A stretch of 32,000 nt of DNA from Thermosulfurimonas dismutans. GTDB lineage: Bacteria > Desulfobacterota > Thermodesulfobacteria > Thermodesulfobacteriales > Thermodesulfobacteriaceae. The stretch is from contig NZ_LWLG01000004.1 of assembly GCF_001652585.1 (NCBI RefSeq), forward strand, positions 83,464 to 115,463. The letters run 5' to 3'. The notes beneath the pieces are model-generated. The model ran no database searches, was not told the origin of the DNA, and was given only the letters and a program-made list of their open reading frames with translations. The first letter of the stretch is position 1. Each line of letters begins with the position of its first letter. The translations under genes were made by a program, and so were the position numbers. Positions 1 to 32,000 of the stretch are shown in pieces.

Positions 1-760
1 CATCTCCTGGGTCGGTCAAAAACTTTATAAAAAATTCAGGGAGCTTTTGCGGAAATCTTGCAGGATGAGGTTTTACACCTACTATTTTACAACACCTTAA
101 ATATTGCGAATTACTTTCAGTATTTGGTATCTCAAGTAGGTTAGAAGGGATTGCTCCTCCCTTATTTTCAGAAAAGCGTTTACTTATGTTGTGTCCGGAA
201 GGCCTTTTTTTGGGAGAATAATATTTTTCACTATTCTGAAGAAGAATTTTCATTCTTTCAGAATAAGGAACTAGTACTTTAGTAACATTTGCTTTGGGAA
301 AATCGGATTTTGATAACCACCATATAGTATTAACAGCATCTTTAACACGAATTTTGCGTTTGTTGACCCATTCTATAGGAGATGGAAGTTTAGATGGATT
401 ATACCAAAAAAATTCTTCTGCTAAATTCCATCCCTGTTCATCGCAAAGTCTTATAAGAAGTCTATAGTTATAAAGTGAACGTACAGGTCTCCCTTTAAGA
501 TAAACTCCTCCGAGGTCAAGTACAAAACTACCTGTTTTTTTTAATACTCTCTTTACTTCAATGGTAAAATTTAAAAGCCAATCTATATATTCATTTTGAT
601 CTACATTGCCGTAATCTTTTTGACGTTGTAATGGAAATGGAGGTGAAGTTATTACAAGATCTATCGATTCTTCTGGTAGGAATTTAAGTAAACTCAAAGC
701 ATCTCCTACATAAGCTTCCCCTAAACGCGTTTTATACAACAATTTGAACGAAGATTTCAT
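1..760 (-). CDS. DNA methyltransferase, beta-class (motif IV before motif I), probably N4-cytosine specific. Partial: the 3' end lies left of the window.
   Basis: Not in the supplied ORF track because it runs off the edge. Hand translation of the - strand from ATG 760-758 gives 253 uninterrupted codons: MKSSFKLLYKTRLGEAYVGDALSLLKFLPEESIDLVITSPPFPLQRQKDYGNVDQNEYIDWLL...VKPHPARFPQKLPEFFIKFLTDPGD. DLVITSPPF is the catalytic (S/D)PP(F/Y) motif. FLTDPGD at the window edge looks like the start of the AdoMet-binding motif I. The SPPF form is typical of m4C enzymes. The start overlaps the stop of the upstream gene (ATGA at 757-760). Confidence 0.85.
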   Translation of the reverse strand, partial: MKSSFKLLYKTRLGEAYVGDALSLLKFLPEESIDLVITSPPFPLQRQKDYGNVDQNEYIDWLLNFTIEVKRVLKKTGSFVLDLGGVYLKGRPVRSLYNYRLLIRLCDEQGWNLAEEFFWYNPSKLPSPIEWVNKRKIRVKDAVNTIWWLSKSDFPKANVTKVLVPYSERMKILLQNSEKYYSPKKRPSGHNISKRFSENKGGAIPSNLLEIPNTESNSQYLRCCKIVGVKPHPARFPQKLPEFFIKFLTDPGD

Positions 761-2226
761 AAATTCTCCTCTAATCTCCAAATCCAGCTTGACATTATTT
801 TCCAAAATACAGTCACAGCAAAATATACCTCTTTATCTTTCATCTTAATTTGTTCCATTCCATTGATATATCTCTGGGGATCCTGCATACCAATAATATA
901 AGCAACCCATTTCCGAGCTTCTTCATCAGTCAAAAGATCTAACATTTCTTCGAGTCTAAATTTTCCTGTCTGGCTTAATGCCCATGCTATTCCTGCTCTT
1001 TCTAATTCATTACTTTCTGAAAATTTTTTTATTATTTCAAAAGTAAATTGTCGAGCAAGTTTACTTAAAGCCCTAGCAGCTTCAATTTGTATATTTTTTT
1101 CAGTGGCATTAAAAGCTTCAATGAGTGCATCTATAGCTCTTTTGTTGCTCAGTTCTCCAAGAGCCCAAGCCGCTCCAGCACGTATTTCTGCATCTTGCTT
1201 CTTATCTAAAAGAATTTCTATTAACATTTGGCAAGAAGCATCATTATTAATTTCTCCTAATATTATCACAGCTTCTAATCTGCATTCTAAAGAATCATTT
1301 GTTAAGCATTGTTTAATAAATTCATATCCAATATCATTTCCTTGTCGAAATAGACTTGCGGCTGCTTCAAGTTTTATAAGGAAATGTTCATATTGATCTT
1401 TAAGTTTCTTAACAAGAAGATCAGTAATCTCGGAAGAATGAAAAAAAGCAAGGGCTTTTATAGCAGCATATTTATTAGTTAATAATGAACTAGAGAGCCA
1501 CTTTATAAAATCTTCTTCTGAAAATAGCCTCTCACATGGCAAAGTTGAGGTTACAGGAACTACAGAAGCTATGATCTGATTTTTAGTAATCTTTTCACCT
1601 TCTTTGACCAAAGGCTTCAATCTTTTGTTTTGCTTCCAAAGTTTTAAAGGTATAATTCTTCCGTTACTTTCTTTTCGATATTTCAACCGATCAGACTCAA
1701 TTGATATAACAGTCCCGGCTGCCGAAGCAATACTTGCCGGCCATTGTATTCTCATCTCAAAACCTTCTTCTGCTCCTTTTGGTTGGGTTAAAATGGTAAG
1801 ATTGTTTTGGTGGGCTAATCGTAAATCTCTAACAGACACATATTGAATAGGACCGTCTATTTCCCAAGATAATGGATTATTTCCTATTTGTTTGCATGCA
1901 ACAAATGCAACAAAATCGTCATCTTTTAAGCCATAATCCCATTTCCGATTTTGATTAGATTCAGAATGAGACATAGAAATTTCAAGTTTACTTTTTGCTC
2001 TACATTCAATACATCTTCCGCATTTTATACAAAGCAAATCAGGAACTCTAATGCGTTTAATTTTTATCTTTTTCCAAATTTTAAAGCTCATTGATCCTCG
2101 TTCTAATTCAATAGGCTTATGTTCTAACTTTTTTAAATGATCAAAGATAGCTATGGTTCCTGTTGCGCCAAGAGAAATTTTTTTTAAAAAACTCTCATCA
2201 GATTTAAATGCCTTTCTATTCGCCAT
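757..2226 (-). CDS. 489-aa protein with an N-terminal Cys-cluster/nuclease-like domain and C-terminal HEAT (PBS-lyase type) repeats. Candidate endonuclease or effector partner of the methyltransferase.
   Basis: Track ORF. The N-terminus has RVPDLLCIKCGRCIECRAKSK, which reads as PD...ExK-like residues interleaved with a CX2CX2CX2C cluster. The C-terminal half has repeated HEAT_2-like units (AEIRAGAAWALGELSNKRAIDALIEAF, IQIEAARALSKLA, ERAGIAWALSQTG). It is AT-rich like the methyltransferase and its stop overlaps the methyltransferase start by 4 nt. Confidence 0.7.
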   Translation of the reverse strand: MANRKAFKSDESFLKKISLGATGTIAIFDHLKKLEHKPIELERGSMSFKIWKKIKIKRIRVPDLLCIKCGRCIECRAKSKLEISMSHSESNQNRKWDYGLKDDDFVAFVACKQIGNNPLSWEIDGPIQYVSVRDLRLAHQNNLTILTQPKGAEEGFEMRIQWPASIASAAGTVISIESDRLKYRKESNGRIIPLKLWKQNKRLKPLVKEGEKITKNQIIASVVPVTSTLPCERLFSEEDFIKWLSSSLLTNKYAAIKALAFFHSSEITDLLVKKLKDQYEHFLIKLEAAASLFRQGNDIGYEFIKQCLTNDSLECRLEAVIILGEINNDASCQMLIEILLDKKQDAEIRAGAAWALGELSNKRAIDALIEAFNATEKNIQIEAARALSKLARQFTFEIIKKFSESNELERAGIAWALSQTGKFRLEEMLDLLTDEEARKWVAYIIGMQDPQRYINGMEQIKMKDKEVYFAVTVFWKIMSSWIWRLEENL

Positions 2227-2274
2227 CTTATGATACTCCTTTTTTAGTACGCATTCTCAATAAGATGCGAGTTT

Positions 2275-2910
2275 TTAGTACTTCTTGATCTTCTGGCACA
2301 CCACGCCCACGATTTCGTGCTCGTCGGTCAATTCGATTTCCGGGTATTTTGGATTCAGGGGGCGGAGGATCCGCTTGTCGCCGTAAACCTTGAGTTGCCT
2401 CAGCACGGCCTCGCCCCTGCCGTTGCACGCCACCACGTAGCTCCCGGAGATGGGCCTGCGGGTGGGGTCCACCACAATGATGTCCTCCTCCGTGAACTCG
2501 GGCTCCATGGAGTCGTCGTTGACTCTCAGGGCGAAGGCTCGCGGGCTCGCAGGGATCACCTCCACCCAGTCCCAGTGCTCCTCAGAGGCGCGGTCGGCCA
2601 CCTTGAGGCCGTGGGAAGAGAGCTCTGTAGCTCCCCAGGTTTTGATCCAGCTCCAGGGGACCACCGGCACCTTCTCAACCCTCCTCACCTCAAGCCCCGC
2701 GGCCTCGGCAACCTCCTCAAAGGGCACCCCGAGGCCCAGGGCCAGCTTCTTCAGCGTTTCCACCTTGGGCTTTCGCTCGCCACGCTCAAGGAGCCGGATG
2801 TACTTCTCCGAGAGCCCGCTCCGCTTCGCGAGCTGGTTTATGGAGAGCCCCGCCTCCTCCCGCTTCCTGCGCACCCATTCGCCGAAGCTCACAGCCACAC
2901 CTCCTGACAT
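2275..2910 (-). CDS. CI/LexA-like repressor (XRE helix-turn-helix plus S24 peptidase autocleavage domain)
   Basis: The N-terminus LSINQLAKRSGLSEKYIRLLERGERKP is an XRE HTH. The C-terminus has ALRVNDDSMEPEF (catalytic Ser) and VLRQLKVYG (Lys), the S24 dyad. It is divergent from a Cro-like gene. Confidence 0.9.
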   Translation of the reverse strand: MSGGVAVSFGEWVRRKREEAGLSINQLAKRSGLSEKYIRLLERGERKPKVETLKKLALGLGVPFEEVAEAAGLEVRRVEKVPVVPWSWIKTWGATELSSHGLKVADRASEEHWDWVEVIPASPRAFALRVNDDSMEPEFTEEDIIVVDPTRRPISGSYVVACNGRGEAVLRQLKVYGDKRILRPLNPKYPEIELTDEHEIVGVVCQKIKKY

Positions 2911-2934
2911 TTGTCCTATCCAAAAACTTTTCTC

Positions 2935-2963
2935 TTGACAATTTCGGACTTTTGTCCGATAAT
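2935..2963 (+). promoter_or_regulatory. Sigma70-type promoter P1: TTGACA (2935-2940), 17-nt spacer, GATAAT (2958-2963), with an operator in the spacer
   Basis: Consensus -35 and near-consensus -10 read directly. The predicted start site falls at about 2970, which is the ATG of the Cro-like gene, suggesting a leaderless mRNA. Confidence 0.55.
2944..2959. promoter_or_regulatory. Operator O1, palindrome TCGGAC-TTTT-GTCCGA
   Basis: Perfect 6-bp inverted arms inside the P1 spacer. The same 16-mer family recurs at 3177, 8656 and 8921. Confidence 0.6.
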
Positions 2964-2969
2964 AAAACC

Positions 2970-3206
2970 ATGTCCACCGTTCACTTTAATCCGGAGGTCC
3001 TGAGGAGGCTAAGGGAGGAGATGGGGCTCACCCGCGCCGAGCTTGAGGCCAGAAGCGGCGTGGACCGGGACACCATCTACGCCTGGGAGAGTGGCCGAAG
3101 GACGCCCTCGGCCCGGAGGCTGGCCCAGGTCGCCCAGGCCCTCGGCGCAAGGCTCGACGATTTTTTTGGCCCGTGTTCGGACTTTTGTCCGCAAAAAGAT
3201 GGCTAG
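2970..3206 (+). CDS. Cro-like XRE-family HTH regulator
   Basis: MSTVHFNPEVLRRLREEMGLTRAELEARSGVDRDTIYAWESGRRTPSARRLAQVAQALG is a classic HTH_3 pattern. The track starts it at TTG 2952, but that lies inside the promoter, so ATG 2970 is preferred. Confidence 0.8.
   Translation: MSTVHFNPEVLRRLREEMGLTRAELEARSGVDRDTIYAWESGRRTPSARRLAQVAQALGARLDDFFGPCSDFCPQKDG
3177..3192. promoter_or_regulatory. Operator-like palindrome O2, TCGGAC-TTTT-GTCCGc
   Basis: 11 of 12 arm positions match O1. It sits 6 nt upstream of the repO-like ATG (3199), which has no Shine-Dalgarno sequence. Confidence 0.5.
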
Positions 3207-4071
3207 CCCCCAGGTGGAAAACGGCTACACCAGGATCGCGAACGAGCTCCTGGAGGCCCTCTGCCGGGCCAGGCTCGGGAGCCGGGAGCTCAAGGTAGTG
3301 CTGGCGGTGGTGAGGCTCACATACGGCTTTTTGCGCAAAGAAAACACCATCTCCCTGGGAAAGCTTGCGGAAATGACGGGGTTGAGAAGAGAGAGGCTCT
3401 CAGAAGTGGTCAAAGCCCTTGAGCGGAAAAATGTCCTGCGGGTCAGCAAGGAAAATGGCCGGCTGATCCTGGGACTGCAAAAAGACTACTCCAAGTGGAC
3501 GGGAGGGGTGTCCCAAAAACGGGGTACCCCAAAATTGGGACTGTCCCAAAAAAGGGTGTCCCAAAAACGGGGAACAGGGTGTCCCAATTTTGGGGAACAG
3601 GGTGTCCCAAAAAAGGGGAACACCCACACCCCTCAATCCCTTGAGTCTCAAGCGTTTCACGGCCCCCTAAAGAAAATATATAAAGAAAACTTTAAAGAAA
3701 CATCATCTATCTACAGAGAGGACGACTTCAAAGAAGTGATCTCCAAGTGGGAGGAGGTCTTCGGGGAGGCGTTTCCCCTTGAGAGGGCGCCGGAGAGCGT
3801 GAGGGCGGCGGACTTCATGCTTTACCTTCACGAGGCCGGGAGGCTCCCCGCGGTGAAGCGCCCCTCGGCCTACCTGAGAAAGCTTGCCGCGAGCGAGCTT
3901 GAGCCTTTCCCGAGCCTCGCCGAGCGGCGGGCCGCGGCCCGGGACGCAGAGGAGCGGATGCGCGAGCTCAACCGCCAACAGCTCGCCAAGCTCTACGCCC
4001 GCATGATGGCCGAGGGCTGGCCGGTCGAGGTCCCCGAGGAGCTCAGGCCCCTTGTGGCCCAAACCCAATAG
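3199..4071 (+). CDS. Phage replication protein O-like initiator
   Basis: MASPQVENGYTRIANELLEALCRARLGSRELKVVLAVVRLTYGFLRKENTISLGKLAEMTGL matches the Phage_rep_O N-terminal winged-helix pattern. A low-complexity linker is encoded by the iteron DNA. The track ORF begins upstream at 3043, and the internal Met at 3199 is chosen instead. Confidence 0.8.
   Translation: MASPQVENGYTRIANELLEALCRARLGSRELKVVLAVVRLTYGFLRKENTISLGKLAEMTGLRRERLSEVVKALERKNVLRVSKENGRLILGLQKDYSKWTGGVSQKRGTPKLGLSQKRVSQKRGTGCPNFGEQGVPKKGNTHTPQSLESQAFHGPLKKIYKENFKETSSIYREDDFKEVISKWEEVFGEAFPLERAPESVRAADFMLYLHEAGRLPAVKRPSAYLRKLAASELEPFPSLAERRAAARDAEERMRELNRQQLAKLYARMMAEGWPVEVPEELRPLVAQTQ
3505..3714. repeat. Candidate replication origin: 5-6 iterons (core TGTCCCAAAAA; the last three are tandem 22-23 bp units GGGTGTCCCAAWWWWGGGGAACA) followed by an AT-rich stretch (3668-3714)
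   Basis: TGTCCC cores at 3509, 3542, 3557, 3580 and 3603, plus a variant TACCCCAAAATTGGGA at 3525. Downstream is taaagaaaatatataaagaaaactttaaagaaacatcatc. The architecture mirrors lambda ori inside gene O. Confidence 0.6.
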
Positions 4072-4105
4072 GGGTTAAGTGAAAATTTTCACAAAGGGGG
4101 TAAGC

Positions 4106-4300
4106 ATGGTGGAGCACGAGATCAAAAAGCTCATGGCGGAGTTCGGGCCGGAGGCTGTGCTCAGCGCCGTCTCCGAGGCCCTCTCCCGCTGGGTGAGGGT
4201 GACCGGCAGGTGTCTTCTGACCGGGCGCAGGCTTGCCCACGAGAAGATCTGCGGCTACTGCCGCCGGTGCCCGGTGAAGCCCCTTGAGAGGAGGGCCTGA
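4106..4300 (+). CDS. Small hypothetical protein (64 aa) with a C-terminal CxxCxxC cluster
   Basis: GGGGG Shine-Dalgarno 6 nt before ATG 4106. The stop overlaps the rusA start. Contains EKICGYCRRCP. Confidence 0.5.
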   Translation: MVEHEIKKLMAEFGPEAVLSAVSEALSRWVRVTGRCLLTGRRLAHEKICGYCRRCPVKPLERRA

Positions 4301-4791
4301 TGCTTGCGGTCTTCGTGCGAGGGGTGCCCAGGCCCCAGGGGCGGCCGCGGATCGTGCGCTTCGCGAACGGGAAGGCCGGGCTCAAGGACCCGGAGGCCAG
4401 CCGGGACTGGAAGAACTACGTGCGGATGTGCGTGGCCGAGAGGGTGGCCGAGCCCCTCTCCGGGCCGGTGGCCCTGGAGCTCTGGTTCTACCTTCCAGTG
4501 CCGAAAAGTTTCTCAAGGAAAAAGCGTCTTGCGGCCCTTTCCGGGGAGATCCTACCGGCCAAAAAGCCCGACCTCGACAACCTGGTCAAGGCGGTGCTCG
4601 ACGCCATCCTGGGGGTGGCCGTGCTCGACGACCGGCAGATCGTGGAGCTCCGGGCTGGAAAGCTCTACGGGGCCGTGCCCGGGGTGGAAATCGTCGTAAA
4701 GGAGCCCGGGGAGTCCAGCTCAAAATCCCTTGAAAGGAGGAACGGATGCCGAGCTACACCCACGAGTTTGCTATCCGCTGCGTGGCTCTGA
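4300..4791 (+). CDS. rusA: RusA-family Holliday junction resolvase with a long C-terminal extension
   Basis: GRPRIV...LELWFYLPVPKS...KKPDLDNLVKAVLDAILGVAVLDDRQIVEL carries the RusA catalytic Asp motifs. Confidence 0.85.
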   Translation: MLAVFVRGVPRPQGRPRIVRFANGKAGLKDPEASRDWKNYVRMCVAERVAEPLSGPVALELWFYLPVPKSFSRKKRLAALSGEILPAKKPDLDNLVKAVLDAILGVAVLDDRQIVELRAGKLYGAVPGVEIVVKEPGESSSKSLERRNGCRATPTSLLSAAWL

Positions 4792-4976
4792 AGGAAAAGA
4801 GCGACCAGAACGTAGTGGAGGTCAAGCTTGAGATGGTGGTGCGGGACACGGAGGACCTCTCCTTCATCATGGACCTGGTGCGCCTCAAGCAGTTGCCCCT
4901 GGTCACGGTGAGCTTCCACTCGCCGCAACAGAGGCTTCCCCTGGAGGGAAAGGTTGAGTCTCGCCCTGCTAATTAG
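4746..4976 (+). CDS. Hypothetical protein (76 aa)
   Basis: Strong Shine-Dalgarno (GAAAGGAGGAACGG-ATG). No recognisable motif. Confidence 0.5.
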   Translation: MPSYTHEFAIRCVALKEKSDQNVVEVKLEMVVRDTEDLSFIMDLVRLKQLPLVTVSFHSPQQRLPLEGKVESRPAN

Positions 4977-5565
4977 CCTCGCCCTCCTTGCGGCGGCCCC
5001 GGCCCTGGCCGAGGACCCGGTGTCCTTCATCGTGGCCCGGAGCCCGGAGCTCTCCGAGCTTTCAAGCTTCAACCGGAGCCGGCTCTCCAACCTCACGGTC
5101 AAGCTCCGGGGCACGGTAAAGCAGGGCCAGGAGACGCTCTCCGGCCTCACGGCGGAGGAGAGGGCCCGGGTCGGCTACGACCTCAGGCTCATCGCCGAGC
5201 TCCCGCTTTTCTCGCCCAAGGAGCGCCTGGAGATGAGGCTCAGGGAGCTCAGGCTCAGGCGGAGGGTGCGCCAGGAGGCCGCTAGAGCTGTGGCCCGCTA
5301 CCGGAGCCTCAAAAAGACCGTGGCCAGGAGGCAGGCCCTGGTCGCCGCCGTCCGGGAGGAGTGCCTCTGGCTCAAGCGCAGGGTGGAGGCCGGGCTTGAG
5401 CCCTCGGAGCGGGTCATCTCCTGCGTGAAGGAGCTTGAGGGCCAGAAGGAGAAGCTCGAGACGCTCCGGGAGGAGCTCTCCGAGGCCCTTGAGACCGTGC
5501 TCTCAATGGTGGGGCCGGGGGACAGGGAGCGCCTCAAGGAGATCCTGGATGCGGAGGATCGTTAG
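4954..5565 (+). CDS. Secreted coiled-coil protein with a signal peptide
   Basis: TTG start preceded by GGAGGG. The N-terminus LALLISLALLAAAPALA-EDP looks like a signal peptide with an AxA cleavage site. The rest is Arg/Glu/Leu-rich heptad-like sequence. Confidence 0.55.
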   Translation: MSLALLISLALLAAAPALAEDPVSFIVARSPELSELSSFNRSRLSNLTVKLRGTVKQGQETLSGLTAEERARVGYDLRLIAELPLFSPKERLEMRLRELRLRRRVRQEAARAVARYRSLKKTVARRQALVAAVREECLWLKRRVEAGLEPSERVISCVKELEGQKEKLETLREELSEALETVLSMVGPGDRERLKEILDAEDR

Positions 5566-6184
5566 CTCGTTTCAGAGGATCGGCCGGAGGTTCTACGGCA
5601 CGGTCTCGGTTAAGGCCTTCGGCCGCAGGGTGGATCACTTCCGGCTCCGGGCCGGGATGAGCGTGCTCATCGAGGGCGGGCCGCTTTCCGGGAAAACGGC
5701 CTTCCTGCGGCGCCTGGCCTCTCAGCTCGCCGAGCTCCGGGAGCCCGTAATCTTCATTGATGCCACTTCCCCAGTGACCAAGTGGCTCTCCGAGGTCACG
5801 CCCCCGGTGCCCCTGAGCGCGAGGAAGGCCCTCTCCTGGAGGCTTGCGAACCTGCCGGAGCGGTTCTACCTCCTTCTCGACAACGCCGAACGGGTGGCCG
5901 ACGGCCAGAAGCTGGAGGTGGTGCTGGAGCTCCTGGCCAGGGCCCGCACCGCGGTGGTGGCCGGGCGATCCTACTCCTCCCTCCACCCAAGGCTCCAGGC
6001 CCGCCTGCGTGAGGCCAAGGTGGTCTCCCTGGGTTGCGGGGCCGACACCTTCGACGCCACCTACGTGCTCGTAGCCGTGCTCATCATCTTGGTGGCGCTC
6101 TCCGGGATGCACCACCTGGTGCTCCTGGCCGCGGCCGTGCGCTACCTCTTCCAGGGGATCAGGATCGGGGGCCGAAGGATATGA
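5549..6184 (+). CDS. P-loop ATPase with a C-terminal transmembrane anchor
   Basis: Walker A is IEGGPLSGKTAFL and Walker B-like is FYLLLDNAE. The C-terminal hydrophobic helix is VLVAVLIILVALSGMHHLVLLAAAV. Internal ATG 5549 has an AAGGAGA Shine-Dalgarno, and the track ORF starts earlier at 5435. Confidence 0.6.
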   Translation: MRRIVSSFQRIGRRFYGTVSVKAFGRRVDHFRLRAGMSVLIEGGPLSGKTAFLRRLASQLAELREPVIFIDATSPVTKWLSEVTPPVPLSARKALSWRLANLPERFYLLLDNAERVADGQKLEVVLELLARARTAVVAGRSYSSLHPRLQARLREAKVVSLGCGADTFDATYVLVAVLIILVALSGMHHLVLLAAAVRYLFQGIRIGGRRI

Positions 6185-6777
6185 CCTGGCCGAGCCACAT
6201 CCTCATGGGGATCGCGCTTGCCAAGGGCTTCGACCTTTCGCTTCCCTGGTGCGTGGCCGGGAGCCTGTTTCCGGATCTTGCCGAGATGCTTGCGAGGCGC
6301 ATCGTGGTCCGGGGGAAAGCGGTCTTCGTCGGCCTCCCCCAGATCGCCCACCGCACCTACACCCACTCTCTGCTCTTCGCCGGGCTTTGCCTCCTTGCAG
6401 GCTGGGGAATCTTCCCGATCCGGAGCTTCTTCGCCGGGGTGCTCTTTGGGCACCTGCTTCTCGACGCCCTCACCGTGATGGGCGTTCCGGTGGTTGACGG
6501 GAGGCACCGCAGGGTTACCCTTTTCGGAGGGAAGATCCGCACGGGGTCGCTCGCCGAACTCGTGGCGGTGCTGGCCCTCGCGTTCACCACCTACGCCGTG
6601 GCCCCAGCCGTGAAGGTCGGTGGCCTTGAGGACCTCTACCAGCAGGGGGTGATAGACAGGTATGAGTACGAAAAGAGAAAGAAGGCCCTTTTCGATCTTC
6701 TTCTTTGGCGCCACTCTGGCCCTCCTCCTTCTCGGCACCTTCCTCCCTCTGTGGAGCGCCTACTCGAAGAGCCTTGA
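6181..6777 (+). CDS. DUF457/YdjM-type membrane-bound metal-dependent hydrolase fused to a SHOCT domain
   Basis: MTWPSHILMG, FPDL, HRTYTHSLLF and GHLLLDALTVMGVP are YdjM-family signatures. LEDLYQQGVIDRYEYEKRKKALF matches SHOCT. ATGA overlap with the upstream ATPase gene. Confidence 0.7.
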   Translation: MTWPSHILMGIALAKGFDLSLPWCVAGSLFPDLAEMLARRIVVRGKAVFVGLPQIAHRTYTHSLLFAGLCLLAGWGIFPIRSFFAGVLFGHLLLDALTVMGVPVVDGRHRRVTLFGGKIRTGSLAELVAVLALAFTTYAVAPAVKVGGLEDLYQQGVIDRYEYEKRKKALFDLLLWRHSGPPPSRHLPPSVERLLEEP

Positions 6778-7201
6778 GGCCCGGGTGGTTAAGGTTTACG
6801 ACGGGGACACGGTAACGGTTCTGCTGGGTGGGCGGCGCGAGAGGGTCCGTCTCATCGGGATAGACTGCCCGGAGCTCCGTCAAAGGCCCTGGGGAAAGCG
6901 CGCCAGGGACTTTCTGAGGCGGCTCGTCCTGCACCGCACCGTGCGCCTGGAGCTGGATGTTGATCCCTGGGATCGCTACGGGCGCCTCCTGGCCTATGTG
7001 TGGCTTGACGGCGAGCTCGTGAACGAGACCCTGGTCAGGGAGGGGCTCTGCCTGATCTACACCGTGCCGCCCAACGTGAAGCATGCGGAGAGGTTCCGGG
7101 AGGCCCAGAGGTGGGCCAGGGAGCACGGCCGGGGCTTCTGGGCCGAGGGCGGGCTCTCGGAAACGCCCTACCAGTGGCGCAGGCGCCACCGCAGGCACTA
7201 G
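6662..7201 (+). CDS. Membrane-anchored staphylococcal-nuclease (SNase/thermonuclease) homologue
   Basis: N-terminal TM helix FSIFFFGATLALLLLGTFLPLW. Then VVKVYDGDTVTV...RVRLIGIDCPE...DRYGRLLAYVWLDGELVNETLVREGL, the SNase fold signature. Confidence 0.85.
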   Translation: MSTKRERRPFSIFFFGATLALLLLGTFLPLWSAYSKSLEARVVKVYDGDTVTVLLGGRRERVRLIGIDCPELRQRPWGKRARDFLRRLVLHRTVRLELDVDPWDRYGRLLAYVWLDGELVNETLVREGLCLIYTVPPNVKHAERFREAQRWAREHGRGFWAEGGLSETPYQWRRRHRRH

Positions 7202-7545
7202 CCTCCGCCTTCCATCCCCCACCCACCCGCCCTTCCTGCGGCCCTTGCGGGCCGGGGGCCTCGCCCCGCCTAAGCCGGGGGGCGGGCCTCGGCCCCACCG
7301 GGCGATCCGGCCCGTCCGGGTGGGCTCGCCCGCACCTGGGGTCCGGCCCGAAAAAGAAATCTAACCCACCGAAAATGCGCCTCTAAACGGCCCATATTTG
7401 GCCTCTAAGAGGATTTTTTTGGCCAATAGTATCGAACATATCGGGGCGAGAAAATCGATTCTGGGGCGAATCTGAGCGGATTTTTCACCGGGCTTGTCCT
7501 GGGACCACCTAACGGCTAGGGCCACCTAACCGGGTCATGATTTGA

Positions 7546-8640
7546 GTTGAGTTTCTGGCTCGCCACAGCCTCCCCCGCCACCGGCGCCCCCCTCCCCCGA
7601 AGTGCTCGGCCCCCTCCCCCCGCCGCGCCGTCGGCCTCGCCCCCGCTCCAGGGGGAGGGGGCCTGCGCTGTCTTTGAGGCTCGGTGCCTCCGGTGCCGTG
7701 GGAAAGGCTGGAAGCGTCCTGCGGTGGGAAAAGCCCGTGGAATAGAAACCTTCCAGCCTTTCCCCCTCTTTCAGTTGTAGCCCTCCGGCCCCTTATGCGG
7801 CGCAAGGCCTCCGGCCCCTGACGGGGCCTCCGCAAGCTCGCTCCGGGGCTTTGCCCCTCCGCTCGGCCTTGCCCCGCGGGGCCTCCGGGCTGTTCCAAAA
7901 GTGCGGGGTTCGGCTGGGGAAAAAGGCTTTTGGGTTTTTTTGGCCTGGGGGCCTTGGGGCTCTGTGCCTCCGGGGCCTGTGGGTCCGGCCCTTCCGCCTG
8001 CGGTGGGGCCGGCCCGTTAAAAAAACTTTTGGGGGTGTGGCTATGGGCGGCGTTTCTCCCTTGGCTTGCCTTCCGGTTTTTTCGGCGGTTTCGGTCTCGG
8101 CGGTGGCCTTCGGGGGCGGGGCGGTGCTCCGGCGCTCGTCCCGGTCGCTCTCCGGGTTCGTGGCCTGGTGCTGGTTCCCGTCCTGGGGGCTTGCCCGGCG
8201 GTGGGCCTCCTTCTGGGCCGGGCGGCTTCCGGCCGCGTGCCGGGGCGTGGTGGTGCGCCGGGCGCCGTTTCCGGCCTCGGGGTGGGTGGTTTCCGTGCCG
8301 GTGCTCCCTCGGGTGGGGGCGTGCCGTGGTTAGGTTGCCGGGGTGGGCTTCGGCGGCCGGGGGCCGGGTGCTCCGGGTTCTCGGCCCCGCGGTGACGGTC
8401 TGGTTCCCCTCCGGGTTTCTGGCCCAGGCCTTCGCCCTCTCCTGCGGGCTCTCCCCGGCTCGGGCCTTCCGGGCGCCCTCCGGGGGCTTTGCCGTGGTGG
8501 TGCCGGCCTCGGCCCTCTCCTCCGTCCGGCCCCGGTGCGCCTTCTGCGCCCGCCTAGGCCGCTGTGCCGTGGCCTCCCCCGGCCCGGGGTGCGGCTTCCG
8601 CCCCTTCCGGCGCCCGCCCCGCCAGGGCTCCCTCTTCAAA
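7546..8640. other. GC-rich tract with the + strand almost devoid of A. Probably non-coding.
   Basis: Hand count: between 8043 and 8623 the only A residues are at 8043, 8332, 8395, 8426 and 8556. Positions 8044-8331 form a 288-nt run with no A. All track ORFs here overlap in several frames on both strands. Confidence 0.8.
7700..7764. repeat. Perfect 15-bp inverted repeat GGGAAAGGCTGGAAG / CTTCCAGCCTTTCCC with a 35-nt loop
   Basis: Arms at 7700-7714 and 7750-7764, read directly and exactly complementary. Confidence 0.75.
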
Positions 8641-8648
8641 TTGGGGGC

Positions 8649-8677
8649 TTGACATTCGGACAAATGTCCGATAAAAT
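8649..8677 (+). promoter_or_regulatory. Sigma70-type promoter P2: TTGACA (8649-8654), 17-nt spacer, TAAAAT (8672-8677), with an operator in the spacer
   Basis: Read directly. It is followed by a GGGGGTGG Shine-Dalgarno (8693-8700) and ATG 8705. Confidence 0.55.
8656..8671. promoter_or_regulatory. Operator O3, TCGGAC-AAAT-GTCCGA
   Basis: Perfect arms identical to O1, inside the P2 spacer. Confidence 0.6.
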
Positions 8678-8704
8678 GAAGCCAATAAGAGAGGGGGTGG
8701 GACG

Positions 8705-8917
8705 ATGAGAAAAGAAACAAAAAGACTTTTAAAACAGGCTTACAAGGCGGCTATAAGAGCAAGCGAAGAAATGGGAGAGAACTTTTTGAATCCGTGGTTT
8801 TTCTTGGGATACATGGAGTTCAGCGGCTTGAAGGATCTGTCCGGAGACGAGGTTTTTCGCATAATGCGCTGGCTTTGGACCTGGGACAAGAACAGAAACT
8901 CAAAATTTTTTGCCTAG
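8705..8917 (+). CDS. Hypothetical protein (70 aa), first gene of the P2 operon
   Basis: Good promoter and Shine-Dalgarno context. Trp/Phe-rich, noticeably lower GC than its surroundings, no known motif. Confidence 0.55.
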   Translation: MRKETKRLLKQAYKAAIRASEEMGENFLNPWFFLGYMEFSGLKDLSGDEVFRIMRWLWTWDKNRNSKFFA

Positions 8918-8920
8918 TGT

Positions 8921-8936
8921 TCGGACAAAAGTCCGA
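8921..8936. promoter_or_regulatory. Operator-like palindrome O4, TCGGAC-AAAA-GTCCGA
   Basis: Perfect arms. It lies between the stop at 8917 and the AAGGAGG Shine-Dalgarno of the next small gene. Confidence 0.5.
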
Positions 8937-8950
8937 AAAAGGAGGAAAGA

Positions 8951-9124
8951 ATGTTTGGAAAAGACGAGAGCTTCGAGGCCTTTCTGAGGAACGAGTACTG
9001 GGCCTTTGGGGGCTACGAGCGCCCCGGCGAGTGGGAGGAGGAGGAGGAGGAGTCCTCGGCGTTTTGGGCGGACGACGATCCCTTCGACCGCTACGCCGAG
9101 AGCCTCGATCTCCTGGCCCCGTGA
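8951..9124 (+). CDS. Small acidic protein (57 aa), below the ORF-track size cutoff
   Basis: Hand translation: MFGKDESFEAFLRNEYWAFGGYERPGEWEEEEEESSAFWADDDPFDRYAESLDLLAP, then a stop. Strong Shine-Dalgarno (AAAGGAGGAAAGA-ATG). The overlapping 194-aa track ORF in another frame looks spurious. Confidence 0.5.
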   Translation: MFGKDESFEAFLRNEYWAFGGYERPGEWEEEEEESSAFWADDDPFDRYAESLDLLAP

Positions 9125-9155
9125 AAAAAACAGCCCGGCCCCTCGGCGGGCCGGG
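9124..9155 (-). terminator. Intrinsic-terminator-like hairpin for - strand transcription: 8-bp GC stem CCCGGCCC/GGGCCGGG, followed on the - strand by T7
   Basis: Stem at 9134-9141 and 9148-9155, loop ctcggc. The A7 run at 9124-9130 reads as U7 after the hairpin on the - strand. There is no U-run on the + strand side. Confidence 0.35.
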
Positions 9156-9169
9156 GAAAGGAGGGAGAG

Positions 9170-9601
9170 ATGAAGCAAGCCAAGCAATCTTTGAGGGTGA
9201 AGCAGACGGACGAGTTCGTGAACCCGGTGACCGGCGAGGTGATCTCGCCTTCGGGCCTGGAGCAGATGCTCCTCAACATGCTCTACGGCCTCTCGAACGT
9301 CCAGAAGTTCTACCTGGTGAACGAGCTCTTGAAGGGGCTCAAGCGCGGGCGGGATCTCCTGCGCAAGAAGCTCCTTGAGGAGCTCGACAACCGGCCAAGG
9401 CAGGAGGGGGAGCTTGTGGCCTACGTGCGGGAGCGGGAGCAGAGGCGGTTTGACGCCAAGGCTTTCGAGCGCGAGCATCCTGAGCTTTACCGAGCCTACC
9501 TTCGGCCGGTGCGCCAAAAAGTCGTAGTGGTGGAGAAGCCGGACCTGGTCTTTGAGATCTCTCGGCCGGAGCTTTCCGCCGCCGAGGACATGCCGCTTTA
9601 G
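9170..9601 (+). CDS. Hypothetical phage-type early protein (143 aa, coiled-coil)
   Basis: Shine-Dalgarno GGAGGGAGAG-ATG. No diagnostic motif. Confidence 0.6.
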   Translation: MKQAKQSLRVKQTDEFVNPVTGEVISPSGLEQMLLNMLYGLSNVQKFYLVNELLKGLKRGRDLLRKKLLEELDNRPRQEGELVAYVREREQRRFDAKAFEREHPELYRAYLRPVRQKVVVVEKPDLVFEISRPELSAAEDMPL

Positions 9602-9611
9602 GAGGTGGAGC

Positions 9612-10124
9612 ATGAAGAGGCTCGGCGAACTCAAGCCCATCAAGGACTTTCGGGAGGAGGAGAGGCAGGCAAGGCTTCCCCAGGGATTCAAGCCCCAGGA
9701 GCAGATCGCCTTGGGCCAGGCCGCGGCCGACGCCCTCATGGACGTGGTGCGCCGGCAGGGGCTCTCCAAGAAGATAGAGGGAAAGGAGTACCTCTTTTAC
9801 GAGGCCTGGCTCACCCTAGGACGGTTTTTCAAATTAACGCCCAAGGTAGAGTGGTCAAAGCCCATTTGGCACGAGGGGCGGGTAATTGCTTGGGAGGCCC
9901 GGGCCGTGGTGGTGGATGAGGAGGGCCGGGAGGTGGCCGCGGCCGAGGCCATGTGCGGGAAGGACGAGAAGGGCTGGGCCAAGCGCCCGGCCTATGCCCT
10001 GCGCTCCATGGCCCAGACCCGGGCCTGCGCCAAGGCCCTGCGCTCCGTGCTTTCCTGGATCGTGGTCTTGGCGGGCTTTGCACCCACCCCTGCAGAGGAA
10101 ATCGAGAATGGAGCTGACGCCTGA
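9612..10124 (+). CDS. Hypothetical protein (170 aa), possibly a Rad52/Sak-like single-strand annealing protein
   Basis: Strong Shine-Dalgarno (TAGGAGGTGGAGC-ATG). The C-terminal SMAQTRACAKALRSVL resembles the A-x-T-x-A-x-K/R-A-L-R helix of phage annealing proteins. The function call is weak. Confidence 0.55.
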   Translation: MKRLGELKPIKDFREEERQARLPQGFKPQEQIALGQAAADALMDVVRRQGLSKKIEGKEYLFYEAWLTLGRFFKLTPKVEWSKPIWHEGRVIAWEARAVVVDEEGREVAAAEAMCGKDEKGWAKRPAYALRSMAQTRACAKALRSVLSWIVVLAGFAPTPAEEIENGADA

Positions 10125-10380
10125 GACCCTCCGAGCGCTGATCCAGGAGGCCGTGCGGGAGGCCCTGGCTGAGGCCGGGGCCTCCCAGAGGTGGCTCACC
10201 CTGCGCGAGGCTTGCAGGTACGCCCGGGTCTCAAAAAACACCCTCCGGAGGCTCATTGACGAGGGCTACATCACCGCCAAGCGGCTCGACGGAAAGTGGA
10301 TAGTTGACCGGCTCTCCATCGACGCCTTCTACGGCTCTGAGGCGGGCTTTATTGCCAGGGTGGTGGAAAGGATGCTATGA
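10108..10380 (+). CDS. xis: Excisionase-family (MerR-like HTH_17) DNA-binding protein
   Basis: WLTLREACRYARVSKNTLRRLIDEGYITAKRLDGKWIVDRLSIDAF. It lies immediately upstream of the integrase and overlaps it (ATGA). Confidence 0.75.
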   Translation: MELTPETLRALIQEAVREALAEAGASQRWLTLREACRYARVSKNTLRRLIDEGYITAKRLDGKWIVDRLSIDAFYGSEAGFIARVVERML

Positions 10381-11426
10381 AGATCTTGATGCACCTCTGG
10401 CGGCGGGAAAACGGCATCTACTACATCGTTTGGCGGGACCGGGACGGGCGCCAGCGGATGCGCTCCACCCGCACCCGGGACAAGGCTCTCGCCCGCCGCA
10501 TCTTCAACCAGTTCAAGCGCCAGTGGCTCGCCGGAAAGCTGGTGGAGCTCGACCGGGGGCCGAAGGTTCCCTTTGGGCGCTTTGTGGAGGAGTTCCTGCG
10601 CTGGGCCGAGAGCACGCTCAAGCCCGCCACGTCCGAGACCTACCGCCACGCCCTGAAGCACGCCCTGGAGGTCTTCGGGGCCTCGCGGACGCTTGACTCC
10701 ATCAGGAGCCGGGATCTCGACGCCCTTCTCGTCCACCTGCGCCAAAAGGGCCTCTCCCCGGTTTCAGTGAACAAAGTCTTCCGGCACTTGAAGGCCGCTT
10801 TTTCCAAAGCCGTTGAGTGGAGCTACCTGCGGGAGAACCCGGTCAAGAGGGGGAACCCCCTGCGGGTCCAGAGGGAGCTCCCGCGTTTTCTCTCCCAGGG
10901 GGAGATCCTGCGGCTCCTCCGGGCCATCGAGGACCCGCACTTCCGAGCCTTCGTGAGGTTCGCCCTCTTTTCGGGCCTGAGAAGGAGCGAGCTCCTCGCC
11001 CTCACTTGGGAGCACCTGGACCTCAAACGGGGCTTCGTTCGGGTTCCGCTGGGGAAGGGCACGGAGGAGCGGTTTCTGCCCATTTCAAGCCGCCTGCGGG
11101 AGGTGATCGAGGACCTGAGAGCCTTGGGGGTCAAGGGCAGGCTCTTTCCTTGGAGCAGGAGCTATGTGAGCCACCGGTTCCAGAGGTATGCTCGGAAAGC
11201 CGGGCTTTCCGGGGTTCGGCTCCACGACCTGCGGCACACCTTCGCCAGCCACCTGGTCATGGCCGGAGTGGACATCCGCACGGTGCAGAAGCTAATGGGC
11301 CACGCGGACATCAAGGCCACCATGGTTTACGCCCAGCTGAGCCCGGACCACCTGCGGGAAGCCATGGAGCGGCTTAACCTCGGGCAGGAGCCGCACTTGC
11401 GGGTGATAGAAGGCGGTCGGAAGTAA
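10377..11426 (+). CDS. int: Tyrosine recombinase / phage integrase
   Basis: ALFSGLRRSELLAL (Arg I), HDLRHTFASHLVMAGVDIRTVQKLMGHADIKATMVYAQL (H-x-x-R ... H ... Y catalytic set). Confidence 0.95.
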   Translation: MKILMHLWRRENGIYYIVWRDRDGRQRMRSTRTRDKALARRIFNQFKRQWLAGKLVELDRGPKVPFGRFVEEFLRWAESTLKPATSETYRHALKHALEVFGASRTLDSIRSRDLDALLVHLRQKGLSPVSVNKVFRHLKAAFSKAVEWSYLRENPVKRGNPLRVQRELPRFLSQGEILRLLRAIEDPHFRAFVRFALFSGLRRSELLALTWEHLDLKRGFVRVPLGKGTEERFLPISSRLREVIEDLRALGVKGRLFPWSRSYVSHRFQRYARKAGLSGVRLHDLRHTFASHLVMAGVDIRTVQKLMGHADIKATMVYAQLSPDHLREAMERLNLGQEPHLRVIEGGRK

Positions 11427-11487
11427 ATTTCGCTTGCAGTTTGCTTGCACCAGAATGAAAAGGCTTAATTTTCTAAAGGACTTGAGC

Positions 11488-11529
11488 GGATTAGGAATCC
11501 CGTGCTCTATCCGCCTGAGCTACGGGGGC
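11488..11529 (-). pseudogene. Truncated tRNA-Arg(CCT): 5' half only (acceptor 5' strand, D-arm, anticodon stem 5' strand, loop, and 3 nt of the 3' stem strand)
   Basis: The - strand reads GCCCCCG-TA-GCTC-AGGCGGATA-GAGC-A-CGGGA-TTCCTAA-TCC. The tRNA-like sequence then stops: the next bases are GC where CG is expected, and there is no T-arm or acceptor 3' strand downstream. Confidence 0.6.
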
Positions 11530-11681
11530 AGGGCTTTAAATACTCTAATTTTTCAAAGAATTTATCACGGCTCATTTATTAGGGCAAGGGCGATTAAAAT
11601 CGTACCAAAAGCCTATGCTAACTTGCGAAAGACCTTTAAGCATGTTAATTTTCGCAAATAGCAAAAAATTCTGCTGCTCAA

Positions 11682-11757
11682 GCCGGTGTAGCTCAGCAGG
11701 TAGAGCAGTGGATTCGTAATCCACAGGTCGGGGGTTCGAGTCCCCCCGCCGGCTCCA
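11682..11757 (+). tRNA. tRNA-Thr (anticodon CGT), CCA encoded
   Basis: GCCGGTG-TA-GCTC-AGCAGGTA-GAGC-A-GTGGA-TTCGTAA-TCCAC-AGGTC-GGGGG-TTCGAGT-CCCCC-CGCCGGC-T-CCA folds as a complete cloverleaf. Confidence 0.95.
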
Positions 11758-11777
11758 TTGAGGGGCTTATTCTTTCA

Positions 11778-12503
11778 ATGTTTATCAGGCTTTTCGTCCT
11801 ATTCCTTTTCATTTCCGGAGTTACGGGTTGTGGAAAGAAAGGCCCTCCTCTGCCCCCAGAAGCGGTTAGACCTGAACCTCCAAAGGATTTCCGAATTCGG
11901 CTCGAACCCTTCTTTGCCGAACTTTCTTTTAAAATTCCAGTCGAAAACATCCGAGGTCAGGCCCTCTCCCGGATCAAGGCCTTTCGGATCGAAAAACGGC
12001 GCTACCCTGCCGAAAATCCGCGCCTTACCATGGTTCAGACCCTCAAAATCCCCTTTCGGGGGAAACTGAGCGAAGAAGAAAGATTTTATTATCGCGACCG
12101 AAACCTGAGACCGGGTTTTTGCTACGAATACCGAGTCTCGGCGATAAAGGGTTTCCGGTCCGAAAGTGACTGGACTCCTCCCCAAAAATTTTGCTGGTTC
12201 ACGCCTCCCAAGACGCCTGAGGGTTTTGAGATCAAGACCCTGCCTCTTCACCAAGTCTTCCTCACCTGGAAACCGGTAACTCGGGATCTGAACGACTTCG
12301 CACTCCCGGGCAAACCCCTCTATCGAATATACCGACGCTCTTCTAGAGAAACTCGAGTCTTCCCACCAATCCCGGATAATGCCTTTTACGATCTTTCCGT
12401 CCAGGCAGGAGAAACCTATTGCTACTCCGTAGAGCCTCTTTTACCATATTACGGCACCCTGATTCCGGGCTTCAGAACCCCGGAGATTTGCGCAAGACCG
12501 TAA
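11778..12503 (+). CDS. Lipoprotein with an LptM/YifL-like N-terminus (CGKKGPPLPP) and beta-rich FN3-like repeats
   Basis: Signal peptide plus lipobox FISGVTG-C. The CGKKGP motif is typical of the small lipoprotein commonly found upstream of lysA. Confidence 0.7.
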   Translation: MFIRLFVLFLFISGVTGCGKKGPPLPPEAVRPEPPKDFRIRLEPFFAELSFKIPVENIRGQALSRIKAFRIEKRRYPAENPRLTMVQTLKIPFRGKLSEEERFYYRDRNLRPGFCYEYRVSAIKGFRSESDWTPPQKFCWFTPPKTPEGFEIKTLPLHQVFLTWKPVTRDLNDFALPGKPLYRIYRRSSRETRVFPPIPDNAFYDLSVQAGETYCYSVEPLLPYYGTLIPGFRTPEICARP

Positions 12504-12518
12504 AGGAGGCCGAAGCGC

Positions 12519-13796
12519 ATGCATTATTTTGAATATCATCATGGAGAACTCTTGGCCGAAAAGGTACCTGTCAAAAAGATCGTGGAAGAAGTGGGAACCC
12601 CGGTCTACATATACTCCGCAGCCACTCTGAGGCGCCATTTGCAGGTTTTCTCAGAGGCCTTTTCCGACATTCCGCATCTCATCTGCTATTCAGTCAAAGC
12701 CAACTCCAACCTGGCCATTCTCAAACTACTGGGAAAACTGGGGGCGGGAGCGGATATCGTTTCCGGTGGCGAACTCTACCGGGCTTTAAAGGCCGGTATC
12801 CCTCCCGAAAAGATCGTCTTTTCCGGAGTGGGTAAGACCGAACGCGAAATGGAGGAAGCCCTTTCGGCCGGCATCCTCATGTTCAATGTAGAGAGCCTAG
12901 GGGAACTAGAGGCCTTACGTCGCGTGGCCCAAAAAATAGGAAAGCCCGCCCCTTTCAGCATCCGGGTAAATCCCAACGTAGACCCCAAGACCCATCCTTA
13001 CATCTCAACCGGTCTAAAAAAGAACAAGTTTGGGTTGCCGGAGGAAGTAGCCTTCGAGGCCTATCGAAAGGCTAAAGATGATCCTTTCCTCCACCCGCTG
13101 GGCATAGACTGTCACATCGGCTCTCAGCTCACCGAGATCTCTCCTTTTACCGAGGCCCTAAGACGTCTCAAGGAGCTCTATCAGAGGCTCCTTGCCGAGG
13201 GCTTTGAGCTCCGCTACTTGGATCTCGGAGGAGGGTTAGGGATTGTCTATGGAAACGAAGAACCGCCCCCCCCGGCTGAATACGCCGAAGCCCTGAAGCA
13301 AGAGCTCCGGGACCTCTCCTGTACCCTCATTCTTGAACCCGGACGGGTAATCGCCGGAAACGCCGGCATACTCGTAACCAGGGTACTTTATGTCAAAAGC
13401 AATCCTCCCTCGCCCGGTGAAAAGGAAGGTAAAAACTTCGTGATTGTAGATGCCGGCATGAACGATCTCATCCGCCCGGCCTTTTATCAGGCCTATCATC
13501 GCATCCTTCCTGTACGAGAGATTTCCGGAGAAGAAACGATAGTGGCCGATGTGGTGGGGCCTATCTGTGAAAGTGGAGACTTCCTGGCCAAAGAAAGGAC
13601 CCTACCGCCGATATCTCCTGGAGACTTGCTGGCCGTCTTCAGCGCCGGGGCCTACGGCTTTGTCATGTCCTCTAACTACAACTCGAGGCCTCGAGCCGCG
13701 GAAGTCCTGGTGGACGGCGAGCGTTTCTTTGTGGTAAGAAAAAGGGAAACCTACGAAGATCTAGTGCGTCTGGAAACCATACCGGAGGAGGTCTAG
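12519..13796 (+). CDS. lysA: Diaminopimelate decarboxylase
   Basis: CYSVKANSNLAIL (PLP Lys), GGGLGI, EPGR, PICESGD. Confidence 0.95.
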   Translation: MHYFEYHHGELLAEKVPVKKIVEEVGTPVYIYSAATLRRHLQVFSEAFSDIPHLICYSVKANSNLAILKLLGKLGAGADIVSGGELYRALKAGIPPEKIVFSGVGKTEREMEEALSAGILMFNVESLGELEALRRVAQKIGKPAPFSIRVNPNVDPKTHPYISTGLKKNKFGLPEEVAFEAYRKAKDDPFLHPLGIDCHIGSQLTEISPFTEALRRLKELYQRLLAEGFELRYLDLGGGLGIVYGNEEPPPPAEYAEALKQELRDLSCTLILEPGRVIAGNAGILVTRVLYVKSNPPSPGEKEGKNFVIVDAGMNDLIRPAFYQAYHRILPVREISGEETIVADVVGPICESGDFLAKERTLPPISPGDLLAVFSAGAYGFVMSSNYNSRPRAAEVLVDGERFFVVRKRETYEDLVRLETIPEEV

Positions 13797-13798
13797 AG

Positions 13799-15532
13799 AT
13801 GAAGATCTTGGTGATCGGAGGAGGCGGGCGGGAACACGCCCTTTCCTGGAAACTGGCCCAGAGTCCCCAGGTGGAACGGGTTTTCTGTGCCCCGGGAAAC
13901 GCCGGGATCGCCGAGGAGGAAAAGTGCGAATGTGTTCCTCTTTCTCCTCTTGATTTTGAAGCCCTGGCTCAATTCGCCCGAGAAAAAGGGGTTGATCTCA
14001 CGGTGGTGGGCCCGGAGGATCCGCTGGCCCGGGGGCTTGCGGATTATTTTCGAGAGAAGGGGCTTCGCGTCTTTGGGCCCTCGGCCAAGGCCGCCCAGAT
14101 AGAAGCCAGCAAAGTCTTCACCAAAGAGCTATTAGCCCGTTATGGTATTCCCACCGCAGCCTTTGAAGTCTTTGACGATCCAGAAGCGGCCAAACGCTAT
14201 GTAGAAAAGAAAGGAGCCCCCATCGTCGTCAAGGCCGATGGCCTTTGCGCCGGGAAAGGGGTGGTAGTCTGTCGTACGGTGGAAGAAGCCTTGCAAGCCA
14301 TCGACCGTATCATGGTAGAAAAGGTGTTCGGTGAGGCTGGCAAACGGGTAATCATCGAAGAGTGTCTCTTCGGAGAGGAAGCCTCTTTCATGGTCATTAC
14401 GGATGGAGAAACCGTGCTTCCGTTGCCAACCTCTCAAGACCACAAACCCCTTCTCGATGGAGATCAAGGGCCCAATACCGGAGGCATGGGGGCTTATTCT
14501 CCAGCTCCGGTAGTAACGCCTGAGCTTGCCGAAACTATCATGGAAACCATCATGCGCCCAACCATCGAAGCCCTGGCCAAGGAAGGCGCTCCTTACTTCG
14601 GGGTCCTTTATGGTGGACTCATGATAAGTGAGGGGAAGCCCTACGTGTTAGAGTTTAACTGCCGTTTCGGGGACCCCGAGGCCCAGCCGGTGCTCATGCG
14701 TCTGGAGTCCGACCTCGTGGAACTAATGGAAGCGGCGTTTTCCGGCAAACTTTCCGAAATCGAGATTCGGCTTCGCCCGGAGGCCGCGGTCTGCGTGGTG
14801 ATGGCTAGCCAGGGGTATCCCGGAAAGTACGAAAAAGGCAAGGTGATTACAGGCCTTGAAGAGGCCGCTCAAATGACGGGGGTTAAGGTCTTTCACGCCG
14901 GAACGGCCAAAAAGGACGGCAAGATTGTCACTGCTGGAGGACGGGTCCTAGGGGTCACAGCCATTGCGCCGGATATTCCTTCCGCTATCAAACGAGCCTA
15001 TGAGGCCGTAGAAAAGATCCATTTCGAGGGCGCCCATTTCCGTCGAGACATTGGCTCCAAGGCCCTAAGGCATTTAAAAAGACCCCTAGTAGGCATTTTG
15101 GTTGGTAGCAAGAGTGATCTGCCGGCGGTGGAAAAGGCCCAAAAGGTGTTGGAGGAGTTCGGCGTACCTTATGAGGTAGAGGTGGCTTCCGCCCACCGGA
15201 GCCCGGAAAAGGTGAGACGTTATGCCGAAACCGCTGAGGAAAGAGGACTCAAGATCATCATCGCCGGCGCCGGACTTGCGGCCCATCTTCCCGGAGTAGT
15301 GGCCGCGCACACCACTCTTCCAGTAATCGGCGTGCCGGTAGCAGCCGGCCCTCTCAACGGTATGGACGCCCTTCTTTCCATCGTGCAGATGCCGAAGGGG
15401 GTCCCGGTGGCTACCGTGGGTATCGGCAACATGGAAAACGCTGCTCTCTTGGCCGTTACCATTCTCTCGCTCTCGGACGAAAAACTGAGAGCCAAGCTCA
15501 AGGACTACCGGAAGGCCCTGGCCTCGGCATGA
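13799..15532 (+). CDS. purD-purE: Fusion protein: phosphoribosylamine-glycine ligase (PurD) plus class I PurE (N5-CAIR mutase)
   Basis: Residues 1 to about 425 are a full PurD (MKILVIGGGGREHAL...HFRRDIG). The last 150 or so residues are VGILVGSKSDLPAV...SAHRSPEKV...AGAGLAAHLPGVVAAHTTLPVIGVPV, the PurE signature. Single uninterrupted 577-aa ORF. Confidence 0.9.
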   Translation: MKILVIGGGGREHALSWKLAQSPQVERVFCAPGNAGIAEEEKCECVPLSPLDFEALAQFAREKGVDLTVVGPEDPLARGLADYFREKGLRVFGPSAKAAQIEASKVFTKELLARYGIPTAAFEVFDDPEAAKRYVEKKGAPIVVKADGLCAGKGVVVCRTVEEALQAIDRIMVEKVFGEAGKRVIIEECLFGEEASFMVITDGETVLPLPTSQDHKPLLDGDQGPNTGGMGAYSPAPVVTPELAETIMETIMRPTIEALAKEGAPYFGVLYGGLMISEGKPYVLEFNCRFGDPEAQPVLMRLESDLVELMEAAFSGKLSEIEIRLRPEAAVCVVMASQGYPGKYEKGKVITGLEEAAQMTGVKVFHAGTAKKDGKIVTAGGRVLGVTAIAPDIPSAIKRAYEAVEKIHFEGAHFRRDIGSKALRHLKRPLVGILVGSKSDLPAVEKAQKVLEEFGVPYEVEVASAHRSPEKVRRYAETAEERGLKIIIAGAGLAAHLPGVVAAHTTLPVIGVPVAAGPLNGMDALLSIVQMPKGVPVATVGIGNMENAALLAVTILSLSDEKLRAKLKDYRKALASA

Positions 15533-16137
15533 AGCGCACAATCAAGGCTGAAAGTCCAGAAGCCTTGGACGAGGCCGTAAAGATACTTTCTTCGGGTGGG
15601 GTGGTGGCTTTCCCCACGGAAACTTTTTACGGCCTGGCTGTGGATCCCTTTTCGGAGTCGGCGGTGAAGCGGCTCTACGCCCTTAAAAAGCGCGAGCCAG
15701 GGAAACCGGTAATCCTTCTCATTGGGGATCTCGAAGACTTGAAGCAACTTGTGACCGAAATCCCGAAGATAGCCCAAGAACTGGCGGCCCGCTTCTGGCC
15801 TGGCCCCCTTACCCTGGTCTTTCGAGCCCGGCCGGAAGTCCCGCCATGGATCACCGGAGGAACGGAAACGATAGCCGTAAGGCTTTCCTCTCATCCGGTG
15901 GCCCGGAAATTACCACAACTTTTTGGGAAACCGATCACGGGCACCAGCGCCAATCCCTCGGGCCAGCCTCCGGCCCGCACCGCTGAAGAAGTCGAAGGAT
16001 ACTTCCCGAGAATAGATCTCGTCCTCGATGGGGGCCCAAGCCCGGGGGAAAGGCCCTCCACCCTGGTCTCGGTGGTCGAAGGCAAGCCTGTGCTTTTGCG
16101 CCCGGGGGTTATTCCCTGGGAAGAAGTGGTAAAATAG
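15529..16137 (+). CDS. tsaC: L-threonylcarbamoyladenylate synthase (YrdC/TsaC type)
   Basis: GGVVAFPTETFYGLAVDP, KKREPGKPVILLI, TGTSANPSG. Confidence 0.85.
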   Translation: MKRTIKAESPEALDEAVKILSSGGVVAFPTETFYGLAVDPFSESAVKRLYALKKREPGKPVILLIGDLEDLKQLVTEIPKIAQELAARFWPGPLTLVFRARPEVPPWITGGTETIAVRLSSHPVARKLPQLFGKPITGTSANPSGQPPARTAEEVEGYFPRIDLVLDGGPSPGERPSTLVSVVEGKPVLLRPGVIPWEEVVK

Positions 16138-16141
16138 AGCC

Positions 16142-16897
16142 ATGAAGATCGCCTTCTGCGGCAAAGGTGGCGTAGGGAAAAGTACCATTGCGGCCCTGCT
16201 CTGCGGGGCGTTGCTAGAATCTGGCTACGGAGTGCTCGCCATCGATGCCGACCCTAGCCCACACTTAGGCCGCCTTTTAGGGTTCGCCGAGGCCGAAAGC
16301 CTTACGCCTCTAGCGGAAATGCGAGATTTGCTTGCTGAACGTGCGGAAAAACAGGGGCCTTATTACAACTTGAACCCCAAGATTGACGATTTACCCGAAA
16401 AATTTATGCTCAAAAAAGACGGGCTCCGGCTCATGGTCCTCGGGGCCATTCGGGAGGCCGGCGGCGGATGCGCCTGCCCGGAGCAAACCGTCCTTAGACG
16501 TCTACTTTCCTTCCTCATCCTTCAGGCCAAGGAGGCGGTGGTAGTGGACATGGAAGCCGGAGTGGAACACTTCGGACGGGCTACCGTAGTCCCTATGGAC
16601 TTCATACTGGTGGTCGCGCAACCTTACCGAGGAAGTCTTGAGACCGCCAAACAGATCCTCAGGCTCTCCCAGGAACTTAAAATGGAAAGGGTGGTCGTAG
16701 TGGGAAACGCCGTAAGGGATACCGAAGACGAGGCCTTCATTCAGGAAACTCTAGGGGTTGAACCCTTAGTGTCTTTTCCGGAAGATCGGGAGGTACTCCT
16801 TGCCGAGCGGAAAGGCAAAAGTCTTCTGGAGCTTCCCGGACCATCCCGGGAGAAGGCCCGGGAACTGGTAAAGAAGCTTTCGAGCTATGGAACTTAA
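16142..16897 (+). CDS. CooC/MinD-family metal-insertion ATPase
   Basis: Deviant Walker A is CGKGGVGKST. GGGCACPE is the CxC metal-binding motif of CooC-type Ni chaperones. Confidence 0.75.
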   Translation: MKIAFCGKGGVGKSTIAALLCGALLESGYGVLAIDADPSPHLGRLLGFAEAESLTPLAEMRDLLAERAEKQGPYYNLNPKIDDLPEKFMLKKDGLRLMVLGAIREAGGGCACPEQTVLRRLLSFLILQAKEAVVVDMEAGVEHFGRATVVPMDFILVVAQPYRGSLETAKQILRLSQELKMERVVVVGNAVRDTEDEAFIQETLGVEPLVSFPEDREVLLAERKGKSLLELPGPSREKARELVKKLSSYGT

Positions 16898-17666
16898 AGA
16901 CGTCCAGAGTCTTTACGATCCTCGCGAAATTTCTATCGATAAGGTCGGTATAAAAGGCATCCGTTATCCGGTCTCGGTACTAGACAAACGCCGCGGAGTG
17001 CAACACACCGTGGCCGAAATCAACATGTACGTAGATCTTCCCCGGGAATTCAAAGGCACACACATGAGCCGTTTCATCGAAATCCTAAATGAATTCCGGG
17101 AGGAGATCTACATCAAGAACATCCCCTTTATCCTAGATCGCATGCGGGAAAAGCTCTCCGCTAAAGTGGCTCATTTAGAGATCTCGTTTCCTTATTTTCT
17201 CAAAAAAGAAGCCCCGGTAACCCAGGCTCCTTCTCTCATGGAGTATCAGTGTTTTATCTCCGGGGCCAAAAGCGAAGAAGAACTCGATATCGTGTTGGGG
17301 GTTAGGGTACCGGTTATGACGGTCTGCCCCTGTTCACAGGCTATAAGTGAAATCGGAGCCCACAATCAACGAGGGGAAGTGACCCTAAAGGTGAGGTTCA
17401 AACGATTCGTTTGGCTCGAAGAGCTCATCGAAATCGTGGAGGCCTCGGCCTCAAGCCCGGTCTATCCCTTACTCAAAAGACCGGATGAAAAATACGTTAC
17501 GGAATGGGCCCACCAGCGACCTCGCTTTGTGGAGGATGTGGTAAGAGAAGTAGGCCGAAGGTTACTTGACCATCCAGACATCATCTGGTTTGCCGTCTCC
17601 GCCGAAAATCTGGAATCCATCCACGCTCACAACGCCTACGCCTACCTTGAACGTTGGAAAGACTAA
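16887..17666 (+). CDS. folE2: GTP cyclohydrolase FolE2/MptA family (type IB)
   Basis: VGIKGIRYPV, NMYVDLPREFKGTHMSRF, VCPCS, HNQRG. Confidence 0.9.
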   Translation: MELKDVQSLYDPREISIDKVGIKGIRYPVSVLDKRRGVQHTVAEINMYVDLPREFKGTHMSRFIEILNEFREEIYIKNIPFILDRMREKLSAKVAHLEISFPYFLKKEAPVTQAPSLMEYQCFISGAKSEEELDIVLGVRVPVMTVCPCSQAISEIGAHNQRGEVTLKVRFKRFVWLEELIEIVEASASSPVYPLLKRPDEKYVTEWAHQRPRFVEDVVREVGRRLLDHPDIIWFAVSAENLESIHAHNAYAYLERWKD

Positions 17667-17669
17667 GAT

Positions 17670-17870
17670 CTATTCCTCCTCCATCTCAATTTCTGCATAA
17701 GAATAGCCACAATCGTAACATTTGACATCTAAAACTTTTCCAAGAAGGGCCACATATATTTCTTTGGCCCCGCATTCGGGACATTTTTCCTCCAGTCCCT
17801 CCTCTTCTACCGCGGCTTTGATATCCTCGCGCAAGTCTTCCGGTATCTCAGGATCAAAGATGATCTTCAC
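17670..17870 (-). CDS. Small zinc-ribbon protein (66 aa, GTG start)
   Basis: CPECG...CYDCG double knuckle. A GGGAGGG Shine-Dalgarno lies 6 nt before GTG 17870. The longer 121-aa track ORF would overlap tlyA extensively. Confidence 0.5.
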   Translation of the reverse strand: MKIIFDPEIPEDLREDIKAAVEEEGLEEKCPECGAKEIYVALLGKVLDVKCYDCGYSYAEIEMEEE

Positions 17871-18669
17871 CGCTTCCCTCCCTTTCCGTGCCGTTCTCCT
17901 GGCAAAATAACAAGGTCTCCCGTGATTGTAAAGGCAAAAATCGAAAAAGAATAAAAAATTCTCGGTTACCAGCCGGACCTGGAAGGGGGCTTTCGGCCAC
18001 TCCCAGAGCTCGAAATCCAAGCTCGTCTTCACCAAAGGCCCATATCTCCTCCATCACCCGTCGGTGTTTACGGTGATCCTTGACTACCCCCTTGCGACCG
18101 ACCTCCCTAGGGCCAACTTCGAATTGAGGCTTGATGAGAGCCAATATCAGGCCCTCGGGTCTCAAAAGAGATTTGGCCGCAGGAAGGATCTTCTTTAATG
18201 AAATGAAAGAGACATCAATCGTCACGAGAGCCACCCTTTCAGGAAGATCCTCAGCTTTGAGATAGCGGGCATTCACCCCCTCCATGACCACCACCCGGGG
18301 GTCTTGTCTCAATTTCTCATGAAGCTGGCCTTTGCCCACATCGATGGCATAAACCCTCCGGGCCCCGTGTTTTAGAAGGCAGTCCGTAAAACCACCGGTT
18401 GAGGCTCCTATATCCGCACACACCAGGCCTTCGACTTTGAGATCAAAAACCTTGAGGGCCCCCTCGAGTTTAAGTCCACCTCGAGAAACATAGGGGAGCC
18501 CTGACCCTCGGATCTCAATCTGTGAAGCCACCGACACCCGGGTACCGGCCTTCTCCATCCGCTGGCCATCTACATAAACCACTCCAGACATAATGAGGGC
18601 CTGGGCCTTCTCCCGACTTTCAACCAGACCTTTTTGGACTAGAAGCCGATCGAGTCTTTCCTTCTCCAT
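17854..18669 (-). CDS. tlyA: TlyA-family rRNA 2'-O-methyltransferase (S4 domain plus FtsJ fold)
   Basis: RLDRLLVQKGLVESREKAQALI (S4 domain), DIGASTGGFTDCLL (SAM motif), DVSFISL. Confidence 0.9.
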   Translation of the reverse strand: MEKERLDRLLVQKGLVESREKAQALIMSGVVYVDGQRMEKAGTRVSVASQIEIRGSGLPYVSRGGLKLEGALKVFDLKVEGLVCADIGASTGGFTDCLLKHGARRVYAIDVGKGQLHEKLRQDPRVVVMEGVNARYLKAEDLPERVALVTIDVSFISLKKILPAAKSLLRPEGLILALIKPQFEVGPREVGRKGVVKDHRKHRRVMEEIWAFGEDELGFRALGVAESPLPGPAGNREFFILFRFLPLQSRETLLFCQENGTEREGSGEDHL

Positions 18670-18671
18670 AA

Positions 18672-18700
18672 TTGACTTTCATCATTCTACCCCATATCCT
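18672..18700 (+). promoter_or_regulatory. Candidate promoter for nadD: TTGACT, 17-nt spacer, TATCCT
   Basis: Read directly in the tlyA/nadD divergent gap. It is followed by AAAAGGAG and ATG 18722. Confidence 0.35.
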
Positions 18701-18721
18701 TTGGGAAAAGGAGCGGAACTC

Positions 18722-19354
18722 ATGAAAATAGGAATTTTCGGCGGGACCTTCGACCCCATCCACATAGCCCATCTGCGGGTAGCGGAAGAGGTAAGGGAGG
18801 GTCTTGGTCTTTCCGAAGTTTGGTTCATTCCAGCGGGGACCCCACCTCACAAAAGAAACGCCCCTCACCTCCCTTTTAAAGAACGCCTAAAACTGGTTGA
18901 GCTTGCGATCGAGGGAAATCCGGCCTTTCGGGTCCTGGATATTGAAGGCCGTAGGCAGGGCCCTTCCTACACCGTGGACACCTTGACCGAGCTCCGCAAG
19001 TCTCATCTTCAATACGAATTCTACTTCATTCTGGGGCTAGACGCCTTCCTTGAATTCGAGACCTGGCACGAGTATCACCGACTTCCGGAACTGGCGGCCC
19101 TGGTAGTCATCAACCGAGGCCCCCTAGGCGTTAAATCCGCTGTCAATAAGGCTAGACAACTTTTCCCGACTTTCGAGTTCCGAAGAGATCGTCTTTTGGG
19201 TCCTAAAAATCAAAAGATCCTCTTTTTACAAGTAACGCCCTTGGAAATTTCCTCTACTCTCATACGTCAGAGTCTTTGGGCCGGTCGTTCCATCCGATAC
19301 TTGGTTCCGGAGAGCGTCCGCCTATACATTGAGAAACACCGTCTTTACCTTTAA
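18722..19354 (+). CDS. nadD: Nicotinate-nucleotide adenylyltransferase
   Basis: IGIFGGTFDPIHIAHL and ISSTLIR motifs. Internal Met of the track ORF chosen as the start. Confidence 0.9.
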   Translation: MKIGIFGGTFDPIHIAHLRVAEEVREGLGLSEVWFIPAGTPPHKRNAPHLPFKERLKLVELAIEGNPAFRVLDIEGRRQGPSYTVDTLTELRKSHLQYEFYFILGLDAFLEFETWHEYHRLPELAALVVINRGPLGVKSAVNKARQLFPTFEFRRDRLLGPKNQKILFLQVTPLEISSTLIRQSLWAGRSIRYLVPESVRLYIEKHRLYL

Positions 19355-19361
19355 AGTTTTA

Positions 19362-21947
19362 ATGGCCATGCAGAAACTCACCCCCATGTTCCGACAGTAC
19401 TTTGAGATCAAACGCCGCTATCCGCACTGTATTCTCTTTTTCCGTCTGGGTGATTTTTACGAGATGTTCTTTGAGGATGCGGAGAAGGCCGCCGGCATCC
19501 TCAACATCGCCCTTACTTCACGGGAGGCCGGAGGGGGCAAACGGGTGCCCATGTGCGGGGTACCGGTGTCAAACGCGGCCCCTTATATCCGGAAATTAGT
19601 CGAGGCCGGCCACCGGGTGGCCATCTGTGAACAGGTGGAAGATCCTCGAGAAGCCAAAGGTTTGGTAAAACGGGAAGTCATCCGGGTCGTCACTCCCGGG
19701 CTTTTCGTGGATCTCGAAGGTCTCTCCGAAAAGGAAAGCCATTATCTCTGCGCCCTCTCGCAAGGAAAACGCTTTGGTCTTTCGGTACTTGATCTTTCCA
19801 CCGGAGACTTCCGTGTAACCGCCCTTGAAGACGAAAACGAGCTCCTAAACGAGATATTCCGGCTCGAACCGCGAGAACTTCTCTTACCGGAAGAAAAGGA
19901 GGAAGCCCTTACTAAAAAGCTCAAAGAGGTCCTCCCCCGCCTTCATCTTACAAGGGTGGCTCCGGAATGGTTCTCAGAAAAGAGGGGGCGAGAGCTCATT
20001 TCTGAACTCTTCGGGGTGGCGGATCCCGCCGGTTTCGGACTCTCGGAAATACCGGAGGCCCTTCCGGCCGTGGCCGCCATCATAGAGTACCTGCGCGAAA
20101 ACGAAAAAGAGGCCCTGAACCGTCTCTCCTCTCCGAAGCCCTATTTTTTGGGAAACTACCTCATTCTCGACGAGCCCACCAAACGCAATCTCGAACTCGT
20201 CCGCAACCAGTTCGATGGTACCGGGCGTTTCACCCTCCTCTGGGTCCTTGACCACACCAAAACCCCCATGGGAGGAAGGACGTTAAGACACTGGATCTTA
20301 TATCCCCTTCGCGATCTTTCCGCCATCCGGGAAAGACAGGAAGCCGTACGGTACTTGCTCGAAAATCCAGACCTACGGGGGGCCTTAAGCCGAGCCCTCT
20401 CCCGGGTCACAGATATGGAAAGGCTTACTACCCGATGCACCCTGAAGCTTTCCGGTCCCAGAGACCTGGTAGCCCTGCGTCAAGCCCTATCGGTGATCCC
20501 GGAGATCAAAGAATACCTTACTGGAACAGAGGGCTTACTTTTTAGCATTAGGGAAAGACTCGGAGACTTTTCCACCCTTTACGAAAAACTAGTCCGCATC
20601 CTGTTAGAAGAGGTTCCGGCCAGCCCCAAGGAAGGGGGACTCGTTCGCCCGGGAGTCCATGTCGAGCTTGATGAACTTAGGGATCTCAAAGAAAATGCCC
20701 TCAAGTACCTTGCGGAACTCGAGGCCAGGGAACGCCAACGCACCGGGATTCCTAATCTCCGTCTAGGCTACAATCGGGTCTTCGGCTACTACATTGAGGT
20801 CACCAAAAGCTATTTGGACCGTATTCCTAAGGATTATCTACGCAAGCAGACTCTGACCAACGCCGAGCGTTTCATCACCCCGGAGCTCAAGGAATTTGAG
20901 GCCAAGGTCCTTTCAGCCGATGAGCGGATAAAGGAATTAGAATACGAAATCTTTCTCGAACTGCGGGAGGCGGTAGCTGAGGAGGCCGAGGCCCTGCGGC
21001 AGGCCGGAAGGGCTTTGGGGGAGCTCGATGCCCTGTTGTCGCTGGCCGAGGTAGCCGAGAAAAACGACTACGTGCGCCCGGAAATCACCGAGACCCCCGG
21101 GATAGAAATCATAGAAGGTCGACATCCGGTGCTGGAAAAGGTCCTTCCGGTTGGCAACTTCGTGCCGAACACCGTCAGGCTCGATCCCGAAGAAGCGCGG
21201 CTTCTCATCATCACCGGGCCGAACATGGCCGGAAAGTCAACGATTTTGAGGCAGACCGCCCTCATCGTACTCATGGCCCACCTGGGAAGTTTCGTGCCGG
21301 CGGAGTCCGCCCGCATCGGACTCTGCGACCGGATTTTCAGCCGAGTAGGGGCCTCGGATGAACTCTCGCGCGGTCGTTCCACCTTCATGGTGGAAATGGC
21401 GGAATGTGCCAACATCCTCAATAACGCCACCGAGAGAAGCCTCGTGATCCTAGATGAGATCGGCCGAGGAACCAGCACTTACGACGGTCTGGCCATCGCC
21501 TGGGCGGTAGCGGAATACCTCCACCGCAAGAAGGCCCTCACCCTCTTTGCCACCCATTATCACGAGCTTACAGAACTTGCGAGAGAACTCCCGGCGGTCA
21601 AAAACTACAACGTGGCGGTCAAAGAGTGGGGCGAGGAGGTGGTCTTCCTCTATCGGCTACAGCCCGGGCCCGCCAGTGAGTCCTACGGGATCCAAGTGGC
21701 GGCACTCGCAGGTCTGCCACGGGAAGTCATCGAGAGGGCCCGCGAGATCTTAGAAGATCTCGAAGCCAAGGGAAACCTTCATCAAGTGAGAAAACCCAAA
21801 GAAAGCCCGAAACAACTTCCCCTCTTCGATCCCTATCTCCCCTTAAAAGAAAAACTCCTGGCCCTAAATCCCGAGGAAATCACTCCCCGTGAGGCCCTAA
21901 ACTTGGTTTTCGAATTACGGGACTTTCTTGTAAAATCAGGACTATGA
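19362..21947 (+). CDS. mutS: DNA mismatch repair protein MutS
   Basis: TPMFRQYFEIK, GPNMAGKST, STFMVEM, DEIGRGTSTYDG. Confidence 0.95.
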   Translation: MAMQKLTPMFRQYFEIKRRYPHCILFFRLGDFYEMFFEDAEKAAGILNIALTSREAGGGKRVPMCGVPVSNAAPYIRKLVEAGHRVAICEQVEDPREAKGLVKREVIRVVTPGLFVDLEGLSEKESHYLCALSQGKRFGLSVLDLSTGDFRVTALEDENELLNEIFRLEPRELLLPEEKEEALTKKLKEVLPRLHLTRVAPEWFSEKRGRELISELFGVADPAGFGLSEIPEALPAVAAIIEYLRENEKEALNRLSSPKPYFLGNYLILDEPTKRNLELVRNQFDGTGRFTLLWVLDHTKTPMGGRTLRHWILYPLRDLSAIRERQEAVRYLLENPDLRGALSRALSRVTDMERLTTRCTLKLSGPRDLVALRQALSVIPEIKEYLTGTEGLLFSIRERLGDFSTLYEKLVRILLEEVPASPKEGGLVRPGVHVELDELRDLKENALKYLAELEARERQRTGIPNLRLGYNRVFGYYIEVTKSYLDRIPKDYLRKQTLTNAERFITPELKEFEAKVLSADERIKELEYEIFLELREAVAEEAEALRQAGRALGELDALLSLAEVAEKNDYVRPEITETPGIEIIEGRHPVLEKVLPVGNFVPNTVRLDPEEARLLIITGPNMAGKSTILRQTALIVLMAHLGSFVPAESARIGLCDRIFSRVGASDELSRGRSTFMVEMAECANILNNATERSLVILDEIGRGTSTYDGLAIAWAVAEYLHRKKALTLFATHYHELTELARELPAVKNYNVAVKEWGEEVVFLYRLQPGPASESYGIQVAALAGLPREVIERAREILEDLEAKGNLHQVRKPKESPKQLPLFDPYLPLKEKLLALNPEEITPREALNLVFELRDFLVKSGL

Positions 21948-23572
21948 ACTTTCTTCTGTGGCGTGTCTTTCTCCTCCTCTTTCTTATTTTCTTGTTCCCC
22001 CTTAAGCTCCAGGCCTTGACAGCTTCGGAGAAGGCTTTTCTCTCAGCCAAAAAGGAACTCGAAAGGTTTGCCAAATCTCCCAGGGTCAAATACCGGCGCT
22101 ACTGGCTCAACATCATCAACCGATTTCGTCGGGTATATCTGAGGTATCCCGAAAGCCCTGAGGCCCCCAAGGCCCTAATCTGGACCGCTCGTCTGTACCG
22201 AAACCTTTACGGCTACTCTCACAACCAGAAAGATCTCAAGGAGGCCCTGCGGCGCTACCGCATGCTTTGGGAACATTATCCCAAGAGTGCACTTGCGGAT
22301 GACGCCCTTTATGAAGCTGCGGAGATCTACGAAAAGTTTCTCAAGGACCCTCAAAAGGTCCAGGAATTACGGGATATCCTCCTCAAACGTTACCCCAACG
22401 GTGACATGGCTCCCAAGGTTAGGGGGCCAAAGTCCACCCCGGAAACCTATTCTCCGAAAAAGCCGGACAAAGAACCAAAAATCTCTGGAAAGGCTCTAGT
22501 CAAGGGAGTGAGACACTGGTCAGGTGAGGATTACAGTCGAGTAGTAGTAGATCTCACCAAAAGGATTCACTTCGATGATCACGTGCTCAAAGCCCATCAG
22601 GGCAAACCTCCTCGGGTCTATGTGGACCTTAAGCCGGCAAGACTCTCCCCTTACGTGAAACCCGAAATTCCCATTCAGGATGGGCTCCTTACCAGGGTTC
22701 GTCTGGGCCAGTATCTCCCGGATACCGTAAGGGTAGTACTGGATCTCAAAAGTTTCACCTCTCACCGCACTTTTTACCTTGGCGATCCTCCGAGACTCGT
22801 CATTGACCTCATCGGGGAAGAGGCCGAAAAGGCCAGATTCAAACCTCTTCCGGCAGGCAAATACTCCTTGGCCCAGCAACTCGGACTCAAAATCCACCGT
22901 ATCGTGATAGATCCCGGACACGGAGGCCGCGATCCAGGGGCTCTTGGACTTTACGGGTTAAAGGAAAAACATATCACCCTTAAGGTCTCTAAATATCTAG
23001 CCGAGGAACTCAAGAACTGTCTCGGCTGCGAAGTCATTCTCACCAGGGATCGTGACATCTTCCTTCCCCTCATCAAACGGCCAGCCATAGCCAATCTAAA
23101 GAGAGCCGATCTCTTCGTTTCCATCCATGTGAACGCCGCTCCCAATCGGAAAAGCCGGGGCATAGAAACGTACTACCTTAGTTTTACTACCGATCCTGAA
23201 GCCATGCGGGTAGCGGCCCTAGAAAATGCGGTCTCCAACCAATCGTTAAGCGATCTCCAAAACCTCCTCAAAAAAATCCTTCGAAACACCAAGATCGAGG
23301 AATCAAAGAGACTGGCCCAAAAAGTTCAAACCGCCCTGGTAAAAAGGCTCTCCAGAAAATACCGGGGAGTACGAAATCTAGGGGTAAAAAAGGCCCCCTT
23401 CGTAGTTCTGGTGGGCACGCGAATGCCGGCCATCCTGGTGGAGATCTCCTTCATCACCAATCCCACCGAGGCCAAAAGACTGCGCTCTGAAGCCTATCTC
23501 CGAGAGGTAGCGCGAGGCATTGCCGAAGGCATAAAGAACTACGTGAGGGAAATCCAGGTGGCGGGGAAATGA
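21944..23572 (+). CDS. N-acetylmuramoyl-L-alanine amidase (signal peptide, TPR-like region, AMIN domain, Amidase_3)
   Basis: IVIDPGHGGRDPGA, DLFVSIHVNA, and an AMIN-like VRHWSGEDYSRVVVDL. Confidence 0.9.
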   Translation: MNFLLWRVFLLLFLIFLFPLKLQALTASEKAFLSAKKELERFAKSPRVKYRRYWLNIINRFRRVYLRYPESPEAPKALIWTARLYRNLYGYSHNQKDLKEALRRYRMLWEHYPKSALADDALYEAAEIYEKFLKDPQKVQELRDILLKRYPNGDMAPKVRGPKSTPETYSPKKPDKEPKISGKALVKGVRHWSGEDYSRVVVDLTKRIHFDDHVLKAHQGKPPRVYVDLKPARLSPYVKPEIPIQDGLLTRVRLGQYLPDTVRVVLDLKSFTSHRTFYLGDPPRLVIDLIGEEAEKARFKPLPAGKYSLAQQLGLKIHRIVIDPGHGGRDPGALGLYGLKEKHITLKVSKYLAEELKNCLGCEVILTRDRDIFLPLIKRPAIANLKRADLFVSIHVNAAPNRKSRGIETYYLSFTTDPEAMRVAALENAVSNQSLSDLQNLLKKILRNTKIEESKRLAQKVQTALVKRLSRKYRGVRNLGVKKAPFVVLVGTRMPAILVEISFITNPTEAKRLRSEAYLREVARGIAEGIKNYVREIQVAGK

Positions 23573-24768
23573 AAGTTCTTACCGGACTCGACCGCATCTT
23601 AAAAGATGCCCCCAACTGGCTTTTAGGCCGGAGAGTAGGTCTACTTTGCCATCAGGCCTCGGTAACCGCCGAACTCATTCCAGCCCATATGGCCTTAAAG
23701 GAGCTCCTCGGGAAAGGTCTTGTGCGACTATTTTCCCCCCAGCACGGTCTTTACGGTACCGATCAAGCCAACATGATCTCTTCCGAAGATTTTACTGATC
23801 CCTTGACCGGGGTTCCGGTGGTAAGCCTCTACGGCCCTCGTCTCAAACCCGAGAAGGCCCATCTTGAAGATCTGGATCTTATCTTGGTTGATCTCTGGGA
23901 TGTAGGCTGCCGGGTCTATACTTATCTCTGGACCCTCTATCTTCTACTGGAAGTCGCGGAGGAGGCCGGGGTGGAGATAGCCATCCTGGATCGTCCTAAT
24001 CCTCTGGGGGGATTCCTGGAAGGTCCGCTGCTTTCCCCGGAGTATTTTTCCTTCGTAGGGCTTTCCGAGCTCCCCCTGAGGCATGGCCTCACCCTGGGTG
24101 AGGCGGCTTTACTCTTCAAGACTCGCCGAAGACTCTCGCTTCCCCTACGAGTGGTCAAGGTTCAAGGTTGGCGTCGGGACCGACTCTTTCCCGAAACCGG
24201 GCTTACTTGGGTCATGCCCTCTCCCAACATGCCCACCTTTGAGACCGCCTTGGTCTATCCCGGGCAAGTCCTCCTTGAGGGCACCAATCTCTCCGAAGGC
24301 CGTGGCAGCACCCGCCCCTTTCAGCTCTTCGGGGCCCCTTGGCTCGACCAAAGAATTGTCCTCAAGAGAATTGAAAGATTCGATCTTCCCGGTGCAGTTT
24401 TAAGACCAACGGCCTTTAAACCCGTGTTCGACAAATGGCAAGGCCGAATCTGCTACGGCTTTGAAATCCACGTCCAAGCCCCTTATCGCTTTCAAGCGGT
24501 AAAGACCACCTTGCTGCTTCTCAGGATTATTAGGGAAACACACCCGGAGTTTACCTTCAGACTTCCCCCTTACGAATTCGAAGAAAAACACTTACCTATT
24601 GAAATAATTCTTGGTAAAAGGGAATTAGTGGACTTTATTAATGGCAAAATGGACCTCGAGGGGCTTGATTTTTATCTAAATGGGGGCTTAATTAAATACC
24701 GAAATGAGGCGGCCTCCCTGGCGATCTATGAGGGAGGCTTTTTTTATAGGGATGGCTGGTCGAAGTAA
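23569..24768 (+). CDS. DUF1343 family protein (YbbC/NamZ-like exo-N-acetylmuramidase)
   Basis: Length and overall pattern (GLLCHQASV..., PNMPT, EGTNLSEGRGSTRPF) fit DUF1343. Overlap-coupled to the amidase gene. Confidence 0.75.
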   Translation: MKVLTGLDRILKDAPNWLLGRRVGLLCHQASVTAELIPAHMALKELLGKGLVRLFSPQHGLYGTDQANMISSEDFTDPLTGVPVVSLYGPRLKPEKAHLEDLDLILVDLWDVGCRVYTYLWTLYLLLEVAEEAGVEIAILDRPNPLGGFLEGPLLSPEYFSFVGLSELPLRHGLTLGEAALLFKTRRRLSLPLRVVKVQGWRRDRLFPETGLTWVMPSPNMPTFETALVYPGQVLLEGTNLSEGRGSTRPFQLFGAPWLDQRIVLKRIERFDLPGAVLRPTAFKPVFDKWQGRICYGFEIHVQAPYRFQAVKTTLLLLRIIRETHPEFTFRLPPYEFEEKHLPIEIILGKRELVDFINGKMDLEGLDFYLNGGLIKYRNEAASLAIYEGGFFYRDGWSK

Positions 24769-25807
24769 AAACGGAAACGGGAACCGTTTTCCTCGGTTTC
24801 GTTCTAACCGGGAACGGCTAAACGCCCTTCTTTCCCTTTTCAAGAAGGAAGACCGAGTCCTCATCCTTATCTGGGCGGACCCGGACGCCCTGGCTAGCGC
24901 CCTAGCCATGAGACGCCTGCTTTCGCAAAGAGTGTCCCAGGTGGTCATCGCGCACGTAAATGAAATCCGGCGGGTGAACAACCAACTTATGATCAAACTC
25001 CTCAAGATCCCAGTAATGAAGAAGTCTCAAGTGGCCGTAAATGATTTCACCAAGAAAGTCCTTCTAGATTCGCAACCCACACACAACCCTGCTTTCGAGA
25101 ATATCGATTTCGACGTGGTCATTGATCACCATCCCCTAAACGATGGCTGGCAAGCCGCCTTTGCCGACATTCGCCCGGAATATGGGGCTACTTCCACCAT
25201 ACTTACGGAATATTTACGAACGGCTGGCATCAAACCTTCGGTAGCCTTGGCTACGGCCCTGGTTTACGGCATCAAGACCGATACCGACAACTTCGAGAAA
25301 CACTGTGCCCTCCAGGATGTCATCTGTTTCCACTATCTCTTCAAACGGCTCAATCGTCACCTCCTTCACAAGATAGAGTCTTCAGACATTCGTCGCTCGG
25401 AGCTGAAATATATCCGCCTGGCCCTGGACAATATGAAATTTCGCAAACAAAGGCTATTTACCCATGTAGGGAAAGTACCCAACGCCGACATCCTGGTGGT
25501 CATTGCTGACCTTCTAAATCACGTCCAAGAGGCCGGCTGGGTTTTCGTCTCCGGAGAACACCGCCAAAGACTCATTATCATCATCCGGTGCGACGGCTAT
25601 CGCAAAAATGCAGGCAGACTCGCGGAACGGGCCTTCGGTTCTTTAGGGTATGCCGGAGGACATCGGGAAAAGGCCCGGGCGGAAATCCCTCTTGAAAATC
25701 TAAAACTAAATGGGGATAAGACCATCAACACCCTCTTCTTAATCAAGCTTCTCAAGAAGCATTTCAAAGATCTCAAAAACGAGGCCAAAAAAAATGCCGA
25801 TTTTTGA
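24752..25807 (+). CDS. DHH-family phosphoesterase (NrnA-like)
   Basis: DPDALASALA (degenerate motif I), VVIDHHP (DHH motif), GIKTDT. Confidence 0.75.
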   Translation: MAGRSKNGNGNRFPRFRSNRERLNALLSLFKKEDRVLILIWADPDALASALAMRRLLSQRVSQVVIAHVNEIRRVNNQLMIKLLKIPVMKKSQVAVNDFTKKVLLDSQPTHNPAFENIDFDVVIDHHPLNDGWQAAFADIRPEYGATSTILTEYLRTAGIKPSVALATALVYGIKTDTDNFEKHCALQDVICFHYLFKRLNRHLLHKIESSDIRRSELKYIRLALDNMKFRKQRLFTHVGKVPNADILVVIADLLNHVQEAGWVFVSGEHRQRLIIIIRCDGYRKNAGRLAERAFGSLGYAGGHREKARAEIPLENLKLNGDKTINTLFLIKLLKKHFKDLKNEAKKNADF

Positions 25808-26168
25808 ATATCTTTGTCTCGAGTGCCGAAAAATTTCGGAACATCTAGTGTTTCGAGAAGAAGATTTCGAGCCCTACTGCCGAGGCTGCGGCTCCCGCAA
25901 AGTAAAAAAACTGGTCTCTCGAGTGAGAGTAAAACTCTCCCTGGATACCAGGCTTGAGCGGCTTGCAGATCCAGCCCTTCTTTCCGGAATTGATGAGGAA
26001 GACCCTAAGAGTATGATGCAATTCATGGAAAAAATGGGGGCGGAATTCGGAGAGGAACTTGGGGACGAGTTCGACGAGGTCATGGAGGGAGCTCGGGAGG
26101 AGATGGAAAGCGAACTTTCAGGCGAGAAAAAGGAGGAGGCCGGAGGCCTAGGTGAAGATGAAGATTGA
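25794..26168 (+). CDS. FmdB-family zinc-ribbon protein with an acidic tail
   Basis: MPIFEYLCLECRK...CRGCGS matches the CxxC-CxxC FmdB pattern. Confidence 0.75.
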   Translation: MPIFEYLCLECRKISEHLVFREEDFEPYCRGCGSRKVKKLVSRVRVKLSLDTRLERLADPALLSGIDEEDPKSMMQFMEKMGAEFGEELGDEFDEVMEGAREEMESELSGEKKEEAGGLGEDED

Positions 26169-26418
26169 GGAGGAGATAGAGATCAAGGGACGGTTAGGGC
26201 TACATGCCCGTCCGGCGGCCAAACTCGCCAAGGCCTTGAACGGCTTGAAGGCCCAGGTTCTGATTGGCCGTGGTGAGAAACTCGTGGACGCCCGAAGCAT
26301 TTTGGACGTACTCACGCTGGCGGCCTCCGCCGGGACTCGACTCAGGATTGTAGCCGAGGGTGAGGAGGCCGAAAAAGCGCTAAACGAAATAAAACGCGTG
26401 CTCGAGGCTTACGCATGA
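26152..26418 (+). CDS. ptsH: Phosphocarrier protein HPr
   Basis: GLHARPAAKL (active-site His). The start may be ATG 26158 instead of GTG 26152. Confidence 0.9.
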   Translation: MKMKIEEEIEIKGRLGLHARPAAKLAKALNGLKAQVLIGRGEKLVDARSILDVLTLAASAGTRLRIVAEGEEAEKALNEIKRVLEAYA

Positions 26419-28157
26419 AGGTCTTGAGGGGGCTCGGGGTTTCGGCTGGAGTAGCTGTAGGACCAGCCCATTTGATGTTCCCTGGACACATCAAGGTCTC
26501 TCGTACTCGGATCGCTCCAGAGGAAACCGAGTCCGAAATTGCCCGGCTCAAAAAGGCCATTGAGGCCACCGCCGAAGAAATCGAAAAACTCAAGAAAGAG
26601 CTTCCTCCCAATTTAGGAGAAGTCCATGCCATCCTTGAAGCCCAGCGTCTGATAGTCAAAGATCCCTCTTTGATTTCTGAGGCCGAGGAACTCATCCGGG
26701 AGGGCTTCAACGCGGAATGGGCGCTCTTTAAGGTCTTGAAAAGATACGAGAAGGCCTTCTCCGAACTCCCGGACGAATATTTTCGGGAAAGATATCGTGA
26801 TTTGGTTCAGATGGTAGAAAGGATCATCTCCACCCTCCAGGGGCATCGTGATCTCCCTAATGAGGAACGGGCTATCATCGTGGCCCAGGATCTTTCCCCT
26901 GCAGACACCGTAAGCCTCAAACCAGATTTCACCCTGGCCTTTGTGACCGAAGCCGGAAGCCGTACTTCCCACACGGCTATCGTGGCTAGAAGTTTGGGGA
27001 TCCCAGCTGTAGTCGCGGCCAAAGGTATACTCAAAGAGGTCTCGCCAGGAGACCTTCTGGCCATTGATGGCACCACAGGAGAAATTTTTATCAATCCCGT
27101 AGAAGAGATCATTTCGGAATTTTCCGAAAGGGCCAGACGTTTTGAGAGACTCAAGGTTCGCCTTCACCAAGTGGCTCACCTGAGCTCCGAAACCAAAGAT
27201 GGACGACGCATCATTCTCCGAGCCAATCTGGATCTCCCTGAGGAAATCCCTTTTGCCCGTGACTACGGGGCCGAGGGCATAGGTCTCTTCCGGACCGAAT
27301 ACCTATACGTGTCACGTCGGGAACTGCCTTATGAGGAGTTACTATTTGAGACTTATCGCCGGGTAGTGGAGGATATAGCTCCTCATCCGGTGACCATTCG
27401 TACCCTTGACCTTGGAGGAGACAAGTTTGCCTCAGTTCTGGACCTTCCAGAGGAAATCAATCCTGCTTTGGGGTTACGGGCCATACGTCTATGTCTTAAA
27501 GAAGACCATCTTTTTCGAACCCAACTTCGAGCCATACTTCGAGCTAGCGCTTACGGTAAGGTCAAGATCATGTTCCCGCTCATTTCTGGAGTGGCTGAAT
27601 TTCTGAGGGCACGAAATCTGGTGGAAGAGATCAAGGAAGAGCTGGCCCGGGAGGGCTTGCCCTTCGATCCGGAAGTCCCGGTAGGAGCTATGATCGAGGT
27701 ACCCTCCGCGGTAGCCGTGGCGGATCTCTTGGCCAGGGAGGCAGATTTCTTTAGCATAGGAACCAATGATCTCATCCAATATACCCTGGCCATCGATCGA
27801 GGGAACGAAGAGGTAGCCGAGCTATACGAACCCCTACATCCAGCCATCTTACGTTTCATTAAGACTACAGTCACGGCTGGCCATCGGGCTGGCATTCCGG
27901 TGGCTATGTGTGGAGAGATGGCTGGCGACCTTCTTTATGTACCCATTCTGGTTGGACTTGAGCTTGACGAACTCAGCATGAACCCCCAGAGTCTTCCGGA
28001 AGTCAAACTTTTCATACGAGAACTTGAGTTCAAAAAGTGTCGGGAACTGGTAGAAAAAGTCTTAAACCTTACCTGTCAGGACGAGGTTAAGGAAGCCGTC
28101 TCCGAAGTCTTTGGCCCCCATATTAGAAAATTCTCTAGATCCCTTTGGTTTGAATAA
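26415..28157 (+). CDS. ptsI: Phosphoenolpyruvate-protein phosphotransferase (PTS enzyme I)
   Basis: GSRTSHTAIVARSLGIPAVV (phospho-His), GTNDLIQY, CGEMAG. Confidence 0.95.
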   Translation: MKVLRGLGVSAGVAVGPAHLMFPGHIKVSRTRIAPEETESEIARLKKAIEATAEEIEKLKKELPPNLGEVHAILEAQRLIVKDPSLISEAEELIREGFNAEWALFKVLKRYEKAFSELPDEYFRERYRDLVQMVERIISTLQGHRDLPNEERAIIVAQDLSPADTVSLKPDFTLAFVTEAGSRTSHTAIVARSLGIPAVVAAKGILKEVSPGDLLAIDGTTGEIFINPVEEIISEFSERARRFERLKVRLHQVAHLSSETKDGRRIILRANLDLPEEIPFARDYGAEGIGLFRTEYLYVSRRELPYEELLFETYRRVVEDIAPHPVTIRTLDLGGDKFASVLDLPEEINPALGLRAIRLCLKEDHLFRTQLRAILRASAYGKVKIMFPLISGVAEFLRARNLVEEIKEELAREGLPFDPEVPVGAMIEVPSAVAVADLLAREADFFSIGTNDLIQYTLAIDRGNEEVAELYEPLHPAILRFIKTTVTAGHRAGIPVAMCGEMAGDLLYVPILVGLELDELSMNPQSLPEVKLFIRELEFKKCRELVEKVLNLTCQDEVKEAVSEVFGPHIRKFSRSLWFE

Positions 28158-28344
28158 CCTCAAGACGCCTCTTCATACGATCCAAAAGGAGCCTTAACTC
28201 GCTTCTTAATTCCGCAAGGCTCTGGTGTTTCCGGACATAGACTTTCTCCAACTCGGAAAGCCAATACTCTAGGACCTCTCTCTCGCGATTGACCAGCTCT
28301 TTTTGGACCTTCTTCTTGAGACTCTCAAGTAGTTTAGGATCCAT
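28135..28344 (-). CDS. Small coiled-coil hypothetical protein (69 aa)
   Basis: Starts 4 nt after the MBL gene stop. No Shine-Dalgarno and no motif. Its 3' end overlaps ptsI convergently. Confidence 0.4.
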   Translation of the reverse strand: MDPKLLESLKKKVQKELVNREREVLEYWLSELEKVYVRKHQSLAELRSELRLLLDRMKRRLEVIQTKGI

Positions 28345-28348
28345 ATTT

Positions 28349-29110
28349 TTAAATTGTAATGCACATGAGATCGGAAGCCAAGAGAATTTCTCCCGAAAAA
28401 TATTTTTGGGCCGGAGTTATGAGATCGACTTCATCGCAAGGGGGATAGAAATGGGAAAGGAGAAGACGCTTGACCTTGGCCTCTGCGGCCATGCGGGCGG
28501 CCACCGAAGGCGTAGAATGACCAGCCACCGGAACCTCCTCCGGGGTCGCACATTCGCAAATCATGAGATCGGCCCCGGAAGCCAGCTCCACGACCTTGGG
28601 AGCGTACTCCGTGTCTCCGGTATAAACCAAACTCTTACCCTCGGCTTCTATCCTTACGGCCAAGCTTTCAGGATTGTGCTTGGCTGGAGCGGTGAGTATA
28701 CCCAGGTTCGGAAACTCGAGTCTCGCCGTATCCTCCCTGGGTCTTTCGATAATTTCAAGAACGCCTTCCGGAGGTTCGATCCAGTGCCCAAAGGCTCCTT
28801 TGAGAGCCCTGTAAAAATCCCGGAAACCCATAGCCGAAATCAACCTTACCGGTTTCTCACGGACGAATCCCAATCGATAGCGGGTAGCAAAGAGGTAGGG
28901 TACCACATCCGCCACATGATCGGGGTGCCAGTGGGAAATGAAAATGATATCCAGCTCATTGATGTCCTTTCCGACCTCTACGAGGCGTCTCAACGTTCCC
29001 GGCCCGAAATCAAGAAGAAGACAATATCGCCCGGCCTCTACCAAATATCCGGCGGCATTCCTCTCCCGTCGAGGCCAGCCTGTCCCGGAGCCCAAAATCG
29101 TTAGTTTCAA
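28349..29110 (-). CDS. MBL-fold metallo-hydrolase (RNase Z-like)
   Basis: ISHWHPDHVADV is the HxHxDH motif, plus a TGDT motif. Confidence 0.85.
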   Translation of the reverse strand: MKLTILGSGTGWPRRERNAAGYLVEAGRYCLLLDFGPGTLRRLVEVGKDINELDIIFISHWHPDHVADVVPYLFATRYRLGFVREKPVRLISAMGFRDFYRALKGAFGHWIEPPEGVLEIIERPREDTARLEFPNLGILTAPAKHNPESLAVRIEAEGKSLVYTGDTEYAPKVVELASGADLMICECATPEEVPVAGHSTPSVAARMAAEAKVKRLLLSHFYPPCDEVDLITPAQKYFSGEILLASDLMCITI

Positions 29111-30591
29111 GCCCCCTCCGTTTGGTCCAAGATTTCGGAGATACGGCTTCCGCCACGCCTCAGGGCCTCTCGGGCCAGCACAAAAGCGGCCTCGGACTCC
29201 CCTCTTTGTTTATAAAGCAGGGCCAGATACGCCAGAGCCTCTGCTGGGGCTTCCCTTTCCAAAGAGACCGCTTTGAGACACTCAAAAGCCTCCTGAAACC
29301 GGCCAGCTTCATAAAGGAGCTTGCCTAAAAGGGTTTTGCCTCTCAAGGTCAAATCATTACGACCAAAGAGGAGGTCAAGGGCCTCCTCCTTTTGACCCGC
29401 TTGAGCAAGAGCCTTGGCCAGGGTTTCCACAAACAGCGATCTCGCAGGAGAAAGTTTAAAGGCCAAACGTAGGTATTGTAGGGCTTCGGAATCGTTCCTT
29501 TCCAAAAGGAGACTCCCCAGATTGAAATTGATAAGGGGATCGTCCGGGGCAAAAGAAAGGGCCTTACGAAAGGCCTCTTCGGCCTCCTCATAAAGTTCAA
29601 GGGTTTTGAGGATGAGTCCCTGGCTGTTAAAGAGGTCTGCCGGTTGCAGAGTACCTCCTTCGGCCAACCTGTAGGCCCAAAGAGCGGCCCCCATGTCTCC
29701 CCAGTCGGCATAAAGATCTCCCAAGACATGGTAGCTGAAGGGTTCAAACCTTACAAATCCGCCTCCCAGGCGTCGGGCATGTTCGTATGCGGCATACACC
29801 AAGGCCAGAGCCGGTCCCTCAAAGTCCCCCTCATAGATCCCTGCGCAAAGCCCCGTCGAGGTCCCCAAAATCTCTTCCAGCCCCTTGGGGGTCTTCAAAA
29901 GGAAGTGTTCCCCCAGAGCTATTCCTTCAACATCACCAGGGAGATGGCGAAGCTTTACGAAGATCAGCCTTCCCTTGCGACGCAGGAGTCTTTTTATGGC
30001 CTGGAAATTTTCGAAGAATGGCCGCAATTGGGTCTCGGCCTTCTGAGAAAGGAAGGTAAAACCGAAGAGTTTGGCCCAAGTAAGGCGAACAGATACTTCC
30101 TCTGAATTCTGGGAGCCGTTCAGGAATCCAGTTACAGCCACGAACTTTTTCCCAGCCCGCCAGTTATCTTTTAGAAAACGCGAGTTCTTTTTAAGAAAGG
30201 TTGGCAGAAAATAGCAATTATCGGAAAGCCTGAGAGTCCCCTCTGGAAGACATAGGCCGCGACCAGAAATGATAAGTCCGGATACCGGGGCCTCTTGAGT
30301 CATGAGATCCAGAACCTTCGGTCCAGGCCAACCATCATAGGCGGTCGTGAAAACCAGATTCTCCACCAGGATCCGAGCCATATTTTTAAGAACAGGGAGC
30401 CAGCGTCTGGACTCAGATAGGGGCTCTCGTTTCTCAAAAACCAGATTTGCGGGCACCCGGTTGAATATCAGAATCTGTCCCTCCTCCGGAAGCAGTCTTA
30501 CAGACTTTACGGGAGAGATCTTCCTGAGCTCGTTTTCAGCGGCTCTGAAATAGTAAGGCAAATAAAGTTCCCAGCCTCGGGGCTCAGGCAT
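29107..30591 (-). CDS. Protein with an unknown N-terminal domain (about 260 aa) and C-terminal TPR repeats
   Basis: Repeated TPR-like units (AEEAFRKALSFAPDDP, ALQYLRLAFKLSP, EAFECLKAV...). Overlaps both neighbouring genes. Confidence 0.8.
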   Translation of the reverse strand: MPEPRGWELYLPYYFRAAENELRKISPVKSVRLLPEEGQILIFNRVPANLVFEKREPLSESRRWLPVLKNMARILVENLVFTTAYDGWPGPKVLDLMTQEAPVSGLIISGRGLCLPEGTLRLSDNCYFLPTFLKKNSRFLKDNWRAGKKFVAVTGFLNGSQNSEEVSVRLTWAKLFGFTFLSQKAETQLRPFFENFQAIKRLLRRKGRLIFVKLRHLPGDVEGIALGEHFLLKTPKGLEEILGTSTGLCAGIYEGDFEGPALALVYAAYEHARRLGGGFVRFEPFSYHVLGDLYADWGDMGAALWAYRLAEGGTLQPADLFNSQGLILKTLELYEEAEEAFRKALSFAPDDPLINFNLGSLLLERNDSEALQYLRLAFKLSPARSLFVETLAKALAQAGQKEEALDLLFGRNDLTLRGKTLLGKLLYEAGRFQEAFECLKAVSLEREAPAEALAYLALLYKQRGESEAAFVLAREALRRGGSRISEILDQTEGA

Positions 30592-31978
30592 TCTCGCAAA
30601 GCCTCCTGAAGGCTTCTACCACCAGCGGGAACTCTTCCGGAAAAACCGTTCGCACCTCTAACAGGAACCGATCCTCTTCAATACGCCCCACCACCGGGGG
30701 ATCACCAGTCCGCAATTTTTCGTGCAGTTCCTCAGGGGAAAATTTCTCGGATTCTACAGCCACCGCAAAGGAATCGAGATCGGCTATGGGTAAGGCCCCG
30801 CCGCCGGTACGACAAACCGTAGGCACGACTTCAAACTTAAACCCCGGAAGAGAGGCCTTCACCAGCATCCGCTTAAGCCGTTGAGCCCGACGTTTGGCTT
30901 CCTCAGTCGAGAGAAAGATCATCCGCAAAGTAGGTATCCGCTCCAATGCCAGATTTTCATCAAGATAGAGCCGCAAAGTGGCCTCAAGCCCGGCAAGCGT
31001 CAGCTTATCGATTCGCAAGGCCCGGTTCAAAGGATTCTGCCTTATCCTTTCCACCAACTCCTTTCGGCCCACAATGATCCCGGCCTGGGGGGCACCTAGG
31101 AGCTTATCCCCAGAAAAGGTAACCACCTCTACCCCGGTTCTCACAATCTCCTGGACGGTAGGTTCCTTGCGCAGCCCGTAACGAGAAAAATCCACCAAAC
31201 ATCCGCTTCCGAGATCCTCCACCACCGGAATTCCGTAGCGACGTCCCAGTTCAACCAGTTCTTTACCAGAGACCTCTTTCGCAAAACCTACCACCGCGAA
31301 ATTACTGCGATGGACCTTCATCAAGAGGGCCGTATTTTCGTTTATAGCAGCCTCATAATCCTTAAGATGCGTACGGTTGGTAGTCCCCACCTCGCGAAGT
31401 CGACAACCCGCCCAGGCCATGACCTCCGGCATCCGAAAGGAGCCCCCGATCTCAACCAACTCGCCCCGGGATACGATGACCTCTTTGTCTTTGGCCAAAG
31501 TATTGAGAGTAATAAGGACCGCCGCGGCATTGTTGTTCACCACTAGGGCCTCCTCGGCCCCAGTAAGCTCACGCAGTAGGCCCACCACGTGCTCATACCG
31601 GCTTCCTCTACGGCCTTCTGAAAGGCGGTACTCTAGATTGGAATACCTCCTCGCTACGGCTACGATCTCCTCTAGGGCCTCTTCCGCTAACGGAGAACGA
31701 CCAAGATTGGTGTGCACCACCACGCCTGTGGCGTTCACCACCGGGCGCAAATGCGGCCGACTCTCCTCGGCCAAGATGCCTTCCGCAAGCCGCAGGACCT
31801 CTTCTTCGGAAAGGGAGGCCTTTCGGCCCTCGATAATCTCCTTCCGAAGGCGTTCAGTGGTAAGCCTTGCCGTCCGAGTATAAAAGACCTTAGGAAGCCC
31901 GGGGGTTGACTTTGCAAGCCTTTCGGCCAATACATGTACCGCCGGAATCTTAGCTAGCAATTTGCTCTTTTCATTCAT
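30584..31978 (-). CDS. selA: L-seryl-tRNA(Sec) selenium transferase
   Basis: VNATGVVVHTNLGRSPL, VNNNAAAVL, FSGDKLLGAPQAGII (PLP Lys). Confidence 0.95.
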   Translation of the reverse strand: MNEKSKLLAKIPAVHVLAERLAKSTPGLPKVFYTRTARLTTERLRKEIIEGRKASLSEEEVLRLAEGILAEESRPHLRPVVNATGVVVHTNLGRSPLAEEALEEIVAVARRYSNLEYRLSEGRRGSRYEHVVGLLRELTGAEEALVVNNNAAAVLITLNTLAKDKEVIVSRGELVEIGGSFRMPEVMAWAGCRLREVGTTNRTHLKDYEAAINENTALLMKVHRSNFAVVGFAKEVSGKELVELGRRYGIPVVEDLGSGCLVDFSRYGLRKEPTVQEIVRTGVEVVTFSGDKLLGAPQAGIIVGRKELVERIRQNPLNRALRIDKLTLAGLEATLRLYLDENLALERIPTLRMIFLSTEEAKRRAQRLKRMLVKASLPGFKFEVVPTVCRTGGGALPIADLDSFAVAVESEKFSPEELHEKLRTGDPPVVGRIEEDRFLLEVRTVFPEEFPLVVEAFRRLCENA

Positions 31979-32000
31979 GACGGTTAAACTATTTTATACC

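What the first reader, a model, noticed from the sequence alone, without database searches (positions are those of the whole stretch)
1..2226. AT-rich restriction-modification-like pair: SPPF methyltransferase translationally coupled to a Cys-cluster plus HEAT-repeat protein
The 489-aa gene ends in an ATGA overlap with an unlisted beta-class (SPPF, probably m4C) methyltransferase. That arrangement is typical of a Type II R-M operon. The partner is atypical, however.
- Its N-terminus carries PD...ExK-like residues interleaved with a CX2CX2CX2C cluster (RVPDLLCIKCGRCIECRAK, about 1993-2043).
- Its C-terminal half (about 900-1330) consists of HEAT/PBS-lyase repeats.

HEAT-like repeats can act as DNA-binding scaffolds, as in AlkD-type glycosylases, but they are not a standard restriction endonuclease architecture. 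The module is far more AT-rich than both neighbours, consistent with horizontal acquisition, and it may continue to the left as a defence island.
Basis: partly seen in the sequence, partly recalled or inferred. Interest (0 to 1): 0.7.

Follow-up and report, generated by a model that had tools for sequence, protein, structure and literature searches.

The report
PvuII-type methylase with unrecognised HEAT-repeat nuclease partner
This is a horizontally acquired two-gene restriction-modification cassette: a close relative of the PvuII cytosine-N4 DNA methylase, paired with a 489-residue protein from a widespread family that no database recognises and that is very probably a new kind of restriction nuclease for the same DNA site.

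Summary
A 489-aa ORF (757-2226, minus strand) overlaps by ATGA a truncated beta-class SPPF methyltransferase, and both lie in a 31-35% GC block beside 60-69% GC DNA.

- **Methyltransferase:** an M.PvuII orthologue (PDB 1boo, E=1e-112), so it probably makes CAGm4CTG.
- **Partner protein:** a basic N-terminal alpha/beta domain, a barrel-sandwich-hybrid domain and an acidic HEAT solenoid. The N-terminal domain has no Pfam, NCBIfam, PADLOC or PDB sequence match.
- **Family conservation:** P62-D63...E74-x-(R/K)76-x-K78 is conserved across the family. The CX2CX2CX2C cluster is not.
- **Gene context, close clade:** 76 of 77 informative genomes, bacterial and archaeal, have an M.PvuII-like gene directly downstream.
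- **Gene context, divergent clades:** the family gene sits where an R gene sits, behind a C.PvuII-type controller gene with C-boxes. A methylase is divergent upstream in 68 of 68 loci with enough sequence.
- **No R.PvuII homologue** occurs in the window or in 90 related loci of the close clade. Four divergent loci carry both, which is the main caveat.

The parts
1..760 (-). 5' part (253 codons) of a beta-class N4-cytosine DNA methyltransferase gene, an M.PvuII orthologue; it continues beyond the left end of the window
   Evidence: Translation with the TSPPF motif. PF01555 E=1.9e-27. PADLOC MTase_II PDLC03323 E=1.4e-128. PDB 1boo M.PvuII E=1.1e-112 over residues 6-253. It is 70-77% identical to the methylases next to family members in L001, L003, L005 and L007.
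757..760 (-). ATGA overlap: the stop codon of the 489-aa gene overlaps the start codon of the methylase gene (translational coupling inferred)
   Evidence: Sequence read directly...GAGGAGAATTTATGAAATCT..., with GAGGAG 6 nt upstream of the ATG.
757..2226 (-). Gene for the 489-aa candidate restriction endonuclease (uncharacterised family: N-terminal nuclease-like domain, barrel-sandwich-hybrid domain and HEAT solenoid)
   Evidence: ORF. AF2 model with pLDDT 90.9 and pTM 0.86. Family found. Gene-context evidence.
1777..2199 (-). N-terminal basic alpha/beta domain (residues ~10-150), putative PD-(D/E)XK-type catalytic and DNA-binding domain
   Evidence: Secondary-structure order H10-33, E38-40, E64-66, E71-78, E83-87, E105-113 .... 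Invariant W51, R60, D63, E74, K78, S86, R94, W96 and D104. Net charge +11 here and +6.4 as the family mean. No Pfam, PDB or PADLOC sequence match.
1993..2043 (-). Motif P62-D63-x10-E74-x-R76-x-K78 (PDLLCIKCGRCIECRAK); contains the lineage-specific CX2CX2CX2C
   Evidence: D63, E74 and K78 are conserved in 84 of 84 sequences; position 76 is R in 77 and K in 7; G70 is 96% conserved. C66 is 98% conserved, C69 68%, C72 occurs in 1 of 84 and C75 in 9 of 84. D63 precedes strand 64-66, and E74/R76/K78 lie in strand 71-78.
1552..1761 (-). Middle beta domain (residues ~156-225) with a barrel-sandwich-hybrid (lipoyl/biotinyl-like) fold, preceded by the invariant loop K150-G-x-E-E-G-F-E157
   Evidence: Foldseek PDB hits at E~1.5e-3 to ~65-residue segments of RNA polymerase beta, and to the biotinyl domains of carboxylases. 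Weak RnfC_N barrel-sandwich-hybrid Pfam hit. K150, G155, E157 and W162 are invariant or nearly so.
766..1518 (-). C-terminal HEAT/PBS-lyase-type alpha-solenoid (residues 237-487), acidic
   Evidence: HEAT_2 E=1.6e-23 and HEAT_PBS E=2.6e-11. alphaRep PDB sequence hits. Foldseek hits to alphaRep, CpcE/F and armadillo proteins. Net charge -8 here and -12.2 as the family mean.
2227..2274 (-). 48-nt spacer between the stop of the CI-like repressor gene and the start of the 489-aa gene: an inverted repeat (2250-2269) and an AGGAG ribosome-binding site. The GC content changes abruptly here
   Evidence: Sequence. No sigma-70-like promoter and no minus-strand terminator were found by the scan; the hairpin has its T-run only on the plus strand. 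Composition.

Best explanation
The module is a self-contained Type II restriction-modification cassette. The truncated gene at 1-760 encodes an M.PvuII orthologue that most probably methylates the inner cytosine of CAGCTG at N4.

The 489-aa gene upstream encodes the cognate restriction endonuclease, from a family unrelated in sequence to R.PvuII. Its basic N-terminal alpha/beta domain is inferred to bind and cut unmethylated target DNA. The proposed active site is a metal-dependent PD-(D/E)XK-type site formed by D63, E74 and K78 (with R76).

The barrel-sandwich-hybrid domain and the acidic HEAT solenoid are inferred to act in oligomerisation, protein contacts or regulation, not as the DNA-binding surface.

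The two genes are translationally coupled by the ATGA overlap. They sit 48 nt downstream of, and on the same strand as, the CI-like repressor gene of an integrated phage-like element in a Thermosulfurimonas-like thermophile. They could therefore be expressed in the lysogen as a cargo defence gene pair.

**Shown:** the identity of the methylase, the conservation of the motif, the gene-context pattern and the domain architecture.
**Inferred:** nuclease activity, CAGCTG specificity, the roles of the accessory domains, and co-transcription with the repressor gene.
For: 1. **Methylase identity.** The methylase matches M.PvuII (1boo) at E=1.1e-112 over 248 residues, including the region between the catalytic and AdoMet motifs. 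M.PvuII makes CAGm4CTG (PMC2614495).
2. **Close clade.** 76 of the best 80 genome loci, covering many bacterial and archaeal phyla, have an M.PvuII-like gene (60-84% identical) directly downstream on the same strand. Three of the four exceptions are contig ends.
3. **No other conserved partner.** No other gene is conserved next to the pair. No R.PvuII homologue occurs in the window or in loci L001-L090.
4. **Divergent clades, controller gene.** In clades 25-35% identical to the window protein, the family gene is immediately preceded by an ~80-aa HTH gene of the C.PvuII group. The gene usually overlaps it. It carries the GLHRTY recognition helix, and a gene of this cluster is present in 67 of 80 loci (directly upstream on the same strand in 54). 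The core AGTC-TGTA-GAC lies upstream of 45 of 66 such genes. This matches the published C-box consensus GACT-N3-AGTC-TGTA-GACT-N3-AGTC of C-R operons (PMC2175313).
5. **Divergent clades, methylase.** All 68 such loci with at least 1.5 kb of upstream sequence carry a divergent methylase: 17 M.PvuII-like and 51 of an alpha-class ~600-aa type. This is the classical M<- ->C->R layout, with the family gene in the R position.
6. **Conserved residues.** P-D...E-x-(R/K)-x-K with a conserved hairpin glycine is invariant across 84 diverse members. In the high-confidence AF2 model these residues fall at the start of one strand and within the next, which is where PD-(D/E)XK nucleases place them (established knowledge of that superfamily).
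7. **Charge.** The N-terminal domain is basic with many invariant K/R.
8. **Distribution.** The cassette is AT-rich in a GC-richer genome. It is inserted into a haem operon in L001 and is occasionally found on viral contigs. This is a mobile distribution typical of R-M systems.
Against: - **Topology and motif deviate.** The usual helix between the ExK strand and the next core strand is missing in the model. The motif is ExRxK rather than ExK.
- **Co-occurrence with R.PvuII.** Four of the 80 divergent-clade loci (L126, L136, L146, L160) also carry an R.PvuII homologue in the same cluster. The family protein is therefore not simply a replacement for R.PvuII and could be an accessory.
- **Some members lack a partner.** Two family members lack an adjacent PF01555 methylase (L002, L008).
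- **No site-avoidance signal.** CAGCTG avoidance in the window is not distinctive: 2 observed against 2.0 expected under a Markov-4 model, rank 16 of 64 palindromes.
- **No biochemical data exist.**
Confidence: 0.7

Rival explanations
1. The 489-aa protein is not the restriction enzyme but an accessory or regulatory partner of CAGCTG-specific methylases. Examples would be a reader of methylation state, a protein that modulates the methylase, or a helper of a separate nuclease. On this view the window pair is an orphan methylase plus accessory, with no restriction activity of its own.
For: - It co-occurs with complete PvuII-type systems (M, C and an R.PvuII homologue) in L136/L160, and with R.PvuII homologues in L126 and L146.
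- No fold-level match to a nuclease was found.
- The acidic HEAT solenoid is typical of protein-protein interaction modules.
Against: - In more than 140 loci no other nuclease candidate is conserved next to the pair.
- C-protein and C-box control with an overlapping start is the signature of a gene that is toxic if expressed before the methylase (PMC2175313).
- In L126 the family gene has its own C gene, separate from the one serving the R.PvuII homologue.
- An invariant acidic/basic motif in a basic domain argues for catalysis rather than mere binding.
Confidence: 0.15
2. It is a restriction enzyme with a non-phosphodiesterase mechanism: a DNA glycosylase/lyase in the manner of R.PabI, or of HEAT-like-repeat glycosylases such as AlkD. 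The HEAT solenoid would wrap the DNA.
For: - HEAT repeats are present.
- No confirmed nuclease fold was found.
- Position 87 alternates between H and D and could be a catalytic or base-contacting residue.
Against: - The HEAT domain is acidic, with only two conserved basic positions.
- It matches PBS-lyase, alphaRep and armadillo scaffolds; no glycosylase appears among the top 50 structural hits.
- Family-invariant residues are concentrated in the N-terminal domain and form a PD...ExK-like pattern.
Confidence: 0.05
3. The pair is only part of a larger multi-gene defence system or island that continues to the left of the window. The 489-aa protein would work only with those unseen components.
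For: - The window cuts the methylase gene, so nothing to the left can be seen.
- Some relatives lie beside other defence genes: an SMC/AAA_15 ATPase in L005, a STAND-like NTPase in L003, Piwi in L002 and Abi_2 in L008.
Against: - Clustering of all flanking ORFs in 80+80 loci found no conserved third gene apart from the C gene.
- Flanks differ from locus to locus. In L001 the cassette sits inside a haem-biosynthesis operon.
Confidence: 0.05
4. The abrupt AT-rich/GC-rich junction at about 2270 is an assembly chimera. The cassette would then not belong to this genome or prophage at all.
For: - GC jumps from about 0.33 to about 0.61 within some 50 nt.
- The closest relatives of the 489-aa protein are in Methanophagales archaea and other vent or sediment lineages, not in the host lineage.
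- The exact protein is not on record elsewhere.
Against: - The junction falls exactly in an intergenic spacer. A stop codon lies on one side, and a ribosome-binding site and start codon lie on the other, on the same strand.
- R-M cassettes are commonly compositionally foreign.
- Either way, the nature of the cassette itself is unaffected.
Confidence: 0.05

Closest known systems
PvuII restriction-modification system (M.PvuII, C.PvuII, R.PvuII; Proteus vulgaris/hauseri plasmid pPvu1)
   Same: - The methylase is a clear orthologue: E=1e-112 against the 1boo chain.
- Divergent members of the partner family use the same M<- ->C->R layout, with HRTY-type C proteins and TGTA-spaced C-boxes.
- The predicted target is therefore the same, CAGCTG.
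   Different: - The gene in the R position is a 489-aa three-domain protein with no detectable similarity to the 157-aa R.PvuII (hhalign probability 0.2%; tblastn negative).
- In the window, and in the 76 close-clade loci with a downstream methylase, there is no C gene. The order there is R then M on one strand with overlapping or adjacent codons, not a divergent arrangement.
PD-(D/E)XK nuclease superfamily (for example archaeal Hjc, NucS/EndoMS, YraN and many Type II restriction enzymes)
   Same: - It has the pattern hydrophobic-P-D-h-h-h-x-x-x-G-x-x-h-E-h-(K/R). The D lies at the start of one beta strand and the E-x-(K/R) in the next strand of a hairpin, after a long N-terminal helix and a first strand.
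- The domain is basic.
- Weak BFVD Foldseek matches include two phage 'Holliday junction resolvases'.
   Different: - No significant sequence or Foldseek match to any member.
- Position +2 after E74 is mostly R, and a further invariant K lies at +4.
- No helix lies between the ExK strand and the next long strand in the model.
- Further invariant residues (S86, H/D87, R94, W96, D104, K150, E157, W162) have no counterpart that I can name.
PBS-lyase-type HEAT-repeat proteins (CpcE/CpcF, NblB, YibA, alphaRep designs)
   Same: The C-terminal 250 residues match HEAT_2 and HEAT_PBS, and match alphaRep and CpcE/F structures.
   Different: - Those proteins are stand-alone solenoids for protein or chromophore binding.
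- None of those named in the hits is described as carrying a nuclease-like domain or as linked to a methylase; that reading rests on their names and my own knowledge, because their gene contexts were not examined here.
- NCBIfam scores are far below the family cut-offs, for example NblB at 36 bits against a cut-off of 300.
AlkD/AlkC HEAT-like-repeat DNA glycosylases
   Same: Both are alpha-helical repeat proteins in a DNA-related context.
   Different: - The solenoid here is acidic.
- No AlkD-like hit appears among the top structural matches.
- The conserved residues lie outside the solenoid.
- That AlkD-type proteins use a basic concave surface is my own knowledge and was not tested here.

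Membership tests
Type II restriction-modification system | A DNA methyltransferase gene with the catalytic and AdoMet-binding motifs | tested here: met
   PF01555, TSPPF motif, M.PvuII orthologue. The C-terminal AdoMet motif lies outside the window but is present in the orthologues of related loci (FAGSNTTG).
Type II restriction-modification system | A separate gene adjacent to the methylase, conserved as a pair across unrelated genomes, in the position of the endonuclease gene | tested here: met
   76 of 77 informative close-clade loci. 68 of 68 divergent-clade loci with enough upstream sequence. In the divergent clades the gene lies in the R slot of a C-R operon with C-boxes.
Type II restriction-modification system | Site-specific cleavage of unmethylated DNA, and protection by the cognate methylation | not testable with these tools
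   This needs biochemistry or genetics. The site-avoidance statistic was uninformative.
PD-(D/E)XK nuclease superfamily | Conserved acidic and basic catalytic residues: D at the start of the second core strand and (D/E)-x-K in the third | tested here: met
   D63 100%, E74 100%, position 76 R or K 100%, K78 100% in 84 members at 25-54% identity.
PD-(D/E)XK nuclease superfamily | The alpha-beta-beta-beta-alpha-beta core fold, shown by a significant structural or profile match to known members | tested here: inconclusive
R.PvuII family of endonucleases | Sequence similarity to R.PvuII | tested here: not met
   hhalign probability 0.2%. tblastn of R.PvuII against the window and L001-L090 found nothing below E=3.5. 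As a positive control, PADLOC REase_II models recognise a true R.PvuII homologue (E=7e-77) but not the family protein.
M.PvuII-type N4-cytosine methyltransferases (CAGCTG) | High full-length similarity to M.PvuII, including the target-recognition region | tested here: met
   378 bits, E=1.1e-112, ungapped alignment of residues 6-253 to residues 7-254 of 1boo.
M.PvuII-type N4-cytosine methyltransferases (CAGCTG) | Methylation of CAGCTG to CAGm4CTG | not testable with these tools
   Inferred from orthology. The specificity of M.PvuII itself is taken from PMC2614495.
Fe-S or Zn Cys4 nuclease families (the reading suggested by CX2CX2CX2C) | Four cysteines conserved across the family | tested here: not met
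   C66 is conserved in 98% of 84 members and C69 in 68%, but C72 occurs in 1 of 84 and C75 in 9 of 84. Several homologues have no cysteine, or only one, in this stretch.
HEAT-like-repeat DNA glycosylases (AlkD/AlkC) | A basic concave solenoid surface that binds DNA, and structural similarity to AlkD | tested here: not met
   The solenoid's mean net charge is -12, with only K257 and R349 conserved as basic positions. The top 50 PDB structural hits are alphaRep, bilin-lyase, armadillo and importin proteins.

The most novel reading that the evidence does not exclude
The family is not a plain Type IIP enzyme but a regulated restriction nuclease. Its acidic HEAT solenoid would act as a built-in inhibitor or sensor, for example by masking the basic nuclease domain until a partner is bound, or by docking onto the methylase or onto a phage protein. 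Alternatively, it is an accessory effector that works alongside ordinary PvuII-type enzymes; this would explain why it sometimes co-resides with R.PvuII and has its own controller gene. Either reading would add a new functional layer to Type II R-M systems.
Probability: 0.15. Interest if true: 0.8.

Novelty: new variant of a known kind. Interest (0 to 1): 0.6.

Why it matters
If the 489-aa protein is the endonuclease, it defines a large and previously unrecognised restriction-enzyme family. The family has at least 422 clusters at 50% identity and occurs in at least 190 species-level genomes of bacteria and archaea.

- **Unusual architecture:** a nuclease-like domain joined to a barrel-sandwich-hybrid domain and a HEAT solenoid, which is not an architecture I know from characterised restriction enzymes.
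- **Invisible to current annotation:** Pfam, NCBIfam and PADLOC all label it only as a HEAT-repeat protein, so R-M and defence censuses currently count these loci as orphan methylases.
- **A case of partner replacement:** a homologous methylase, and even homologous controller circuitry, is paired with non-homologous nucleases. Rare loci carry both nucleases, which may capture the replacement of one restriction gene by another of the same specificity.
- **Practical value:** members from thermophiles could provide thermostable PvuII isoschizomers or enzymes with new cleavage positions.

Tried and rejected
- **Exact-sequence look-up** of the window protein to see the DNA left of the window: not on record.
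- **blastn against phage genomes:** no match for the cassette or for the adjoining phage-like element.
- **Sequence and profile searches of the N-terminal domain** against PDB, Pfam at E<=10 for 21 members, NCBIfam and PADLOC: nothing apart from a weak barrel-sandwich-hybrid hint.
- **Foldseek:** the PDB and BFVD searches gave no significant nuclease match. The full-length model returned only HEAT-type scaffolds.
- **hhalign of the family profile against R.PvuII,** to test whether it is a very diverged R.PvuII: no similarity.
- **CAGCTG avoidance in the window** as indirect evidence of specificity: 2 sites against 8.9 expected from base composition, but 2.0 expected under a Markov-4 model, and rank 16 of 64 palindromes. 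This is uninformative.
- **Search for the other attachment site** of the phage-like element, or a tRNA 3' half, inside 1-2300, to decide whether the cassette lies inside the element: none found.
- **Literature searches** for HEAT-repeat restriction enzymes: no relevant paper.
- **Rejected ideas:** a conserved Cys4 metal cluster; the HEAT solenoid as an AlkD-like DNA scaffold; a conserved third gene or a larger system.
Full report
**1. What is in the sequence**

The minus strand of window 1-2226 carries two genes. The first is a 489-aa ORF at 757-2226, with AGGAG 8 nt before its ATG. Its TGA stop overlaps, as ATGA (757-760), the ATG of a second ORF that runs off the left edge of the window. 253 codons of that ORF are visible, and GAGGAG lies 6 nt upstream of its start.

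GC content is 0.31-0.35 across 1-2000. It rises to about 0.6 within some 50 nt of position 2270 and stays at 0.59-0.74 up to about 11,400. It is 0.45-0.60 (mostly about 0.53) from there to the end of the window. The one correction is that the helical repeat region is larger than stated: residues 237-487, nt 766-1518.

**2. The methyltransferase**

- It contains TSPPF and matches PF01555 (E=1.9e-27).
- It matches one specific PADLOC Type II methylase model over its whole visible length (PDLC03323, E=1.4e-128).
- Against solved structures its only strong hit is M.PvuII (1boo): E=1.1e-112, residues 6-253 aligned to 7-254 without gaps.
- M.PvuII converts CAGCTG to CAGm4CTG (PMC2614495).

From this degree of similarity I infer the same specificity. 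The inference was not tested.

**3. The 489-aa protein**

Pfam, NCBIfam and PADLOC see only HEAT-type repeats in the C-terminal half. PDB sequence hits are to alphaRep designs in the same region. The N-terminal 235 residues have no hit in any library, even when 21 family members are scanned at E<=10.

An AlphaFold2 model built from 44 homologues is confident, with mean pLDDT 90.9 and pTM 0.86. It shows three parts.

- **N-terminal alpha/beta domain:** a long helix (10-33) followed by strands 38-40, 64-66, 71-78, 83-87, 105-113 and further elements.
- **Middle beta domain (about 156-225):** Foldseek relates it to the barrel-sandwich-hybrid pieces of RNA polymerase beta and to biotinyl domains (E~1.5e-3).
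- **Alpha-solenoid (237-487):** its best structural matches are alphaRep, bilin lyase CpcE/F, armadillo proteins and importins.

**4. Conservation**

I aligned 83 full-length representatives that are 25-54% identical to the window protein, giving 84 sequences in all.

- Invariant residues: W51, R60, D63, E74, K78, S86, R94, W96, D104, E157 and W162.
- P62 and G70 are 96% conserved. E42 is always acidic (E in 82, D in 2). Position 76 is always R or K.
- The conserved pattern is therefore h-P-D-h-h-C-x-x-x-G-x-R-h-E-h-(R/K)-x-K.
- D63 sits immediately before one strand of the model, and E74/R76/K78 sit in the next. This is where PD-(D/E)XK nucleases carry their catalytic D and (D/E)xK (established knowledge of that superfamily).

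C72 occurs in 1 of 84 sequences (the consensus is R), C75 in 9 of 84 and C69 in 57 of 84; only C66 is general.

The N-terminal domain is basic (family mean +6.4) with many invariant K/R. The solenoid is acidic (mean -12.2) with only two conserved basic positions. DNA binding and catalysis are therefore best assigned to the N-terminal part, not to the HEAT repeats.

**5. Fold assignment remains open**

Foldseek of the N-terminal model (pLDDT 85.9) found no PDB match to the first 150 residues among its top 50 hits. Against viral models it matched small proteins of 140-190 residues over about 160 columns (best E=7e-4). The only named ones were two 'Holliday junction resolvases', at E=0.09 and 0.25.

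**6. Gene context, close clade**

A scan of one genome per species found 190 relatives, and the best 80 were fetched. They come from Methanophagales, Thermococci, Chloroflexota, Nitrospirota, Planctomycetota, Verrucomicrobiota, Bacteroidota, Omnitrophota, cyanobacteria and others.

- All 80 carry HEAT-domain sequence directly downstream of the N-terminal domain. It is cut short in four of them: by the contig end in L048, L056 and L083, and truncated in L076.
- 76 have an M.PvuII-like gene (60-84% identical to a reference orthologue) directly downstream on the same strand.
- Three of the four exceptions stop at a contig end.
- Clustering all flanking ORFs gave no third conserved gene.
- R.PvuII has no homologue in the window or in loci L001-L090.
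- Individual look-ups agree. In L001 the cassette interrupts a haem-biosynthesis operon.
- Two members (L002, L008) have no adjacent PF01555 methylase.

**7. Gene context, divergent clades**

Most of the family is only 25-35% identical to the window protein. A metagenome scan seeded with those clades returned 80 loci, and the layout there differs.

- An HTH gene of about 80 aa lies immediately upstream on the same strand, usually overlapping the start. It is present in 67 of 80 loci by clustering and in 54 by strict adjacency.
- It is an HTH_3 protein with the GLHRTY(I/V)S motif.
- 45 of 66 such genes with enough upstream sequence are preceded by AGTC-TGTA-GAC, set within G-x-x-A-C-N4-AGTC-TGTA-GAC-N2-A-N2-GT.
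- This matches the published operator of the C.PvuII group: GACT-N3-AGTC-N4-GACT-N3-AGTC, with TGTA as the spacer for C proteins that have an HRTY recognition helix. Those C proteins are co-transcribed with the restriction gene to delay its expression (PMC2175313).
- Upstream and divergent lies a methylase in all 68 loci that have at least 1.5 kb of upstream sequence. It is M.PvuII-like in 17. In 51 it is an alpha-class ~600-aa enzyme with an N-terminal FAGSGMTG motif, a zinc ribbon and a later TDPPF motif.

The family gene thus occupies the R position of the classical M<- ->C->R arrangement.

**8. The caveat**

Four of these 80 loci also encode an R.PvuII homologue.

- L136 and L160 read M.PvuII<- ->C->R.PvuII(66% identical)->family gene.
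- L126 has a C->R.PvuII(72% identical) operon on one side of an alpha-class methylase and a C->family operon on the other side.
- L146 has a 35%-identical R.PvuII relative just upstream of the C gene.

This ties the alpha-class methylase to CAGCTG as well. It also shows that the family protein can coexist with a conventional PvuII nuclease.

Two readings are possible. Either these are two nucleases of the same specificity sharing one methylase, which could be snapshots of one R gene replacing another, or the family protein is an accessory. More than 140 other loci contain no alternative nuclease. In L126 the family gene has its own controller gene.

**9. Surroundings in the window**

To the right of the cassette lies an integrated phage-like element:

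- a CI-like S24/HTH repressor (2275-2910, same strand as the cassette, with its stop 48 nt from the cassette's start);
- a Cro-like HTH gene (2952-3206);
- a replication protein O gene with iterons;
- RusA;
- a tyrosine integrase (10377-11426).

A tRNA-Thr gene follows at 11682-11757. Host genes come after it, and their MutS is 76% identical to that of Thermosulfurimonas sp. F29.

No promoter-like site and no minus-strand terminator lie between the repressor gene and the cassette. Read-through from the repressor gene, as for lambda cI-rexAB (my own knowledge), is therefore possible but not shown.

I could not find the element's other end inside the window. Whether the cassette is cargo of the element remains open. 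The family does occur on two IMG/VR viral contigs, where it is directly followed on the same strand by a 328-aa ORF in the methylase position; I did not check the identity of that ORF.

**10. Comparison with known systems, and novelty**

The system works like a Type II R-M system of the PvuII specificity group. Membership of 'Type II R-M' is met for every feature that can be tested in silico. Membership of the R.PvuII family is tested and not met. Membership of the PD-(D/E)XK superfamily is met for the motif and inconclusive for the fold. The Cys4 and AlkD-like readings are tested and not met.

PADLOC's restriction-enzyme models recognise a true R.PvuII homologue but not this family. I found no paper describing a HEAT-repeat restriction enzyme. 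REBASE could not be consulted, so prior listing as a 'putative' enzyme cannot be excluded.

I rate this a new variant of a known kind. The logic of the system is ordinary. The nuclease family is unrecognised and architecturally unusual, and it is widespread. Interest is 0.6, and confidence that the 489-aa protein is the cognate endonuclease is 0.7.

Noticed in passing
window 2275-11426: An integrated phage-like element with GC 0.59-0.74, against about 0.53 for the host DNA to its right. It carries a CI-like S24/HTH repressor (2275-2910, minus strand), a Cro-like HTH gene (2952-3206), a Phage_rep_O gene (3193-4071), RusA (4300-4791) and a tyrosine integrase (10377-11426). It has no blastn match in the phage collection.
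   Followed up: partly
window 3502-3622: Four iteron-like direct repeats, (G)TGTCCCAAAAA(A/C)GGGG, spaced 23-48 nt apart inside the replication-protein-O gene. This resembles an origin embedded in the O gene, as in lambdoid phages.
   Followed up: no
window 2943-2958, 3176-3191 and 8655-8670: The 16-nt palindrome TTCGGACTTTTGTCCG occurs twice exactly, flanking the cro-like gene, and once as a variant. These are operator-like sites for the repressor/Cro switch.
   Followed up: no
window 11489-11529 (minus strand): This stretch reads like positions 1-41 of a tRNA (GCCCCCGTAGCTCAGGCGGATAGAGCACGGGATTCCTAATCC, anticodon CCT). It breaks off in the anticodon stem about 60 nt from the integrase stop, so it may be a remnant of the attachment site. 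Neither ARAGORN nor Rfam calls it, and no matching 3' half is present in the window.
   Followed up: partly
window 8001-8500: Extreme composition: GC 0.74 and AT skew -0.83. It lies inside a 403-aa minus-strand ORF (7509-8720) that has no Pfam match.
   Followed up: no
window 13799-15532: A single ORF that fuses PurD (GARS N, A and C domains) with PurE (AIR carboxylase).
   Followed up: no
window 19329-21947: MutS is 76% identical to that of Thermosulfurimonas sp. F29 and 74% to that of T. marina. The host is therefore a Thermosulfurimonas-like thermophile, whereas the closest relatives of the 489-aa protein (61-64% identity over the N-terminal domain) are in Methanophagales, Aerophobetes and Thermococci genomes.
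   Followed up: partly
L126 674-5467; L136 851-4260; L160 919-4328; L146 1236-5461: These loci carry an R.PvuII homologue and a HEAT-family gene around a single methylase. In L126 each of the two has its own C gene. They may be intermediates in the replacement of one restriction gene by another of the same specificity.
   Followed up: partly
L092-L165 (for example L108 804-2576, minus strand): An alpha-class DNA methylase of about 590-620 aa (FAGSGMTG ... zinc ribbon CPxC/CPxC ... TDPPF). Its best PADLOC hits are MTase_II PDLC03312 and PglXI. It partners the divergent family clades in 51 of the 68 loci with at least 1.5 kb upstream (54 of 80 overall), and in L126 it also partners an R.PvuII homologue. 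This suggests a second, unrelated CAGCTG methylase family.
   Followed up: partly
L003/L004 6001-6870: A natural 289-aa variant of the family protein (P0012) that lacks most of the HEAT domain but is still followed by the M.PvuII-like gene. 10 contigs carry it. In L001 the HEAT C-terminus is split off as a separate 92-aa ORF, from a frameshift or a sequencing error.
   Followed up: no
L002 8001-13437: A cyanobacterial family member without an adjacent PF01555 methylase. It lies next to a short Piwi-domain (pAgo-like) gene cluster.
   Followed up: no

Follow-up and report, generated by a model that had tools for sequence, protein, structure and literature searches.

Small integrative elements and mini-plasmids that lack genes for a capsid, a relaxase or secretion are common, and their persistence and spread are largely unexplained. 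Some described systems are close in outline to the locus considered here. Lambdoid phages carry Q and the lysis genes after O and the RusA position. On small Streptomyces plasmids, DNA transfer needs a single ATPase: pIJ101 uses Tra/TraB with Spd membrane proteins under kil-kor control. TraB, a hexameric pump of the FtsK type, has its TM segments at the N-terminus and contains a DNA-recognition domain. To our knowledge, no member of the YdjM family has a demonstrated activity. The YdjM domain has been linked by HHsearch to Zn phospholipase C, HET-C and S1-P1 nuclease, and serves as the toxin tip in RHS toxins (PMC8557891). The DNases of the Campylobacter integrated elements CJIE1, CJIE2 and CJIE4 are cited as blocking natural transformation (PMC3995785, citing Gaasbeek 2009, 2010).

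The window analysed here is a 32,000-nt stretch of DNA from a Thermodesulfobacteriaceae genome. Within a ~9-kb lambda-like integrated element it carries a cassette of envelope genes (4954-7201) which, like the lambdoid Q and lysis genes, follows O and RusA.

Operon context and gene overlaps

The element encodes an S24 repressor, RepO with iterons, RusA, Xis and Int. Virion and lysis genes were not recognised in any of its ORFs by Pfam or PHROGs, in agreement with the first-pass annotation, nor was any lysozyme, amidase or peptidase family matched in these searches. The repressor is a CI/LexA-like protein with HTH_3 and Peptidase_S24 domains (Pfam, 1.3e-15 and 1.1e-21, respectively) encoded on the minus strand (2275-2910), and its orthologues are found at the same position in loci L001, L002, L006, L013 and L014. 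On the plus strand, a consensus scan located a sigma-70-like promoter, TTGACA-17-GATAAT (2935-2963, 11/12), overlapped by the palindromic operator TTCGGACTTTTGTCCG (2943-2958), of which a second copy lies at 3176-3191. The only other strong rightward promoter of the element (8649-8677) is overlapped by the same operator. RepO, a lambda O-type replication initiator (3202-4071, plus strand; Phage_rep_O 7e-24 in Pfam, also matched in PHROGs), is the first long gene of the operon. Its longest ORF call starts at 3043, the ATG at 3202 falls just past the second operator and four ~23-bp iterons lie inside the gene (3502-3622). It is followed by the RusA Holliday-junction resolvase (4300-4791, plus strand; Pfam RusA 1e-29, PHROG 140 3.4e-43).

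The cassette sits with RepO and RusA in this rightward operon, which starts from the operator-covered promoter. Neither a plus-strand terminator-like site between 2963 and 8649 nor an internal promoter was predicted, in a scan that applies the sigma-70 consensus to a thermophile and may miss internal promoters. Since the operator covers the only strong upstream promoter and no internal promoter or terminator was found, the cassette should be silent in the lysogen; it should be switched on, with excision and replication, once the LexA-like repressor loses its activity. Downstream of the repressor, a HEAT-repeat ORF (757-2226) takes the slot expressed in lysogeny. A search for att sites found no direct repeat of at least 11 nt between the tRNA-Thr side and the left 3 kb, and an A-poor stretch gave nothing interpretable by Rfam, tandem-repeat or folding analysis.

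Four consecutive plus-strand genes make up the cassette. They encode an exported coiled-coil protein of 203 aa (4954-5565, TTG start), a membrane-anchored P-loop NTPase of 211 aa (5549-6184), a predicted polytopic membrane metallo-hydrolase of the YdjM/DUF457 family with a SHOCT-like C-terminal helix pair (198 aa, 6181-6777), and a predicted Sec-exported staphylococcal-type nuclease (SNase) of 179 aa (6662-7201). A GGAGG-like (Shine-Dalgarno-like) motif lies 5' of each of the four starts, and the ATGA start of the YdjM gene overlaps the stop codon of the P-loop gene. The ORFs and their successive overlaps of 17, 4 and 116 nt are as the first-pass annotation had given them. Its four-gene list is correct as far as it goes and omits an upstream gene (4746-4976, plus strand, AGGAGG 8 nt 5' of the ATG), which encodes a small conserved soluble protein of 76 aa belonging to no family, with no hydrophobic segment in a Kyte-Doolittle profile and with orthologues in 9 loci (55-95% identical). 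Because this gene shares 46 nt with RusA and 23 nt with the coiled-coil gene, the chain of overlapping genes begins earlier than 4954, and the 76-aa gene belongs to the block as its fifth member, on the upstream side. Tight packing, also pointed out earlier, is real in the cassette but does not distinguish it, being shared by the whole operon.

The longest overlap (116 nt, 6662-6777, plus strand) encodes both the end of YdjM (SHOCT and tail) and the SNase signal peptide. The long SNase start, an ATG within the 'DRYEYE' codons of YdjM, is kept in 7 loci. In 6/6 loci tested, only the YdjM and SNase frames stay open across the overlap, the third being closed. The YdjM tail is conserved (76-95% aa), and in the SNase frame the signal-peptide character is kept with a sequence only 58-63% identical. 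As judged from these frames, the overlap is conserved dual coding; it is maintained across loci at 116-128 nt and is a clear natural case of long gene overlap in a mobile element of bacteria. A short SNase start (GTG 6785), giving neither overlap nor hydrophobic N-terminus, was rejected because the long start and the signal peptide are conserved in all relatives. Shorter SNase starts are often chosen by gene callers.

Predicted products of the cassette

Each of the four products carries an export signal or a membrane segment, as had been claimed at the outset; their topology was judged by Kyte-Doolittle hydropathy, N-terminal sequence patterns and one AF2 model. In the coiled-coil protein the hydrophobic segment covers residues 1-27. 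The signal peptide ends in ...APALA, followed by EDP, and a signal peptide is also present in the orthologues. Alignment of 15 orthologues revealed a conserved DPVxFIVxxNP(E/D)L motif, then ...ELPLFSP... and long helices. The family comprises only 47 clusters, 0 of them annotated. We considered whether the protein is a single TolC/OEP repeat and rejected this: OEP (PF02321) matched 8/15 members, all below cut-off (best E 0.002), the family profile recovered no OEP-annotated protein, and hhalign against a manually entered sequence of E. coli TolC returned a probability of 1.7%. With its hydrophobic N-terminal segment, its two cysteines and a coiled coil in the periplasm, this ~200-aa protein recalls the i-spanin Rz. 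The resemblance is in outline only; no lipobox was present in the orthologues and PHROGs gave no match for the protein.

The P-loop protein displays Walker A (GGPLSGKT, G43-T50) and Walker B (LLLDN, D111) motifs. A basic N-terminal beta-sheet (1-33) precedes an AAA+-type core (38-160), and alignments together with the AF2 model (pLDDT 77.5) place a helical hairpin at the C-terminus (165-203) with an invariant tail, LAAAxRYLFQGxRxGG; the hydrophobic segment spans residues 163-198 (Kyte-Doolittle). No lid domain is seen in the model. The description of a TM-anchored P-loop ATPase is thus upheld by the Walker motifs and the hydrophobic hairpin, and its family assignment comes down to weak AAA/STAND matches in Pfam. 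AAA_22 was matched by 21/26 family members and Bac_DnaA, weakly, by 4/26. The family is small (only 56 representatives among 1.84e9 proteins), and some members have a degenerate Walker A. The Foldseek matches of the model include many AAA+ proteins, with DnaA, Orc1, Hda, RFC and Lon at TM ~0.44. PDB profile searches gave as top matches RecA (alignment A1) or KaiC, Cdc6 and SLFN11 (alignment A4), with VCP also scoring weakly, and did not favour DnaA. A DnaA/Hda-like identity, suggested by motif resemblance, was not backed by these profile searches, and we retain a generic AAA+-type core. Profile matches to nSTAND/NACHT were weak, with Avs4 at E ~1e-3 in the PDB profile search. A STAND architecture is absent: the protein has 211 aa, only the TM hairpin follows the core, and all STAND-type Pfam matches are below cut-off. 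Among the 25 Pfam families that rank highest for the 26 members, Zot (PF05707) does not appear. Without a Zot signal, and with no relatives in viral contigs or GenBank phages, an inovirus pI/Zot or other small-virus origin was rejected; the replication genes here are O-type or Rep_3.

YdjM (PF04307) scored 40.9 bits against a cut-off of 29, and this half of the 'DUF457-SHOCT membrane hydrolase' label holds. The SHOCT half (PF09851) is sub-threshold, at 23.1 bits against a cut-off of 27, with weak or faint matches in homologues; a G-[VI]-ID-[RK]-x-EY motif is conserved in all YdjM copies. Residues H6, D32, H57, H62, H91 and D95 are invariant in 13 YdjM sequences and present in the distant plasmid copies, and hydrophobic segments lie at 62-105 and 122-146 (Kyte-Doolittle). 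The AF2 model has low confidence (pLDDT 65), and a Foldseek search against the PDB gave nothing at E < 1, so that the phospholipase assignment rests on Pfam membership and the published domain links (PMC8557891). A tie between DUF457 and the cA4-gated membrane pore Cap1, taken from a preprint, was discarded as a prefix artefact, the domain there being DUF4579.

SNase (PF00565) was matched with 87.3 bits against a cut-off of 21 (E 1.1e-24, profile positions 1-106/107), and its sequence shows the catalytic motifs YDGDT, RLIGIDCPE and DRYGRLLAYV. The protein also matches a PHROGs nuclease family. With the NucI equivalog model (NCBIfam NF047694) it reached 93 bits, below the cut-off of 250, and by these scores it is a family relative of NucI rather than an orthologue. 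Its hydrophobic segment covers residues 9-33 (Kyte-Doolittle). Basic residues in the n-region, followed by a hydrophobic core and an AxA-like end, make it likely that the N-terminus is removed as a Sec signal peptide instead of serving as an anchor. The staphylococcal-type nuclease proposed at the end of the cassette is retained, probably without its membrane tether.

Distribution of the module

The same genes are found in the same order in 13 non-redundant related lambda-like loci. The trio of coiled-coil, P-loop and YdjM genes is also present in 17/18 loci of a distant branch, which was reached by contig scans seeded with an alignment of a tighter P-loop subgroup and where identity of the P-loop protein is only ~20%. 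The trio, present in ~30 loci, spans two unrelated replicon types, lambda-like elements that carry a tyrosine integrase and Rep_3 plasmids that carry a resolvase. Complete Rep_3 plasmids of 6-10 kb are included, and complete circular genomes of 6.3-9.6 kb carry little beyond Rep, the resolvase and the trio. Pairwise distances of the three core proteins are correlated (r = 0.87-0.94), the observed value being reached in 0/2000 Mantel permutations. Intact ORFs, conserved overlaps and catalytic residues were observed over ~30 loci ranging from 24 to 65% GC. The genes thus co-occur elsewhere in conserved neighbourhoods and the core trio co-diverges, and the grouping proposed in the first-pass annotation stands. 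As judged from these comparisons, the cassette is a conserved, co-inherited envelope module and not a random gene neighbourhood. Carriers of the module are thermophilic and subsurface bacteria.

Around the trio, much varies. Locus L004 is a mosaic, with a RepO 33% and a P-loop protein 60% identical to those of the window and with RusA replaced by VRR_NUC. TA pairs, SIR2, R-M-like genes and a 1470-aa ATPase are among the variable genes around or inside the module. An exported nuclease usually joins the trio: SNase in lambda-like elements and the unrelated Endonuclease_NS in 3/6 complete plasmids. Gene calls had presented SNase as variable cargo; this was rejected, since almost every main-clade locus proved, in tblastn and HMM searches, to have SNase or a remnant of it. 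A set of 2.9 million viral contigs yielded no relatives. In no case did the trio lie outside these small elements, whose backbones vary more than it does. Such invariance, with neighbouring slots that vary, is the pattern that a core function, not swappable defence cargo, would be expected to leave in the sequences. The universal core comprises the exported coiled-coil protein, a membrane-held AAA-type NTPase and the YdjM hydrolase, with SNase nested in YdjM in most lambda-like members, and the module marks out a group, not described before, that unites small temperate elements and mini-plasmids.

Possible roles and comparison with known systems

The reading towards which we lean, tentatively, is that the element uses the trio as an envelope device of its own, by which it is released or transferred once derepressed. 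The trio would act at the last step of the induced cycle, replacing the absent capsid and lysis genes, and would disturb or remodel the membrane such that replicated element DNA is released or transferred. The NTPase, with its basic N-terminus, would be a cytoplasmic motor or switch at the inner membrane face, YdjM an effector cleaving lipid or nucleic acid, and the coiled-coil protein would extend into the periplasm, while the exported nuclease may clear unprotected host or competitor DNA outside the cytoplasm. The shared gene order, the presence of the trio in the distant branch and its co-divergence are consistent with a release or transfer device, as are its persistence over mosaic backbones and two replicon types and the lack of viral relatives. 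The same device is suggested by the operator over both strong rightward promoters with no terminator between them, by the lambdoid Q/lysis position in an element devoid of virion and lysis genes, by the envelope targeting of all four products and by the invariant His/Asp residues of YdjM, a domain tied to membrane-disrupting phospholipase C (PMC8557891). Several points count against it. Classical lysis is not explained, there being no peptidoglycan hydrolase, and a constitutive lysis or release device would be costly on tiny plasmids unless tightly regulated. The promoter argument depends on the sigma-70 scan, the YdjM model is poor and matches no fold, and an exported non-specific nuclease would destroy naked released element DNA, unless this is protected. 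Moreover, the SIR2, type III R-M-like, TA-pair and TIR-like neighbours would fit a defence island equally well. Defence or exclusion, raised in the first-pass annotation, is the main rival and possible, if somewhat less likely: a membrane-bound NTPase switch would control a phospholipase-like membrane effector (abortive infection) and the nuclease would degrade phage, plasmid or transforming DNA entering the periplasm, protecting the host and preventing displacement or 'curing' of the element by transformation. Rep_3 plasmids of 6-7 kb have no other cargo than the trio, which recalls Abi or R-M plasmids; the trio's neighbours include SIR2, type III R-M-like genes with TA pairs, and a large ATPase with a TIR-like gene. 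The nSTAND/NACHT-type matches, the use of the YdjM domain as an RHS toxin tip (PMC8557891), the recruitment of two unrelated exported nucleases and the Campylobacter DNases, as cited in PMC3995785, point the same way. A defence role fits poorly with a repressor-controlled operon shared with replication genes, in which no internal promoter was found and where the HEAT-repeat ORF, not the module, takes the lysogeny-expressed slot. It also has to accommodate a trio confined to small elements and less variable than their backbones, a P-loop protein without a sensor domain, and PADLOC results that amount to generic SNase and weak coiled-coil and P-loop matches.

Another reading is a membrane tether or organiser for replication or segregation, in which the AAA+ protein would work with RepO or Rep_3 and to which the other proteins would be accessory. 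The module always resides on small replicons without par genes, downstream of or beside the initiator gene, the best Foldseek matches are initiator AAA+ proteins (DnaA, Orc1, Hda), and the basic N-terminus and the few Bac_DnaA matches would suit such a role. We regard it as improbable: the structural match is generic, DnaA is not favoured by the sequence profile, Walker A is degenerate in some members, and the exported coiled-coil protein, the PLC-type hydrolase and the exported nucleases are left unexplained. Finally, the position after RusA mimics the lambda late/lysis site in an element without structural genes, and could be taken for a decayed prophage lysis or late remnant, or for chance adjacency of membrane genes without joint function. 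Intact ORFs, overlaps and catalytic residues over the ~30 loci, co-divergence of the core proteins, complete circular genomes carrying the trio, the maintained dual-coding overlap and the lack of any endolysin or holin family match make this very hard to believe.

A bolder form of the release or transfer reading, which we consider unlikely although not negligibly so, is that the trio is a minimal envelope apparatus by which capsid-less elements and 6-10 kb plasmids exit the cell or reach a neighbour. For example, the anchored NTPase might load replicated DNA at the membrane by its basic N-terminus; opening or budding of the envelope would fall to the PLC-type hydrolase together with the coiled coil in the periplasm, and the nuclease would remove unprotected DNA. 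If true, DNA would be transferred horizontally in a new way that differs from conjugation, transduction and the known vesicle-forming plasmids. Whether as a release or transfer device or as membrane-based defence or exclusion, the module is a concrete, testable candidate for explaining how such elements persist and spread, and would for the first time place the widespread YdjM/DUF457 family, and two unannotated families, in a functional context.

No named defence, lysis, secretion or filamentous-phage system fits the cassette, and the first impression that the combination is not a named system is supported by the lack of a match in PADLOC and NCBIfam. In PADLOC-DB v2 the matches were a generic SNase domain (C3a212, 2.6e-24), a coiled-coil stretch of ZorA (6.5e-5) and mad8 (2e-4), with none for YdjM. 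Novelty is judged here by exclusion of known systems, not by a demonstrated mechanism. STAND/AAA anti-phage systems such as Avs also combine a P-loop NTPase with predicted membrane or nuclease effectors. In contrast to these, the protein here is very small, has a membrane hairpin and no sensor repeat domain, and matches PADLOC models over short stretches at E ~1e-4 at best. The lambdoid lysis cassette is similar in its place at the distal end of a rightward operon, after O and RusA/nin, and in the envelope targeting of all products. It differs in that the module has no peptidoglycan hydrolase and no recognisable holin or outer-membrane lipoprotein partner, matches no PHROGs lysis family, and includes an NTPase and a metallo-hydrolase. 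The likeness to pIJ101 and AICEs lies in 6-10 kb replicons without relaxase or T4SS, which carry one membrane P-loop ATPase and small membrane proteins under repressor control. Unlike TraB, the 211-aa protein has an AAA-type core with a C-terminal hairpin and no detected homology, and transfer is purely hypothetical here. The Campylobacter jejuni DNases (Dns of CJIE1; CJE0566 and CJE1441 of CJIE2 and CJIE4) are likewise exported non-specific nucleases of integrated elements, and strongly lower natural transformation (PMC3995785). As far as their source describes them, they are single genes without NTPase, YdjM or coiled-coil partners, whereas the nuclease here is nested in the YdjM gene of a repressor-controlled operon. 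Closest to the hydrolase is E. coli YdjM, an SOS-regulated inner-membrane protein of the same family (PF04307 above cut-off, conserved His/Asp). Induction of both is linked to DNA damage, reportedly through LexA in E. coli and presumably through the S24 repressor here. In the element the YdjM gene ends in a SHOCT-like tail, shares sequence with a nuclease gene and comes with two partner families dedicated to it.

Organisation of the cassette and its element

The cassette consists of four + strand genes encoding a coiled-coil protein (4954-5565, TTG start), a P-loop protein (5549-6184), a YdjM protein (6181-6777) and an SNase (6662-7201). We refer to the first three as the trio and to the trio, with or without an exported nuclease, as the module. 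The overlaps of 17, 4 and 116 nt between consecutive genes reported in the first-pass annotation were recovered from ORFs and coordinates, and a GGAGG-like motif lies upstream of each of the four starts. A fifth gene of the block, coding for a 76-aa soluble protein (4746-4976), overlaps both RusA and the coiled-coil gene and is conserved alongside them. From RepO onward every gene abuts or overlaps the next, and tight packing is therefore a property of the whole operon rather than of the cassette alone.

The cassette is located inside a 65% GC island (~2.3-11.4 kb) flanked by DNA of 34% GC on the left and 53% GC on the right. A divergent repressor of the HTH-S24 type is encoded on this island, together with a lambda O-type initiator (RepO), RusA and the cassette. 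A 1.4-kb non-coding stretch comes next, and then a second operon with two small ORFs, genes for a 143-aa and for a 170-aa protein, and genes for an HTH_17 excisionase and a tyrosine integrase; a tRNA-Thr gene lies downstream of the last of these. As claimed at first reading, no ORF of the element matched a virion or lysis family. No similar element was found among GenBank phages or IMG/VR contigs. A protein encoded in the flanks falls into one 90% cluster with a protein of a Thermodesulfobacteriaceae MAG, pointing to a probable host in this family.

In a consensus scan of the element, strong rightward promoters of a sigma-70-like type were limited to two sites, 2935-2963 and 8649-8677. A palindromic operator, TTCGGAC(N4)GTCCG(AA), is present in four copies: those at 2943-2958 and 8655-8670 overlap the two promoters, a third (3176-3191) is just upstream of the RepO start and the last is at ~8919-8936. 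Scanning revealed no terminator-like site on the + strand between the two promoters. The operator-covered promoters and this uninterrupted interval therefore suggest that the cassette is the distal part of a repressor-controlled operon starting with replication. One repressor probably controls both this operon and the recombination/xis/int operon.

Four ~23-bp iterons (GGGTGTCCCAAAAAnGGGGAACA) at 3502-3622, within the RepO gene, are probably the replication origin of the element; the lambda origin likewise sits within gene O. Immediately after the 65% GC repressor gene and on the same strand, a gene of only ~33% GC (757-2226, - strand) encodes a 489-aa HEAT-repeat protein matching PADLOC HEAT-ARM_XIII (2.5e-10). 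Lambda carries rexAB in this slot. The HEAT-repeat gene may serve as a moron or in defence, expressed during lysogeny, and the element may extend leftwards past it. On the right, 255 nt separate the end of the integrase gene from the 5' end of the same-strand tRNA-Thr(CGT) gene (11682-11757) downstream, an orientation unusual for tRNA-targeting integrases, and no direct repeat of at least 11 nt joins the tRNA-Thr side (11380-11800) to the left 3 kb (1-3000). The 143-aa (9170-9601) and 170-aa (9612-10124) proteins, which gave weak PHROGs matches (RecE-like C-terminus; phrog_19042), have homologues with the motif ...AETRALKRAIETLFG in an unrelated Rep_3 plasmid branch (contigs L019, 1986-3112, and L028, 9582-10907). 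They may be a recombination pair travelling with the trio.

Downstream of the cassette, ahead of the second promoter under operator control, ~1.1 kb (7560-8650, strongest at 7781-8680) is nearly devoid of A on the + strand (1-7% A, 72-77% GC, AT skew down to -0.9). Such a composition makes stop codons impossible in all six frames, so that a minus-strand '403-aa' ORF (7509-8720) is no evidence of a gene. Related loci carry an A-poor stretch at the same relative position (L003 5141-6140, L002 9781-10100, L007 3721-4060), and its sequence is conserved, with 73% identity over 600 nt to L003 and 90% over 115 nt to L001 (window ~7555-7669). No Rfam match and no tandem array were found in it.

Properties of the cassette proteins

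Hydropathy analysis showed hydrophobic segments in all four products: the coiled-coil protein and SNase have one at the N-terminus, the P-loop protein has one of 36 residues at the C-terminus and YdjM has two long ones, in agreement with the earlier proposal of a signal peptide or membrane segment in each. In the coiled-coil protein, a signal peptide closing with AxA precedes long helices, and the motif DPVxFIVxxNP(D/E)L is conserved; the family comprises 47 clusters, none of them annotated. A TolC/OEP repeat was tested for this protein and was not supported.

The second product had been described as a TM-anchored P-loop ATPase. Its Walker A and B motifs are clear and the C-terminal hydrophobic segment is consistent with an anchor, the Pfam matches being only weak and of AAA/STAND type. 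In Pfam, 21 of 26 family members matched AAA_22, and Zot did not appear among the top 25 families matched. Sequence profiles gave generic matches only (RecA, KaiC, Cdc6, SLFN11, VCP). In the AF2 model (pLDDT 77.5), an AAA+-type core is preceded by a basic N-terminal sheet of three strands and followed by a C-terminal hairpin of helices; the nearest Foldseek neighbours are DnaA, Orc1/Cdc6, Hda, RFC and Lon (TM ~0.44). The hairpin and the tail LAAAxRYLFQGxRxGG are the best-conserved part, and a simple reading would be a membrane hairpin with the NTPase domain and basic tail both cytoplasmic. In two distant members (rows P0032 and P0034 of alignment A4) the Walker A lysine is missing (GGAEE-REK, GGGLSFKDE), and NTP hydrolysis may therefore be lacking in some copies.

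For the third product, annotated as a DUF457-SHOCT membrane hydrolase, the YdjM/DUF457 assignment holds (40.9 bits, cut-off 29), as do the two membrane-type segments, whereas the SHOCT match is sub-threshold (23.1 bits, cut-off 27). Residues H6, D32, H57, H62, H91 and D95 are invariant, plasmid copies included. The YdjM domain has been tied by profile comparison to Zn phospholipase C, HET-C and S1-P1 nuclease, and is also found as an RHS toxin tip (PMC8557891); the link to a phospholipase C/P1-type fold is that of the published comparison, the predicted structure being too weak to confirm it. It has been suggested that SHOCT-like domains keep proteins attached to the membrane's inner face (PMC11237479); experiments gave no support for a role in oligomerisation (PMC3581485).

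The SNase domain is unambiguous (87 bits, cut-off 21), with intact catalytic motifs. Gene callers' choices of its start varied among relatives. An SNase-frame ATG at a fixed position inside the YdjM 'DRYEYE' codons is nevertheless conserved in seven loci, some with a YdjM only 57% identical; behind it come first a K/R-rich stretch, then a hydrophobic core and finally an AxA-like end. In the overlap, the YdjM and SNase frames are open and the third is closed in all six loci tested; among close relatives the YdjM frame retains 76-95% identity and the SNase frame only 58-63%, with signal-peptide character kept. Conserved cysteine pairs beyond the predicted cleavage site of the longer SNase forms are in keeping with export. 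The alternative start GTG 6785 was rejected on these grounds. The nuclease had been regarded as TM-anchored; the nuclease and its N-terminal hydrophobic segment stand, but this N-terminus reads as a Sec signal, and the protein is best described as a putative Sec-exported nuclease. The same segment could conceivably act as a non-cleaved anchor.

Distribution of the module in two types of replicons

In 5.8e9 proteins, only 14 cluster-level relatives of YdjM were found, and an exhaustive profile search for the P-loop family returned just 56 representatives in 1.84e9 proteins, almost all of 170-240 aa and aligning end to end. Contigs of relatives share the order repressor, (cro), RepO, RusA or VRR_NUC, small ORF, ~200-aa signal-peptide protein, 211-aa P-loop protein and YdjM, with an identical layout in two Nitrospirota MAG loci and one Thermodesulfatator MAG contig. 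The backbone is more mosaic than the trio: in locus L004, RepO is 33% identical to that of the window, against 60% for the P-loop protein. As judged by tblastn and HMM search, an SNase or its remnant lies downstream of YdjM in nearly all lambda-like relatives; L006 and L013 lack it there, and in L014 it is found at a distance of 4 kb. In L007 (2511-2696) and L008 (2355-2540), a 62-aa fragment replaces the intact gene and looks like a decayed SNase copy, which suggests that the nuclease can be lost with the trio retained.

Toxin-antitoxin pairs (UPF0175/DUF3368, RelB/ParE-like) occur inside or right after the module (L016 1831-2581, L024 8425-8957, L007 2693-3459); the L016 pair (UPF0175/DUF3368) separates YdjM from SNase, and that of L024 separates the coiled-coil gene from YdjM. 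The module accommodates insertions between its genes. Defence-like genes also flank the trio: a 1470-aa ATPase-like and a 312-aa protein downstream of YdjM (L013 11128-16468), a SIR2_2 protein (L004 409-2190) and, judged by eye from sequence, type III restriction-modification-like genes (L028 2022-6247).

Distant P-loop members used as seeds led to 18 metagenomic loci of 24-40% GC, 17 of which carry a YdjM homologue just downstream of the P-loop gene. Between the two lies a ~220-aa ORF, starting with a signal-peptide-like segment in the loci inspected and weakly matching the coiled-coil HMM in four; the order is P-loop, coiled-coil, YdjM, versus coiled-coil, P-loop, YdjM in the window. Pairwise distance matrices of the trio are correlated across 19 loci (r = 0.87-0.94; Mantel 0/2000) and inside the main clade (0.86-0.95). 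Conserved co-occurrence, proposed earlier as a check, is found for the trio in both branches.

Six distant contigs (L019, L020, L021, L025, L035, L036; 27-40% GC) end in exact terminal repeats of 99 or 127 nt, the assembler signature of circles, consistent with complete genomes of 6.3-9.6 kb. Their low GC points to hosts probably different from that of the window. All encode a small serine recombinase (resolvase) and the trio, with little else; four were counted as having a Rep_3-type initiator, confirmed in L019, L035 and L036 and questionable in L025, and L020 and L021 have an unassigned candidate Rep of 237-252 aa. In three of the six there is a gene for a DNA/RNA non-specific endonuclease with a signal peptide (PF01223, E 1e-34 to 1e-38), its fold being unrelated to SNase. 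Directly after YdjM, circular L019 encodes a protein (8256-8819) with a prepilin-type N-terminal methylation motif (GFTLFE..., PF07963, E 4e-4).

Possible role and relation to known systems

It is established that the trio is a co-inherited unit with which exported nucleases are associated repeatedly, and that the module is envelope-targeted, is confined to two types of small mobile replicons and, in the element of the window, lies within a repressor-controlled operon. Our preferred, still tentative, reading is that the trio has a core, element-serving role: in the derepressed phase it would act at the envelope, releasing or transferring replicated element DNA, or remodelling the membrane. We lean this way because the trio remains as an invariant signature next to slots of changing content, because it occupies the late/lysis position of a lambda-type operon in elements without capsid or lysis genes, and because ~30% of the genome is given over to it in mini-plasmids of down to 6.3 kb.

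The defence-type neighbours of the trio and its plasmid-cargo pattern would rather suit defence or exclusion, blocking of transformation included, as exerted by Campylobacter CJIE DNases (PMC3995785). This main rival seems somewhat less likely than our preferred reading; the expression context, the lack of a sensor domain and the lack of a PADLOC match count against it. A tether for replication or segregation appears improbable, and a decayed remnant more improbable still.

The gene combination matched none of the named lysis, secretion, filamentous-phage or defence systems that could be tested, bearing out the initial impression that it is not a named system. While the SNase and YdjM domains belong to known families, the P-loop and coiled-coil proteins form unannotated ones; the combination appears new, by exclusion of known systems. 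Without being a member of either, the cassette appears to work most like an MGE-borne exported-DNase exclusion function supplemented with membrane components, or like a minimal plasmid transfer/release device.

Follow-up and report, generated by a model that had tools for sequence, protein, structure and literature searches.

Two overlapping genes that are almost free of adenine (A) on their sense strand are present in Thermosulfurimonas dismutans, and judged from sequence comparison both ORF-A (positions 8043-8333, plus strand, 96 aa) and ORF-B (8326-8652, plus strand, 108 aa) are genuine protein-coding genes under purifying selection. On balance we lean towards an overall reading in which selection acts on these two real A-less genes at the level of the protein as well as of the nucleotide sequence, their freedom from A perhaps being a means of evading a base-specific attack. 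The genes lie in a tract that sits in a ~9-kb lambda-like integrative element within the 32,000-nt stretch of DNA analysed here (the window, to which all positions refer).

The preliminary description of this DNA had counted exactly five A residues in 8043-8623 (at 8043, 8332, 8395, 8426 and 8556) and none in the 288 nt from 8044 to 8331, and our recount gave the same result, the latter segment consisting of 90 C, 125 G and 73 T. Likewise, A occurs between 7860 and 8040 solely as the runs 7897-7900, 7920-7924 and 8019-8025, as had been noted. The tract had also been described as being almost free of A over 1.1 kb, which holds for 8022-8651 and fails for the left part, where 7546-7860 contains 33 A in 315 nt (10.5%). 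Windowed base counts thus define a strict A-poor tract, with at most 5% A per 100 nt, at 8022-8651 (plus strand as sense strand, with a correspondingly T-poor template), and 7546-8021 is only moderately A-poor. The tract is GC-rich with more G than C on the sense strand, and it was correctly placed between the SNase gene (6662-7201) and promoter P2 (8649-8677). The probability of a 288-nt A-free run anywhere in the window is 1.6e-19 at an A frequency of 0.17; the runner-up among all runs lacking one base is 41 nt long in the entire 32-kb window, and the longest in 1.05 Mb of unrelated control loci has 168 nt. The related contigs L083 and L084 start within the tract, so that assemblies may break at tracts of this kind.

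According to the list of open reading frames, stop codons are indeed missing from nearly all frames of the tract, since no stop codon can be formed without A (T when read from the complementary strand). The open frames result in a pile of artefactual ORFs, and gene callers are misled by such tracts into calling antisense or out-of-frame ORFs. The preliminary description had extended this reasoning to all ORFs of the tract, which proved wrong for the two plus-strand ORFs, as these have kept ribosome binding sites, start and stop codons, a codon periodicity and a dN/dS of about 0.3. ORF-A starts with ATG and ends with TAG, and the A-free Shine-Dalgarno (SD) motif GGGGGTG is located at 8031-8037 (plus strand), 5 nt 5' of the start codon. 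ORF-B, with a GTG start and a TGA stop that falls within the -35 box of P2, has its own GGGTGGGGG motif at 8311-8319, and its start overlaps the end of ORF-A by 8 nt, suggesting translational coupling. SD motif, start, stop and overlap are kept in five elements whose neighbouring proteins are 69-91% identical, and in five divergent homologues of ORF-A start and stop are preserved, the SD motif preceding either ATG or GTG and the TAG lying at the identical alignment position. Substitutions at the three codon positions amounted to 194:201:446 in ORF-A, with a dN/dS of 0.28 in the named frame, and the periodicity was also seen in a frame-agnostic alignment of the DNA alone (189:189:434). For ORF-B the corresponding differences were 243:209:479 and the dN/dS was 0.30. 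Third positions are thus substituted ~2.3-fold more often than first and second positions in both genes, and the dN/dS of ~0.3 corresponds to only moderate purifying selection. The mirror antisense frames gave a dN/dS of 0.39 (ORF-A) and 0.42 (ORF-B), and all remaining frames were above 1.2.

The largest of the other ORFs, a 403-aa ORF on the minus strand (7509-8720), is an artefact of a T-free strand on which neither a stop nor a start codon is possible, in agreement with the suspicion voiced earlier. It carries no codon-position signal, its dN/dS is 1.46 in the part opposite ORF-A and 0.42 in the part opposite ORF-B, where it coincides with the mirror frame, and its composition is flat across codon positions, with 19% A at third positions versus 5% in real genes of the element. 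Moreover, it runs through P2 into the beginning of the gene that follows.

ORF-A is composed almost only of the ten amino acids that have A-less codons (F, L, S, C, W, P, R, V, A, G). It is annotated by NCBI as a hypothetical protein of T. dismutans (P0122, with a start two codons upstream), and a confident AlphaFold model reached a pLDDT of 85.3 and a pTM of 0.74. A family search yielded 416 clusters of relatives. Most members of this family are A-less, the median fraction of residues with A-less codons being 94% versus 53% in a control family, and some are of normal composition, retaining the motif SxRSxTGxV...FA..WA.RLP..C.G..VR...VSVP. The existence of the latter indicates that A-lessness is imposed on the gene and not required by the fold. 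Loci of the T. dismutans clade and of Competibacter have the sequence GGGGGTGT immediately 5' of ORF-A, and the 1.05 Mb of controls contain 0 matches to it. Neither ORF-A, ORF-B nor the 403-aa ORF had a significant match in Pfam or PHROGs. A first genome scan with the ORF-A alignment gave no match and a second one returned Competibacter copies only, because its pattern was derived from that group. Locus L093 was discarded as spurious, the match falling within a methyltransferase on a contig of 72% GC.

ORF-B has a CxxC...C...C motif in its C-terminal part and is kept in the loci L085, L086, L090 and L091 and partly in L083, L084 and L092. Its sole database match was P0147, a hypothetical protein of T. 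dismutans, and a database search detected no relatives beyond its own clade. The protein weakly resembles the ORF-A domain (hhalign E 6e-4, probability 29%). Membership in the DprA/SLOG (YAcAr) group, which is characterised by a Rossmann-like core with GSR ... GxAxGxD motifs, was rejected, as BLASTP gave no match and hhalign a probability of 0.2%.

That the constraint acts at the nucleotide level had been proposed from the absence of one base at synonymous positions, and the counts at four-fold degenerate sites bear this out. A occupies 1 of 163 such sites in the tract (0.6%) and 60 of 776 in the neighbouring genes of the window (7.7%; p = 1.6e-4), and in ten other loci the fractions are 0-4.6% versus 12-26% (p 1e-5 to 1e-16). 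AGR codons for Arg and AGY codons for Ser are avoided in favour of CGN and TCN, and NAN, ANN and NNA codons are all depleted together. A is scarce at all three codon positions, in the ribosome binding motif and in one of the two start codons, and of 10 loci, 7 have A-free SD motifs and GTG starts. The proteins lack Ile, Met, Thr and Tyr while Val, Leu, Ser and Phe are plentiful, and the few remaining A residues are located in stop codons, in the ATG and at a small number of conserved residues. The lack of A at synonymous sites implies a constraint on the nucleotide on top of the selection on the protein. An A-free tract was found at the same place in every relative examined, even where the host DNA has 57-59% A+T, so that the skew is a property shared by the homologous elements.

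The leader 5' of ORF-A (7669-8042, plus strand) is GC-rich and moderately A-poor and contains hairpins, and its A residues are restricted to runs able to pair with T runs. It carries the motif GGCGCAAGGC at 7799. In the T. dismutans clade this motif precedes ORF-A by 135-244 nt and in Competibacter by ~150 nt, and it had 0 matches in the controls. A candidate consensus structure of the leader, derived from four relatives of the window's leader, comprises 43 nested pairs, only 2 of them compensatory. Further upstream, a conserved C-rich element of ~110 nt (7553-7668, not assigned to a strand) contains the hairpin GGCCCC(CTCCCC)C ... G(GGGGAG)GGGCC. Its mean column identity over four elements is 77%, above that of the adjacent coding sequence, L090 has matched deletions in both hairpin arms, and a search of 7553-7668 gave no Rfam match. 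We found no promoter or terminator of the cassette's own in the window, which means that the cassette mRNA would belong to a longer, A-containing transcript. Chi sites were dismissed as a general explanation: the Competibacter copies have 1-2 per tract versus 0.1-0.3 expected, and the window's tract has none.

In the integrative element, ORF-A and ORF-B form the distal end of a repressor-controlled replication operon, with a recombination/integration operon directly downstream. The remainder of the element on the left side (2275-7201, no common strand assigned) runs from the repressor through SNase. It consists of an S24/HTH repressor (2275-2910, minus strand), promoter P1, whose operators lie at 2943 and 3176, RepO (3043-4071), whose gene harbours iterons at 3502-3622, RusA, a P-loop protein, a YdjM-like membrane protein and SNase. 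On its right side the tract is bordered by P2 (plus strand), which comprises TTGACA, a 17-nt spacer and TAAAAT and has the operator TTCGGACAAATGTCCG at 8655-8670. P2 is followed by the P2 operon (8705-11426, plus strand) with two small genes, genes for a 143-aa and a 170-aa protein, an excisionase and an integrase, and then by a tRNA-Thr (11682-11757). The 143-aa protein shows weak RecE-like similarity and the 170-aa protein (9612-10124) a Rad52-like C-terminal motif, which is also present in the product of a 332-aa gene 3' of the A-less cassette of L094. In L090 the genes of the left side of the element occur in circularly permuted order. No relaxase, type IV secretion or conjugation genes were found in the window or in L090, so that the element was rejected as a conjugative leading region. 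Similarly, no att repeats of at least 16 nt flank the element, the window has no reverse transcriptase or repeat pair, a search for near-identical DNA in phage and plasmid collections gave no match, and exact-protein look-ups of SNase and of a 70-aa gene gave no record. In viral contigs SNase had only distant giant-virus relatives, and these loci served as composition controls.

Relatives of ORF-A occur in distant phyla (Competibacter, cyanobacteria and others), where they are carried by prophage-like elements and plasmids with unrelated replication genes, and they adjoin DprA/YAcAr-like, Rad52-like, SSB and ArdA genes. The second A-less gene of the cassettes in Competibacter, on cyanobacterial plasmids and on further contigs has matches to DprA (PF02481, E 1e-5 to 3e-2; solved DprA chains, E 0.005-0.03), and a relative of normal composition matches PF10686 (YAcAr, SLOG), all of these DprA/YAcAr matches being below the curated thresholds. 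GSR ... GxAxGxD motifs occur in the second gene of L094, L096, L097, L107 and L108, and a fusion protein, P0182, was found in the family context. On the Synechocystis plasmid pSYSX a co-oriented array that includes ArdA, Gp157 and a Rad52-type protein begins with an A-less DprA-like gene. The neighbouring gene lacks C altogether and has 45% A, so that its template is free of G, and its product looks like an AlkB-type dioxygenase on the basis of weak Pfam matches. This C-less neighbour indicates that the principle is not specific for adenine. On Synechococcus plasmids a zincin-type protein is encoded further downstream on the same strand. Plasmids carrying the cassette are typed as non-mobilizable in PLSDB, and a tblastn search of plasmids and phages with an ORF-A relative of normal composition gave no match.

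As the reason for A-lessness we tentatively propose an escape from base-specific attack on the transcript or its template, a possibility to which we assign a clearly lower probability than to the overall reading. The cassette would be kept without the base that some widespread attack requires, the likeliest form of which would be an adenine-dependent endoribonuclease or an RNA-modifying effector acting on the transcript. An A-free transcript that escapes endoribonucleases had already been suggested in the preliminary description, and this idea is still viable. The A-free genes would then still be expressed while other expression is shut down, and their products, which appear to handle single-stranded DNA or to aid establishment of the element, could be made. 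In a more general form, held just as tentatively, mobile elements may bear three-letter genes, each lacking the base that is targeted by a widespread host attack on RNA or single-stranded DNA; the examples are the A-less ORF-A/DprA-like cassettes in at least three phyla and the C-less AlkB-like gene on pSYSX.

Next to an attack on the transcript, a constraint on the DNA itself deserves consideration, with a sense strand without A or a template without T being what matters; we regard this as rather unlikely. The template could be immune to a thymine-directed modifier of single-stranded DNA of the DarT type; sites needing A on both strands, as for Type I and most adenine-methylating restriction or BREX-like systems, could be missing; or no (d)ATP would be needed to make and transcribe the sense strand at times when a defence has used it up. 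T and G are the two bases known to be ADP-ribosylated by DarT enzymes, and the G-less template of the C-less pSYSX gene is consistent with such a modifier. The pSYSX cassette also heads an array resembling a conjugative leading region, on Synechococcus plasmids the zincin-type protein is encoded downstream on the same strand, and in most loci the poverty in A reaches the untranslated leader and the SD motif. Against this, shielding 0.6-1 kb leaves the remaining element open to restriction, and an element with an iteron-bearing RepO and without conjugation genes, as in the window and L090, has no evident single-strand stage. In L096 and L097 the 5' UTR including the SD motif is A-rich and the A-free run begins immediately after the ATG, a pattern more easily reconciled with a constraint on the ORF or on the DNA than with one that covers the entire transcript; the run matches the ORFs, however, and the promoter-proximal DNA is rich in A, which argues against the DNA.

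The same two loci, along with the joint depletion of NAN, ANN and NNA codons, could be accounted for by a constraint on codons and tRNAs, where codons read by U-containing anticodons are avoided and the genes stay translatable under nucleases that cleave anticodons (PrrC, colicin E5, PARIS, Cas13a) or mRNA in the A site (RelE, HigB). We consider this improbable, as many cassettes use GTG for ATG and the A-free SD motif GGGGGTG, neither of which changes tRNA use, and as A-poor leaders reach 130-250 nt upstream in two phyla. Self-immunity is slightly less probable still. Here, a SLOG/DprA-like enzyme and its partner would act on adenine, their own gene and mRNA being devoid of the substrate base. 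Among the proteins with a SLOG fold are enzymes cleaving N-glycosidic bonds in adenine nucleotides, and a rule linking composition to substrate would also fit the C-less neighbour on pSYSX, as AlkB-like enzymes act on damaged C and A. However, ORF-B of the window is not DprA/SLOG-like, both genes also exist in normal composition, and no significant match backs any of the catalytic predictions.

A mutational origin, i.e. local strand-specific loss of A by adenine deamination or A-to-G editing with indispensable A retained by selection, is very doubtful. It would explain both why the leftover A residues are confined to stop codons, ATG and a few conserved residues and why G exceeds C on the sense strand. 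Contrary to the footprint of A-to-G hypermutation that had been suggested earlier, the rare A positions stand opposite G, C and T in relatives at 66:52:26, which is close to base composition and not specific for G. In addition, the borders of the tract are gene borders beside A-rich UTRs in L096 and L097, the C-less gene on pSYSX has 45% A directly adjacent to an A-less one, and the trait occurs in distant phyla on elements with unrelated replication genes.

It is highly improbable that the tract is a non-coding element with accidental ORFs, be it a structured RNA, DNA forming G-quadruplexes or R-loops, an insulator or an expansion of low complexity. All frames are open, the DNA is GC-rich with an excess of G over C, and the upstream leader looks structured, which would agree with such a role, yet for 8043-8652 it is contradicted by codon periodicity, dN/dS, the kept SD, start and stop, the ORF-A fold and the homologues of ordinary composition. 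The thermostable structured RNA put forward previously found no backing, as the folding energy is no better than that of shuffled sequences (z-scores of -0.23 on the plus and +0.87 on the minus strand) and Rfam gave no match at the gathering score or at E up to 1. Neither did G-quadruplexes, with zero motifs on both strands in 7546-8651 by the criterion of four runs of at least three G (or C, for i-motifs) separated by loops of 1-7 nt. An expansion of tandem repeats was rejected because only four arrays of 19-31 nt with ~2 copies each are present. Equally implausible is a cause in the protein alone, with A-poverty following from a composition of Arg, Gly, Ala, Val, Ser, Pro, Trp and Phe that is extreme and conserved, since A is missing at four-fold sites, in the choice of Arg and Ser codons, in the SD motif and in the start codon, Ile, Met, Thr and Tyr are absent despite their abundant counterparts Val, Leu, Ser and Phe, and family members of ordinary composition retain the domain.

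Thermodesulfobacteria, Gammaproteobacteria and Cyanobacteria all show the trait on mobile elements that are unrelated to each other, and in every case genes for single-strand DNA recombination or anti-restriction are adjacent. This recurrence implies that the genes share a selective pressure linked to a single base at the moment when they have to work. Selection can keep a functional, seemingly folded protein within ten amino acids for the sake of its nucleotide sequence, reversing the usual hierarchy of protein over codon constraints. If escape from base-specific attack is indeed the reason, three-letter genes would represent a novel way of evasion and would also reveal, in the genome itself, which bases bacterial immunity targets. 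This is testable in Synechocystis PCC 6803, a genetic model whose pSYSX has both an A-less (SGL_RS01470) and a C-less example (SGL_RS01465).

Our literature search yielded no description of adenine-free or cytosine-free genes nor of a matching element class, and on YAcAr/SLOG only a comparative-genomics paper naming the domain, but several known systems share individual features with the cassette. mRNAs without ACA resist sequence-specific mRNA interferases such as MazF. By analogy, synonymous and conservative codon choice may have removed from the A-less coding sequences the feature on which a nuclease depends while retaining the protein, and continued expression during the cleavage of other messages would be expected; unlike in that case, a whole nucleotide is gone instead of a motif of 3-7 nt, resulting in the ten-letter amino-acid alphabet. 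Leading regions of plasmids are reported to contain arrays of anti-defence and establishment genes such as ArdA, ArdC, SSB and PsiB (Samuel et al. 2024, PMC11541004; Shaw et al. 2026, PMC13478746), and the genes of the pSYSX array are similarly small, functionally uncharacterised and linked to single-stranded DNA. For leading-region genes, the abstract of the latter report describes GC richness and codon adaptation rather than loss of one base (Shaw et al. 2026, PMC13478746), and the T. dismutans element differs from such regions in being small, lambda-like and integrative, without conjugation genes. Recombination modules of phages and plasmids that combine DprA/YAcAr (SLOG) with Rad52-type proteins are resembled by cassettes in which the second A-less gene matches DprA and Rad52-like genes follow, whereas ORF-B of the window is not detectably DprA-like. 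With diversity-generating retroelements and deaminase footprints the tract shares a strand-specific effect on one base, yet it has no reverse transcriptase, repeat pair or A-to-G signature, and its sequence is conserved. Finally, synthetic G-less or other three-letter cassettes also have a transcribed strand without one nucleotide, so that one NTP is unneeded and one base-specific reaction impossible; those are laboratory-made and non-coding, whereas the cassettes described here are natural, protein-coding and conserved across phyla.

A recount of the plus strand confirmed, position by position, the hand counts of the preliminary description: there are five A residues in 8043-8623 and none in 8044-8331. 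In the adjoining stretch to the left (7860-8040), A is confined to three runs (7897-7900, 7920-7924, 8019-8025). The longest stretch lacking any one base elsewhere in the 32-kb window is 41 nt, the longest in unrelated control loci (1.05 Mb) 168 nt, and an A-free run of 288 nt has a probability of ~1e-19 of arising anywhere in the window, given a local A frequency of 0.17. A strict limit of ≤5% A per 100 nt confines the tract to 8022-8651; for this part the A-poor interval first proposed, 7546-8640, stands, and it has to be shortened on its left side, where 7546-7860 is only moderately A-poor (10.5% A).

The tract is conserved and protein-coding on the plus strand. All contigs that encode a protein closely related to the 170-aa one (69-91% identity) carry an A-depleted tract just upstream of a promoter of the P2 type, and the related tracts share genuine sequence similarity beyond their common composition. 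Two conserved plus-strand ORFs were identified across the tracts, ORF-A (8043-8333) and ORF-B (8326-8652). ORF-A has GGGGGTG just before its start codon, which is ATG or GTG across relatives, and ORF-B, with the same G-rich motif upstream, begins with GTG or ATG overlapping the final ORF-A codons. Most of the rare A residues belong to the two stop codons, of which that of ORF-A is a conserved TAG. Hypothetical proteins of Thermosulfurimonas dismutans at NCBI match ORF-A and ORF-B with 100% and 99% identity. Pairwise differences among five sequences are distributed over the codon positions as 194:201:446 in ORF-A and 243:209:479 in ORF-B, with dN/dS values of 0.28 and 0.30, respectively, in the named frames. 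The antisense frames sharing third positions gave 0.39 and 0.42, the expected mirror effect, the remaining four frames gave values >1.2, and a DNA-only alignment resulted in the same codon periodicity as the codon-based comparison. The proposal that the ORFs of the tract are artefacts thus fails for ORF-A and ORF-B, given their conserved ribosome-binding (SD) motif, starts and stops, their periodicity and their dN/dS. It is correct for the 403-aa minus-strand ORF (7509-8720), whose frame has a dN/dS of 1.46 over the ORF-A part and is the mirror frame of ORF-B over the remainder, whose codon positions show no compositional signal, and which crosses P2 and extends into the next gene. This ORF is open because neither stops nor starts are possible on its strand. 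Two related contigs, L083 (1-182) and L084 (1-216), start within the A-free tract, where the extreme composition may break short-read assemblies.

The constraint acts on the nucleotide too, in addition to the protein, as the preliminary description had supposed. A occupies 1 of 163 four-fold third positions in ORF-A and ORF-B vs 60 of 776 in eight other element genes (p = 1.6e-4), and 2-4% vs 17.5-21.5% in lower-GC relatives (p down to 1e-9). Arg is encoded by CGN in 23 of 24 cases in the tract (114/170 in neighbours) and Ser by TCN in all 22, the ribosome-binding motif GGGGGTG is itself A-free, and GTG is used instead of ATG by the first ORF of the A-less cassette (ORF-A plus a second gene) in five of ten loci and by most second ORFs. 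As A is missing where the protein is indifferent, amino-acid composition alone is not the cause of A-poverty, and a purely protein-level cause was rejected on these features. A-to-G hypermutation, suggested earlier, is not supported either, since at sites where one sequence retains A the others have G:C:T = 66:52:26, near base composition and without an A-to-G signature. The suggestion of a thermostable structured RNA is contradicted by folding energies of either strand equal to those of shuffles and by the lack of an Rfam match to the tract at any threshold tried, and that of G-quadruplex DNA by a negative motif search. Meaningful tandem repeats were not found in the tract.

A profile search with ORF-A among 1.84 billion representatives yielded 416 clusters, 143 of them below E 1e-10, with the family motif R.S.RSLSGFV...F.S...A..FA..W..RLP..CRGC.VR...W.VSVPV. 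In 171 members a median of 94% of residues belong to the ten amino acids with A-less codons, vs 53% in a control family; 23 of the 171 fall below 80% and have ordinary composition, so that the domain is genuine and can do without the restricted alphabet. The AlphaFold model of the window ORF-A predicts a compact alpha/beta fold (pLDDT 85.3, pTM 0.74), for which structure comparison found no significant neighbours. The A-free tract of Competibacter, of an A+T-rich contig (L095/L096) and of L097 consists of ORF-A and a second gene (172-189 aa) with a weak but consistent DprA match, and A at four-fold sites amounts to 0-4.6% in these loci vs 12-26% in neighbours (p 3e-7 to 4e-16). An ORF-A/second-gene pair of normal composition (L109) carries Pfam YAcAr (SLOG family), and in the protein P0182 the ORF-A and partner domains are fused. 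DprA likeness was not detected for the window ORF-B by sequence and profile comparison; this ORF bears a weak resemblance to the ORF-A domain, as a diverged second copy would, and ends in a tail rich in Cys.

Several further composition features lie near members of the family. Downstream in the Competibacter locus L094 a 332-aa protein has the same Rad52-like motif as the 170-aa protein of the window, and its C-terminal part (4100-4600) is poor in T (2-3 per 100 nt) owing to an E/A/K/R/P/Q-rich low-complexity tail, amino-acid composition fully accounting for the one-base poverty there. Three other Competibacter loci are T-poor on the plus strand, the other strand being A-poor, a few kb from A-less cassettes (L103 8600-9492, L104 8978-9646, L105 6219-6529); these tracts may be further A-less genes in opposite orientation or encode T-less low-complexity proteins. 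In L111, positions 1-801 (7.6% A) lie directly upstream of an ORF-A relative of normal composition, in a module that also encodes a Sak4-like ATPase and SSB, and gene calling has probably picked the wrong frame in this stretch. The tracts of Competibacter L094, L099, L101, L102, L103, L105 and L106, which are mutually related copies and not independent, each have the E. coli-type Chi octamer GCTGGTGG once or twice, in every case on the sense strand, vs 0.1-0.3 expected; the octamer is absent from the window's own tract.

The DprA-like gene is also found on cyanobacterial plasmids. On pSYSX of Synechocystis PCC 6803 it is A-less, though the plasmid is 59% A+T, and is followed by genes for ArdA, Gp157 and a Rad52/Rad22 protein. 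Immediately upstream lies SGL_RS01465 (154 aa; NC_005232.1, record 22487-22951, L107 2876-3340), whose sense strand contains 0-2 C per 100 nt and ~45% A, with T 11, A 15, G 4 and C 0 at four-fold sites, and which weakly matches Cupin and 2OG-Fe(II)-oxygenase (AlkB-type) families.

The tract is housed in a foreign element within the chromosome, with a G+C content of ~65% vs ~52-55% for the chromosome. A minus-strand HTH/S24 repressor gene is followed by promoter P1 with palindromic operators, RepO, RusA, a P-loop protein, a YdjM-like protein, SNase, the tract and, directly after it, P2 with the same operator; then come two small genes, the 143-aa protein, the 170-aa protein with its C-terminal Rad52-like motif, excisionase, integrase and tRNA-Thr. 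The operator TTCGGAC(N4)GTCCGA is present in four copies (2943-2958, 3176-3191, 8655-8670, 8921-8937); in the relatives L086-L088 and L091 the half-site differs (TCGTAC...GTACGA), pointing to changed repressor specificity. Four iterons of 23-27 nt, GGGTGTCCCAAAAACGGGGAACA, lie within RepO (3502-3622) and are likely the replication origin, as in lambda; the tract was rejected for this role. In the metagenomic JGI contig Ga0256833_1003154 (L090; 11,376 nt, 1-11044 examined) these genes recur in a circular permutation (tract, P2 operon, integrase, repressor, P1, RepO ... SNase), an order that is expected of an excised circle and suggests one. The left flank (1-2270) has 31-35% G+C (44% in the last 270 nt), in contrast to both the chromosome to the right and the element, contains a minus-strand 489-aa HEAT-repeat gene, and may be either another foreign island or the actual left end of the inserted DNA.

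Upstream of ORF-A a C-rich element of ~110 nt (7553-7668) is conserved above the level of coding sequence and neighbouring genes. It contains three CCTCCCCC-like repeats and a hairpin with matched deletions in both arms in L090, and has no Rfam match. The 135-250 nt that directly precede ORF-A form long GC-rich hairpins and include the decamer GGCGCAAGGC. Its distance to ORF-A, which follows downstream, is 135-244 nt in the T. dismutans clade and ~150 nt in Competibacter (window 7799 and 3144; L085 607; L086 2196; L090 332 and 5623; L091 455; L094 1844; L101 406; L102 5852), the second copy being in the P1 leader or the RepO 5' region; an 11-bp hairpin of L094 has the decamer as one of its arms, and 1.05 Mb of controls contain no match. 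The C-rich element and the decamer-bearing leader are probably cis-acting signals for the cassette, covariation being sparse.

Selection acts on sense-strand A, or template T. In most lineages avoidance extends to the SD motif and start codon, L096 and L097, where A-rich UTRs adjoin an A-free ORF, being exceptions, and A-less genes are always accompanied by single-stranded-DNA, recombination or anti-restriction genes. As an A-less gene stands next to a C-less gene with 45% A, a single mutational bias cannot give both, and we therefore favour selection for lacking a base that some attack requires. Most economically, and as already suggested in the preliminary description, this would apply to RNA, since ribonucleases and RNA-modifying effectors that depend on adenine could neither cut nor modify an A-free message. 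A constraint on DNA is a serious rival: a T-free template might escape thymine-directed modification of single-stranded DNA, the tract would offer no sites needing A on both strands, or (d)ATP would not be required. A constraint at the codon or tRNA level is made less likely by GTG starts and by an SD motif lacking A.

In line with the earlier statement that no described class matches, the literature search, with incomplete coverage, turned up no account of bacterial or mobile-element genes that lack adenine or cytosine, and on YAcAr and SLOG only a comparative-genomics paper naming the domain. The ORF-A family is uncharacterised, and DprA/YAcAr is assignable by fold only. The abstract of a recent paper on leading-region composition (PMC13478746) names GC richness and codon adaptation only. 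We rate adenine-avoiding genes as a phenomenon new in kind, and the purpose put forward for them as a proposal.
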